A DNA stretch of 64,000 nucleotides, from the NCBI GenBank assembly GCA_027923505.1, contig BROI01000022.1, positions 124,001-188,000 of the forward strand. The letters are read 5' to 3'. A program made the position numbers and the translations under genes. This DNA comes from Mayamaea pseudoterrestris. Taxonomy: Eukaryota. Positions 1-64,000 of the stretch are shown piece by piece; the stretch's first letter is position 1, and each line of letters begins with the position of its first letter. Under the pieces are notes generated by a model that made no database searches, had not been told where the DNA came from, and saw nothing but the letters and a program-made list of their open reading frames with translations.

Positions 1-1
1 C

Positions 2-850
2 GATAAGGACTTTGCGCAGACGCTGGCTAACTACGCGGATGCCTTTGTCAATGACGCGTTTGGCACTTGCCATCGCGCGCATGCCAGTGTGTCGGGCGTG
101 CCAGCCTTGCTTGACCCAAAGCTTTGCGGCATTGGATGCTTGGTGGCGAGCGAATTGGCCTACTTGGATTTTTCCAATGTTTCCGACTCGGACAAGATTG
201 CCGCCATTATTGGAGGCTCCAAGGTTAGCACTAAACTGCCAGTCATTCAAGGCATTTTGAAGAGCGCCAATGTTTTGATTCTTCAAGGAGGACTGGCCTT
301 TACCTTTTTAAAGGCGCAGGGTATCTCCGTCGGAAGCTCGCTCTTGGAAGATTCCATGATTGATACCGCCAAGGACTTGTTGGAGGAGGCCAAGACAAGC
401 GGAAAGGAAATGGTGTTGCCAGTTGACGCCGTATGTTCCCAGTCTTTTCCCAGTGGTCCCATGGACAAGGCCGACACGCAAACGTTTGACTTGACACCCG
501 AGGCTGGCATTCCAGAAGGATGGATGGGACTAGACATTGGTCCGAAATCGGTCGAACTCTTTGCCGAAAAGCTGCAGGGAACGACCAAGATTGTTTTCAA
601 CGGACCGGCTGGTGTGTTCGAAGTGACACCCTTTGATGAAGGCACGCGTGAATTGGTCAAGACTATTGCTAAGCTAACCAAGGAGGGAACGGTTTCGGTT
701 GTTGGCGGTGGTGACAGTGTGGCCGCTTTGGAGCAGTTTGGTCAAACGGACTCTGTGAGCTATGTGTCGACTGGAGGTGGAGCGACGCTGGAACTCTTGG
801 CGGGCGATACATTGCCTGGCGTCGCTGCCATTGCCGATTACGAAGAATAA
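2..850 (+). CDS. PGK: Phosphoglycerate kinase, 5'-truncated by the window edge
   Basis: The frame is open from base 2 (DKDFAQTLANYADAFVNDAFGTCHRAHAS). It carries the PGK motifs IIGGSKVSTK, GLDIGPKS, FNGPAGVFE, GGGDS and VSTGGGATLELL. Confidence 0.96.
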   Translation, partial: DKDFAQTLANYADAFVNDAFGTCHRAHASVSGVPALLDPKLCGIGCLVASELAYLDFSNVSDSDKIAAIIGGSKVSTKLPVIQGILKSANVLILQGGLAFTFLKAQGISVGSSLLEDSMIDTAKDLLEEAKTSGKEMVLPVDAVCSQSFPSGPMDKADTQTFDLTPEAGIPEGWMGLDIGPKSVELFAEKLQGTTKIVFNGPAGVFEVTPFDEGTRELVKTIAKLTKEGTVSVVGGGDSVAALEQFGQTDSVSYVSTGGGATLELLAGDTLPGVAAIADYEE

Positions 851-983
851 AAGAAGCTTGATCGATGTCGACTCCTTGAACACCTGCGCCGAACGGCGAA
901 ACTTTCGTTCATGTTGTTAATCTACGTAATTCACGATTTAAGTACCTTTACAAGGACACGTTTAGAGCATGGTTTAACTTTAT

Positions 984-2108
984 TTATAGCAGTCGCAGTG
1001 TTTCGCTTGGTAGTTCCAGCCCCTCCTTCTTCAGCAACGCGTACGCCACCTTTGGTTGCGCGATGGAATGGAGCAAACCCTTCAGCACTAGGCAGTCAAA
1101 CTCATGCTTCGAAAGATCACCCGGCCGCAGTGGTCCAGTAGTCGTTTGCGCCGATGCCGCACTCAAATGCGCCAGTGTAATGGCTGTGGCAACGCTCAAG
1201 TTGAATGATTCAGCAAAGCCCTGCATGGGAAGATAAAATGTCTCGTCGACGAGCTCACGCATTTCATCCGAAATGCCGCGCTCTTCATTTCCCATGACAA
1301 TGCAAATTTGTTGGTCAGCATGTGCTTTCCAGTCAATCGTCCTTATATCTCTGGCCTTTGGATTCACGTCGCTGGCATATAATCGAACATTGTTTCGCTT
1401 CAATGTTGCGACGGCTTCCTTGGCCGACGCGTAGTTGCTCAACGTGAGCCACTGCGCAGCGCCCATGGCGGTCCGCATCCCCCGCTTTTGTGAAAGAGCA
1501 GCCTTGCCTAGATAGCGACCCGATTCAATGACAACGTGAACGTGCTGGACGCCAAAGGATTCAATAGTTCGTAAACAAGCCCATACATTAGATGGGTTGC
1601 TTGGATTTTCAAATAAAAATGAAGTTTGTATGGTCCGTTGGCGGAGAACTCCTCTTATTCGCTCCAGTCGATCAGGCTTGACGTATGGTATTAGCAGTTC
1701 TGTCGCTTTTGGGACAGAGTCTGGCGATAGTTGTTCCCAAGCTGCAGCATGTTGATTGATTTGCTCGAGCGCAACTTGATCCTTGGCGGCTTCTTCCTGC
1801 ACGACGCGTTGCAACTCCTCCTCGTTGTTAGTGATAAAAGTCCGACTGCTTTCAAAGCGATCGTCCCACTTGGGACTTTCTCCGAATTCGAATCGCTCCC
1901 ATTCAAGTGTAGTTGATTGCTGTTGATTGGATTTTCGTTTCCGTGGCGAGGAACCAGCGTACAATCGACACGAAAAAGGCTTTACAAATGACCTTTTTGA
2001 AAGTAATTGCCTATGCAAATTTATTCTAGAGTAGCTTGCCGAGTGACGAACATATAGCAACATGACAAACCAGCGTGTCGCCTTGATGCATGGGCAAGAG
2101 GATCCCAT
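984..2108 (-). CDS. SpoU/TrmH-family (SPOUT) tRNA/rRNA 2'-O-methyltransferase with an N-terminal extension, possibly an organelle-targeting presequence
   Basis: SPOUT motifs ENPSNPSNVWACLRTIESFG, IVMGNEERGIS and LPMQGFAESFNLSVA. The start is uncertain (ATG at 2153 or 2108). Confidence 0.88.
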   Translation of the reverse strand: MGSSCPCIKATRWFVMLLYVRHSASYSRINLHRQLLSKRSFVKPFSCRLYAGSSPRKRKSNQQQSTTLEWERFEFGESPKWDDRFESSRTFITNNEEELQRVVQEEAAKDQVALEQINQHAAAWEQLSPDSVPKATELLIPYVKPDRLERIRGVLRQRTIQTSFLFENPSNPSNVWACLRTIESFGVQHVHVVIESGRYLGKAALSQKRGMRTAMGAAQWLTLSNYASAKEAVATLKRNNVRLYASDVNPKARDIRTIDWKAHADQQICIVMGNEERGISDEMRELVDETFYLPMQGFAESFNLSVATAITLAHLSAASAQTTTGPLRPGDLSKHEFDCLVLKGLLHSIAQPKVAYALLKKEGLELPSETLRLL

Positions 2109-2223
2109 GGTTGTGCGACGGAATTTGTGATGCTGCGATGACACGTCATGCATATCGCATCGGTATTCATTAGGACACGAGCGGCGCTTCCGCAATCAAA
2201 ACCTTGACTTGCAGACTAGGACC

Positions 2224-5200
2224 ATGGCGGACGAAGCAGTGGCAAACAATATATTGCGACAAAATGGCCAGGAGGGAGTCATTACAGAGGACGAAGAGAA
2301 TCATGAAGAGACAATTGAAGAAAATTTGAGCGAAAGTAAAGCAGAAGCGGAGGAAAATGCTGCGAATGAGGATGACGAATCCAGGCGTTCGCCACGCAAT
2401 GATGTACAACTTGCGGAAGCAGCTCCAGAGTATGCAGACAATTCACATTCAGCGATACACAATTCGCCGCCTCCAGTACAAAATTTGCAAATGCCTCATG
2501 TTCCGATTGCTCCAATGCATTACTCGCACCAGCAGCCGTTCGCCCCTCACCCTCCTCCACACGCATCGTCCTTTCTTCCGATTCCTCCTCCACAATTGCT
2601 ACCAGACCCAGCCTTTGCCATGCATAGTTTCTACGAGGCGCGCATGCGGGATCATGCTGCTGCTTACGCCAATGCCGCGGCTGGAGCAGCTTGGGCTGCT
2701 GCGCAAATTGCACAAGCTGCGGCCGACTATGCGAATGGTTACGGCTGTTTACCACCGAATAGTTTCGCTCCCATGCCGCCGCAATTACCAGGGATTTGGA
2801 ATCTGAATCAGGCCGCAACTCTACCTGGAATGTATGGGCCTCCGCCTCTTCATCCTGTGCAAGGACTGAGTGGCGTAGACGATTTTAATCCTTACAGTTA
2901 CACGCAGGAATCGATGATGCAGTCTCCAATTCCATCGGACCACTTCGCGGATTACCAGCACCAGTCATATCACGATGACACGCACGGCCGCAAGCGTCAG
3001 GAACGTCCTCCTTCCGACAATGACTCCAGCAGCGTTCCACGAGTGGTTCATCACCCAGCAGATCGCAGCAGTAGCGTCAACCATGAGTCTAGCAGCAAGG
3101 TGCGACGTCGTCGCTTGTCACTGACATGTGACTCTCCAGTCTCTAGCTCATCCGAGGCTAATTATTCGAGCAAAACTTACCAATCCTCTTCCTCCAAGCG
3201 ATTTCAACATTATCGCGGAGGTAACCGACGGCAGCAGCAGCAGCATGGAACTTCACATGGAAATTCACAGCAGCGGAATAGCGATCAAAAGCTGCAGCAT
3301 CGTTCGAGGGGGCTGTCGTCGTTGATGGGCAAGACGGCAGTTGCAGCATTGTATGAATGGTGCAGCAAGCGACACTTTCAACCACCCAAGTTCGTACAGC
3401 AGCAGACTGAACAAGCACTTGCAAATACTGCTGGAGAAGCCAAGGTGCCGTTGCCCCCATTAGTATCTCGTCCGCGCGAGTATGTCTGTCTCGTATTTGT
3501 GGACGGAGTCGAACGTGGACGCGGTTGCGGGCAAAGCAAGGTGACCGCGCGACAGGATGCAGCGAAAGAGGCGTTCCTTGCGTTGGAGCCAGGAATAGTC
3601 TTTGACGAGTCGACAAATCTGTTGATTGGTCTACCAACCAAACAGCGAGCGCCAACCCAACAATCTCCATATCTGCGCAATCGATCTGCATCGATGGATG
3701 ATGAGCTTCCCAACCTGGCCAAGCGTCTAGCCATTGGACGAGACAATGAATATACGGCGGACGGAAGTGTCGGCGACTCCAAAAAGAAGCGATTGAAATC
3801 GTCTCAACCAATGCAGCATGCAAAGCGTACGCTCGGAATATTTCCAGCGTCCTCTACGACCGCTTCGGAAGAAGACTGTGCTAGTGTGTATTGCAAGGCG
3901 AAAGGGGGAGCAAATGTTTATTCCGTTTTACTGCACGCCATGCTGCAAATTGCAAAAATTCCGTTTCCGGAATATGTCTACGAAAGGGCACCCCTTGACA
4001 ATGCTGGCGATAAGATTGCCGAGCAAGAAGAGGCAATGTCTCCTGCATTTCGACCGATGCGTGGTCCGTTCCTTTGTCGAGCGACGTTAGTAATACCGCC
4101 GCGCTTTAAGGAAGCTCAGAGTGACGATGCCCTGCCAGTGTTAGACGAGCCCTGGGCGGGACATTTTGGCGGAAAGAGTATCCAAACATTAGAAGCGTGT
4201 GCTTGTGGCGAAAGTAAACGCGAAGCGCGGCATCTTGCGTCGGCGGACGTTCTCGCCTTGCTATTTCCGGAATGTGAGACGATGACCGAGGTAAAAGCTG
4301 CCGCTGAATCATTTCGCGAGCGACACGCAGAAGCAAAGGCTAGCAAGCCCAAAAAGCCAAATAAACAGACTCAATGGCATAGTCGGATACGTGAACGAGA
4401 GAGAAGCAAGTCTGTCATGTTGGCTCGCGTCTTCCCTGGCCCAAACGAACTTTTGTTGCCATTGGCTCTACAGCAGGAGCTGGCGTCGCTCATTGATAAC
4501 AAATATACGCTCGATGAAGATTCTGACGAGAAAGGTGAGAATGAATATGACGATACGACGCGTGGCGAACTAGACCAGCCTGAGAGTGACCCTCGCAAGA
4601 CATCGGCGTCAGTTGCAATTCAAAGGATGAATCGACAAAAGCAGATTGATGCGATGACAGAGCAGGCTTTGCAGATGCTAAATGAACTCGATGATGAGGG
4701 ACGGACCATTTCTGAATTAACTGAGGATGACGTGGGACGCACGGTTCTAAGACGAGCGCTTCCGGGAGATTTCTCTCGAATGATTAAGCTTCTTGAGTTG
4801 GAAGGCGATGATTCATTGCCACTTTGTGAATCGCACGACGCATCGACAATATCTAATAATGATACTGAACAATTACGAGAAGTTTTGCCTATGCCATCTG
4901 TCGTTCTACTCTTGTGTCGGGCCATTGCTCCTCACGAAGATCCACCACTGGGATGTGCGGTACTAACTCTGGGATTTTCTATGCAAAACGGCCGAATACT
5001 CAACATTGCCCGCATTGCCAGTGAACCTCACCTACCAAAGGAGCGTTTTATAGAATGCCTTTTTGATTTTGCAAACGCGATGAAATGTCACTTGGAGGTT
5101 CAAGTTGCAGGCGCGGAAGCAATGTTTACAGCCCAGGATGCGACACGGATTGTTGAAGCTTACGTTGCGATGGGTTCACAGTCAGTTAGTGAGCGCAACC

Positions 5201-5355
5201 AGCGCCCGCTTGTTGCTGGCTTCAACAAAAAGGCTAGTATAGCATTGCCACTACAGTCCGTTCAAGAGGAGAGCGAGCAGTCAGATTCGTCAGCTGAAAA
5301 GCGGTCGAAAAAGCAAGCAACCAAGCAGCCAAGCAAACGCTCTCGTTTTCAGTGA
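2224..5355 (+). CDS. Double-stranded RNA-binding domain protein (two dsRBD-like domains, low-complexity N-terminus, GNAT-like C-terminal segment)
   Basis: dsRBD1 is KTAVAALYEWCSKRHFQPPKF...VFVDGVERGRGCGQSKVTARQDAAKEAFLAL. dsRBD2 is YSVLLHAMLQIAKIPFPEY...ACGESKREARHLASADVL. There is a basic NLS-like C-terminus. First ATG at 2224. Confidence 0.75.
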   Translation: MADEAVANNILRQNGQEGVITEDEENHEETIEENLSESKAEAEENAANEDDESRRSPRNDVQLAEAAPEYADNSHSAIHNSPPPVQNLQMPHVPIAPMHYSHQQPFAPHPPPHASSFLPIPPPQLLPDPAFAMHSFYEARMRDHAAAYANAAAGAAWAAAQIAQAAADYANGYGCLPPNSFAPMPPQLPGIWNLNQAATLPGMYGPPPLHPVQGLSGVDDFNPYSYTQESMMQSPIPSDHFADYQHQSYHDDTHGRKRQERPPSDNDSSSVPRVVHHPADRSSSVNHESSSKVRRRRLSLTCDSPVSSSSEANYSSKTYQSSSSKRFQHYRGGNRRQQQQHGTSHGNSQQRNSDQKLQHRSRGLSSLMGKTAVAALYEWCSKRHFQPPKFVQQQTEQALANTAGEAKVPLPPLVSRPREYVCLVFVDGVERGRGCGQSKVTARQDAAKEAFLALEPGIVFDESTNLLIGLPTKQRAPTQQSPYLRNRSASMDDELPNLAKRLAIGRDNEYTADGSVGDSKKKRLKSSQPMQHAKRTLGIFPASSTTASEEDCASVYCKAKGGANVYSVLLHAMLQIAKIPFPEYVYERAPLDNAGDKIAEQEEAMSPAFRPMRGPFLCRATLVIPPRFKEAQSDDALPVLDEPWAGHFGGKSIQTLEACACGESKREARHLASADVLALLFPECETMTEVKAAAESFRERHAEAKASKPKKPNKQTQWHSRIRERERSKSVMLARVFPGPNELLLPLALQQELASLIDNKYTLDEDSDEKGENEYDDTTRGELDQPESDPRKTSASVAIQRMNRQKQIDAMTEQALQMLNELDDEGRTISELTEDDVGRTVLRRALPGDFSRMIKLLELEGDDSLPLCESHDASTISNNDTEQLREVLPMPSVVLLLCRAIAPHEDPPLGCAVLTLGFSMQNGRILNIARIASEPHLPKERFIECLFDFANAMKCHLEVQVAGAEAMFTAQDATRIVEAYVAMGSQSVSERNQRPLVAGFNKKASIALPLQSVQEESEQSDSSAEKRSKKQATKQPSKRSRFQ

Positions 5356-5809
5356 ATAGAATTGTACGGTAAGCTATTGCTGTATTGTTTTTATTAATGA
5401 ATTTATGGGTTGGTGCAACACGCTAGGAACTGCAGTCAAACGCGTCGTTTCCGGCAGGTTGCTGGTTACGTCGGAGCAATATTCGCCGAGATTTAGATCA
5501 TCCACCGATTGACTTACCGTTTTAGCTTTGGCTAGCTTTCCATATCATATTCAAATCTTTTAAATGTCATTATCTCATTCATGATAGACTTGTTGCGCAG
5601 GGACGACGAGTTAGCGCATTGGGTAGTGTATGAAAAACCTCTCCGACATCATGACGTTTCCGTGTCGTCAGTCTTTTCTAACATTTCGAATCGGCGACGG
5701 TGGGATTTTTACAGGATTCAGAACTCTTGTTAATGAACTTGGCCATCATTACTCATCCATACTTCGTCTCACAACTCACTTTGCTTCGAGGTCCAAAAGT
5801 AATATCAAC

Positions 5810-6424
5810 ATGAAGAGCTTTATCCTATTTTGCGTCTGCCTTGCCCTCTCGTCAACCAACGTTTTGGCGGTGACCTCGCAAGCCAATGACAAGGATTCCC
5901 TGCAGCAAACAGCTACACTCTCCAAGCTTCGACGCGACCTGCATAACCGCAAGCTGATAACAAAGCGCCAAGACCGCAAGGGACCATTGTTTGGTGGCTC
6001 CGTTTCAACTCCACTTTCGCCATTGCCAGTAACACTGCCCAAGTCATCCTCCAAAACCAAGGGATCCAAGGGAACCAAGGGACCAAAAGCTAGCAAGGCA
6101 CCAAAGGTAAGCAAGGGAAGCAAGAAAGCTAAAGGTACAAAGGGTCCAAAGGCATCAAAGGCACCAGGTTCTAAGACTACAAAGGGATCAAAGTCTGAGC
6201 TTCCATTAATTGTGACGCGACGCAACTTGCAGAGCTCCAAGGGACTCTTACCTTCTCTTAAGGTCAAAGGAACCAAGGGTCCCAAGGCAAGCAAGGCGCC
6301 AAAGGGAAGCAAAAAAGCAAAAGGCACCAAGGCGCCAAAGAGCGAGACAGTCGGCACCAGTGGCAGCATTGGGGTCCAGCGGCGGGCATTGACTGCATCG
6401 ACGCTTCGAGCTGTTCGCGCATAG
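5810..6424 (+). CDS. Secreted Lys-rich silaffin-like precursor (KXXK repeats, RXL processing sites)
   Basis: Signal-peptide-like MKSFILFCVCLALSSTNVLA. Two blocks of K-x-x-K repeats (KTKGSKGTKGPKASKAPK...). RXL motifs RRDL, RKL, RRNL and RRAL. Confidence 0.75.
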   Translation: MKSFILFCVCLALSSTNVLAVTSQANDKDSLQQTATLSKLRRDLHNRKLITKRQDRKGPLFGGSVSTPLSPLPVTLPKSSSKTKGSKGTKGPKASKAPKVSKGSKKAKGTKGPKASKAPGSKTTKGSKSELPLIVTRRNLQSSKGLLPSLKVKGTKGPKASKAPKGSKKAKGTKAPKSETVGTSGSIGVQRRALTASTLRAVRA

Positions 6425-6835
6425 ACTGGCAAAAAGTGTGGCCTTGTTTGTGTGGCTTGGTTTTGACCTTCAAGCCTATTTGTCGTGTATCATGCCCCTG
6501 TATCGAGTACTTTACTCGTGTATCAATATTATAAAATAGAACAGACGTCGTATGAAATCCAGATACTTTTAATAGCATTCTTTCACGGTTGACGCAGCCA
6601 CTCAAATGCAGGTCAATCATAGACATACTGTGTGATTGTTGCGAAGCGTAAAAAGGTAGTAGCTCTTCAATTTGTGGCAAAATAAGAGTACAAGTATCGC
6701 GTGAAGCAGTAATCATGTCGTCCATCTGACAAGCATGCAGCAAACGTAGTATTAAAACAATTACCGTACTACTTATAACATGAAACCCGCTCGCCATGGT
6801 TCTTTTAATCTAACCAATAATGTATGCTGCTGTTG

Positions 6836-7302
6836 TCAACGAGCTTCCAGCTCGTCTACTCCATCATTCGTTTTCTCCCAGCAACTGAGCATTGTCATTC
6901 TGCCTTCATCTAAACCCTTTTGCTCGTACTTGCTCACCACTGGCAACCAGAAGCGTCGATCTGGACAAGGTGTGACGAGCCGGAAGCAAGGTTCGACGTC
7001 GTTTACTCGACGAACAATGTCGTGCGCCCATTCATTGAACACAACATGATCCGTCGCTAGATACAAGCGCCCTCCTTGCCGCAATCGCTCGTGCATGGCT
7101 TGAACTGTATGTATTTGAAAGACTCTCAAGTTCGCTTCGTTCTCCTTGGCAAAGGGATCTGGAAAGGTGATTAATATGGCATCCAATGTCTGCAATGGTA
7201 TGCGATCGAGCAAGCCAATGCCGTCGCCGACAAAGACGCGAATGTTTGAAAATGGCAATGAGTCGTTGCTGCTGCTGTCTTGGGACGAGACGTTTGAGAG
7301 TT

Positions 7303-7382
<80 letters not shown>

Positions 7383-7951
7383 GCTACATCATCCTTCAAA
7401 GAAAAGGCATTTCCAGACTCATCCAATTGAAACAGCGAATAGTCTTGGTATAAAGTTCCTTCAAGCCCTTGTCGTATGTGCTGCAGCAGCGCGCCAGCGC
7501 CAGCCTTGTGCACCTCTGCTCCAACGAGGCAGCGCTCTGGATAGAGTCGCGAGAGAGCTAGTAGATTGTCTCCATTGCCGCAGCCAATCTCGTACCAAAT
7601 TGTTTGTGGTTGCTGCTGACGTTGAGAAAAGACGGTCGTCCAATCGAGTATCGTTCCATACACCGGCTTGGATATTCTTAAATGCTCCAATTCACGCAGG
7701 GCTCGTTTTTGCGCTTTGGTTGGATTGCCCGACAGTCGAAGCCACCACGTCGGTTTGCGACTACTATACCGCGATGTCTGGTCAAGACAACTTGAGGATG
7801 ATTTCTGCCCTTCACAGTCAGTGCAATCTTCCTCGTCATGTTCATCGAAGCCACCATCATGGTCATCATTCTCATCCAAGACTTGACCGACAAGATACCA
7901 GTCATGATTAGCTGTTGCAGAATCTTGTTGCCCTGCCATGACATTAGCCAT
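6836..7951 (-). CDS. tRNA (guanine-N7)-methyltransferase, TrmB-like, with a poly-Ala insertion
   Basis: Motifs YEIGCGNG, VGAEVH, GDG, ITFPDPF, LATDH and SKYEQKG match the TrmB/Methyltransf_4 pattern. Confidence 0.85.
7306..7380. repeat. (CAG)25 microsatellite, read as GCT/poly-Ala in the TrmB-like CDS
   Basis: A perfect CAG run is directly visible. Confidence 0.97.
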
Positions 7952-8475
7952 TCATCAAGACTTGCTTTTCGTCTTCGTCTTGTTGCCTGTCATGCAGCTC
8001 CAAGACCACGACCATGGCGAATGTCATGATGCGTGATGCGTACTCAACTGCAATCGTGAAAAGACAAGTCATTTCGGAATTCCATGGGCCTTCTAATTAA
8101 CCGCGAGGGCAATAACGAAGAAACGTTCATGCGCGCCTGTCCATACACAAGACTTACATTCGGATGAGTGACTACACTTGAATACCACAACATTCAGTCA
8201 CGATGTCGCCAGCCAAGCTCACGCACGCGCCTTCAACGCCATGCGGCGATGGGGAAGGTGAAGGATGACTTTCACGATCGTGCAAGCTGCTGGGGCTGTT
8301 GATTCATGTTCACACGCATAATCCTGGACGAATTCGGCAAGCGTACAAAGCCGGATTGCTTCACGCATCATCACTCTCTCGTAACTGTAAACGACTCGGA
8401 CACTATAGATTTTGCGGACAAGAAGTGAAACAAGACTTGATGCTGCATAAATTAAGCGAGTGAATTTATAAAAAC

Positions 8476-10745
8476 ATGAAGGAGGCAGAAGCAACAAAGT
8501 CGACTTCTCGTTGCTCGCCATCACGCTGCTACCAAGACACGAACGTTCTGCAGTCACTCCTCAACGAACTGAGTTTTTGCGAGCCAGCAGCAGCAGCAGC
8601 AACTAGCGAAGATCAAGACGAGATGAATACTCATACACTTGGCCGCAGCAAGTCGGGACTGTTCTCTAGCAATAGCAGCAATAGCAGCAATCACAGCGAG
8701 GAGGAAATTGACGAGCGAAGAAGCGCGAACGGCTCGGATGACGAGTCGTCGTCGACGGATAGTTCGCTTTGCCTTTCGCAAACCGTATGGAAGTCAGCGA
8801 CTGATCCAGTATCCGGAAGAATATATTACTACGATTCTATATCAAGGATTACTCAATGGGAAAAGGTGAGTCAAATAAACACATTCGCGGAGCGGGGAGG
8901 TGGTAGGATCAACGCTATAAACACATTCGCGGAGCGGGGAGGTGGTAGGATCAACGCTTTTTAATAGAGCAGTGGCATTCGCGCGCTTCGCCTATTTTCA
9001 AATAACACTGGATTCTTGCTAACAACTGCAATCCATGTCGCAACGGCAGAGCCTCAATTAATGTCGTGAAGCATGTTCGGATAGATCCTACCACAATAAT
9101 AGATCCTACCACAATAATTACTGTCTTGCTGATTTGCGATTTACACGATTCCTGATGGAGCGAATTTCTCATCCTTGCTCTCTTTACCATCCTACTTTCT
9201 GCACAGCCCGATGAGATTCGCAGAATTGAACGCCATCAACGCAAGCAGCAAAAGAAGGAGCTCCAAAAATTCTTTCGCGAAATGGAACATAACATCAGAG
9301 AGTCGCTTGATCGGGGGGAATTTATTCCAGGCGTTGCTTCGGACGAGTCGCTCTCCGGTGGAACTCCGCAGGAGCCACTACTACAATCGGTAGACACTTC
9401 GCCTCTTCCTCCTCACGATGCATTGCGCATTCGAACCATTTCATGCATGAACGAAAAACTATTGGCGCAAGTACAAACGGCTGACAATATACTTCCAAAG
9501 GTACAAACTGACAGTGAGCAGCAACCTACGCAAGGGCCAGCTAGTAACAATAAGACGGCACTTGTGGAAGGCCGTCCGCCTCTGGCGCAACGACGCCCCT
9601 CACAAGCCACGGCGGAAGAATCAGTCGCAGCAGCAGCAGCAACTACTACTCTTGCTGATTCTGCCACCGGTATTGAAGACTTGAGCATTCCATCATCACC
9701 GACGGATGCTAGTGATGCGCTGCGTGGAGAATCGCTGCTGCTCGAAGATTCCTCCTCGTCGCTGGAAGGATCATTCTCCAATACGCAACTTGCTCCGCTG
9801 GCTCATGTTCGTCGCAACACTGGCGGAACCATTTACGTGCAAACAACCATGGACAATCCCGATGTGCAAGCGACTATCAAGGCCATTTGCGGCGTTTACC
9901 GAGCTCACATTCTTCAGTCGGCGGCACGCAAGAGTCAGCGATCGCCCGTGTCGGTGGCAAGCGTTGGATTGGATGTATTTTGCGATGACTATGAACCGCA
10001 TCACAGTCAACATCACGGCAAGCACGCCAATACTCATCATCAATATCATCGCGTCAATCCTGGCAGTTATTTGAATGGACCAGTCACGATGAGCAAGACG
10101 GACAAGGCTACAATTAGCAAAGACCCTCAAGTTCCTTTGCTGGAGGAAATTGAACTATTCTATCAAGACTTTTACCGACGCAGCCAAATGGAACATGATA
10201 CAATCATCATGTCGCTCATTTACGTGGAGCGCCTCATCAAGTCAACAAATGGAGTATTGACGCCAGGTGTGCACAATTGGCGGTCTATCTTGTTTAGTTG
10301 CATGGTTCTGTCGAGCAAGGTTTGGGACGACTTGAGCATGTACAATATTGACTTTTCGCAAGTCTCGCGACTGTCGGGTACTGGTCTATCATCCTTTAGC
10401 TTGCAGCGAACGAATGCATTGGAACTGGCCGTCTTGACGAGTCTCAATTTCGACGTTCGTGTTTCGGCTGGCGAGTACGCCAAGTACTACTTTTTGATTC
10501 GAACCATGCTTACCCGGAGCGGCATGCTGGTTGGCCCACTTTCTCCCCTTACCAAGTCGCATAGTCGCAATTTGGAGAGCAAGACACTGCAGTATCAAGA
10601 CTTGATTCTCGGTAGCGGTCAACGCGAGCGCCGCACTCGGTCCGTCGACTGGGGGTCGCTGTCGACTGTTGATGATCCAGCCGCCGAAATACCCGTCCTG
10701 AAGGACACTCTTTGCTTGGAGCAGCTTGTCTCCATGTATCGCTAG
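8476..10745 (+). CDS. WW-domain plus cyclin Y/P-like protein; exons 8476-8865 and 9207-10745
   Basis: The WW domain WKSATDPVSGRIYYYDSISRITQWEK|P is completed by splicing a GTGAG...CAG intron (8866-9206) in frame. The cyclin box IIMSLIYVERL...NWRSILFSCMVLSSKVWDDLSMYNIDF...LNFDVRVSAGEYAKYYF is typical of the cyclin Y family. Confidence 0.85.
8875..9116. repeat. Intronic repeats: 2x42 bp tandem (8875-8958) and 2x18 bp tandem (9081-9116) sharing an inverted GTGGTAGGATC/GATCCTACCAC core
   Basis: Directly visible in the sequence. Confidence 0.85.
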
Positions 10746-11305
10746 CGCCTTCTGCCCATATTGCGCTGCTACGCACTTGCCTTTTTGTTATATTTGTTTT
10801 CGTGATCGCTACCCGTTGGCATGTTTGCCAACTTGATAATGGGCGATACACTGCCACCATGATAAAGTTACAATTTTTAGAAATTACAAGTTAAATGAAT
10901 ACATAACAAGATTTAAAGTTTGCTGTACAGGCTACTTGTCGTCAGTACGGTGAGTTGCAAGGTTGTGCATGGCAGTTAGAATGCTTGCTTCCGAACCAGC
11001 TAGCATGCGACCAGACATCATGCTCATTTCGTCCCGTGCAAATAGGATGTCGGTGCAATGACATCTCGACGAGACTGCAACATGCTTGGGAAGGTCACAG
11101 ACACGAGATTGTTTGAGTGTCGCTAACCTTTATCATATATAACCGCTGTGACGTACATAGAATTTCAAATTTTGTCCCAACGCCCTTCGATCGCGCTGCA
11201 CGAACGACGCCTCTCACAATTTCGGTTGCGACCATGGCGACAATGAAATCGTCAGTCGGCATCCCTACATCGCTGTCAATCAGGCAAAAATACATGTACA
11301 CAGAG

Positions 11306-12788
11306 ATGATTTGCATAAGCAAGGCTAAGTGTCTACGTATTCCGAGATTACTTTGTATCCTGCTGTTCCTTTCGTCCCTCGAGTCGTCAACTGCCATCAT
11401 CCGAGGACAAAGACGAACGCAACATCATGTAAGCAGCAGGCGCTTACAAGGTATGGAATCTGATACAGGAGGAGCTCCTGGTGGTATGGGAATGACAAGT
11501 GAACCAACTTCGGAACCGACCTCTTCGCCGACTATCCAGCCGACTCCAGAGCCGACAACCACTGTGAAGCCTACGCCAGCTCCCACACGCAGACCGACGA
11601 CGCGCAAGCCAACGAGACAACCTTCACCAGAACCAACGACCGAACCATCCATTGGATCTACTGCTGAACCAACCTTAACTCCTACGACATCTCCTACATA
11701 TACACCGACGCTGTCTCCTAGCAGCAGACCAACCTCCACCTTCTCGCCCACGAGCATGGAGCCGACGCTCAGCGCGTCCGTCGTACCTTTGCCCGTCCTT
11801 CAATTCACAGTTCAATTTATCCCTAAGACAACGATTGACGTCTTTGAGGTGGAGTCGCTCGTGGAAACCTTCCTCCGTACATCTTTCAGCAAGGATGCCG
11901 CCTATAAAAGCAATTTCGTGAGTCTGCTAGTGACGAGCAACACGGAGTACGATCGTGAGACGGGCATTGCAGTCATCTCTAGCGGAGGATCCGCTGTATT
12001 TCGAGGACGCGATCAACCAAGCGATGCTGACGTGTCTGAAATATTAATCACCTACTTTTCGTTTTGGGGAGGTAAGATGATATATTATCAATCCTTTTTG
12101 AAATTGACGATTTGCTGGGTGTGCATAGCTGACCCATGTTTGCCATTTGATCTATACCACAGCTTCCGACCTGCAAACGGACATTGGAGAAGGTGGCTAC
12201 CCCGTTCTGGACGTACGCGTCAAAATTGATGGTGTCCGCGTGAAGAGCTCGAAAGAAAACCCTCCCACAAGCGCACCCGTAACGGAATCGTCGACCGCTA
12301 CTTCGTTTACCCCAGGACTAATTGGTGGCGTTGCCGCGGCAGGAGCACTCTGCGTGTTTGCCGCCATTGCCGTGTACATTGAGCACGGTCGTCGAAGGCG
12401 CATCCGACTCGCCAGCGGCGACAAGCAGGTGGAGATTGGCAATTCACACATCAGCAGCGATGAAGAAGACAGTTCGGAGGCGCCCAGTCCACGTATCAGC
12501 AACAGGAGCCGTAAAGTAGCGACACCAAGAGTATATAGCGCGGCCCCGCTGCCGCCACCCTCGGACGATCTCGAAGATATCTCGCTCTCAGGAATGCTTT
12601 CGATGGACGACTCAATGTTCATTTCCGAGAGTGGCCAGTCGCCAAGCGTCATGTCGGAACGTTCGTACGATCTTAGTCGACTGGACATGATCATTTCAAG
12701 CGCCAAGGCGCAATATTGGTCGCCTGATGATGAAGAGCCACAGACACCGAAGCAATCCAACATTGGTCGGCGGCAAAATTCAGATTAA
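11306..12788 (+). CDS. Type I membrane protein with signal peptide, RRL motif and Pro/Thr/Ser-rich stalk; exons 11306-12071 and 12163-12788
   Basis: Hydrophobic N-terminus LLCILLFLSSLESSTA, then SSRRLQ, then PT/SEPT repeats. A phase-1 intron GTAAG...CAG (12072-12162) joins the two ORFs in frame. The TM segment GLIGGVAAAGALCVFAAIAVYI is followed by RRRR. Start uncertain (11294 or 11306). Confidence 0.75.
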
Positions 12789-13438
12789 AAGCTGCTGCGC
12801 ATGGCTAGAGTATATATAATGCAACCTTGCTGTTCCCATTGTTGACGAGCTTTCGACGCTGCATTGCGTGCGTACATTACTTGATAGAATGCAACTAGCA
12901 CTCATTTCCTCTTGGCGACTGCAAAACCATTTTTGAGAGCACAAGTCATGCAGCTCGGGAGTGAATAATCCTAGCACATCGCCGCCATGTGCAGCACCAT
13001 GTACTTTGTCATTAAAGTACAGTAGCTGGCAAGCACGCTCTATCTGCCTGGAAATGCCGGTTTCGAATCATCAGGTGTAGTTGAGGTCTAACATGGGATT
13101 ATGTGGAAGCTACGCTCCGCCGCTGTTGCGCGTTTGCATTCTGATGAAAGCGATGCGAATCTCAAGTTCGCATCGTATCGGCAACGATAAAGATCGTACT
13201 GGTACTGAATCTTCGAAGATTCGCGTGAAAGCGTGCCGCATTGGTTACTTAGATATCCGTTGCGCCGGGCGGCGCTCCAAAAATGCATGGATGCGCACCG
13301 CTCAACTGCCGCGACACGCTTGCATGGATTTCCACTCGCCCGACATTCTCACGAAAGACAGCATCGAACGAAAGCTGGCAGCTCCATCGTCTCGTCAGGC
13401 AGTTAACGTTTCGATTAGTAAAGCAGCAAGGACGCAGA

Positions 13439-14023
13439 ATGGTGGGTTTCACGGATCCTGTCGAAGCCATTCCGATGGAATACTACCCAGCGCCCGACGA
13501 CAACAACAAACATAACAGCCATACCAATACTCCTGGCTTGCCTCCACTGTCACCTCGGACGGCTGAACAGCAAGAAGAAGCAGCCGCGCGGATGTCGAAT
13601 AATAGAGACGTTCCCATGGCGCCCTCGTATACTGACGATGACGAGGAGGAGACGGATGCCGAGGACAAGGAGAGCGTCAAGCGTTGGGACGAAGGAGGCG
13701 ATTCTGACTGCGGATATTCCACCAACATTCACGAAACGCTCATGAGCGTTGGCGCCAAGGTTCATGAATTTGTGGGGGCTCCTTCCATGAAGGTTCACAA
13801 GCTACAGGATGCCATTGGTAATTGGTTCCAGGAATTGTCGTACGCAACGCGTGACATATTGCGAGGCGAAAACACTGACGAAATGCAAAAGGATGCATCC
13901 GATGCCGTTTCGACGCTCTTTTATGGACAAGATGAGACGAATATCGACGAAAAGAAGGTGGATGATGAGCAGACCAATGGATGTGCTGCCTTGGGGGTGC
14001 AGCGAGATGCGGAACTGCTCTAA
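13439..14023 (+). CDS. Hypothetical acidic protein
   Basis: ATG-initiated ORF with protein-like composition and a predicted helical C-terminal half. No family recognised. Confidence 0.6.
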   Translation: MVGFTDPVEAIPMEYYPAPDDNNKHNSHTNTPGLPPLSPRTAEQQEEAAARMSNNRDVPMAPSYTDDDEEETDAEDKESVKRWDEGGDSDCGYSTNIHETLMSVGAKVHEFVGAPSMKVHKLQDAIGNWFQELSYATRDILRGENTDEMQKDASDAVSTLFYGQDETNIDEKKVDDEQTNGCAALGVQRDAELL

Positions 14024-14373
14024 AATTTTGAATGTCATAAACGTATCGAACACTCGACACTGCCAAGCGCCTATAAAGGCTAGCCAATATGTTACAATAA
14101 CTTACTGTGTCACTTTAGTATACATCAAGAGCTTGATGCTGCAATAAAATATGCTATGCGTTGACTTGCTTGGGCGAAGTGATAACAGTTGATGCGTGAT
14201 GCCGTGCCCGTGCCCCATGGTTGGCTTTTCGGACCTACCTTCCGTTTGCCAATGCTTTTGCGATATTACTCTCTCCCGGACATGCAAAAGTAAACATGCA
14301 AAAATATGACTTTAAAGTAAATTGAATAAATAGTCGCAACGACAAGCGATAGTCAAATAACATCAAGCATAGC

Positions 14374-15336
14374 CTACGCCAATGCCGGCAGCGGAGCTTC
14401 TTCATTCGCATTGCCATCAAGCTCTGCCATTGGTACCTTGTTCGTTGTCAAGGAATGATGCTTGTGGCGAACGTAGTAAGTGTAAGAGAGGAAGCAGAAT
14501 GCACCTGAGAAGAATAGTGCAGAAATGACAATGAATGCAACAGGCATCTTCTTGTGACGCTTCTTGTAAGCCTTGACTCGACTAGCATTGGCCGCTGCCC
14601 GACAAAGCTTGCTTTCCGAGCCATAGCACGACGTCGATTCGTCCACCAAGTCTGTGCACGTATCGTCGTAGCTGCAGTCGAATTTGCCAGCTTGAATGGC
14701 GCCAAAGGTTGCATAACCAAAATCTGAAAGGCCCTTGCTTGCCTTGATGAGACATTCATTGTCGTAGAATTGCCCAATAACAAGGACTCCATCCTCGCAC
14801 TGCGGAGCTATATAGTATTGGATTCCGTCGTCAGATTGCTGATCCGACTTTTGGCATTCCAAATACTGCGTTTCGTCTCCGCCATTGGAATTCTGAATGG
14901 ATTGACAAACCGACGAACAGCTGCTGCAGTCAACGCTTCCAGCTGCTCCGTCGTCTCCTTGATTCTCCAAGTTTCTCAGCGACCGTCGACAAGACGCTTG
15001 ACATGATTCGCAAAGATCTTGAACAAGTGTCACGGTCGATTCCAAATAGGTTGAAAGGTCGCTCACGTACGACTTGCAGTCATTGGATTCGTTGCTGCAA
15101 ATTTCGTAGCTCATGTACGTGGAATATTGAGCGCGGTAGGCGCCATTATAAAAGTACGAGTTACCGTCGTCGTCGTTATTCTCTGCAATCTTGATGCGAA
15201 AGCATGGTCCAGACTGCAATCGATATTTCGCGTAACTGTTGGCGTCTTCAAGCCTTCGAGTCATTGACAATGATGCCTCCGAGACTGCTGTCGCCAGCAG
15301 AGACAATTGCAGTATTGATGGTAAAAGCAGCAGCAT
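14374..15336 (-). CDS. Silicanin-like type I membrane protein (diatom silica deposition vesicle family)
   Basis: Signal peptide followed by RRLE. Acidic, N/Q/D- and Cys-rich luminal domain (YVSDLSTYL, CESCQASC, second RNLE, YYIAPQC...IGQFYDNEC). One C-terminal TM helix (VAFIVISALFFSGAFCFLSYTYY) and a short tail, as in silicanin-1. Confidence 0.75.
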   Translation of the reverse strand: MLLLLPSILQLSLLATAVSEASLSMTRRLEDANSYAKYRLQSGPCFRIKIAENNDDDGNSYFYNGAYRAQYSTYMSYEICSNESNDCKSYVSDLSTYLESTVTLVQDLCESCQASCRRSLRNLENQGDDGAAGSVDCSSCSSVCQSIQNSNGGDETQYLECQKSDQQSDDGIQYYIAPQCEDGVLVIGQFYDNECLIKASKGLSDFGYATFGAIQAGKFDCSYDDTCTDLVDESTSCYGSESKLCRAAANASRVKAYKKRHKKMPVAFIVISALFFSGAFCFLSYTYYVRHKHHSLTTNKVPMAELDGNANEEAPLPALA

Positions 15337-15823
15337 CTTGATTGATCCGTTATTAATACCTTTGCCGGCGGCCTCTTGTGAGCTGCTGTACTCTATATTC
15401 AAAGTCTAGCGATCCAAATTTATTCGTCGGAGGAGCCGCCTTCGAATTGAGCACGCGCCATGGTCGGTTGAAACGCGTCCGTTCCATCGCCAGCCGGACG
15501 TGAATTCCGTGTCGCAGCATGATTCATGCTATGCAAGCATCGCCCATGTTGACTTGCTTGCTACCGGTACAAGTAGTACGATAAATGTAGCCGCACATTG
15601 TAGTTGCCATTAACTTGCACTGATAATTCACCCTTGCTATGTCGCTACAGAGAATCAGGCTCAACGAGTCCACATAAATCAGGGTAAATCATAATAGCGA
15701 GCTGTCTGCTCTGATTCTCAAAAATACCGTGATTGCACGTCTACTTCATTATCACTTTCATCCGCTCGTCTCCGACAATATCAACTAATTATAACCATGC
15801 CTCATCTCAATACTTGGTCACAT

Positions 15824-18800
15824 TTAAGCATTCCTCGAAGCATCCTTCGCGCAAGAGCCCTTGCCGCAGCAAGAACGTGCAGGCTCATGTTCTGTCGCCG
15901 TCGCGGCCGACCCCTCAAACGTACCAGGGCTGTGAACATGCCCATGTGCATGCGCGTCACCATGGTCTATCGCCAGACCATCCTTTCCACCTACTGCTTC
16001 TCCTCCGCAGCAAGACTTGATAGGCTCGACCCCTTTCACCGCCTTGGGCGCATCGTCATAGTGACCATGCTCATGCGAAAAGCATCCGTCGACCAACGGC
16101 GCATCCTTATTGCATAACTTTCCAGAGCAACAAGAGTTGGACGATTGGACAGCTTTACTCCCAATCGAATCAGAAGCACCACCGATTTCATGACTGTGGG
16201 ATTGACCTTTGACCGCTAAAGCGTCCTTTTCGCAAGCTCCACCATTGCAGCATGATTTAGCCGGACGAATTGTACTTGTTGCCAAATCATTGAAGACAGG
16301 GGCTTTAACAGCAACTTCTCCGTGATCATGGGCGTGCGAGTGTCTACAAGTGCCAGCAGTCGGAGCGCTCTTGCTGGAATCAGTAAGAGCAAGAGGCTGT
16401 GTTACATCAGCAGGCTTTGACTCGCTTCCGCAACATTTCTTCTCGCATGTCGAATTGATGAAAGCCATTTTCATGTCAGGCGTTTCTGCCTGGTGCGCGT
16501 GTGCATGTCCGTGCGAATGACTCGTGTCAAGAGACACAGGAGCAGGAGTCTTGTCGCATGTTCCGCTGCTACAGCATGGCGTTTTGGATACCCCAATTTG
16601 TTTCGCTTTTACTCCACAGGAAGTCGCATCCGAATTGTGACTGTGATCATGACCATGGCCGTGTGCGTGTGACGACGACGAGATAGAACCAGTCTCCAAA
16701 TGCTTGGTACGGCTCCCGCAACAACTAGTTTCGCCGGCACCATTTTTATCATCACTCGGATGAACTGCTGCCGGTGCCGAGATACCCGCTGATCGACTTT
16801 GGTAGCCATCAATCCCAGACTCCGGATCTCTTGTCCTCTCATCTGCAGAATCAGTCGTTCGTGAATTGCTAGGAAGCAAAAGCATGGAATTGAGAGTCAC
16901 AAGAATCATGGCGCCAACATCGCTTGCAATTGCGGCCCAAAGGCTTGTCTTGCCAATGAGAGCAAACACCAACACAATAACTTTGACAGCAATGCTAAAA
17001 ACAATATTTTGCTTGATCTTGTTGATTACACGGCGGCCCATTTGGATGCAGTATGCTAGCTTTCTCAAATCCGAGTCGAGCAACGTAACATCTGCAGTTT
17101 CCATTGCAAGCGCCGCACCAGCTCCCATAGCAACGCCGACATCGGCGGCCGCCAGCGCTGGCGCATCATTCACCCCATCGCCGCACATCATCGTCAAGCG
17201 TCTAGCGCTACATGGGTTCCCGATGATCGACCGATTAGTTTGCTCGCCACCGCTCATTTCTTTCACCAGCTCGAGCTTCTCTTCCGGGAGCAATTTTGAC
17301 TTGATATTAGCACCTGAAAGGCCAATTTGAGATCCAATGGCAAGTGCCGCTTCTTGATTGTCGCCAGTAAGCATTACGACACGCATGCCTGCCTTCTGCA
17401 AAGCACTGACTACGTCTGGCGCCTCTTTGCGGACTGCGTCAGCGGCGCAAAAAATACATACAATGCCAGCGCCCTCGATGCTCATGTAGCCAATTGTACC
17501 GCCAAGCAGAGCCCAAGATTGAAGCTTTTGTCGGTCAGTATTCGAGAGGCTGTCCAACAGGCCAAGACGTCCAAACATTCTCTCGTTGCCGACGTGAACC
17601 TCGAGGCCATTGACGACTCCAAACAAGCCTTCACCAGCGATCGCGGTATGCTTTTCCACAACTAGATCCCTTGAAATATTAATGTTTTCATTCTTTGCAG
17701 CTTTTAAAATGCTTTGCGCCAGCGGATGGGATGCCCGATCCTCCATGAGAGCGAGATGCTGTAGAATGTCCTTGCGAGTGTATTGCACGCCGATGACGTC
17801 AAGATGGAGCAACGCAAACTCTCCTGTTGTTAACGTTCCGGTCTTGTCAAAACAAATTGACTTAATGAGGCCTAGCGCTTCCAAATATGCACCTCCTTTT
17901 ATGAGTACTCCTTTCTGTGCAGTAGCTGCGAGTCCGGCAACGTATGTAACAGGTGTGGATATGATCAAGGCACAGGGGCATGCTACGACCATCAAAATGA
18001 GACCGTTGTTTGTCCAAAACCGTCCTGTTTCCGGACCAAAAGCCCACGGAATCGATACCATGAAGATGGCAGCAAGAACTACAATCGGCGTGTATATTTT
18101 CGCAAACTCATCAACAAGCTTCTCCGTCTCAGATCGATTCGCTTGCGCTTCTTCGACTAAACGAATGAGCCGCGATACGGCCGAGTTGTCAGCCGTGCAA
18201 GTAGTTCGAATCATCAGCTGCGCCAGACCGCAATTTACAGTGCCTCCAGACACTTCTTCATCGACGCCCTTGACAACAGGGCGCGATTCGCCCGTCAACG
18301 ACGACTCGTCCAGCGTTGACCGGCCTTCAATAATGATTCCATCGCATGGCACTTTTTCACCACTTTTGACAGAAACAATGGCACCCACAGGAACGACTGA
18401 TGCAGGTACAACAACAAGTTCTTTCGTGGATGGGTGAACAATATGGGCCTTGTCAGGACGCAGCTGTACAATGGCCGACAGCGCATGTCTCGCTCGCGAC
18501 GTAGCTCGGACTTCAAGCCATTCAGAAAGGGCAAACAAGAAGACGACAGCCGCAGCTTCCGTGTAGTCTTGCAAACCAACTGCGCCCACTGACGCGAAAA
18601 ACATGAGACAATTGGTGTCAAAGTGAAAGCGGCGAAGCGTTCGAAATGCCTTCAAAGCAATGGGAGGCAAGCCAAAAACAATCGATACGCATCCAACGTA
18701 TTTTAAGTACTCCCTGAGAAGATGAGAAGCAGTAGTGAGAAACAACGGTTCAGGGGCATCATGATCAAGCAAAATCAGCGCTTACCAATTGCCTCCGATG

Positions 18801-20893
18801 TAAGACAACATGGATACAATCCACAGCACACCACAAACAATAACGGCAGGCTTTGGATACACTGATGTATGATCAACAAGCGCTGGGTCAGTCGCTTCCT
18901 CATCAAAAGTTGGCAGATTCCATGTACTAAGATCCGCTCCGTCCATAGATACTTTTGCCTCCAAGCCAGTTTCTTTCTTCAACGCCGATGCAATGTCTTG
19001 CGCCGACAGCGAAAAAGGGTTGTGAAAAACGCTAATTGACTTGGACGGAATGTCAACGACAAATGTTTCAACTTGAGTCGTATCGTACGTTTGCAAGAAC
19101 TGCGTAAATGCTCCTGTATCCGTAGATTCGTCAAGCGAGTCAAATGTTAAGGTTGACCTGACGAACGAGCTATGCTGCTGACGAACCACCGAGCCAGCGT
19201 CAAACTTTAGCAAGGCTCCGTATCCAGCCGCGTTCAGAGCGTCTGTTATATGCTGCGCACTGACAACTCCAAAGACGTGATCGACAAAAACCATTTTCGT
19301 CGTGGCATTGATTGACACATTCGTAACACCCTCCATTGGCTGAACCACCTTGTTGACTGCCGGAATTTCGCTAGCACAACAAATATACTGCACGTAGACT
19401 TGCGATCGTCCAGAGCTTGGCATGTTTGCCGCAAGCGCTGCATCACCATTGGTTAAGATGGTTGCGCCAAAATGCACCCGGTTGAGTGCATCCAGCATGT
19501 CATTTGCCGATGTTGCCCTGGAGTCATGCATGACAATGACTTGCTTGAGCGGAACATTTACCATAACCTTGTCAATACCCGGCATAGGCTCTAGAACCCG
19601 CCTAATCATTGGTACTTCGGAAGAGCAGCAAATTTTGTCGCATGACAAAATGGATCGCGCCAGTGGCAATGTCGCAGTTGCCACAAGCGGCTCAATCGTT
19701 GGAACCGGCACATGAGCCGGCTTGGCAGCCTTGACCGGAGTGGTAGTCGCTGCCGTCGCCGTTTTGAGTGTGTTTTCAACCGTGGCAACGCGACCACTCG
19801 TCTTGGTGTCAAACAAGTTGGGCAAGTGATCAAGGATGCTGAATGGCGTTGGCGAAACTTCGAAAAAGTGCAACTGCACGTGTTTGAAGCTACTGCTGCC
19901 TCGCCTCTTGTTGCGCCACTTGCGTTGACCAACGTTTTGAAAGCGGCCGTGAACGTCATCGGAGCCGCAATCAGCGCAGGCATGCTCCAAATGCAACTCT
20001 CCGGTATCCGCATTATGCACCAGATAGTCCTCGTGATCATCGTGGCGCACCTTGTGTAGGATCCGGCGAGCCTTGGAATTCTTATAAGCCTTGTATGCTG
20101 CTGTTGCCGACGAGCACGTACTATCGTGCTGATGAATCTTTCGACATTTGGCGGCATTGAACCGCTTTTCGATCTCCTGGCTGTTGCAAGCCTTTGGCAG
20201 ACTATCCGAGACTGGAAGTACGAGTAGATTGCAAGCAGCAGCGTCATCTTCTGTCGTGTCAGTCGTTCCAGTCGGAAGCAAGTATAGCGTCTGCGATGCC
20301 AACAATTTTTCCAATCCGTAGCTATCCTTACTACTACTGCTAGTCGTTGTAGTCGTTGCTGTATCGCGCTCCTGTTGCTGCTGATGCGCCGCCAAGCACA
20401 TGTTTCGTAAATGCGCGTGTACATGCGGCGTATCAACGCCACAGAAGCAAGACTCTGCAGGCGTTCCATGGTTTCCATGCTCATCAAAGCAAGGAGTCAT
20501 CCAGTCATCGACTGCTGTAGCTCCATGCGTGCTAAAGCAGAGTTTCTGCTGCTGCAATACTTGAGAGTCCTTGTCGTCGCTCGTTGCATCAGCAGCTGTA
20601 TTTGAAGCCTCATTCGTTTGGTACCGAAAGGTCATGGGGACGCCTGATGCATCGAAAATGACAACGTCTGTTCCATTCTCGCGGACAACGGCGAGACAAA
20701 GGACCGAGTTGCTTTCCTCTTCCTCTGCGTGGTGATGATGATGCGTATGAGAGTGATGATGCTCGGAAGATCGAGTCGTCAGCGTCGGCTCCGAGTCTAT
20801 TGTTCCAGCGCTTTCGCTTCCGCCGCAGCAGCCACTGCTTTTCTCTTGCAATGGCGAGGCTCCATGATGATGGGAGTGACTATGGCCTGGCAT
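15824..20893 (-). CDS. P1B-2-type Zn/Cd-transporting heavy-metal ATPase with long His/Cys-rich N- and C-terminal extensions; exons 20893-18786 and 18713-15824
   Basis: Core motifs TGES, CPC, DKTGT, SHP, MLTGD and GDGVNDAP. Two HMA domains with CCxSE (CCSSEV, CCASEI), as in plant HMA2/3/4. A 72-nt GTAAG...CAG intron (18785-18714) joins the two ORFs in frame (GGNW-EYLKY). Confidence 0.93.
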
Positions 20894-21397
20894 GCTTGCA
20901 ATTCTTAAAAAAGTCACTGCTGATTGTTGAGACGTGAAAGTTGTAGCCTCGTCACAACTTATTCCCCTGCTTTCTTCCCGAATTCGTTCCACTACTCAGC
21001 TATAGATGTAACGCCAAAGGACTGCAAAGCGCTTCTTTAACTTAGATAATACTGAAAAGCTTCTCTTCTTGAAAGTCTGCTGCCTTTTAAAGTGATCTTG
21101 TCGAGGCAAGCCAACCTCAACCACTTGGCATGCGCTGCGAGGTCTGTGCAGGCGCCGCGACACCCCATCTCGCAGGCAACTTGGTGCAATTAGGTCCCTT
21201 TTCAACATGGTTTATCGCAGGATTAGCTCAGTGGAAGAGCGAAACGTTTACACCGTTTAGGTCGGGAGTTCGAACCTCATTGTTTTCAACCGCAGTGTGG
21301 ATACATTCATGTTTGTGGTTGACCAGCACCGCGAAGAAGAAGAACTTGTACTGACGGCCCTCTAGTCCATTGCAGGTGCTCGTTGGCATGATGGGCC
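19548..21397. repeat. Segmental duplication copy 1 (5' ATPase CDS, promoter, tRNA-Val); paired with 22481-24361
   Basis: Colinear and highly similar to 22481-24361, with scattered substitutions and small indels. Confidence 0.93.
21217..21278 (+). pseudogene. tRNA-Val(TAC) pseudogene lacking part of the T-stem 3' side and the 3' acceptor strand
   Basis: Identical to the intact copy at 24154 up to TTCGAACCTC. It is then 12 nt shorter (TCTCATCCTGTA missing), so the acceptor stem cannot form. Confidence 0.8.
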
Positions 21398-21464
21398 ATT
21401 GGTTTGCACCGTGAATGCAGTGAGCCCTTCACAAGGATGCCATCAACAAATGACAGGGATTTAC

Positions 21465-22131
21465 ATGAAGGTGCTCATTTGATGCTTTGATGACTGCATG
21501 CCCTCAACTGGCCAAATTTCCTTTTGTCACTGAGCTACTTGGATGCCATGGAGGGGTTTCACCACACCAGATGAACATATGAGACAAGGGTTTGGCCATG
21601 CAGGTGCTCATAGGATGCTCCATTGGTGCACCAGTGGCCCCTTCTAGGCAGATGACCTTTCCACTGGCGCACAGATGGTTTTCCTTCTCACTGTCACTGA
21701 GCTACTTGGATGCCATGGAGGGGTTTCACCACACCAAATGAACATACAGAACAAGGGTTTGGCCATGCAGGTGCTCATAGGATGCTCCATTGGTGCAACA
21801 GTGGCGCCTTCTAGGCAGATGGCTCTTCAAGAGGCGCTCAGAAGGGTTTTCTTCTCACTGTCACTGAGCTACTTGGATGCCATGGAGGGGTTTTACCACA
21901 CCAAATGAACATACAGGACAAGGGTTTGGCCATGCAGGTGCTCATAGGATGCTCCATTGGTGCACCAGTGGCACCTTCTAGGCAGATGGCCCTTCAATGG
22001 CCTCGTTTCCTTCTCACCGTCACTGAGCTACTTGGATGCCATGACGGGGTTTCACCACACCAAATGAACATATAGGGCAAGTTTGGCCATGTGCTGCTCA
22101 TTGCCATTGGTGCACCAGGCACCTTCTAGGC
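21465..22131. repeat. Short degenerate block (~4 monomers) of the 168-bp satellite
   Basis: Same monomer as the large array, with degraded ends. Confidence 0.92.
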
Positions 22132-22422
22132 GCCATTTGGGCAATGAGTCTCAAGACAGTGTTAATCTTGTAACTTGTAAATCAAATCGTTGCACCTTTC
22201 GCTTGTAGCTGTCCTTGGATGGCCAATCCAAGCTTGCAGTTGCTACAATACGAGAGACGAATAAATCGCTTTCTTAACTCTTCAAGCTTAGTAAGTCTGC
22301 TTGTTTCTACTCTTTATCGCACTAGTTTCAGCAATATGCTTGTTGAATCGCTTCGAAGCCGTCGCTGCCACGCATCACGCGATCGTGAGGCTGTGGTGAG
22401 CCGCGAGTGCCGCTGTGTCACC

Positions 22423-23835
22423 CTATCGGACATTCGGTGTGACTTGCCCGATTTTCGCTGTTTTCGTTCGCATCCTGCAAAGCGGAACGTTTACCATTAC
22501 TTTCTCAACGCCTGGCATAGGCTCTAGAACCCGCCTGATCATTGGTACTTCGGACGAGCAGCAAATCTTGTCGCATGACAAAATGGATCGCGCCAGTGGC
22601 AATGTCGCAGTTGCCAATGGCGGCTCAATCGTTGGGACCGAAACATGAGCTGGCTTGGCAGCCTTGACCGGAGTCGTAGTCGCTGCCGTCGCCGTTTTGA
22701 GTATGTTTTCAACCGTCGCAACGCGACCACTCGTCTTGGTGTCAAACAAGTTGGGCAAATGATCAAGGATGCTGAATGGCGTTGGCGAAACTTCGAAAAA
22801 GTGCAACTGCACGTGTTTGAAGCTACTGCTGCTGCTGCCTCGCCTCTTGTTGCGCCACTTGCGTTGACCAACGTTTTGAAAGCGGCCGTGAACGTCATCG
22901 GAGCCGCAATCAGCGCAGGCATGCTCCAAGTGCAACTCTCCAGTATCCGCATTATGCACCAAGTAATCCTCGTGATCATCGTGGCGCACCTTGTGTAAAA
23001 TCCGGCGAGCCTTGGAATTCTTATAATCCTTGTATGCTGCTGTTGCCGACGAGCACGTACTATCGTGCTGATGAGTCTTGCGACATTTGGCAGCATTGAA
23101 TCGCTTTTGAATCTCCTGGCTGTTGCAAGCCTTTGGCAGACTATCCGAGACTGGAAGGACGAGTAGATTGCAAGCAGCAGCGTCATCTTCGTCAGTGTCA
23201 GTCGTTCCAGTCGGAATCAAGTATAGCGTCTGCGATGCCAACAATTGTTCCAATCCATAGCCATCCTTACTACTACTGCTAGTTGTTGTAGTCATTGCTG
23301 TATCACGCTCCTGTTGCTGCTGATGCGCCGCCAAGCACATGTTTCGTAAATGCGCGTGGACATGCGGCGTATCAACGCCACAGAAGCAAGACTCTGCAGG
23401 CGTTCCATGGTTTCCATGCTCATCAAAGCAAGGAGTCATCCAGTCATCGATTGCTGTAGCTCCATGCGTGCTAAAGCAGAGTTTCTGCTGCTGCAATACT
23501 TGAGAGTCCTTGTCGTCGCTCGTTCCATTAGCAGCTGTACTTGAAGCCTCATTCTTTTGGTAACGAAAAGTCATGGGGACGCCCGATGCATCGAAAATGA
23601 CAACGTCCGTTCCATTCTCGCGGACAACGGCGAGACAAAGGACCGAGTTGCTTTCCTCTTCCTCTGCATGATGGTGATGATGATGCGTATGAGAGTGATG
23701 ATGCTCGGAAGATCGAGTCGTCAGCGTCGGCTCCGAGTCGATTGTTCCTGCGCTTTCGCTTCCGCCGCAGCAGCCACTGCGTTTCTCTTGCAATGGCGAG
23801 GCTCCATGATGATGGGAATGACTATGGCCTGGCAT
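22423..23835 (-). CDS. Truncated paralog of the ATPase N-terminus (470 aa, His/Cys-rich, ends inside the first HMA domain); soluble protein or pseudogene
   Basis: Uninterrupted ORF nearly identical to the ATPase N-terminus up to VNVPL, followed by 18 unrelated codons and a stop. It has no TM or catalytic domains. Confidence 0.55.
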   Translation of the reverse strand: MPGHSHSHHHGASPLQEKRSGCCGGSESAGTIDSEPTLTTRSSEHHHSHTHHHHHHAEEEESNSVLCLAVVRENGTDVVIFDASGVPMTFRYQKNEASSTAANGTSDDKDSQVLQQQKLCFSTHGATAIDDWMTPCFDEHGNHGTPAESCFCGVDTPHVHAHLRNMCLAAHQQQQERDTAMTTTTSSSSKDGYGLEQLLASQTLYLIPTGTTDTDEDDAAACNLLVLPVSDSLPKACNSQEIQKRFNAAKCRKTHQHDSTCSSATAAYKDYKNSKARRILHKVRHDDHEDYLVHNADTGELHLEHACADCGSDDVHGRFQNVGQRKWRNKRRGSSSSSFKHVQLHFFEVSPTPFSILDHLPNLFDTKTSGRVATVENILKTATAATTTPVKAAKPAHVSVPTIEPPLATATLPLARSILSCDKICCSSEVPMIRRVLEPMPGVEKVMVNVPLCRMRTKTAKIGQVTPNVR

Positions 23836-24361
23836 GCTTGCAGGTATAAAAAGTCACTGCTGATTGTTGAGACGTGAAAGTTGCAGCCTCGTCACAACTT
23901 ATTTCCCTGCTTTCGTCCCGAATTCGTTCCACTACTCAGCTATGAATGAACGGCAAAGGATTGCAAAGCGCTTCTTTAACTTAGATAATACTGAAAAGCT
24001 TCTCTTCTTGAAAGTCTGCTGCCTTTTAAAGTGATCTTGTCGAGGCAAGCCAACCTCAACCACTTGGCATGCGCTGCGAGGTCTGCAGGCGCCGCGACAC
24101 CCCATCTCGCAGGCAAGTTAATGCAATTAGGTCCCTTTTCAACATGGTTTATCGCAGGATTAGCTCAGTGGAAGAGCGAAACGTTTACACCGTTTAGGTC
24201 GGGAGTTCGAACCTCTCATCCTGTATCATTGTTTTACAACCGCAGATGGATACATTCATTTTGTTTGTTTGGAAGAACCGAGCACTCGCAGCAAGAAGAA
24301 GAACTTGTCTACTGACCCCTCTAGTCCATTTCAATTCTTGTTTGTTGGCATGATGGGCCAA
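22481..24361. repeat. Segmental duplication copy 2; paired with 19548-21397
   Basis: Similarity starts at AGCGGAAC (19548/22481) and fades after GTTGGCATGATGGGCCA. Confidence 0.93.
24154..24225 (+). tRNA. tRNA-Val(TAC), 72 nt, no intron
   Basis: Cloverleaf folded by hand: acceptor GCAGGAT/ATCCTGT, D-stem GCTC/GAGC, anticodon stem AAACG/CGTTT with loop TTTACAC, T-stem GGGAG/CTCTC with loop TTCGAAC, discriminator A. A T-run follows shortly downstream. Confidence 0.93.
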
Positions 24362-24766
24362 TGTTGCTTTATATAGTTGCACTACAGTGTCCATCACCAT
24401 GTATGCCATGGTGAGACTGAGCACATTCAACAACTGGTTGGATCTGCTAGCAATGCACCTCAAGTGGCAAGTGAGACTTCCAAAATGGCCTACAGAACCC
24501 ATAATACAACAGACATGGACTTTAACATTGAATGGGACTCATAGACGTGTCAATGTGGGTGTGGAACCCATGACTATGCCCTGCAACTCCGCACACAAAT
24601 GGTTGAATGTACCAGCATTGCAGCCTTTTTTGTGGCAGGGATCATCAGCATTGCCAGCTGAGCCCTCCAATTGCTTTCAATTCATGCTTCCTGTCATGAA
24701 AGGCCAAACATTGGTCAGTAGCACCTCAGTATCCACCACCATATGTGCCATGGTGAGACTCAGCAG

Positions 24767-27700
24767 AAGGGTTTGACCATGCAGGTGCTCAATGGATGCT
24801 CCATTGGTGCACCAGTGGCGCCTTCTAATCAGATGACCCTATAAGTGGCGCTCAGAAGGATTTTCCTTCTCGCCATCACTGAGCTACTTGGATGCCATGG
24901 AAGGGTTTCACCATGCCAAATGAACATACGGGACAAGGGTTTGGCCATGCAGGTGCTCATTAGATGCTCCATTGGTGCACCAGTGGTGCCTTCTAAACAG
25001 ATGAGCCTTCAAATGGCGCTCAGAAGGATTTTCCTTCTCGCCATCAATGAGCTACTTGGATGCCATGGAGGGGTTTCACCACACCAAATGAATATATGGG
25101 ACAAGGGTTTAGCCATGCAGGTGCTCATTAGATGCTCATTGGTGCACCAGTGGCGCCATCTAAACAGATGCCCCAACAACTAGCGCTCAGAAGGATTTTC
25201 CTTTTCGCCGTCACTGAGCTACTTGGATGCCATGGAGGGGTTTCACCACACCAAATGAACATACGGGACAATGGTTTGGCCATGCAGGTGCTCATTGGAT
25301 GCTCCATTGGTGCACCAGTGGCGCCTTCTAAACAGATGAGCCTTCAAGTGGCGCTCAGAAGGATTTTCCTTCTCGCCATCACTGAGCTACTTGGATGCCA
25401 TGGAGGGGTTTCACCACACCAAATGAACATACGGGACAATGGTTTGGCCATGCAGGTGCTCATTGGATGCTCCATTGGTGCACCAGTGGCGCCTTCTAGG
25501 CAGATGCCCCAACAAGTGGCGCTCAGAAGGATTTTCCTTCTCGCCATCACTGAGCTACTTGGATGCCATGGAGGGGTTTCACCACACCAAATGAACATAC
25601 GGGACAAGGGTTTGGCCATGCAGGTGCTCATTGGATGCTCCATTGGTGCCCCAGTGGTGCCTTCTAGGCAGATGAGCCTTCAAGTGGTGCTCAGAAGGAT
25701 TTTCCTTCTCGCCGTCATTGAGCTACTTGGATGACATGGAGGGGTTTCACCACACCAAATGAACATGCGGGACAAGGGTTTGGCCATGCAGGTGCTCATT
25801 GGATGCTCCATTGGTGCACCAGTGGCGCCTTCTAGGCAGATGACCCTTCAAGTGGCGCTCAGAAGGATTTTCCTTCTCGCCGTCACTGAGCTACTTGGAT
25901 GCCATGGAGGGGTTTCACCACACCAAATGAACATATGGGACAAGGGTTTGGCCATGCAGGTGCTCATTGGATGCTCCATTGGTGCACCAGTGGCGCCTTC
26001 TAAACAGATGAGCCTTCAAGTGGCGCTCAGAAGGATTTTCCTTCTCGCCATCACTGAGCTACTTGGATGCCATGGAGGGGTTTCACCACACCAAATGAAC
26101 ATACAGGACAAGGGTTTGGCCATGCAGGTGCTCATAGGATGCTCCATTGGTGCACCAGTGGCGCCTTCTAGGCAGATGGCCCTTCAACTGGCGCTCAGAA
26201 GGATTTTCCTTCTCGCCGTCACTGAGCTACTTGGATGCCACCCAAATAAAAGAAAGGTTTGGCAGTGGATGCTCCATTGGGCACAGGTTCGGCGCTCACC
26301 GCCACTGGAGGGTTTTCACCACACCAAATGAACATACGGGACAAGGGTTTGGCCATGCAGGTGCTCATTGGATGCTCCATTGGTGCACCAGTGGCGCCTT
26401 CTAGGCAGATGGCCCTTCAACTGGCGCTCAGAAGGATTTTCCTTCTCGCCGTCACTGAGCTACTTGGATGCCATGGAGGGGTTTCACCACACCAAATGAA
26501 CATACGGGACAAGGGTTTGGCCATGCAGGTGCTCATTGGATGCTCCATTGGTGCACCAGTGGCGCCGTCTAGGCAGATGACCCTTCAAGTGGCGCTCAGA
26601 AGGATTTTCCTTCTCGCCGTCACTGAGCTACTTGGATGCCATGGAGGGGTTTCACCATGCCAAATGAACATACGGGACAAGGGTTTGGCCATGCAGGTGC
26701 TCATTGGATGCTCCATTGGTGCACCAGTGGCACCTTCTAGGCAGATGGCCCTTCAACTGGCGCTCAGAAGGTTTTTCCTTCTCGCCGTCACTGAGCTACT
26801 TGGATGCCATGGAGGGGTTTCACCACACCAAATGAACATACGGGACAAGGGTTTGGCCATGCAGGTGCTCATTGGATGCTCCATTGGTGCACCAGTGGCG
26901 CCTTCTAGGCAGATGCCCCTTCAACTGGCGCTCAGAAGGATTTTCCTTCTCGCCGTCACTGAGCTACTTGGATGCCATGGAGGGGTTTCACCACGCCAAA
27001 TGAACATACGGGACAAGGGTTTGGCCATGCAGGTGCTCATTGGATGCTCCATTGGTGCACCAGTGGCGCCTTCTAGGCAGATGGCCTTCAACTGGTGCTC
27101 AGAAGGATTTTCCTTCTCGCCGTCACTGAGCTACTTGGATGCCATGGAGGGGTTTCACCATGCCAAATGAACATACGGGACAAGGGTTTGGCCATGCAGG
27201 TGCTCATTGGATGCTCCATTGGTGCACCAGTGGCGCCTTCTAAACAGATGAGCCTTCAAGTGGCGCTCAGAAGGATTTTCCTTCTCGCCGTCACTGAGCT
27301 ACTTGGATGCCATGGAGGGGTTTCACCACACCAAATGAACATACGGGACAAGGGTTTGGCCATGCAGGTGCTCATTGGATGCTCCATTGGTGCACCAGTG
27401 GCGCCTTCTAGGCAGATGGCCCTTCAACTGGCGCTCAGAAGGTTTTTCCTTCTCGCCGTCACTGAGCTACTTGGATGCCATGGAGGGGTTTCACCACACC
27501 AAATGAACATACGGGACAAGGGTTTGGACATGCAGGTGCTCATTGGATGCTCCATTGGTGCACCAGTGGCGCCTTCTAGGCAGATGCCCCTTCAACTGGC
27601 GCTCAGAAGGTTTTTCCTTCTCGCCGTCACTGAGCTACTTGGATGCCATGGAGGGGTTTCACCACACCAAATGAACATACGGGACAAGGGTTTGGCCATG

Positions 27701-30700
27701 CAGGTGCTCATTGGATGCTCCATTGGTGCACCAGTGGCGCCTTCTAGGCAGATGCCCCTTCAAGTGGCGCTCAGAAGGATTTTCCTTCTCGCCATCACTG
27801 AGCTACTTGGATGCCATGGAAGGGTTTCACAATGCCAAATGAACATACGGGATAATGGTTTGGCCATGCAGGTGCTCATTGGATGCCCCTTTGGGGCACC
27901 AGTGGCGCCTGCTAGACAGATGACCCAACAAGTAGCGCTCAGAAGGATTTTCCTTCTCGCCGTCACTGAGCTACTTGGATGCCATGGAGGGGTTTCACCA
28001 CACCAAATGAACATACGGGACAAGGGTTTGGCCATGCAGGTGCTCATTGGATGCTCCATTGGTGCACCAGTGGCGCCTTCTAGGCAGATGGCCCTTCAAG
28101 TGGCGCTCAGAAGGATTTTCCTTCTCGCCATCACTGAGCTACTTGGATGCCATGGAGGGGTTTCACCACACCAAATGAACATACGGGACAAGGGTTTGGC
28201 CATGCAGGTGCTCATTGGATGCTCCATTGGTGCACCAGTGGCGCCTTCTAGGCAGATGCCCCTTCAACTGGCGCTCAGAAGGATTTTCCTTCTCGCCGTC
28301 ACTGAGCTACTTGGATGCCATGGAGGGGTTTCACCACACCAAATGAACATATGGGACAATGGTTTGGCCATGCAGATGCTCATTGGATGCTCCATTGGTG
28401 CACCAGTGGCGCCTTCTAGGCAGATGCCCCTTCAACTGGCGCTCAGAAGGATTTTCCTTCTCGCCGTCACTGAGCTACTTGGATGCCATGGAGGGGTTTC
28501 ACCACGCCAAATGAACATACGGGACAAGGGTTTGGCCATGCAGGTGCTCATTGGATGCTCCATTGGTGCACCAGTGGCGCCTTCTAGGCAGATGGCCCTT
28601 CAACTGGCGCTCAGAAGGATTTTCCTTCTCGCCGTCACTGAGCTACTTGGATGCCATGGAGGGGTTTCACCACGCCAAATGAACATACGGGACAAGGGTT
28701 TGGCCATGCAGATGCTCATTGGATGCTCCATTGGTGCACCAGTGGCGCCTTCTAGGCAGATGCCTCTTCAACTGGCGCTCAGAAGGTATTTCCTTCTCGC
28801 CGTCACTGAGCTACTTGGATGCCATGGAGGGGTTTCACCACACCAAATGAACATACGGGACAAGGGTTTGGCCATGCAGGTGCTCATTGGATGCTCCATT
28901 GGTGCACCAGTGGCGCCTTCTAGGCAGATGCCCCTTCAAGTGGCGCTCAGAAGGTTTTTCCTTCTCGCCGTCACTGAGCTACTTGGATGCCATGGAGGGG
29001 TTTCACCACACCAAATGAACATATGCGACAAGGGTTTGGCCATGCAAGTGCTCAAAGGATGGTCCACTGGTGCTTCAGTGGCACCTTCTAGGCAGATGCC
29101 CCTACAAGTGGCGCTCAGAAGAATTTTTCCTTCTCGCCGTCACTGAGCTATTTGGATGCAATGGAGGAGTATGGAGGGGTTTCACCACACCAAATGAACA
29201 TATGGGACAAGGGTTTGGCCATGCAGGTGCTCATTGGATGCTCCATTGGTGCACCAGTGGCGCCTTCTAGGCAGATGGCCCTTCAACTGGCGCTCAGAAG
29301 GATTTTCCTTCTCGCCGTCACTGAGCTACTTGGATGCCATGGAGGGGTTTCACCACACCAAATGAACATACGGGACAAGGGTTTGGCCATGCAGGTGCTC
29401 ATTGGATGCTCCATTGGTGCACCAGTGGCGCCTTCTAGGCAGATGACGCTTCATGACGCGTTCAGAAGGTTTTTCCTTCTCGCCGTCACTGAGCTACTTG
29501 GATGCCATGGAGGGGTTTCACCACACCAAATGAACATACGGGACAAGGGTTTGGCCATGCAGGTGCTCATAGGATGCTCCATTGGTGCACCAGTGGCGTC
29601 TTCTAGGCAGATGGCCCTTCAACTGGCGCTCAGAAGAATTTTTCCTTCTCGCCGTCACTGAGCTACTTGGATGCCATGGAAGGGGTTCACCACACCAAAT
29701 AAACATATGGGACAAGGGTTTCGCCATGCAGGTGCTCATTGAATGCTCCATTGGTGCACCAGTGACACCTTCTAGGCAGATGGCCCTTCAACTGGCGCTC
29801 ACACCGGCGCACCAGAAGGATTTCCATGCAGTCTCATGATCTCCATGGTCACCGTGGCGCCTTCAGGCAGATGCCCTTACTGGCGCCAGAAGGATTTTCC
29901 TTCTCGCCGCACTGAGCTACGGGATGCCACAGGTTTCCACCACCATATGAACATACGGGACAAGGGTTTGGCCATGCAGGTGCTCATTGGATGCTCCATT
30001 GGTGCACCAGTGGCGCCTTCTAGGCAGATGCCCCTTCAACTGGCGCTCAGAAGGATTTTCCTTCTCGCCGTCACTGAGCTACTTGGATGCCATGGAGGGG
30101 TTTCACCACACCAAATGAACATACGGGACAAGGGTTTGGCCATGCAGGTGCTCATTGGATGCTCCATTGGTGCACCAGTGGCGCCTTCTAGGCAGATGGC
30201 CCTTCAACTGGCGCTCAGAAGGATTTTCCTTCTCGCCGTCACTGAGCTACTTGGATGCCATGGAGGGGTTTCACCACACCAAATGAACATAAGGGACAAG
30301 GGTTTGGCCATGCAGGTGCTCATTGGATGCTCCATTGGTGCACCAGTGGCGCCTTCCAAACAGATGAGCCTTCAAGTGGTGCTCAGAAGGATTTTCCTTC
30401 TCGCTGTCACTGAGCTACTTGGATGCCATGGAGGGGTTTCACCACGCCAAATGAACATACGGGACAAGGGTTTGGCCATGCAGATGCTCATTGGATGCTC
30501 CATTGGTGCACCAGTGGCGCCTTCTAGGCAGATGCCCCTTCAACTGGCGCTCAGAAGGATTTTCCTTCTCGCCGTCACTGAGCTACTTGGATGCCATGGA
30601 GGGGTTTCACCACACCAAATGAACATACGGGACAAGGGTTTGGCCATGCAGGTGCTCATTGGATGCTCCATTGGTGCACCAGTGGCGCCTTCTAGGCAGA

Positions 30701-33700
30701 TGGCCCTTCAACTGGCGCTCAGAAGGATTTTCCTTCTCGCCGTCACTGAGCTACTTGGATGCCATGGAGGGGTTTCACCACACCAAATGAACATACGGGA
30801 CAAGGGTTTGGCCATGCAGGTGCTCATTGGATGCTCCATTGGTGCACCAGTGGCGCCTTCTAGGCAGATGGCCCTTCAACTGGCGCTCAGAAGGATTTTC
30901 CTTCTCGCCATCACTGAGCTACTTGGATGCCATGGCGGGGTTTCACCACGCCAAATGAACATACGGGACAAGGGTTTGGCCATGCAGGTGCTCATTGGAT
31001 GCTCCATTGGTGCACCAGTGGCGCCTTCTAGGCAGATGCCCCTTCAACTGGCGCTCAGAAGGATTTTCCTTCTCGCCGTCACTGAGCTACTTGGATGCCA
31101 TGGAGGGGTTTCACCACGCCAAATGAACATACAGGACAAGGGTTTGGCCATGCAGGTGCTCATTGGATGCTCCATTGGTGCACCAGTGGCGCCTTCTAGG
31201 CAGATGGCCCTTCAACTGGCGCTCAGAAGGATTTTCCTTCTCGCCATCACTGAGCTACTTGGATGCCATGGAGGGGTTTCACCACACCAAATGAACATAC
31301 GGGACAAGGGTTTGGCCATGCAGGTGCTCATTGGATGCTCCATTGGTGCACCAGTGGCGCCTTCTAGGCAGATGGCCCTTCAACTGGCGCTCAGAAGGAT
31401 TTTCCTTCTCGCCATCACTGAGCTACTTGGATGCCATGGAGGGGTTTCACCACACCAAATGAACATACGGGACAAGGGTTTGGCCATGCAGGTGCTCATT
31501 GGATGCTCCATTGGTGCACCAGTGGCGCCTTCTAGGCAGATGCCCCTTCAACTGGCGCTCAGAAGGATTTTCCTTCTCGCCGTCACTGAGCTACTTGGAT
31601 GCCATGGAGGGGTTTCACCACACCAAATGAACATACAGGACAAGGGTTTGGCCATGCAGGTGCTCATTGGATGCTCCATTGGTGCACCAGTGGCGCCTTC
31701 TAGGCAGATGGCCCTTCAACTGGCGCTCAGAAGGTTTTTCCTTCTCGCCGTCACTGAGCTACTTGGATGCCATGGAGGGGTTTCACCACGCCAAATGAAC
31801 ATACGGGACAAGGGTTTGGCCATGCAGGTGCTCATTGGATGCTCCATTGGTGCACCAGTGGCGCCTTCTAGGCAGATGGCCCTTCAACTGGCGCTCAGAA
31901 GGATTTTCCTTCTCGCCGTCACTGAGCTACTTGGATGCCATGGAGGGGTTTCACCACACCAAATGAACATATGGGACAAGGGTTTGGCCATGCAGGTGCT
32001 CATTGGATGCTCCATTGGTGCACCAGTGGCGCCTTCTAGGCAGATGGCCCTTCAACTGGCGCTCAGAAGGTTTTTCCTTCTCGCCGTCACTGAGCTACTT
32101 GGATGCCATGGAGGGGTTTCACCACGCCAAATGAACATACGGGACAAGGGTTTGGCCATGCAGGTGCTCATTGGATGCTCCATTGGTGCACCAGTGGCGC
32201 CTTCTAGGCAGATGGCCCTTCAACTGGCGCTCAGAAGGATTTTCCTTCTCGCCGTCACTGAGCTACTTGGATGCCATGGCGGGGTTTCACCACGCCAAAT
32301 GAACATACGGGACAAGGGTTTGGCCATGCAGGTGCTCATTGGATGCTCCATTGGTGCACCAGTGGCGCCTTCTAGGCAGATGGCCCTTCAACTGGCGCTC
32401 AGAAGGATTTTCCTTCTCGCCGTCACTGAGCTACTTGGATGCCATGGAGGGGTTTCACCACGCCAAATGAACATACGGGACAAGGGTTTGGCCATGCAGG
32501 TGCTCATTGGATGCTCCATTGGTGCACCAGTGGCGCCTTCTAGGCAGATGCCCCTTCAACTGGCGCTCAGAAGGATTTTCCTTCTCGCCATCACTGAGCT
32601 ACTTGGATGCCACAGAGGGGTTTTACTACACCAAATGAACATACAGGACAAGGGTTTGGCCATGCAGGTGCTCATTGGATGCTCCATTGGTGCACCAGTG
32701 GCGCCTTCTAGGCAGATGGCCCTTCAACTGGTGCTCAGAAGGTTTTTCCTTCTCGCCGTCACTGAGCTACTTGGATGCCATGGAGGGGTTTCACCACACC
32801 AAATGAACATACGGGACAAGGGTTTGGCCATGCAGGTGCTCATTGGATGCTCCATTGGTGCACCAGTGGCGCTTTCTAGGCAGATGCCCCTTCAACTGGT
32901 GCTCAGAAGGTTTTTCCTTCTCGCCGTCACTGAGCTACTTGGATGCCATGGAGGGGTTTCACCACGCCAAATGAACATACAGGACAAGGGTTTGGCCATG
33001 CAGGTGCTCATTGGATGCTCCATTGGTGCACCAGTGGCGCCTTCTAGGCAGATGGCCCTTCAACTGGCGCTCAGAAGGTTTTTCCTTCTCGCCGTCACTG
33101 AGCTACTTGGATGCCATGGCGGGGTTTCACCACGCCAAATGAACATACGGGACAAGGGTTTGGCCATGCAGGTGCTCATTGGATGCTCCATTGGTGCACC
33201 AGTGGCGCCTTCTAGGCAGATGGCCCTTCAACTGGCGCTCAGAAGGTTTTTCCTTCTCGCCGTCACTGGGTTATTTGGATGCATTGGGGGGGTGTCACCA
33301 CGCCAAATGAACATACAGGACAAGGGTTTGGCCATGCAGGTGCTCATAGGATGCTCCATTGGTGCACCAGTGGCGCCTTCTAGGCAGATGGCCCTTCAAC
33401 TGGCGCTCAGAAGGATTTTCCTTCTCACCGTCACTGAGGTACTTGGATGCCATGGAGGGGTTTCACCACACCAAATGAACATATTGGACAAGGGTTTGGC
33501 CATGCAGGTGCTCATTGGATGCTCCATTGGTGCACCAGTGGCGCCTTCTAGGCAGATGGCCCCTCTACTGGCGCTCAGAAGGTTTTTCCTTCTCGCCGTC
33601 ACTGAGATACTTGGATGCCATGGCGGGATTTCACCACACCAAATGAACATACGGGACAAGGGTTTGGCCATGCAGGTGCTCATTGGATGCTCCATTGGTG

Positions 33701-36700
33701 CACCAGTGGCGCCTTCTAGGCAGATGGCCCTTTAAGTGGCGCTCAGAAGTATTTTCCTTCTCGCCTTCACTGAGATACTTGGATGCCATGAGGGGTCTCA
33801 CTACAGCCAAATGAACATATGGGACAAGGGTTTGGCCATGCAGGTGCTCATTTGATGCTCCACTGGTGCACCAGTGGCACCTTCTGGGCAGACGACCCTT
33901 CAACTGGCGATCAGAAGGTTGTTCCTTCTCGGCGTCACTGAGCTACTTGGATGCCATGGAGGGGTTTCACCACACCAAATGAACATACGGGACAAGGGTT
34001 TGGCCATGCAGGTGCTCATTGGATGCTCCATTGGTGCACCAGTGGCGCCTTCTAGGCAGATGGCCCTTCAACTGGCGCTCAGAAGGATTTTCCTTCTCGC
34101 CGTCACTGAGCTACTTGGATGCCATGGAGGGGTTTCACCACACCAAATGAACATACGGGACAAGGGTTTGGCCATGCAGGTGCTCATAGGATGCTCCATT
34201 GGTGCACCAGTGGCGCCTTCTAGGCAGATGGCCCTTCAACTGGCGCTCAGAAGGATTTTCCTTCTCGCCATCACTGAGCTACTTGGATGCCATGGAGGGG
34301 TTTCACCACGCCAAATGAACATATGGGACAAGGGTTTGGCCATGCAGGTGCTCATTGGATGCTCCATTGGTGCACCAGTGGCGCCTTCTAGGCAGATGGC
34401 CCTTCAACTGGCGCTCAGAAGGATTTTCCTTCTCGCCGTCACTGAGCTACTTGGATGCCATGGAGGGGTTTCACCACACCAAATGAACATACGGGACAAG
34501 GGTTTGGCCATGCAGGTGCTCATTGGATGCTCCATTGGTGCACCAGTGGCGCCTTCTAGGCAGATGGCCCTTCAACTGGCGCTCAGAAGGTTTTTCCTTC
34601 TCGCCGTCACTGAGCTACTTGGATGCCATGGAGGGGTTTCACCACACCAAATGAACATACGGGACAAGGGTTTGGCCATGCAGGTGCTCATTGGATGCTC
34701 CATTGGTGCACCAGTGGCGCCTTCTAGGCAGATGGCCCTTCAACTGGCGCTCAGAAGGTTTTTCCTTCTCGCCGTCACTGAGCTACTTGGATGCCATGGA
34801 GGGGTTTCACCACGCCAAATGAACATACGGGACAAGGGTTTGGCCATGCAGGTGCTCATTGGATGCTCCATTGGTGCACCAGTGGCGCCTTCTAGGCAGA
34901 TGGCCCTTCAACTGGCGCTCAGAAGGTTTTTCCTTCTCGCCGTCACTGAGCTACTTGGATGCCATGGAGGGGTTTCACCACACCAAATGAACATACAGGA
35001 CAAGGGTTTGGCCATGCAGGTGCTCATTGGATGCTCCATTGGTGCACCAGTGGCGCCTTCTAGGCAGATGGCCCTTCAACTGGCGCTCAGAAGGATTTTC
35101 CTTCTCGCCGTCACTGAGCTACTTGGATGCCATGGAGGGGTTTCACCACACCAAATGAACATACGGGACAAGGGTTTGGCCATGCAGGTGCTCATTGGAT
35201 GCTCCATTGGTGCACCAGTGGCGCCTTCTAGGCAGATGGCCCTTCAACTGGCGCTCAGAAGGATTTTCCTTCTCGCCGTCACTGAGCTACTTGGATGCCA
35301 TGGCGGGGTTTCACCACACCAAATGAACATACGGGACAAGGGTTTGGCCATGCAGGTGCTCATTGGATGCTCCATTGGTGCACCAGTGGCGCCTTCTAGG
35401 CAGATGGCCCTTCAACTGGCGCTCAGAAGGATTTTCCTTCTCGCCGTCACTGAGCTACTTGGATGCCATGGCGGGGTTTCACCACGCCAAATGAACATAT
35501 GGGACAAGGGTTTGGCCATGCAGGTGCTCATTGGATGCTCCATTGGTGCACCAGTGGCGCCTTCTAGGCAGATGGCCCTTCAACTGGCGCTCAGAAGGAT
35601 TTTCCTTCTCGCCGTCACTGAGCTACTTGGATGCCATGGCGGGGTTTCACCACACCAAATGAACATACGGGACAAGGGTTTGGCCATGCAGGTGCTCATT
35701 GGATGCTCCATTGGTGCACCAGTGGCGCCTTCTAGGCAGATGGCCCTTCAACTGGCGCTCAGAAGGTTTTTCCTTCTCGCCGTCACTGAGCTACTTGGAT
35801 GCCATGGAGGGGTTTCACCACGCCAAATGAACATACGGGACAAGGGTTTGGCCATGCAGGTGCTCATAGGATGCTCCATTGGTGCACCAGTGGCACCTTC
35901 TAGGCAGATGGCCCTTCAACTGGCGCTCAGAAGGTTTTTCCTTCTCGCCGTCACTGAGCTACTTGGATGCCATGGAGGGGTTTCACCACACCAAATGAAC
36001 ATATGGGACAAGGGTTTGGCCATGCAGGTGCTCATTGGATGCTCCATTGGTGCACCAGTGGCGCCTTCTAGGCAGATGGCCCTTCAACTGGCGCTCAGAA
36101 GGATTTTCCTTCTCGCCGTCACTGAGCTACTTGGATGCCATGGAGGGGTTTCACCACACCAAATGAACATATGGGACAAGGGTTTGGCCATGCAGGTGCT
36201 CATTGGATGCTCCATTGGTGCACCAGTGGCGCCTTCTAGGCAGATGGCCCTTCAAGTGGCGCTCAGAAGGTTTTTCCTTCTCGCCGTCACTGAGCTACTT
36301 GGATGCCATGGCGGGGTTTCACCACACCAAATGAACATACAGGACAAGGGTTTGGCCATGCAGGTGCTCATTGGATGCTCCATTGGTGCACCAGTGGCGC
36401 CTTCTAGGCAGATGGCCCTTCAACTGGCGCTCAGAAGGATTTTCCTTCTCGCCGTCACTGAGCTACTTGGATGCCATGGCGGGGTTTCACCACGCCAAAT
36501 GAACATACGGGACAAGGGTTTGGCCATGCAGGTGCTCATTGGATGCTCCATTGGTGCACCAGTGGCGCCTTCTAGGCAGATGGCCCTTCAACTGGCGCTC
36601 AGAAGGATTTTCCTTCTCGCCGTCACTGAGCTACTTGGATGCCATGGAGGGGTTTCACCACACCAAATGAACATACAGGACAAGGGTTTGGCCATGCAGG

Positions 36701-39700
36701 TGCTCATTGGATGCTCCATTGGTGCACCAGTGGCGCCTTCTAGGCAGATGGCCCTTCAACTGGCGCTCAGAAGGTTTTTCCTTCTCATCGTCACTGAGCT
36801 ACTTGGATGCCATGGCGGGGTTTCACCACACCAAATGACAATATGGGACAAGGGTTTGGCCATGCAGGTGCTCATTGCATGCTCCATTGGTGCACCAGTG
36901 GCGCCTTCTAGGCAGATGGTTCTTCAACTGGCGCTCAGAAGGTTTTTCCTTCTCGCCGTCACCGAGCTACTTGGATGCCATGGCGGGGTTTCACCACGCC
37001 AAATGAACGTATGGGACAAGGGTTTGGCCATGCAGGTGCTCATTGGATGCTCCATTGGTGCACCAGTGGCGCCTTCTAGGCAGATGGCCCTTCAACTGGC
37101 GCTCAGAAGGATTTTCCTTCTCGCCGTCACTGAGCTACTTGGATGCCATGGCGGGGTTTCACCACACCAAATGAACATACGGGACAAGGGTTTGGCCATG
37201 CAGGTGCTCATTGGATGCTCCATTGGTGCACCAGTGGCACCTTCTAGGCAGATGGCCCTTCAACTGGCGCTCAGAAGGTTTTTCCTTCTCGCCGTCACTG
37301 AGCTACTTGGATGCCATGGAGGGGGTTCACCACACCAAATGAACATACGGGACAAGGGTTTGGCCATGCAGGTGCTCATTGGATGCTCCATTGGTGCACC
37401 AGTGGCGCCTTCTAGGCAGATGGCCCTTCAACTGGCGCTCAGAAGGATTTTCCTTCTCGCCGTCACTGAGCTACTTGGATGCCATGGCGGGGTTTCACCA
37501 CGCCAAATGAACATACGGGACAAGGGTTTGGCCATGCAGGTGCTCATTGGATGCTCCATTGGTGCACCAGTGGCGCCTTCTAGGCAGATGGCCCTTCAAC
37601 TGGCGCTCAGAAGGTTTTTCCTTCTCGCCGTCACTGAGCTACTTGGATGCCATGGCAGGGGTTTCACCACGCCAAATGAACATACGGGACAAGGGTTTGG
37701 CCATGCAGGTGCTCATTGGATGCTCCATTGGTGCACCAGTGGCGCCTTCTAGGCAGATGGCCCTTCAACTGGCGCTCAGAAGGTTTTTCCTTCTCGCTGT
37801 CACTGAGCTACTTGGATGCCATGGCGGGTTTTCACCACACCAAATGAACATACGGGACAAGGGTTTGGCCATGCAGGTGCTCATTGGATGCTCCATTGGT
37901 GCACCAGTGGCGCCTTCTAGGCAGATGGCCCTTCAACTGGCGCTCAGAAGGTTTTTCCTTCTCGCCGTCACTGAGCTACTTGGATGCCATGGCGGGGTTT
38001 CACCACGCCAAATGAACATATGGGACAAGGGTTTGGCCATGCAGGTGCTCATTGGATGCTCCATTGGTGCACCAGTGGCGCCTTCTAGGCAGATGGCCCT
38101 TCAACTGGCGCTCAGAAGGTTTTTCCTTCTCGCCATCACTGAGCTACTTGGATGCCATGGAGGGGTTTCACCACGCCAAATGAACATATGGGACAAGGGT
38201 TTGGCCATGCAGGTGCTCATTGGATGCTCCATTGGTGCACCAGTGGCGCCTTCTAGGCAGATGGCCCTTCAACTGGCGCTCAGAAGGTTTTTCCTTCTCG
38301 TCGTCACTGAGCTACTTGGATGCCATGGCGGGGTTTCACCACACCAAATGAACATACGGGACAAGGGTTTGGCCATGCAGGTGCTCATTGGATGCTCCAT
38401 TGGTGCACCAGTGGCGCCTTCTAGGCAGATGGCCCTTCAACTGGCGCTCAGAAGGTTTTTCCTTCTCGTCGTCACTGAGCTACTTGGATGCCATGGCGGG
38501 GTTTCACCACACCAAATGAACATACGGGACAAGGGTTTGGCCATGCAGGTGCTCATTGGATGCTCCATTGGTGCACCAGTGGCGCCTTCTAGGCAGATGG
38601 CCCTTCAACTGGCGCTCAGAAGGAATTTCCTTCTCGCCGTCACTGAGCTACTTGGATGCCATGGCGGGGTTTCACCACGCCAAATGAACATACGGGACAA
38701 GGGTTTGGCCATGCAGGTGCTCATTGGATGCTCCATTGGTGCACCAGTGGCGCCTTCTAGGCAGATGGCCCTTCAACTGGCGCTCAGAAGGATTTTCCTT
38801 CTCGCCGTCACTGAGCTACTTGGATGCCATGGCGGGGTTTCACCACACCAAATGAACATACGGGACAAGGGTTTGGCCATGCAGGTGCTCATTGGATGCT
38901 CCATTGGTGCACCAGTGGCGCCTTCTAGGCAGATGGCCCTTCAACTGGCGCTCAGAAGGAATTTCCTTCTCGCCGTCACTGAGCTACTTGGATGCCATGG
39001 CGGGGTTTCACCACGCCAAATGAACATACGGGACAAGGGTTTGGCCATGCAGGTGCTCATTGGATGCTCCATTGGTGCACCAGTGGCGCCTTCTAGGCAG
39101 ATGGCCCTTCAACTGGCGCTCAGAAGGATTTTCCTTCTCGCCGTCACTGAGCTACTTGGATGCCATGGCGGGGTTTCACCACACCAAATGAACATACGGG
39201 ACAAGGGTTTGGCCATGCAGGTGCTCATTGGATGCTCCATTGGTGCACCAGTGGCGCCTTCTAGGCAGATGGCCCTTCAACTGGCGCTCAGAAGGTTTTT
39301 CCTTCTCGCCATCACTGAGCTACTTGGATGCCATGGAGGTGTTTCACCACGCCAAATGAACATACAGGACAAGGGTTTGGCCATGCAGGTGCTCATTGGA
39401 TGCTCCAATGGTGCACCAGTGGCGCCTTCTAGGCAGATGGCCCTTCAACTGGCGCTCAGAAGGAATTTCCTTCTCGCCGTCACTGAGCTACTTGGATGCC
39501 ATGGCGGGGTTTCACCACGCCAAATGAACATACGGGACAAGGGTTTGGCCATGCAGGTGCTCATTGGATGCTCCAATGGTGCACCAGTGGCGCCTTCTAG
39601 GCAGATGGCCCTTCAACTGGCGCTCAGAAGGATTTTCCTTCTCGCCGTCACTGAGCTACTTGGATGCCATGGCGGGGTTTCACCACACCAAATGAACATA

Positions 39701-42700
39701 TGGGACAAGGGTTTGGCCATGCAGGTGCTCATTGGATGCTCCATTGGTGCACCAGTGGCGCCTTCTAGGCAGATGGCCCTTCAACTGGCGCTCAGAAGGT
39801 TTTTCCTTCTCGCCGTCACTGAGCTACTTGGATGCCATGGCGGGGTTTCACCACACCAAATGAACATATGGGACAAGGGTTTGGCCATGCAGGTGCTCAT
39901 TGGATGCTCCATTGGTGCACCAGTGGCGCCTTCTAGGCAGATGGCCCTTCAACTGGCGCTCAGAAGGATTTTCCTTCTCGCCGTCACTGAGCTACTTGGA
40001 TGCCATGGCGGGGTTTCACCACGCCAAATGAACATACGGGACAAGGGTTTGGCCATGCAGGTGCTCATTGGATGCTCCATTGGTGCACCAGTGGCGCCTT
40101 CTAGGCAGATGGCCCTTCAACTGGCGCTCAGAAGGTTTTTCCTTCTCGCCGTCACTGAGCTACTTGGATGCCATGGCGGGGTTTCACCACGCCAAATGAA
40201 CATACGGGACAAGGGTTTGGCCATGCAGGTGCTCATTGGATGCTCCATTGGTGCACCAGTGGCGCCTTCTAGGCAGATGGCCCTTCAACTGGCGCTCAGA
40301 AGGTTTTTCCTTCTCGCCGTCACTGAGCTACTTGGATGCCATGGCGGGGTTTCACCACACCAAATGAACATATTGGACAAGGGTTTGGCCAAGCAGGTGC
40401 TCATTGAATGCTCCATTGGTGCACCATTGGCGCCTTCTAGGCAGATGGCCCTTCAACTGGCGCTCAGAAGGAATTTCCTTCTCGCCGTCACTGAGCTACT
40501 TGGATGCCATGGCGGGGTTTCACCACGCCAAATGAACATATTGGACAAGGGTTTGGCCATGCAGGTGCTCATTGGATGCTCCATTGGTGCACCAGTGGCG
40601 CCTTCTAGGCAGATGGCCCTTCAACTGGCGCTCAGAAGGATTTTCCTTCTCGCCGTCAGTGAGCTACTTGGATGCCATGGCGGGGTTTCACCACACCAAA
40701 TGAACATATGGGACAAGGGTTTGGCCATGCAGATGATCATAGGATGCTCCAATGGTGCACCAGTGGCGCCTTCGGCAGACCCTTCAACTGGCGCTCAGAA
40801 GGATTTTCCTTCTCGCTGTCACTGAGCTACTTGGATGCCATGGAGGGGTTTCACCACACCAAATGAACATATGGGACAAGGGTTTGGCCATGCAGGTGCT
40901 CATTGGATGCTCCAATGGTGCACCAGTGGCGCCTTCTAGGCAGATGGCCCTTCAACTGGCGCTCAGAAGGTTTTTCCTTCTCGCTGTCACTGAGCTACTT
41001 GGATGCCATGGCGGGGTTTCACCACACCAAATGAACATACAGGACAAGGGTTTGGCCATGCAGGTGCTCATTGGATGCTCCATTGGTGCACCATTGGCGC
41101 CTTCTAGGCAGATGGCCCTTCAACTGGCGCTCAGAAGGAATTTCCTTCTCGCCGTCACTGAGCTACTTGGATGCCATGGCGGGGTTTCACCACACCAAAT
41201 GAACATACAGGACAAGGGTTTGGCCATGCAGGTGCTCATTGGATGCTCCATTGGTGCACCAGTGGCGCCTTCTAGGCAGATGGCCCTTCAACTGGCGCTC
41301 AGAAGGATTTTCCTTCTCGCCGTCACTGAGCTACTTGGATGCCATGGAGGGGTTTCACCACACCAAATGAACATACGGGACAAGGGTTTGGCCATGCAGG
41401 TGCTCATTGGATGCTCCATTGGTGCACCAGTGGCGCCTTCTAGGCAGATGGCCCTTCAACTGGCGCTCAGAAGGATTTTCCTTCTCGCCGTCACTGAGCT
41501 ACTTGGATGCCATGGAGGGGTTTCACCACACCAAATGAACATACGGGACAAGGGTTTGGCCATGCAGGTGCTCATTGGATGCTCCATTGGTGCACCAGTG
41601 GCGCCTTCTAGGCAGATGCCCTTTCAACTGGCGCTCAGAAGGTTTTTCCTTCTCGCTGTCACTGAGCTACTTGGATGCCATGAGGGGTTTCACTACAGCC
41701 AAATGAACATATGGGACAAGGGTTTGGCCATGCAGGTGCTCATTTGATGCTCCACTGGTGCACCAGTGGCACCTTCTGGGCAGACGACCCTTCAACTGGC
41801 GATCAGAAGGTTGTTCCTTCTCGGCGTCACTGAGCTACTTGGATGCCATGGAGGGGTTTTGCCGCGCCATATGAACATATGGGACAAAGGTTTAGCCATG
41901 CAGGTGCTCATTGGATGCTCCATTGGTGCACCAGTGGCGCCTTCTAGGCAGATGCCCCTTCAACTGGCGCTCAGAAGGATTTTCCTTCTCGCCGTCACTG
42001 AGCTACTTGGATGCCATGGAGGGGTTTCACCACACCAAATGAACATACGGGACAAGGGTTTGGCCATGCAGGTGCTCATTGGATGCTCCATTGGTGCACC
42101 AGTGGCGCCTTCTAGGCAGATGACCCTTCAAGTGGCGCTCAGAAGGATTTTCCTTCTCGCCGTCACTGAGCTACTTGGATGCCATGGAGGGGTTTCACCA
42201 CACCAAATGAACATACGGGACAATGGTTTGGCCATGCAGGTGCTCATTGGATGCTCCATTGGTGCACCAGTGACGCCTTCTAGACAGATGACCCTTCAAC
42301 TAGCGCTCAGAAGGATTTTCCTTCTCGCCGTCACTGAGCTACTTGGATGCCATGGAGGGGTTTCACCACACCAAATGAACATACGGGACAAGGGTTTGGC
42401 CATGCAGGTGCTCATTGGATGCTCCATTGGTGCACCAGTGGCACCTTCTAGGCAGATGCCCCCACAACTGGTGCTCAGAAGGTATTTCCTTCTCGCCGTC
42501 ACTGAGCTACATGGATGCCATGGAGGGGTTTCACCACACCAAATGACAAGGACAAGGGGTTTGGCCATGCAGGTGCTCATTGGATGCTCCAATGGTGCAC
42601 CAGTGGCGCCTTCTAGGCAGATGGCCCTTCAACTGGCGCTCAGAAGGATTTTCCTTCTCGCCGTCACTGAGCTACTTGGATGCCATGGAGGGGTTTCACC

Positions 42701-45700
42701 ACACCAAATGAACATACGGGACAAGGGTTTGGCCATGCAGGTGCTCATTGGATGCTCCATTGGTGCACCAGTGGCGCCTTCTAGGCAGATGGCCCTTCAA
42801 CTGGCGCTCAGAAGGATTTTTCTTCTCGCTGTCACTGAGCTACTTGGATGCCATGGAGGGGTTTCACCACACCAAATGAACATACAGGACAAGGGTTTGG
42901 CCATGCAGGTGCTCGTTGGATGCTCCATTGGTGCACCAGTGGCGCCTTCTAGGCAGATGGCCCTTCAACTGGCGCTCAGAAGGATTTTCCTTCTCGCCGT
43001 CACTGAGCTACTTGGATGCCATGGAGGGGTTTCACCACACCAAATGAACATACAGGACAAGGGTTTGGCCATGCAGGTGCTCATTGGATGCTCCATTGGT
43101 GCACCAGTGGCGCCTTCTAGGCAGATGGCCCTTCAACTGGCGCTCAGAAGGATTTTCCTTCTCGCCGTCACTGAGCTACTTGGATGCCATGGCGGGGTTT
43201 TACCACACCAAATGAACATACAGGACAAGGGTTTGGCCATGCAGGTGCTCATTGGATGCTCCATTGGTGCACCAGTGACACCTTCTAGGCAGATGGCCCT
43301 TCAACTGGCGCTCAGAAGGATTTTCCTTCTCGCCATCACTGAGCTACTTGGATGCCATGGAGGGGTTTCACCACACCAAATGAACATACAGGACAAGGGT
43401 TTGGCCATGCAGGTGCTCATAGGATGCTCCATTGGTGCACCAGTGGCGCCATTTAGGCAGATGGCCCTTCAAGTGGCGCTCAGAAGGTTTTTCCTTCTCG
43501 CCATCACTGAGCTACTTGGATGCCATGGAGGGGTTTCACCACACCAAATGAACATACAGGACAAGGGTTTGGCCATGCAGGTGCTCGTTGGATGCTCCAT
43601 TGGTGCACCAGTGGCGCCTTCTAGGCAGATGGCCCTTCAAGTGGCGCTCAGAAGGATTTTCCTTCTCGCCGTCACTGAGCTACTTGGATGCCATGGAGGG
43701 GTTTCACCACACCAAATGAACATACAGGACAAGGGTTTGGCCATGCAGGTGCTCATAGGATGCTCCATTGGTGCACCAGTGGCGCCTTCTAGGCAGATGG
43801 CCCTTCAAGTGGCGCTCAGAAGGATTTTCCTTCTCGCCGTCACTGAGCTACTTGGATGCCATGGAGGGGTTTCACCACACCAAATGAACATATGGGACAA
43901 GGGTTTGGCCATGCAGGTGCTCATAGGATGCTCCATTGGTGCACCAGTGGCGCCTTCTAGGCAGATGGCCCTTCAACTGGCGCTCAGAAGGATTTTCCTT
44001 CTCGCCGTCACTGAGCTACTTGGATGCCATGGAGGGGTTTCACCACACCAAATGAACATACGGGACAAGGGTTTGGCCATGCAGGTGCTCATTGGATGCT
44101 CCATTGGTGCACCAGTGGCACCTTCTAGGCAGATGGCCCTTCAAGTGGCGCTCAGAAGGATTTTCCTTCTCGCCATCACTGAGCTACTTGGATGCCATGG
44201 AGGGGTTTCACCACACCAAATGAACATATGGGACAAGGGTTTGGCCATGCAGGTGCTCATAGGATGCTCCATTGGTGCACCAGTGGCGCCTTCTAGGCAG
44301 ATGGCCCTTCAAGTGGCGCTCAGAAGGTTTTTCCTTCTCGCCGTCACTGAGCTACTTGGATGCCATGGAGGGGTTTCACCACACCAAATGAACATACAGG
44401 ACAAGGGTTTGGCCATGCAGGTGCTCATAGGATGCTCCATTGGTGCACCAGTGGCACCTTCTAGGCAGATGGCCCTTCAACTGGCACTCAGAAGGATTTT
44501 CCTTCTCGCCATCACTGAGCTACTTGGATGCCATGGAGGGGTTTCACCACACCAAATGAACATACAGGACAAGGGTTTGGCCATGCAGGTGCTCGTTGGA
44601 TGCTCCATTGGTGCACCAGTGGCGCCTTCTAGGCAGATGGCCCTTCAAGAGGCGCTCAGAAGGATTTTCCTTCTCGCCGTCACTGAGCTACTTGGATGCC
44701 CCGGAGGGGTTTCACCACACCAAATGAACATACAGAACAAGGGTTTGGCCATGCAGGTGCTCACAGGATGCTCCATTGGTGCACCAGTGGCGCCATTTAG
44801 GCAGATGGCCCTTCAAGTGGCGCTCAGAAGGTTTTTCCTTCTCGCCGTCACTGAGCTACTTGGATGCCATGGAGGGGTTTCACCACACCAAATGAACATA
44901 TGGGACAAGGGTTTGGCCATGCAGGTGCTCATAGGATGCTCCATTGGTGCACCAGTGGCGCCATTTAGGCAGATGGCCCTTCAACTGGCGCTCAGAAGGA
45001 TTTTCCTTTTCGTTGTCACTGAGCTACTTGGATGCCATGGAGGGGTTTCACCACACCAAATGAATATATAGGACAAGGGTTTGGCCATGCAGGTGCTCAT
45101 AGGATGCTCCATTGGTGCACCAGTGGCGCCTTCTAGGCAGATGGCCCTTCAACTGGCGCTCAGAAGGATTTTCCTTCTCGCCGTCACTGAGCTACTTGGA
45201 TGCCATGGAGGGGTTTCACCACACCAAATGAACATACAGGACAAGGGTTTGGCCATGCAGGTGCTCATAGGATGCTCCATTGGTGCACCAGTGGCGCCAT
45301 TTAGGCAGATGGCCCTTCAAGTGGCACTCAGAAGGATTTTCCTTCTCGCCGTCACTGAGCTACTTGGATGCCATGGAGGGGTTTCACCACACCAAATGAA
45401 CATATGGGACAAGGGTTTGGCCATGCAGGTGCTCATAGGATGCTCCATTGGTGCACCAGTGGCGCCATTTAGGCAGATGGCCCTTCAAGTGGCGCTCAGA
45501 AGGTTTTTCCTTCTCGCCGTCACTGAGCTACTTGGATGCCATGGAGGGGTTTCACCACACCAAATGAACATACAGGACAAGGGTTTGGCCATGCAGGTGC
45601 TCATTGGATGCTCCATTGGTGCACCAGTGGCGCCTTCTAGGCAGATGGCCCTTCAAGAGGCGCTCAGAAGGAATTTCCTTCTCGCCGTCACTGAGCTACT

Positions 45701-46320
45701 TGGATGCCATGGAGGGGTTTCACCACACCAAATGAACATACAGAACAAGGGTTTGGCCATGCAGGTGCTCATAGGATGCTCCATTGGTGCACCAGTGGCG
45801 CCATTTAGGCAGATGGCCCTTCAAGTGGCGCTCAGAAGGATTTTCCTTCTCGCCGTCACTGAGCTACTTGGATGCCATGGAGGGATTTCCCCACACCTGA
45901 TGAATATATGAGACAAGGGTTTGGCCATGCAGGTGCTCATAGGATGCTCCATTGGTGCACCAGTGGCGCCATTTAGGCAGATGGCCCTTCAACTGGCGCT
46001 CAGAAGGATTTTCCTTCTGAGCTACTTAGATGCCATGGATGGGTTTCACCATGCTAAATGAACATACGGGATAAGGGTTTGGCCATGCAGGTGCTCATTA
46101 GATGCTCCATTGGTGCACCAGTGGCGCCTTCGAAACAGATGAGCCTTTAAATGGCGCTCAGAAGGATTTTCCTTCTCGCCGTCACTGAGCTACTTGGATG
46201 CCATGGAGGGGTTTCACCACACCAAATGATCATATGGGGCAAGGGTTTGGCCATGCAGGTGCTCATTGGATGCTCCATTGGTGCACCAGTGGCACCTTCT
46301 AGGCAGATGACCCTTCAAGT
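24767..46320. repeat. Tandem satellite array, 168-bp monomer, ~128 head-to-tail copies (~21.5 kb)
   Basis: Period measured directly (ATGAAC at 30115 and 30283). Consensus ATGAACATACGGGACAAGGGTTTGGCCATGCAGGTGCTCATTGGATGCTCCATTGGTGCACCAGTGGCGCCTTCTAGGCAGATGGCCCTTCAACTGGCGCTCAGAAGGATTTTCCTTCTCGCCGTCACTGAGCTACTTGGATGCCATGGAGGGGTTTCACCACACCAA, ~55% GC by hand count. Confidence 0.98.
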
Positions 46321-46654
46321 TTGTTAGTCCTTTGGTGGCAAGCTCAAGTCGTTCTGTGACAGCTTTTCTGGTGTACCTTTTTACCCACTCTATGAACTTC
46401 TGCATGGTCAAAACTTTGTTACATTTATGCTAATTCCAGAATCCGCTCACTGATGGGGGGAGGAAATTCTCTTCTGACAGTGAGTACAGACCGCACGTAA
46501 GCGGTATTAAAAAGTTCTGCCTACGACACTTGATTTTGTAACGACCGTCACGCAATCATTTTTTTCTTTGGGAGAGCAAGCAAAACACGGCATCATTCTG
46601 TAGCTGTCTATTTATAACAGTGCCTATTGACCTCAAGACGTGCATTTAGATATA

Positions 46655-47881
46655 ATGAGTGGATATCGTAGTCTGCATCGCGAGCAAGTTCTATCAAACG
46701 ACGGAAATGATTCCATTTGGACCATTGCTACAACGCCCTTGCTCTGCAAAAGCAAGACCAAGAAGGAGTCGGCATGGAGACTCTGGATGGGATCATCGTC
46801 GAGCGAAAGTATCAAGCTGTTTCGTGTCGAGGAAATTTCTTTGGAAACCAAAGCAGCCGATTTGAATGCGTCTGCCATGCGGCTGCAGTGTACGCATGAG
46901 TTCATTGGGAAGCAGCAGCAAGCAAATCGAAAGCAAAAAGAAGCAACGGACAAAGACGCTAGTTCATCATCAGTTGCAATATCATTTGGCTGCTCGAGTA
47001 TATCGATTGTTAGAAACTACATTGGACAGGACGATGATGCTGGAGACTACTTAATCATGGCCTTGGATTTGGCAGGTCACGTTCGCATGTGGAGTCTGCC
47101 GGAAGATTGGGACGACAATCATGATGCTGCAGTTGCCGAGCGAGACGACAAAACTCCATTCAAGCCATGCCAAGTCAAGGCAGTCTACGAGTTTGATGTA
47201 GACGACGCGACTGGAACGTGTGCGATTCTTTTTCCGCCTCGCATTTCCGGCCAACCGGGCGACGTGTTCGCCGCCATTACATGCTTGGATGGCACCATTG
47301 CCATGGTTGCTACTGGAATAGTAACGCCAAACTACCACAAGGAACCGACAAGTACAGGAACAATCATTGACTCCTATGGAAGTCGGGGCTCGGCACTGGC
47401 AATGAGTCTCTGCTGGCATCCAAAGCAGCAACATTTATTGTGCACCGGTCGAAAAGACGGAAGCATTGACCTATTGACGCAATCACGAAAGAACCAACAT
47501 CGACTGCAACGTCACACAGCGCCTGTTCGTGCTGTCGCATTTACTGATGATGGTCACTTGTTGATATCAGCGAGTGATGCTGGAACAATTTTGATTTGGG
47601 ACGTTACAAGACCAGCTCCAGTGCTTGTCCACCATGTCATGCAGGCTCATAAAAGTTGGATTCTGAATATCGCCACGCTGCCAGATAGTCGCCGGTTTGT
47701 CACGTGTGGAGCCGATCGCAAAATACATGTATGGAGCGTTGGCCAAATGCATCAAGCGGTTCATACCTTTCAAGCCGACGCGGAAATCTGGGCGCTAGCG
47801 CGAGGGCCTGTGCAAAATAGTCCTCGGCTTGTGACAGGGTCGGAGAATGGTCATTTGCAAGTGTATTCTCTAGAAAAATAG
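46655..47881 (+). CDS. WD40-repeat protein, WDR61/Ski8-like
   Basis: WD repeats HTAPVRAVAFTDDGHLLISASDAGTILIWD and AHKSWILNIATLPDSRRFVTCGADRKIHVW. The N-terminal DSIWTI and the terminal VHTF...IW...LVTGSENGHLQVY parallel WDR61. Confidence 0.75.
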   Translation: MSGYRSLHREQVLSNDGNDSIWTIATTPLLCKSKTKKESAWRLWMGSSSSESIKLFRVEEISLETKAADLNASAMRLQCTHEFIGKQQQANRKQKEATDKDASSSSVAISFGCSSISIVRNYIGQDDDAGDYLIMALDLAGHVRMWSLPEDWDDNHDAAVAERDDKTPFKPCQVKAVYEFDVDDATGTCAILFPPRISGQPGDVFAAITCLDGTIAMVATGIVTPNYHKEPTSTGTIIDSYGSRGSALAMSLCWHPKQQHLLCTGRKDGSIDLLTQSRKNQHRLQRHTAPVRAVAFTDDGHLLISASDAGTILIWDVTRPAPVLVHHVMQAHKSWILNIATLPDSRRFVTCGADRKIHVWSVGQMHQAVHTFQADAEIWALARGPVQNSPRLVTGSENGHLQVYSLEK

Positions 47882-47964
47882 TACAAAATAAGAAGTATAG
47901 TGCGGTACGCTATGGTGTTTAACAGCTGCTATGTGTGGTTTGAATACAGCTGCTTAGTACAATC

Positions 47965-50004
47965 TCATTCCTCGTCATCAACTCGCTCAAAGTCGTCCAT
48001 ATCGAATAATTTGGTTGTAAACGTCGTGGAGAAAACAGGGAGCGACACTTTAGGACCAGCTGGCGCAGCAACATCCTTGGGTACTTGTAGAGCCGGAGTT
48101 GTTGCAGTAAACGCTAGCTTCGGTTTCTTGGCAGCTGCACCGGGCGACTTGACCAATGGCAACCGCTCCAGTGGTTGCTGGCTGCTACTGACACTACCAG
48201 ATGAGCCATGCGCCGTCGAATCCTTGGGTGGCGAAGATCCCTTGCGCGCCAACGTTTGCTCCCGCTTGCTTCGGTTCTGTCGCGCTCGCCGTAACAACTT
48301 CTTCATATACTCGATGTCAACCGTCGTTTTCAGATTGGCAGGAAACACCATGATGAGTTCGTCAAACTTTTTGCGCTTTTCGCGATGCGGAGCATACTCG
48401 TGATTGTGCAAGGCCCGCTGCGCCATGGCTTCCGAATCAATCCAGTCATCGTAGGAGCGCGTATAGTCGTCGAGTGTATCGTAGAAGTGACGACTGAGCT
48501 TGTTGTGATCAATTGTATCGTCGTCGGGATCTGGAGGGACTGGAACCGTCGCCTTGAAAATTCCGCCAGGCAAAGTATTCTTGGGTATCTTGACGCGAAG
48601 CTTTTGTCCAGGAACGTGTGGATTGTGGAACAGAATCAAATCGCCCGGATGTTTGTCGGGTGGACATGTAACAGCGACACGCTCACTCGTCTTGCGGCGA
48701 GGCAAGTCGTCGGGTGAGCAATTCTTAATCATGGCTACAAGCTCATCATAGTAGTGCATGGCCTTGGCCTTGCGTTCGGCCGTAACGGCGGATTGTTCGT
48801 GCATGGTGTCATCGTTCTGTTGCTGTGGCGACGCGGCGGCAGCAGCAGCAGCGTTGTCGGATGCTGCAGTAGCGCTAGAAAGCTTTTGCTTTGCGATTGG
48901 CTGATGGTTCTCCAGACCCTTGACAACATTTGGTTGCTTCTTGCTTGCTTTGATAGATGCAATGGATAATGCTGGTGACTTTGCTGCACTCGACGCAGTA
49001 GCAGCAGCTGCTACTTTCTTCTTGTTGCCATTCGCCGTGGCGGCTGTAACATTCGACTTGTTGGACGAGACCGATTTGCCATCGCCAATCTCTATCTTCG
49101 CCTTGGGTTTTCGCTGACGTTTCTTGGGCGAGACGTTGGTATCCGTGAGCGGATCATACGTCTCCGTCGTCCATTCGGTTTCTTCCACTTCAAGCGTTCC
49201 AACATTGACAAAGAACTCGTCCGCATCTTGTTCATTCTGTAGCTCCATTTTCGTGGTCGTTGACTGCGCCATGACTTGCTCTGCCACGGTTCGACGCAGG
49301 TCCGAGTCATCAAAGAAACTGGTTTCACTGTAGACGGATCCAGCGCCTTCGTCGTCATCGCCTACTCCATTGTTAATGTTACGGTCGTCGTCATCATTCA
49401 CCATGACGCCCTGCACATATTTTGCTTCCAAATAGTCATACATATTGCCAAAGTCGCTGCGACGCGGCATGATGGACTGCGGTCGCAGCTCCTCGCGAGT
49501 CCGTCGCTTGCGCTTCTTGCCCGCCGGTTGAGTTGACGCGTCGGCTGCGTCTGGTGAAGTGACATTATTGTTTGCAGCATCGGCCATGGAATCGTCATCG
49601 CTGTCGCCGTCACCGTCTATACCATCACCAGGCATTTTCTTCTCTTCGCTGCTAGTCTTGACATTCGTTGGTAGAGTAGTATTTGCGACATTGACGGAAG
49701 GAATTGATTGCTGAAGGGCGGCAAGCCGACGCTCGCGGGTTCGTTTCATGGCGACTCCAACATCAGCCGTCACATTGAGAGGAACTTCGAACGAAATGGC
49801 GTCGCGCAAGTAACGTCGATGATTTTGTTTGCGAAAGGATTGTTTCGTCGCTCGACTCGTTGACTCATTGAGAGGTGCGTCCTCAACTGCACCTTCATGA
49901 GCGGATCCAGAAATGAATGACGTTTCGGAAGCAGCGACAGCTGAGGCGTCATGGCCATTCATAGCTTCTGCTTTCTCAAGAATCATGTCTGAGGTATTAT
50001 CCAT
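47965..50004 (-). CDS. HPC2/ubinuclein-like protein with an HRD (HUN) domain; putative HIRA complex subunit
   Basis: YDYLEAKY...SVYSETSFFDDSDL...FFVNVGTLEV resembles the HRD pattern (Y..DSFIDxSE...FYINSGTL). Basic NLS-like segments are present. Confidence 0.65.
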   Translation of the reverse strand: MDNTSDMILEKAEAMNGHDASAVAASETSFISGSAHEGAVEDAPLNESTSRATKQSFRKQNHRRYLRDAISFEVPLNVTADVGVAMKRTRERRLAALQQSIPSVNVANTTLPTNVKTSSEEKKMPGDGIDGDGDSDDDSMADAANNNVTSPDAADASTQPAGKKRKRRTREELRPQSIMPRRSDFGNMYDYLEAKYVQGVMVNDDDDRNINNGVGDDDEGAGSVYSETSFFDDSDLRRTVAEQVMAQSTTTKMELQNEQDADEFFVNVGTLEVEETEWTTETYDPLTDTNVSPKKRQRKPKAKIEIGDGKSVSSNKSNVTAATANGNKKKVAAAATASSAAKSPALSIASIKASKKQPNVVKGLENHQPIAKQKLSSATAASDNAAAAAAASPQQQNDDTMHEQSAVTAERKAKAMHYYDELVAMIKNCSPDDLPRRKTSERVAVTCPPDKHPGDLILFHNPHVPGQKLRVKIPKNTLPGGIFKATVPVPPDPDDDTIDHNKLSRHFYDTLDDYTRSYDDWIDSEAMAQRALHNHEYAPHREKRKKFDELIMVFPANLKTTVDIEYMKKLLRRARQNRSKREQTLARKGSSPPKDSTAHGSSGSVSSSQQPLERLPLVKSPGAAAKKPKLAFTATTPALQVPKDVAAPAGPKVSLPVFSTTFTTKLFDMDDFERVDDEE

Positions 50005-50426
50005 TGTCTCCTTTAATGTTAGATCTAAAATAGTTTCTTTGCGTGGAGTGAATGCGCTTGAATCGGCAATCTAATCAAGCTCGTGGATCATCATGGCGAA
50101 GCGCGACGTGAAAACGTGGCGGCGCCGATCATGTGTCGTATCGGTTTTAAATGTTTGTAAGTCATCATGTCGCAACACGATTAATGACTCACGGGAGTCA
50201 TTACTGCGTTTGTATTCATTGGCAAGTTCAAGGAAATGAGTCATGATTCAAGTCCCACTTTCACACTCCGACCGCTGCTTCGCGTCGACGTGCTGCCATT
50301 TATTTTTTTGAATCGACGGTGAAGTGTCGTTTGATTGCTTCCCAAGGGCGGGTATAGAACTGCAGGACTCTCTATATCGTTACACTGGTAGAGCTAGTCG
50401 TAGCGGCAGATAGACAAGAGACGATT

Positions 50427-52575
50427 ATGAAGCAAGCGAACAACGGAACGAAACCAGAAGCGGAGATACGTTCCGCAGCCGCAGCATCGCCTCCGCCACA
50501 AGACGAGCGCAACGTTTCGGATGAGAGCCTTCCTAAGTGGCGATACCATGCGCCAAAAGTAGAGGATCGCGAGTATCTACTAGGTGAGGATGCACTGACG
50601 CCTCCTGATCTTGACAGTCCGACGGCTCCAAATCTAGGATCATATACACGAAAGAATGTGACAAACATTGACGTTGATCCAATGGCACGAGCCTATTTCG
50701 ACGTTGGATTGCGTCTCATGTTGTCCTATCAGCATGAGATTGCCAGCAAATGCTTTTTGGCGGCTGTTCAGATGGCGCCATATTGCGCCTTGGCGCATGG
50801 ACTCATTTCGCTTTGTCACAGGTGCGTTTCTGAAAGCCGAGGAAGCTGATGGATGCAACATGATTAAGTATTACAACAGCATGCAACTAATTTTTCATAT
50901 CTCATGCTTGTAACACAGTCCTAATTACAATTTTAAGGGTGAACCGTACTACGAATCGACCTGTCACACTGACGAGGCGACCAAGCCAGACTTGATTTGT
51001 GTCTTTCCCTCGCAGCACGTAGCCGATCGGCACTCCAAGCAAGCTATAGAAACTATTGAAACCATTCGTCGCTTGCATCGGAATAGCAAAAAGAAGAGCA
51101 GCAGTAACAAGAAGGGAAATAACAAAAAGTCGGGCGCTGGCAAGCAAGACGATAATGATAATGCGAGCAACGATGGCAGCGACAGTATCAGCAATACACT
51201 CCCTGACATTATCGGCATTGCCGAAACGCAATTACTTACAGCAATCCGCGTCTTGACGTGCTTGCCGGGCGTCAGTCCATCGCTATCCGTCGAATTGGTT
51301 GGTCGTCCGTACGCTGACGCCATGCGGGCTGTCTACGACAAGTTTCCGCATGACCCAGAGATTGTATATTGCTTTGCCGAAGCACTCATGGTACTCAATG
51401 CATGGTGTTTATACGAATTTCCATCCGGCAAACCAGTTAGTCCCGATGTGGAGGAGACTCGCGTCGTCTTGGAACGAGCCCTACAGGAGCACCCTCACCA
51501 TGCTGGACTATGTCATCTTTATGTTCACTTGTCGGAAATGTCGGCGCATCCGGAATTGGCTTTAAAGGCATGCAAACCATTGCGTTCCGAGTTCCCCGAT
51601 GCGGGTCACTTGCTGCACATGGGTACTCACATTGATGTATTGGTGGGTGACTATGAGAGCTGCATTGCATTCAATCAGGCGGCCATTTTGGCCGACAAGC
51701 ATTTGATGGCATACAGTCCAGCGACGGCTGGCAAGGAGTCGTTCTACTTTGGATATATTGTGCATAACTATCACATGCTTGTGTTTGGTGCAATTCTTGG
51801 CGGCATGGAGGGACAAGCTATGCTTGCGGCGCAAGAGTTGAACCAAGTTATTACGGAACGCATGTTCGAAGAACACCCTGACTTGGCGGCATATTTGGAA
51901 AGCTATTCGGCGCTGGATGTACACATTCTGGTGCGGTTTGGTCGCTGGAAGGAAATACTGGAATTGGAGCTGCCAAAGAACAAGCAGCTCATGTTGTTTC
52001 GTACAGCGTCCATTCGATATGCGCGTGGATTGGCCTTTGCGGCCGACGATGATATTGTGGAAGCAAAGCGAGAGGCGGATCGACTTGATACCTTGCGCAA
52101 CATGCCCGAGACGGACCATCGCATTTTGCACAATAACAGCGTTGACAGGCTACTGGCGGTTGATGCCGTCATGTTGCGAGGCGAGATTGCTTATCGGGAA
52201 GGGAGTTTTGACGTTGCGTTTGGCATGTTGCGGAAGGGAGTGGAGATGCAAGACAATTTGAATTATGACGAGCCGTGGGGCAAGATGCAACCAATTCGGC
52301 ATGCGCTAGGCGGCCTGCTACTTGAGCAGGGACATGTTGATGAGGCGAGTGACGTATTTCGGTTGGATCTTAAGTTTCATCCCAAGAATCCGTTTGCGTT
52401 GGTTGGGCTCATTGGCTGTTTGAAACGATCCATTGGATGCTGCTCGAGCAAAGGTAACACGGCGGACAAGGAAGCGGAGATTGCTGAGCTGGAAGAGCAG
52501 CTCATGGAGCAACGAAGCCTTCCATGGGCCGACTTTGACGTTGCTGTCGCCTGCGAATGTTGTCAGAGGGCGTGA
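50427..52575 (+). CDS. TPR-repeat protein with conserved His motifs; exons 50427-50821 and 50919-52575
   Basis: A GTGCG...CAG intron (50822-50918) gives an in-frame CHS-PNYN join. Helical repeats and the motifs HAGLCHLYVHLSE, DAGHLLHMGTHID, HNYH and LNYDEPWGKMQPIRHALG. Confidence 0.8.
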
Positions 52576-52777
52576 TGCTTTGATCTAATGCTTTGTAATA
52601 ATAAGATGTAGTTGCTGCGTTACAATACTGCGTTACAATACGTACTATGCTTTGGCAAGGTTCGAAATGCTTGCAGCATTTTCAATTCAATCAACTTATT
52701 CTTTGTTTCATACAAATAAACGCACCGCTCGAGTGTAACCATTGCTCAAGCCATCCATCATCCATCATAATTGTCCC

Positions 52778-54998
52778 TTATTTGTAATACTCATCGACGA
52801 CTCGTTCCGTGGTGACCTCCTCGTCGCATTCAGATCCCAAATTGGCGGCAGCTAGACGCTCAAGAATGTCAATCAGCTTGGCATCGTCATCAAGCCCCAT
52901 GCCGTGGAGCTCATTCAGTTGCAATGTCCAGCGATCCATCTGAGCGTGGTTGACCGATCCAGGATTTGTCGGGACCGATATGTTCGACGGAGTGAGGCTA
53001 GGACCATCACTTGAAGATGAGTTAGACTGCGACTGACTGTGAATCATGTCGCTCTGAAATAAGGCCGACCCAATCACATGCGCAGCGCGCGCCAAACCTT
53101 CGTCATTCGCAAACTGCTCCTCGTCAACAACCCAGCTTCCTTGGCTCAACTCTTCGTCATCGCTTGCATCCTCCGCCTCAACAATCTCGGCACCCTTGGC
53201 TGGTGCGATGACAATCTCTCCCTCCTCCGATGAAGCATCACTCACCAAGGCACGATCAAATTCATTGTTAAAGTCGTCGATAGCGGCAGCAAACTTGTCA
53301 AGCGTCGAGCCTACCAGCTTGGCGATATCGCCGTTTCCTTCCGCCTCGTCCTCAAAAGACGTGTCGCTCATCTTTGACGGAGACGCAGGCGGTGCCGACG
53401 GCGTCGCCTTGGGAGCAACTTCCTCCATCAAGACAGGCTTGTCGACAAGTTGCTTCGGCAGGGTAACATCAGTCTTAATGTCAATGACAGGCAACTCAAT
53501 CGTCGACTCGTTCTCAGTCGACTCGACCGGAGCCGATGGAACCACGACAGGAGCCGCAGCCTTCTCGTCACTCCCATCATTCTGCAACGTACTAGTGACA
53601 TTCTCCGTGTTGCCATCAACAACTCCGTCATCGGGCTTTTTGAGGTCGCTCAAGCTACGACGAATCGCTTCCTTGAGGGCCAAATCAACCTCCTCTCGAC
53701 TAGGTCCTTCCTGCATCGAGACGCACCCAAAGTCTGGACCGCGTCCCCAACGGCGATGCGGGCCGCACCGTCCGTGACGACCAGGGCGCTGGTGGTGATG
53801 AGGACCAACATGATGCGGTCCATGATGGGGAAAACCGTGACGGTTATGCGACGGACCGCATCGCGGAGGATTTTGGTGAGCCAATTGTCCCCAGCGTCCA
53901 TGGCGGCGATGCCAGCGTTCCTGAAAGGCGCGATCGCGATCTGTTTCAAACCATATTTATACAGCTAAGTTAAGTTCAAGTTGTTTCAAAGTAGACAATC
54001 CAAACAAAACTCGCAATAGAAACGTACCAAGCTCGACCGGTTCAAACTGCAAAACATCACCCTTGTAATTATTGCGGCAATTGGCGCAAAGGTCATAGTC
54101 CGGCATGTTGACCGCATGAAAGCGCTGTCCAATAATGGGTGTAGTCAAGCATCCATCGCATGTATGGCGGCCGTGAATAAAGGGACGATCCGGCTCAACA
54201 AGAGGCTGCGACTCGGCGGTTAACGAAGCATCAACGGTAGCAGCAGAAGCAGCAGCAGTTGCGTTCGAGGCCTCCGCAGCCCTCGACGGACCGGATCCTC
54301 GAACTTGAAGGTGCATGACGGCCGGAATGCTTGCAATCTGCGCAATGACACTCTCCAAAACGTGCTGAATGTGAGGAGGTGCATCCTGAATGAAGCTGCT
54401 GCCCGAAACATTGCATGGAGCAGGCGCTGCAGCAACTGTCGGTTCACTAGCCGGAACCTCCGAAACACGAACAGACGACGCAACGGAGCGTCCATCAGGA
54501 TCTTCAATTCCATCACGCTGCTCAACTCCAGCCATAATCTTGATGGATCCCTTGGGTTCGTGCATCTTGAGCGCATCCATTAGTTCCTCCGACGATCCAA
54601 TCATGACCTTGTCTCCATCAGTATCCAAGTAAATGAAATTAATGCGATATCCAGCAATGGACGTTGGCAAAACTTCCGCATTCGAATAAGTTTGAACCGC
54701 ATAAAGCTTCAATACGTGGAACAAATTTTCATTGTACTTGGCGTGATGCGACAAATTGACGCGACGATAAATCACATCGTCTCCTGTAGTCGCAAAGAGG
54801 AGAACAAATATTGCCAGCAAGCATACAAAGGATTAGATTTACATGCAAACCAGCCAAACGTGCGCGCTCGCTGCATCCTGGAACAGAATCTTGCGTCTTG
54901 CGTCGGTTCGCTCTCGCTCATATCCCTGATTTTCACTCACCGTCCTTCTTCTCCACACCCAGCTTGACGACAACCTTTTGCGCAAGGACGCTCATCAT
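52778..54998 (-). CDS. NBR1/p62-like selective autophagy receptor (PB1, ZZ zinc finger, UIM-like helix, C-terminal UBA-like); exons 54998-54941, 54783-54028, 53940-52778
   Basis: PB1 acidic motif YLDTDGDKVMIGSSEELMDAL. ZZ finger HGRHTCDGCLTTPIIGQRFHAVNMPDYDLCANC. UIM-like LALKEAIRRSL. UBA-like WTLQLNELHGMGL. Two phase-1 GT-AG introns restore one continuous frame. Confidence 0.8.
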
Positions 54999-55360
54999 GT
55001 TGCAATACGAACAAGGAAAGGCACTCCAACTTGTGTGACTTGTTCCGTGTGATGAACGGCAACCAGATTTTGTGTGTGCTGTTGTGTCACGCTGGATGTC
55101 ACCAGTTCCGCGATGATCCGCGAGGATTCCAAGCGTCACCCCCGGCCCCCAAGCGAACCCCCCAGATGGATGCGATCTTTTCGAGTAGGCGTTTGTGCTT
55201 CGTTGACAGCGCAATTGAAAAGCACCTAAAGTATCGTAGCGGTTATGAGGAACAAGCCGCTCATTCTTTCATCCCTCGCTGGTGCAACACGATCACTTTT
55301 TCTCGCATACTCCCTACCGTAGCACTTTCCTTCAAACATTACACTACTGGAACCATTCCA

Positions 55361-58300
55361 ATGACAATAAATGAGAGTAGGAGACGAATCAGGAGACGAA
55401 GACTACCGGTAGCGAGGATTGGTTTCCATCTACTTGTGACAGCAAGCTCCTTGCTGCTTTGCCTCACGTCATCGTCTCGACGATGCATGGTTCGAGGGAG
55501 TAGTAGCAGTGAAGAAGATGCGGTAGACAATGAGCCATCCGAAAGACTACAGCGGTTTGTCGACTTTGCTACCGCCGAAAATGCTCGTTCGAAACCAAAC
55601 CTCCGAAGACAGCTACTGCACTATAGCCTCTTTCATCATTTATACAATCGTTTATCCGAGGAACAAAGTGTAAACGAGTCAATTCATACAAATTCCACAT
55701 CAAGTATTGAAGGCCTCGCCGAGCAATACTTTCTCTCCTATGCTCAAGCTGCGCGTCATCGCTCGCACTCACCAGGCAAACCTGATCGGACGCACTCGCT
55801 GCACGCTTCATTACCTCCCTTTCCAAACTCGCTCCGACAAGATGCATTACATCGAATACGTTCCATGTTTACTCACGCCTACGACTCGTACATGTACAAT
55901 GCATATCCAGCGCCAGAACTAAAGCCACTATCATGCGCACCAGGACATTTCAAACTGGTGGAACTGCAAGGACTCACGCTCATTGACACACTCGATATGC
56001 TTGTCATTATGAACAACTTTACAGAGTTTGCACGAGCCACAGAGCGAATTAAGCAACTGCACGCAAACAAGAGCATTTTTCACGTTGACCAAAACGTTTC
56101 CGTCTTTGAAACAAACATTAGAGTGGTTGGCGGCTTGGTTTCAGCGCATCAACTTGCACAAGCATACTTGAATGATAAAGTCGCGTATGATACAGTGTTT
56201 GGCGTTGATGGCAATGTACTATGGGATTATCATGAGTCTAGTAACGAATTGGATACGCGAGACGTGGACGCCGCAGCTTCATCTTCATTCACTTGCTCCT
56301 CCAGTCACAACATTGTCGGAACTGCTTCTGCTACTTGCCAATCCACTCTGCGGAGCGAGTTAACGTATCTACACTCTACAACGAATGCAACACATGACAC
56401 ATGCTCGGCTCGCTATTGGAAATATGACGGCTTGTTTCTAGACATGGCCATTGACATTGGTGAACGACTGTTGCCTGCATTTGACACCAAGACTGGTATT
56501 CCATACGGAACAGTTAATCTCTTGTATGGCGTACCGCAAGGAGAAACAACCATAGCTTCCCTTGCGGGTGGTGGTACGCTGACTTTGGAAATGGAACTAT
56601 TGTCGCGATACTCCGGCAATGATCGGTTTGGCAAGGCGGCCAAGCGGGCGACGAGAGCACTATTTATGCGCAGGCATCCATCGACGCAACTCTATGGCAA
56701 GCACATTGACATTCAAAGCGGACATTGGACTGAAACTTTGTCAGGCATTGGAAGTAATAGTGACTCCTTTTACGAATACTTGGCCAAGCATTACATGCTG
56801 TTTCCCGAGGATGCAGACTTCTGGACCATGCTGCAGTCGGCATACACTGGCATTTATAATCATTCACGAACAGGCGAGTGGTATCCAGACGTTGACATGA
56901 CGACTGGAACTGGACACGGCGGTGGACATGCGCACGTGAGACAAGTACTTGAATCGCTCATGGCTTTTTATCCTGGCCTGCAAGTGCTGCTAGGTGAAGT
57001 AACTCCAGCGGCTCGCACGCTGAATAGCATGTTCATTGTGAGAGAAATGCTAGGCTTTTTACCTGAAAGGTTTCACTTTGGTTTGTGGAAACCTGACGTT
57101 GGGCGAGGGGCAGCCAAGCATCCACTCCGACCCGAGTTACTGGAGAGTTGCTACTTTATGCATCGAGCCACCAAGGATTTGACGCCGCCTTTACGACGGA
57201 GGACTGCCAGAGGCGATGCGCGACAATCAACATCATCTGATGGTCATTCGGGATGGCAGTGGGCGGCTGACTTTGCTTTGCGCAAATTGGATCGGATGAC
57301 GCGCGTTTATTGTGGTTTCGCCAGTGTGCATTCCATTTCACCCGAGACGACTGGTCAGATTGGAGCACCCTTGAACGAAGAGTATCTATACGACGAGATG
57401 CCAAGTTTTTTTCTAAGCGAAACCTTAAAGTACTTATACTTAACTTTTGATGATGGCAATCTACTGCACACTGACGACGACCGCGATTGGATATTTACGA
57501 CGGAAGCCCATCCAGTTCACAGTATGCCAAAGGTTGAGCTGTCCAAAGATGTTCCTAAATATATGGACCAGCAAGTTGAATCGCTCACAAGGCTACTCAA
57601 AGACCGCTTGCACAGGCGTCGTCAACAAAGAAAAGTTGGTAGCTATCAGGGCGATTTTTGGAGTGAACAAACGACATTGCAAGCCTACGCCAAGGACCTG
57701 TCGGTCGTTGAACGTAACGCTGCTATGCAACGAATCAACATTGCGAACGAATCAGACTTTTTCTTTGACAAGCGGCATCTCGTTTCTTCCTTCGTGCCAG
57801 TTGAATTGACTTTTGGTGAACACATTGACGCAGATTTTAAGCAGGAGCAAAATCTCGCACATCTAGCTTTGAAAAATTTGGGTGTAGGACCAGGAACGTT
57901 ATTGCGCAAGGCATGTCCGAATGTACACTCCTCTGAGCTATTGTGGATGCATGCCTTGAATGGAGGAGCCACCGACTATTCGGAAACGTACATGTCGGTC
58001 AACTCGGATGATATTCGCGATCACCCGAACAATTTTGTTAGTTTAAGCGCTATGGAAGCCCTTGGCGTCCTTGGAAGCGGTCAGATGTATGCTAATAAGA
58101 TGCATGGGTCGCTAGAGGCGTGTCCGATAAAGAGGAAACAGCAATCTGGAGAGGCCGATTCGTTTAGCAAAAATGAGACTGATGAAGCGGGGGCAAATAT
58201 TGCCGACCGAACTACACCAGCATCAACCTTACAACGCATTACAAGCTCTCTCGGGGAATTTGATGTCGAGGCATATCCTGGAGGCGAAGGATTTTCCATA

Positions 58301-59497
58301 CAACGAGTGGAAAGTGGCGAAACGATTGTCGCAACCTTCTTGCTTGACAAGTCGGGCTTCGGGAATGATTTGATTATGATCAACGCTGCTGTCGCAGAAA
58401 AGGACTTGCATTATCATGGAGAAGAGGACGACGAGGAATTAAAAGCATCAAAATGGCGTCACTTGAAGTCGCGATTAGAAATGATGCTGAACAAGGAGAG
58501 TAGTCAAGGCCAACAGCATCAAGTATCGTTCGCGAATATTATCCACGATATCAAGACGATGGGCGATCGTAAGGTCATTGTAGCCGACTTCAACGGTAAC
58601 ACTTTCTACTGCGAAGTAGTAGTCGTTGAGAAGATAGCTGTCATGAACGAGGATGATGATGGTGATGATGTCCAGCACTTTGTCGAAGAGGAAGAATTTC
58701 TCGCTCGATATCCATGCGCTCCAGCTTTATTCGGCCCGACAAGCTTTGCCGAGCTCATTCGGACGGATGGCATCTGTATCGAAAAAACTGCGATAGCGCC
58801 GGCGGAAAATGACGAGACAGGCTGTAAACGTGCCGATGATACAACCACGGATGGCCGCGTTGACTTTATTGAGTCTTCTGGGCAAGACGAATCGTGCGAA
58901 CACGATGCTCCGACACTGGCATGTGCGCAGGCAAATGCAATTCGAATCGTTCGTCGCGGTGACTGCAGCTTTTACTCTAAAGCTATCAACCAGCGACTGC
59001 GATGGGATGCGGATGGATTAATTGTCATTAACGACTATGACAGCGATTTGTTTGTCATGTCGCACTCTACGGAAGGTGAGATAGTCCTCTCTCCAGAAGA
59101 AATTCCCTGCTCAATCTTGCTGAGCGTCGATGATGGCGAGGACTTGTTGTCAAAGCTAATTGTGGACAGCAACGACGAGAATGTCCATATTGTTGTTCGT
59201 ATATCCGTCTCGCGTCAACCGGCTATTGTCAATACTGACGAAATTGCCGATGAACCGTACTGGCCTGTAGTCGAGGCACACGCTAACATGTTGCAGATTT
59301 ACGCCGAAGGTGGCTGGGGCATCCAGGCTCACCGAAACATGTTTGCTGGTGGCGCAGTCAACAAGGGTGAATGGAAGTTGCAACTCGTGCAACATGCTTT
59401 ATCTCATAGTCGTACGGAGAGTGACGAAGTTGCGCATGACGACGAGATGGTTGACATTGACAATGAGTCCGAAACGACGACGGATGGATTTGTGTAG
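55361..59497 (+). CDS. EDEM-like GH47 alpha-1,2-mannosidase with a C-terminal PA domain (EDEM3/MNS5-like)
   Basis: GH47 motifs MFTHAYDSYMYNAYPAPELKPLSC, VSVFETNIRVVGGL, GIPYGTVNL, DSFYEYL, HPLRPELLES, MPSFFLSETLKYLYL and FTTEAHP. PA-domain motifs PALFGP and IVRRGDCSFYSKA. N-terminal hydrophobic anchor. Confidence 0.92.
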   Translation: MTINESRRRIRRRRLPVARIGFHLLVTASSLLLCLTSSSRRCMVRGSSSSEEDAVDNEPSERLQRFVDFATAENARSKPNLRRQLLHYSLFHHLYNRLSEEQSVNESIHTNSTSSIEGLAEQYFLSYAQAARHRSHSPGKPDRTHSLHASLPPFPNSLRQDALHRIRSMFTHAYDSYMYNAYPAPELKPLSCAPGHFKLVELQGLTLIDTLDMLVIMNNFTEFARATERIKQLHANKSIFHVDQNVSVFETNIRVVGGLVSAHQLAQAYLNDKVAYDTVFGVDGNVLWDYHESSNELDTRDVDAAASSSFTCSSSHNIVGTASATCQSTLRSELTYLHSTTNATHDTCSARYWKYDGLFLDMAIDIGERLLPAFDTKTGIPYGTVNLLYGVPQGETTIASLAGGGTLTLEMELLSRYSGNDRFGKAAKRATRALFMRRHPSTQLYGKHIDIQSGHWTETLSGIGSNSDSFYEYLAKHYMLFPEDADFWTMLQSAYTGIYNHSRTGEWYPDVDMTTGTGHGGGHAHVRQVLESLMAFYPGLQVLLGEVTPAARTLNSMFIVREMLGFLPERFHFGLWKPDVGRGAAKHPLRPELLESCYFMHRATKDLTPPLRRRTARGDARQSTSSDGHSGWQWAADFALRKLDRMTRVYCGFASVHSISPETTGQIGAPLNEEYLYDEMPSFFLSETLKYLYLTFDDGNLLHTDDDRDWIFTTEAHPVHSMPKVELSKDVPKYMDQQVESLTRLLKDRLHRRRQQRKVGSYQGDFWSEQTTLQAYAKDLSVVERNAAMQRINIANESDFFFDKRHLVSSFVPVELTFGEHIDADFKQEQNLAHLALKNLGVGPGTLLRKACPNVHSSELLWMHALNGGATDYSETYMSVNSDDIRDHPNNFVSLSAMEALGVLGSGQMYANKMHGSLEACPIKRKQQSGEADSFSKNETDEAGANIADRTTPASTLQRITSSLGEFDVEAYPGGEGFSIQRVESGETIVATFLLDKSGFGNDLIMINAAVAEKDLHYHGEEDDEELKASKWRHLKSRLEMMLNKESSQGQQHQVSFANIIHDIKTMGDRKVIVADFNGNTFYCEVVVVEKIAVMNEDDDGDDVQHFVEEEEFLARYPCAPALFGPTSFAELIRTDGICIEKTAIAPAENDETGCKRADDTTTDGRVDFIESSGQDESCEHDAPTLACAQANAIRIVRRGDCSFYSKAINQRLRWDADGLIVINDYDSDLFVMSHSTEGEIVLSPEEIPCSILLSVDDGEDLLSKLIVDSNDENVHIVVRISVSRQPAIVNTDEIADEPYWPVVEAHANMLQIYAEGGWGIQAHRNMFAGGAVNKGEWKLQLVQHALSHSRTESDEVAHDDEMVDIDNESETTTDGFV

Positions 59498-60007
59498 TCG
59501 ACAGATAGCTTAAATAACTTGAGCTAAGGCGGTCTACGTGACCCAATGTATTTCTCTTGACTAGCACTCGCAATGTCTCAAACTGCATTGAACAAAGCCA
59601 ACAAATTCATGCTCCATTTGCCAGTATGATAGCAGGGGTATTTGGGCTCGAAATGGCAGCAGTGCCTTCCTCGTCGAGGAGCCAATAATCACATCGATGC
59701 GCCAGTTTCACTAAATCTCCATAGGACTAACGCTGATCCGCCAAGAAAGGAGGCTCGGGCATGAAAGTGACCGCCAGACCGTTTACTAACTGAACGAGAA
59801 AATTGCAAAGATCCAAGGCCGATAGTTATACTCCAGTACAGCGTTTTGCCATTATAGTGAAAAGTGTGTCGTAATTACTTATGCCTTTCGGCAAACGCCA
59901 ATGAAAACGAAGCCTTTTCCACCTCTCTTCGCCATGAACCATTTTTTTGTTTTGACAGAGTTCACAACTACTTTCAAGCTGCCGACGATACGCTCGCATA
60001 CTGCGCC

Positions 60008-62047
60008 ATGATCATTGAAATATTGGAAAGTAGTGAGGAAGATACTTTGGACGTTGGAGCAGCCGTCGGAACGATTCTCGACCGCATCGTTGAGCACTAT
60101 CGGCAACCGATCCACCAGCAGCTGCAATCGCAGCAGCCGCAGCAAGAATTACGCGACAACGACAACGATGAGATACCTCCCATTCTGGCGTTCCATGCTA
60201 GTGAATTGCAGCGATTACAAGAAGACTTTGAAGTCGACAATATACTGATTCTACAATGTCTCCTGTGCAACTACAAGGAACGAATCCGATCCTTCTCGCT
60301 TGATGCAACTGCTTCAGCCGTTTTAATTCACTACGAATGGCTCGTTTCGTACATTTACCTTCAAGATGCTGATATGGAAATCAAAGCAGCTTCAAACAGT
60401 GATACTCGATTGGACGCTGAGGCGCTGGACGAAGCCTTGGTCGCGCTCGCTCAGGACATTACACTTGCGACTGCCAACGAAAAGCATCTGACATCACTCA
60501 TCTCACTACTGCGACTCTTGCAAATGACTTTGGATCTGGCGTCTCACGATACTCGAATCGTCTTGGAACAGTCAACGCTCTGCTTAGTGGCATCTACATG
60601 CTTGTCGTTTAACATGTTCGACGATGAAGAACTGTACGCTGCGGCCAATGAACGACTCTACAATCTGCATCCCTACACAAGCATCACCATGGCTCCCTTT
60701 GCATTCAATGACAAACACAATATAAGTTTGGAGCCGCTGCCGCCGTTACAACTTGGTCCGTTTGCTTGGAACACAATGGAGGCAAACGATATTGTCGACA
60801 AGATTTGGTGGTCAAAATACTGGGACAAGCATATCAGCCATCGACATGCCGCAACAGCCGATGAAAGTTTACGTCTTGTCGAGCGAAAGCATACCATTCT
60901 CCAGTACTTGACAGTTGACGCAATGTCCAAGGCGACGCGGTCGCACTTTTTTGGTCACGACATGCTGGCGCCGGTGGCGAATTCACAAACGCAACTCTTC
61001 CTTGGCAAGGTTGGTCTCATGCGTCCCAACGACGACTCGAATAATAAGCCATACCTAGTTGTTCCATCTCGTGTTCCATCGGCACTGCAATATCTTTCGC
61101 TGCTCCAGTTGGACGCGAAACTGACCGAGTCCATTTGGGACAATTTCGCGCCGATTCTCTACGAGTTACTGGCAGCGTTGGACGAAAAAGTCAATGGACT
61201 TGCCGCATTGGCAGTCTTTCGACTGCTGCAGCATGTCGACAAGCACTTGATTTTACAAACGTCTCCCATTTCCAACAATTTACTGCTGGCGCTTGATCGC
61301 GTCGTACAAACTTGTCGGAATGGGTCCGTCCTTGTGCTTGTCGGACTTGCGCAGACGGAACTGCTTCGACTGGAGCCTACAAATGTTGACGGACGGCAAC
61401 GAATGGAGCAACGACTACATTTTGCCAAGTCGTGGCTGTTGGTATTGGAGACTTATCGACATCGGAGCAACGAAAAGGATTTGATAGTGAGCATTTTGCT
61501 GACACTGATTCCGCTCCTGCACATGCTTGGCAATGGCAGTCACACCAGTCAGCGATTCGAAGAAGCCATTGACCTTGGTCGACCCTTGCTTCGTGCTTTG
61601 TTACCATTGCTGGAGTTGGACTTTGGCGACGCTTGGATGGTACAAGCCGATGATAATGTCGAGGCGAGTAGCAGGGATTATCGCATTCAAATGGCCGCGC
61701 TCGTGGCCTTGCTCAATAGCATGATCATTACCTATCCCATTGTATGTCGACACGCTGGCAAGGTCTTGAGCAGTTGCTTGGCACTAGCCTGCCGCGTCAA
61801 AGTGCTAGCGAGTAAGGCAAACGACTTGCACGATAAGCATTTTTCACTGCATTCGTTTTTGGAGCTGGCGGTTCACGTTGCGGCAGTGGCGCTAGTACTG
61901 ACGGCAGAAAAAGGACAGCAAATCTTTGCTGAGATTGAGAGTAGTAGTAGCAAGTACGACGCTGTTGTTTTGGAGATGGTCGGGTGCATTCAGCGTGAAG
62001 CCATTCGCCAAGCGAACTTCGGTGGTTCCGTCACCGACAGTGAGTGA
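60008..62047 (+). CDS. Leu-rich helical-repeat protein, possibly TTI2-like
   Basis: A long ORF with ARM/HEAT-like composition. WDNFAPILYELLAALDEKVNGLA and AALVALLNSMIITYPIVCRHAGKVL loosely recall Tti2. The family call is tentative. Confidence 0.5.
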   Translation: MIIEILESSEEDTLDVGAAVGTILDRIVEHYRQPIHQQLQSQQPQQELRDNDNDEIPPILAFHASELQRLQEDFEVDNILILQCLLCNYKERIRSFSLDATASAVLIHYEWLVSYIYLQDADMEIKAASNSDTRLDAEALDEALVALAQDITLATANEKHLTSLISLLRLLQMTLDLASHDTRIVLEQSTLCLVASTCLSFNMFDDEELYAAANERLYNLHPYTSITMAPFAFNDKHNISLEPLPPLQLGPFAWNTMEANDIVDKIWWSKYWDKHISHRHAATADESLRLVERKHTILQYLTVDAMSKATRSHFFGHDMLAPVANSQTQLFLGKVGLMRPNDDSNNKPYLVVPSRVPSALQYLSLLQLDAKLTESIWDNFAPILYELLAALDEKVNGLAALAVFRLLQHVDKHLILQTSPISNNLLLALDRVVQTCRNGSVLVLVGLAQTELLRLEPTNVDGRQRMEQRLHFAKSWLLVLETYRHRSNEKDLIVSILLTLIPLLHMLGNGSHTSQRFEEAIDLGRPLLRALLPLLELDFGDAWMVQADDNVEASSRDYRIQMAALVALLNSMIITYPIVCRHAGKVLSSCLALACRVKVLASKANDLHDKHFSLHSFLELAVHVAAVALVLTAEKGQQIFAEIESSSSKYDAVVLEMVGCIQREAIRQANFGGSVTDSE

Positions 62048-62570
62048 GACAGAGCAGCGAGCCAATTGCAAGGACACGCCGAAACGTTACGTCGCAACAT
62101 TCGATGAACAACTGATGCGTCAGGAGGCCCACTTGACGATGTTTTGAACGGCTGCATGGTTGCCTTGCCAAGCTCAAATTGCTCGACACAACAATCCGTA
62201 CTACATGTTTGCAGATGCAGGCATTCTGAAATTTCGAACAATCTATTACATCACAAATTGATTAACAATCGGAATCTAATAATAAATTTTCGCGTATGGC
62301 CATGTTCAAGTAAAAAACGAGACGGCGACAAGTCGTAGAACAGGGGTTGTACGCAGGTCGTTGTCAATCGACTCGTGCTCATTATTCCAACCCACTTATA
62401 CGCAAAACTGCCTCATAAACCATCAAATTGATGTAAAATCAACATTGCACATGGTCGTCAAAGTCGGTAAGGCCGTCCAGGCATCGCCTCTGGCTCGCTA
62501 AACTGCCAGTGCTTTGGCACAATGCACTTTTATTGTAGCTAGCATGGTCGCCGGAATATTCTTTCGAGCA

Positions 62571-63275
62571 TCAAACAGGTAATTCAGCGGAAGAATTGAC
62601 AGCTGCAACCGGTACTTCCTTTACGCCACCATTGCTGCTGTCGCTACCCTTCTCGACATCGCCTGCTGCAGCAGCTGTTGCATCCTCGTTACCATCGTCA
62701 TCGCCCTCATCATCGTCAGAGTCGTCCATTGCAAAACCTTCCTTGTCATCCACGTCACTCATGGCGACCGTGTCGTCGCAAGGGTTATTCGCAAAGGTTG
62801 CAGCATCAATGTTTGTTTGCTCGTCATCGTCGTCTTCACAGCGACTGCAATGGTTCCAGTAGCTAACATGTATCATGGCAACCAGCAAAAGCGCCAGGAC
62901 GACACCGACAAAATATAGAAACATGGTCCATACATCGAAATTCGGATACTCTAGCTCATAATCATCGTCATCGTGTAAGATACTCGAGCCCCAAACCCGT
63001 TGCTGAAGGATCAAAATGAGCCAAGCCATCAAGCCGGAAAAGAAGAGTCTCATCGTCAGCGTCTTTTGGTGCATGAAGCGCATGGTGAATCGTCTTCCGT
63101 CGTCATTACGTAATTGACGATTCCAATGAGTGGAGAGCATCAGAGTCATGCTTCCAAAGACTACCATTGTCACACCCATGGCAGCGAACAGATGCAAAAC
63201 ATGGTGGTGCTCGTGCGCGTCGGATGGAATAAAGTTGACGCTGCTATGGCTCCTCATTGTTGCGGGCGACGACAT
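62571..63275 (-). CDS. Hypothetical membrane protein, about three TM segments and an acidic C-terminal tail
   Basis: Three hydrophobic stretches. Start uncertain (63371 or 63275). Confidence 0.65.
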   Translation of the reverse strand: MSSPATMRSHSSVNFIPSDAHEHHHVLHLFAAMGVTMVVFGSMTLMLSTHWNRQLRNDDGRRFTMRFMHQKTLTMRLFFSGLMAWLILILQQRVWGSSILHDDDDYELEYPNFDVWTMFLYFVGVVLALLLVAMIHVSYWNHCSRCEDDDDEQTNIDAATFANNPCDDTVAMSDVDDKEGFAMDDSDDDEGDDDGNEDATAAAAGDVEKGSDSSNGGVKEVPVAAVNSSAELPV

Positions 63276-64000
63276 GTTTGATGGTATTATAGAGTGAGTA
63301 GGTAGCGACGTAATTCTGTTTCGAAAAGTAGCAAAATGCGGCCGTCGCGTGTATGCTTGATGGAAGGCCATGGTTGGACGCGGCTCGAGGTATTTTGGGA
63401 ACTTGAAGGGTGACGGAGAGGGTCACAGCTTTTGCATCTTGAAAACCATGTCGTAGCAGTCGTGCCAATCCAGAACCACGTAAGTTATCCATTCAGCCAA
63501 TCAGAAGCTGTTGAAGCACTTTCGGAGTTTCATACTTAACGGACATGAGTATCCGCGCCTTTCAAGCCATCTGCCACTATTGCCCTGGGTGCCGGGATAC
63601 AAATTGGGCCAATCAAAACGATGCGCAGACATTTCGACAGGAGAGCTCGATCAAGAGGTCTCGACTCGTGTTTTGCGACTCCGCCATCCCAAGCAACCGT
63701 CACAATTCACGGCGACCTCTTCATTGATTGAGCAAACACAAAGTTTGAATCGTCTTTCGCTCCAAGTCAAAGTGTAAGTGTGGATCGTTTCTCGACTCTG
63801 GCTTGACAAGAGAGGATCAGTCTTTGTTTCAGGTTTTGTTGCATTGCTGGAGCTGCGCGGAATCGACGGATCGACTCGAAGATCCATCACAGTCAACCAT
63901 TGGTTCGCTCACCTTGTCTCCTCCAATCCATTGATTCTACAGCTAACTGCATCATGTCGGATCTTGACAAGGACACTGCTCGCAGCGGGTCGGACGACTC

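Follow-up and report, generated by a model that had tools for sequence, protein, structure and literature searches.

The 64,000-bp stretch of Mayamaea pseudoterrestris DNA analyzed here (the window) carries a long array of a 168-bp repeat, and the explanation that we favor, with a probability of roughly 55%, is that this repeat is a non-coding, multilocus satellite family with a monomer of about one nucleosome that forms selfish or structural blocks rather than sites of kinetochore assembly. The main array is true satellite DNA, being long, arranged head to tail, and in a single orientation throughout, and the family is present at multiple loci and in high copy number. A compact 30-Mb freshwater diatom genome therefore carries a nucleosome-length satellite at several loci.

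The initial annotation, made from the sequence alone, had described a 21.5-kb array of about 128 head-to-tail 168-bp monomers, with a homogeneous core, more diverged edges, and ~55% GC, lying in gene-dense DNA of a diatom, and all of this was borne out. Tandem Repeats Finder (TRF) reported three adjoining period-168 rows that together make up 127.9 copies, and a BLAST search of the window with a single monomer returned 136 pieces, all 136 on the plus strand and 131 of them inside the main array (Table 1). The GC content of 2-kb segments was 0.535 to 0.550 within the main array and 0.474 to 0.522 outside it. Measured against the consensus, monomers carried 7 to 12 differences at the left edge, 6 to 11 at the right edge, and mostly 0 to 4 in the core, where a few were more diverged (19 differences in the monomer at 33688 and 17 in each of those at 41580 and 41748). 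The ends of the array are abrupt and do not grade into degenerate monomers. A sensitive BLAST search for such monomers to the left of position 24767 recovered only the short piece at 21452 to 21486. The array is interstitial, and genes occupy more than 17 kb on either side of it; they had been said to resume ~330 bp beyond the right end, and the ORF of the WD40-repeat protein does start 336 bp past it.

Table 1. Features of the window and their coordinates
Feature	Position	Strand	Details
Heavy-metal P1B-type ATPase, left neighbor gene	15824..20893	-	Two ORFs; E1-E2 ATPase, hydrolase, and HMA domains
Tandem segmental duplication, 2.94 kb	19548-21400 (copy 1); 22481..24363 (copy 2)	.	92-99% identical
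Degraded tRNA-Val duplicate	21217..21288	+	12-bp deletion at 3' end; Rfam (38 bits), alignment
Degenerate satellite piece	21452-21486		Precedes second small array
Second small array, same satellite	21526..22131	+	3.8 copies, period 167, 88% matches; 5 BLAST pieces
470-aa ORF	22423..23835	-	Truncated copy of the P1B-ATPase N-terminal metal-binding part; 429/452 residues identical
tRNA-Val(TAC) gene	24154..24225	+	541 bp left of main array; ARAGORN; Rfam RF00005, 64.9 bits
Main satellite array	24767..46318	+	~128 monomers, 54-55% GC; TRF, monomer BLAST
TRF row 1	24767-26240		8.8 copies, 93% matches
Interruption 1	26241..26300	+	Deletion-riddled monomer piece
TRF row 2	26301-29801		20.8 copies, 94% matches
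Fortuitous satellite ORF	27167..29146	+	First 611 residues exactly equal NCBI MPSEU_000908600 (P0121), "hypothetical protein"
Interruption 2 (29802-29840) and next monomer	29802..29991	+	Many 1-bp deletions in the monomer
TRF row 3	29841-46318		98.3 copies, 96% matches
Reference monomer	35032..35199	+	Consensus of 111 gap-free monomers, 0 differences
Near-palindrome CCATTGGTGCACCAGTGG, 18 bp	35036..35053	.	Monomer positions 5-22
WD40-repeat protein gene, right neighbor	46655..47881	+	First ATG-started ORF past the array

We found no higher-order repeat in the main array, the identity between monomers being flat at 96.0 to 96.6% across lags of 1 to 40 monomers, and no low-divergence diagonal when the array was compared with itself. 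A marker monomer common to 33688 and 41580, 47 units apart, prompted us to consider a large internal duplication, which was rejected when the neighboring monomers were found to disagree.

The 168-bp period corresponds to 56 codons, and on the plus strand one frame runs open over as much as 3,960 bp, a property of the monomer that the initial annotation had missed. An open frame of this kind, the calling of such ORFs as genes in the public annotation, and the resemblance of some indels to consensus errors would all suit a giant gene for a tandem-repeat protein with 56-aa units, its frame broken only by long-read assembly errors, but we consider such a gene very improbable. Among the 111 gap-free monomers, distinct variants were spread evenly over codon positions 1, 2, and 3 (35, 33, and 39, respectively), and the numbers of synonymous, non-synonymous, and stop changes (34, 71, and 2) were near the neutral proportions among all possible changes (128, 361, and 15), whereas in the neighboring WD40 gene, our positive control, 15 of the 20 allelic differences shown fell at third codon positions. 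The satellite frame has about a dozen breaks; it changes five times and contains in-frame stops of the substitution type (stops lie at 25732, 41745, and 45069, among others). A stop-free frame of 56 codons is expected by chance in about one-third of random monomers when all six frames are counted [(61/64)^56 = 0.07 per frame].

Searches for related proteins pointed the same way. A collection of 1.84 billion representative proteins yielded one real match, which was another ORF of the same satellite, and no relatives were found among shorter proteins (30 to 276 aa). The other four matches in the large collection were translated repeats of unrelated sequence with 20 to 26% identity, and weak Pfam matches of the satellite ORF to PRTase_2, DUF2537, and GerA, in which no stretch passes alone, are in our view artifacts of summing over repeats; all of these were discarded. 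Because the variants are spread evenly over codon positions, the frame is broken, and there are no relatives outside the satellite, we conclude that the satellite is non-coding and that its open frame is fortuitous. The public annotation mistakes satellite ORFs for genes. One of these gene models, MPSEU_000908600, agrees letter for letter with the translated array, which identifies the window as part of the M. pseudoterrestris NIES-4280 assembly. We also tried to map the NCBI locus tags onto the gene identifiers of the genome paper, but the numbering was mismatched, MPSEU_009086-T1 in that paper being a Rho-like hit.

The initial annotation had raised the possibility that the monomer is confined to this locus, which proved not to be so, as satellite ORFs occur on at least three further contigs. 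A protein search that covered lengths of up to 882 aa gave four matches, all of them M. pseudoterrestris gene models and each on a different contig (668,940 bp, which is the window's own; 248,867 bp; 525,119 bp; and 1,067,527 bp), placing the satellite on at least 4 of the 41 contigs. The three ORFs from other contigs and P0125 shared exact runs of only 48 to 105 aa with the window. Concerted evolution is evident from variant frequencies that differ sharply between the window and P0122 to P0125, compared at the protein level and over 6 to 17 monomers per other array: in AMQxLIG, for example, the M variant was seen in 3 of 112 cases in the window, compared with 3 of 6 and 9 of 15 in other arrays; in QMxLQ, the P variant was seen in 15 of 109 versus 8 of 8.

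Sequencing runs gave a second view of abundance. In two DNA-like runs, X1 and X2, the summed word depth was ~50,000 to 82,000 and 714,000 to 1,115,000, respectively, on the monomer versus ~34 and ~129 on the flank, such that the depth of monomer words exceeded that of the unique flank by a factor of 10^3 to 10^4; these depths, summed over contigs, do not give a copy number, and they differ ~3.5-fold between X1 and X2. Two strings in which the satellite joins other sequence were present in the runs and absent from the window. In a third run, X3, the neighboring genes had a depth of 2 to 7, the monomer had a depth of only 3 to 4, and intergenic DNA was partly uncovered; this run looks like RNA. 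Run X6, from organism C, had a monomer depth of 553 to 822, flank scraps at ~2, and the same allele as X2. This pattern resembles carry-over inside a single study more than the signal of a second species, and we therefore did not count X6 as conservation. Searches of JGI metagenome contigs returned 0 exact matches to a 38-mer and to a 24-mer, both taken from the stretch of the monomer that varies least; because only identical sequences could match, this result is silent on relatives.

The array as assembled contains two deletion-riddled patches, both of which may be Nanopore consensus errors, and the 30.6-Mb assembly exceeds the k-mer estimate of 27.2 Mb by ~3.4 Mb, according to the available part of the genome paper (PMC9724779). 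These features would be expected if the array were largely an assembly artifact, with a much shorter array or a single much longer repeat misrendered by the Nanopore assembly. Against this, the monomer is massively present in the independent short-contig data of X1 and X2, and the variants across monomers are ordered and non-random, and we hold an artifact of this kind to be most unlikely. The figure of 21.5 kb is the assembled length, and its exact value is putative in that sense. Because the assembly exceeds the k-mer estimate, the smallest satellite-bearing contig could be an unpurged haplotig and not a separate locus.

The initial annotation had also considered that the monomer might be an internal repeat of a known transposon. 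At this locus, we found no transposon domains in the 15 ORFs flanking the main array and no terminal repeats, direct or inverted, bounding it, and the DNA directly adjoining the array is that of the host (a tRNA gene and gene promoters). These observations argue against the origin of the satellite as a tandem repeat within, or derived from, a mobile element (for example, a Helitron, a MITE, or a sub-repeat of a long terminal repeat [LTR] retrotransposon) that was spread by transposition and then expanded. Such an origin would account for the multilocus distribution and the abrupt array ends, and Ty1/Copia elements account for 10.8% of this genome and unclassified repeats for 7.4% (Table S3 of PMC9724779), but in view of the flanks we consider it unlikely. 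The monomer had no match in Rfam; within positions 21000 to 27000, at E values of up to 1, the sole matches were the two tRNA copies that lie beyond the array.

CpG dinucleotides are depleted in the array, with an observed-to-expected ratio of 0.39 versus 1.07 and 1.13 in the flanks, and 98 of the 485 variant cells are CpG-to-TpG or CpG-to-CpA changes at 10 CpG positions. Depletion of this kind fits a methylated, silent, heterochromatin-like block, and to that extent it lends support to the heterochromatin island proposed in the initial annotation. The depletion in the consensus could in part be a founder effect of one amplified sequence.

Under the explanation that we favor, a non-coding satellite forming selfish or structural blocks, arrays would grow and homogenize as monomers undergo unequal exchange and gene conversion, processes that would generate both the uniformity of the core and the greater divergence of the edges, as well as the variants particular to each locus. 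One monomer would wrap about one nucleosome, in keeping with the earlier proposal of a nucleosome-length satellite, which is upheld insofar as this is a true satellite within gene-dense diatom DNA. Wedged between the P1B-ATPase/tRNA-Val locus and the WD40 gene, the 21.5-kb array would be cytosine methylated and transcriptionally quiet and would form a small island of heterochromatin surrounded by euchromatin.

The monomer contains an 18-bp near-palindrome, CCATTGGTGCACCAGTGG, whose core is a perfect 10-bp palindrome. It falls where the monomer varies least, although the low variability of that block is not significant. The predicted DNA fold of a dimer had an energy of -66.6 kcal/mol versus -52.4 ± 4.4 kcal/mol for shuffled sequences (z = -3.25), with 1 of 100 shuffles as good. 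A conserved 60-bp block was also considered and dropped: it had 75 variant cells versus a mean of 173, but its distinct variants did not depart significantly from expectation (permutation P of 0.13).

Significant dyad symmetry is one of several features that would suit a satellite-type regional centromere, in which the 168-bp repeat would be the centromeric DNA of M. pseudoterrestris, with one small, GC-rich, methylated array per chromosome recruiting CENH3 nucleosomes and building the kinetochore, and with the tRNA gene and the flanking genes bounding a very small domain. The nucleosome-length monomer, the arrays with locus-specific variants on at least 4 of 41 contigs, the contrast between a homogeneous core and more diverged edges, and the interstitial position could be interpreted in the same way. 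The 10^3 to 10^4 flank equivalents in X1 and X2, which are not a copy number, would correspond to some 10 to 65 such arrays, on the order of a plausible chromosome number. In Fistulifera solaris, low-GC peaks are described as clear for 8 homoeologous pairs among 44 chromosomes (bioRxiv 10.1101/2021.11.10.468027, in the part available), and because they are clear on a limited number of chromosomes, the centromere type of that diatom is not settled.

Other diatoms nevertheless argue against a centromere. In the available text of the Phaeodactylum study (bioRxiv 10.1101/096016), the centromeres of that species, the only ones of any diatom to have been mapped with CENP-A ChIP, are short low-GC regions that lack repeats, and low-GC DNA of whatever origin maintains episomes in that species; the predicted Fistulifera centromeres have 36 to 42% GC and no highly repeated elements, as far as the available part of that report goes (bioRxiv 10.1101/2021.11.10.468027). 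The array described here has 54 to 55% GC, higher than its flanks, and lacks a higher-order repeat, which is typical of some centromeric satellites, though not all. With a Phaeodactylum-type tract defined as at least 500 bp of low GC, with 100-bp windows of ≤32% GC clustered within 3 kb, none was present in the window, which is about one-tenth of the contig and in which the lowest 500-bp GC content was 40.6%. Centromeres of that type also have no repeats or sequence in common, and the array belongs to a shared repeat family. Nucleosome length, arrays of tens of kilobases at multiple loci, local homogenization, and dyad symmetry suit plain and centromeric satellites alike, and the choice between the two, which rests mainly on analogy with other diatoms, leads us to regard a centromeric role as possible but doubtful. 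If it were correct, this would be the first satellite-based diatom centromere, and the low-GC, repeat-free type of Phaeodactylum would not be the rule for the group. Binding of CENH3 by the arrays would mean that centromere type differs among pennate diatoms, which would be relevant to centromere turnover and to efforts to design artificial chromosomes for diatoms.

Monomers of similar length are found in the centromeric satellites of animals and plants (human alpha satellite, 171 bp; Arabidopsis, ~178 bp; rice CentO, 155 bp). The Mayamaea satellite resembles them in its nucleosome-length monomer, head-to-tail arrangement, occurrence on multiple contigs, locus-specific variants, core/edge pattern, and short dyad-symmetric box. 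It differs in that the array is only ~21 kb long and has no higher-order repeat, in that its GC content is above the genome background whereas theirs is A+T rich, and in that it directly abuts genes, the window containing no pericentromeric belt of transposons. With the centromeres of Phaeodactylum tricornutum and those predicted in F. solaris, as described in the accessible parts of those studies, it shares a diatom nuclear genome and a small, gene-flanked candidate region; the centromeres of these two species are short tracts of low GC that have neither repeats nor common sequence, whereas in Mayamaea a repeat family of 54 to 55% GC recurs across loci.

The ~170-bp repeats of the euchromatic arms of Tribolium castaneum also have a satellite-typical length and lie among genes, not inside a large heterochromatic compartment (PMC4675708, in the part available). 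SSUsat of Spisula subtruncata is, like the Mayamaea array, G+C rich; it occupies intercalary heterochromatin, makes up ~1% of the genome, and has been studied for methylation (PMC5537241, available part), which in Mayamaea is suggested by CpG decay only. Among stramenopiles, satellite families are described in the oomycete Phytophthora parasitica (PMC7290008, available part); these organisms and Spisula are unrelated to Mayamaea, and their satellites are likened to ours by description and not by sequence. The repeat table of the M. pseudoterrestris genome paper gives "Satellites 0" (Table S3 of PMC9724779, as far as available). In the literature covered, which excluded subscription journals, we found no description of a diatom satellite DNA family or satellite centromere. 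The 168-bp family is unreported and appears in public annotation as hypothetical proteins. At the least, these results call for a correction of that annotation, and they offer a tractable system for the study of small, putatively heterochromatic islands directly between active genes. To our knowledge, the usual description of diatom genomes includes transposons but no classical satellite DNA, and their centromeres are usually described as short low-GC tracts.

To the left of the main array, we noted a second small array of the same satellite that was absent from the initial annotation. The degraded tRNA-Val duplicate gave no ARAGORN call. Exchange within the array may have given rise to the 2.94-kb tandem duplication as a by-product.

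Tandem Repeats Finder resolved 24767-46318 into three adjoining period-168 arrays of 8.8, 20.8 and 98.3 copies with 93-96% matches, and a BLAST search of one monomer against the window returned 136 monomer pieces, 131 in this main array and 5 in a smaller one, all on the + strand. The initial annotation had counted ~128 head-to-tail monomers in a ~55% GC array with a homogeneous core and more diverged edges, and our measurements bear this out: differences from the consensus per monomer were 7-12 at the left edge, 6-11 at the right edge and mostly 0-4 in the core (which also holds a few diverged units), and GC content in 2-kb windows was 0.535-0.550 in the array and 0.474-0.522 outside. Mean identity between monomers was 96.0-96.6%, flat over distances of 1-40 units and slowly declining at greater distances. 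Monomer-to-monomer comparison revealed no low-divergence diagonal and, therefore, no higher-order repeat in the array. The interruptions of the main array, together with the unit directly after the second, which likewise carries many single-base deletions, look like consensus errors of long-read assembly. In kind, the sequence is a classical satellite.

Coordinates of the satellite-associated features in the window
Feature	Position	Strand	Remarks
Tandem segmental duplication, 2.94 kb	19548-21400 vs 22481-24363		92-99% match
Small array, same satellite	about 21525-22131	+	3.8 copies (Tandem Repeats Finder); 5 monomer pieces (BLAST)
tRNA-Val(TAC) gene, intact	24154-24225	+	541 bp before the left edge of the main array
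Interruption of main array	26241-26300	+	monomer sequence, many single-base deletions
Interruption of main array	29802-29840	+	monomer sequence, many single-base deletions

The 168 bp of the monomer correspond to 56 codons, and one + frame is free of stops, giving ORFs of up to 1,299 amino acids; the three minus frames of the array contain 294-354 stops each. By rough arithmetic, a stop-free frame of 56 codons would arise by chance in ~7% of random frames and about one-third of random monomers. Among 111 gap-free monomers, distinct variants were spread over codon positions 1, 2 and 3 as 35, 33 and 39, and their division into synonymous, nonsynonymous and stop changes (34, 71 and 2) was close to that of all possible changes (128, 361 and 15). 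In a control from the same genome, the neighboring WD40 gene, third codon positions held 15 of the 20 allelic differences listed, from a table with 112 further rows. The frame of the array shifts five times, and substitution-type stops occur, for example, at 25732, 41745 and 45069. A HMMER search of 1.84 billion representative proteins gave one true match, itself another ORF of the same satellite; four weak matches were translated repeats of unrelated sequence, and Pfam matches were sums of subthreshold repeats. Given the neutral spread of variants, the broken frame, the stops and the lack of protein relatives beyond the satellite, we rejected the array as a gene and, because the coding tests fail, we conclude that the satellite ORFs are fortuitous.

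The open + frame has nevertheless misled the public annotation. In a protein search, a 504-residue translation of the array matched four proteins, every one an M. pseudoterrestris "hypothetical protein." Residues 1-611 of MPSEU_000908600 (P0121), from a contig of 668,940 bp, are the exact translation of the window from 27167, where a satellite ORF extends over 27167-29146. This and three other public gene models, MPSEU_001057800, MPSEU_000937800 and MPSEU_000556500 (P0122 to P0124), translate the satellite, and their precomputed Pfam labels (PF15609, PF10801, PF22892 and PF21001) are artifacts of repeated weak matches. The satellite finding corrects a clear annotation error, and removal of these models and other satellite ORFs from protein sets is warranted. 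The paper describing the NIES-4280 genome (Nanopore, 30.6 Mb, 41 contigs, N50 of 1.07 Mb; PMC9724779) lists "Satellites 0" and "Unclassified 7.36%" in its repeat table (Table S3), and the word stems centromer-, telomer- and satellite do not occur in its available text.

The flanks consist of ordinary, tightly packed genes encoding SpoU methylase, cyclin, P1B-type ATPase (whose best named relatives are diatom proteins), WD40, TPR and GH47 proteins. Both ends of the array are abrupt, and the WD40 gene begins 336 bp beyond the right end, in agreement with the ~330 bp first reported. An intact tRNA gene precedes the left end; at fission-yeast centromeres, tRNA genes serve as heterochromatin barriers. 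The tandem duplication takes in the 5' portion of the P1B-ATPase gene along with its upstream sequence and the tRNA-Val gene; the duplicated ATPase part is a truncated N-terminal ORF of 470 amino acids (429 of 452 residues identical, 95%), and the older tRNA-Val copy is degraded, with 12 bases lost. Satellite monomers follow each copy of the duplication, and their starting phase within the unit differs between the two. By sensitive BLAST, the only degenerate monomer sequence in the flanks was a short piece preceding the small array. The monomer has no match in Rfam. We saw neither direct nor inverted terminal repeats bordering the array, nor any transposon domain in its vicinity, so the possibility raised initially, an internal repeat of a transposon, is not supported at this locus. 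Elsewhere in the window, a perfect (CAG)25 microsatellite (7306-7381) lies within overlapping ORFs at 6836-7951 (-) and 7186-7911 (+), and two perfect tandem duplications with two copies each, one of 42 bp (8875-8958) and the other of 18 bp (9081-9118), lie just upstream of a cyclin-like ORF (9282-10745).

Nor is the monomer restricted to this locus, the other possibility raised at the outset, since the other three satellite proteins lie on further contigs of 248,867, 525,119 and 1,067,527 bp. The smallest of these could be a haplotig, because the assembly is ~3.4 Mb larger than the genome size estimated from k-mers. Exact runs shared between the window and P0122 to P0125 (satellite ORF proteins) do not exceed 48-105 residues. 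The M variant in AMQxLIG occurs in 3/112 units in the window, 3/6 in P0123 and 9/15 in P0125; the P variant in QMxLQ, in 15/109 and, in P0123, 8/8; and the R variant in GVSPxQM, in 30/112 and, in the compared ORF outside the window, 8/8. Judged from these sequences, such locus-specific profiles are the pattern of local homogenization. We also compared word depth in contigs from two DNA-like sequencing runs, X1 and X2 (873 and 3,073 contigs), on the last monomer and 2.8 kb of flank. Summed depth was 50,000-82,000 on the monomer and ~34 on the flank in X1, and 714,000-1,115,000 and ~129 in X2; summed word depth is not copy number and the runs disagree ~3.5-fold, so the one conclusion we draw is that the monomer outnumbers single-copy DNA roughly 10^3-10^4-fold, far above the 132 units of the window. 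Satellite sequence in these contigs is followed by two strings that are absent from the window, as expected for junctions elsewhere. Both runs carry the same two flank alleles (46400-49100), differing by substitution clusters and small indels (e.g., a 6-bp deletion at 48836), and are therefore not independent genotypes; two alleles fit the heterozygosity of 2.97% reported for the strain.

The observed/expected CpG ratio was 0.39 in the array and 1.07 and 1.13 in the flanks, and TpG+CpA was raised (1.55 versus 1.22). CpG-to-TpG/CpA changes at 10 CpG positions (6% of positions) accounted for 98 of 485 variant cells, and reverse polymorphism at CpG positions accounted for a further 45. Together, the depletion and this bias bear the apparent signature of methylated-cytosine deamination. 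Diatom methylation is concentrated on repeats. We favor, with a probability of about 0.55, a noncentromeric, probably methylated satellite block.

That the array is instead a centromere seems to us less likely, although its monomer has the length of a nucleosome and contains dyad symmetry, the array is interstitial among genes, arrays of tens of kilobases with locus-specific variants occur at several loci, and the rough abundance would amount, in order of magnitude, to a single such array on each chromosome. Against this, the satellite has a higher GC content than the DNA around it, whereas Phaeodactylum centromeres mapped by CENP-A ChIP are, in the available text of that report (10.1101/096016), short low-GC regions, as the initial annotation had stated, that lack repeats, and foreign low-GC DNA functions equally well there. 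Predicted Fistulifera centromeres likewise differ from the array, being described in the available text (10.1101/2021.11.10.468027) as 36-42% GC without highly repeated elements, with clear low-GC peaks on a limited number of chromosomes only. No low-GC tract of 500 bp was found in the window (minimum, 40.6%); the window covers only one-tenth of its contig, which leaves room for a Phaeodactylum-type centromere in another part of this chromosome. None of the papers listed in our literature search described a satellite family or a satellite centromere from any diatom. The finding raises a directly testable question on centromere diversity.

The monomer carries an 18-bp near-palindrome, and its dimer, as single-stranded DNA, folds more stably than all but one of 100 shuffles (z = -3.25). 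The block around the near-palindrome is the least variable of the monomer, not significantly so. Adjoining the near-palindrome, within this least variable part, is a pair of ATTGG motifs (CCAAT in the complementary strand) 13 bp apart (monomer positions 158-168 plus 1-12, e.g., 35189-35211), which could be a putative protein-binding site.
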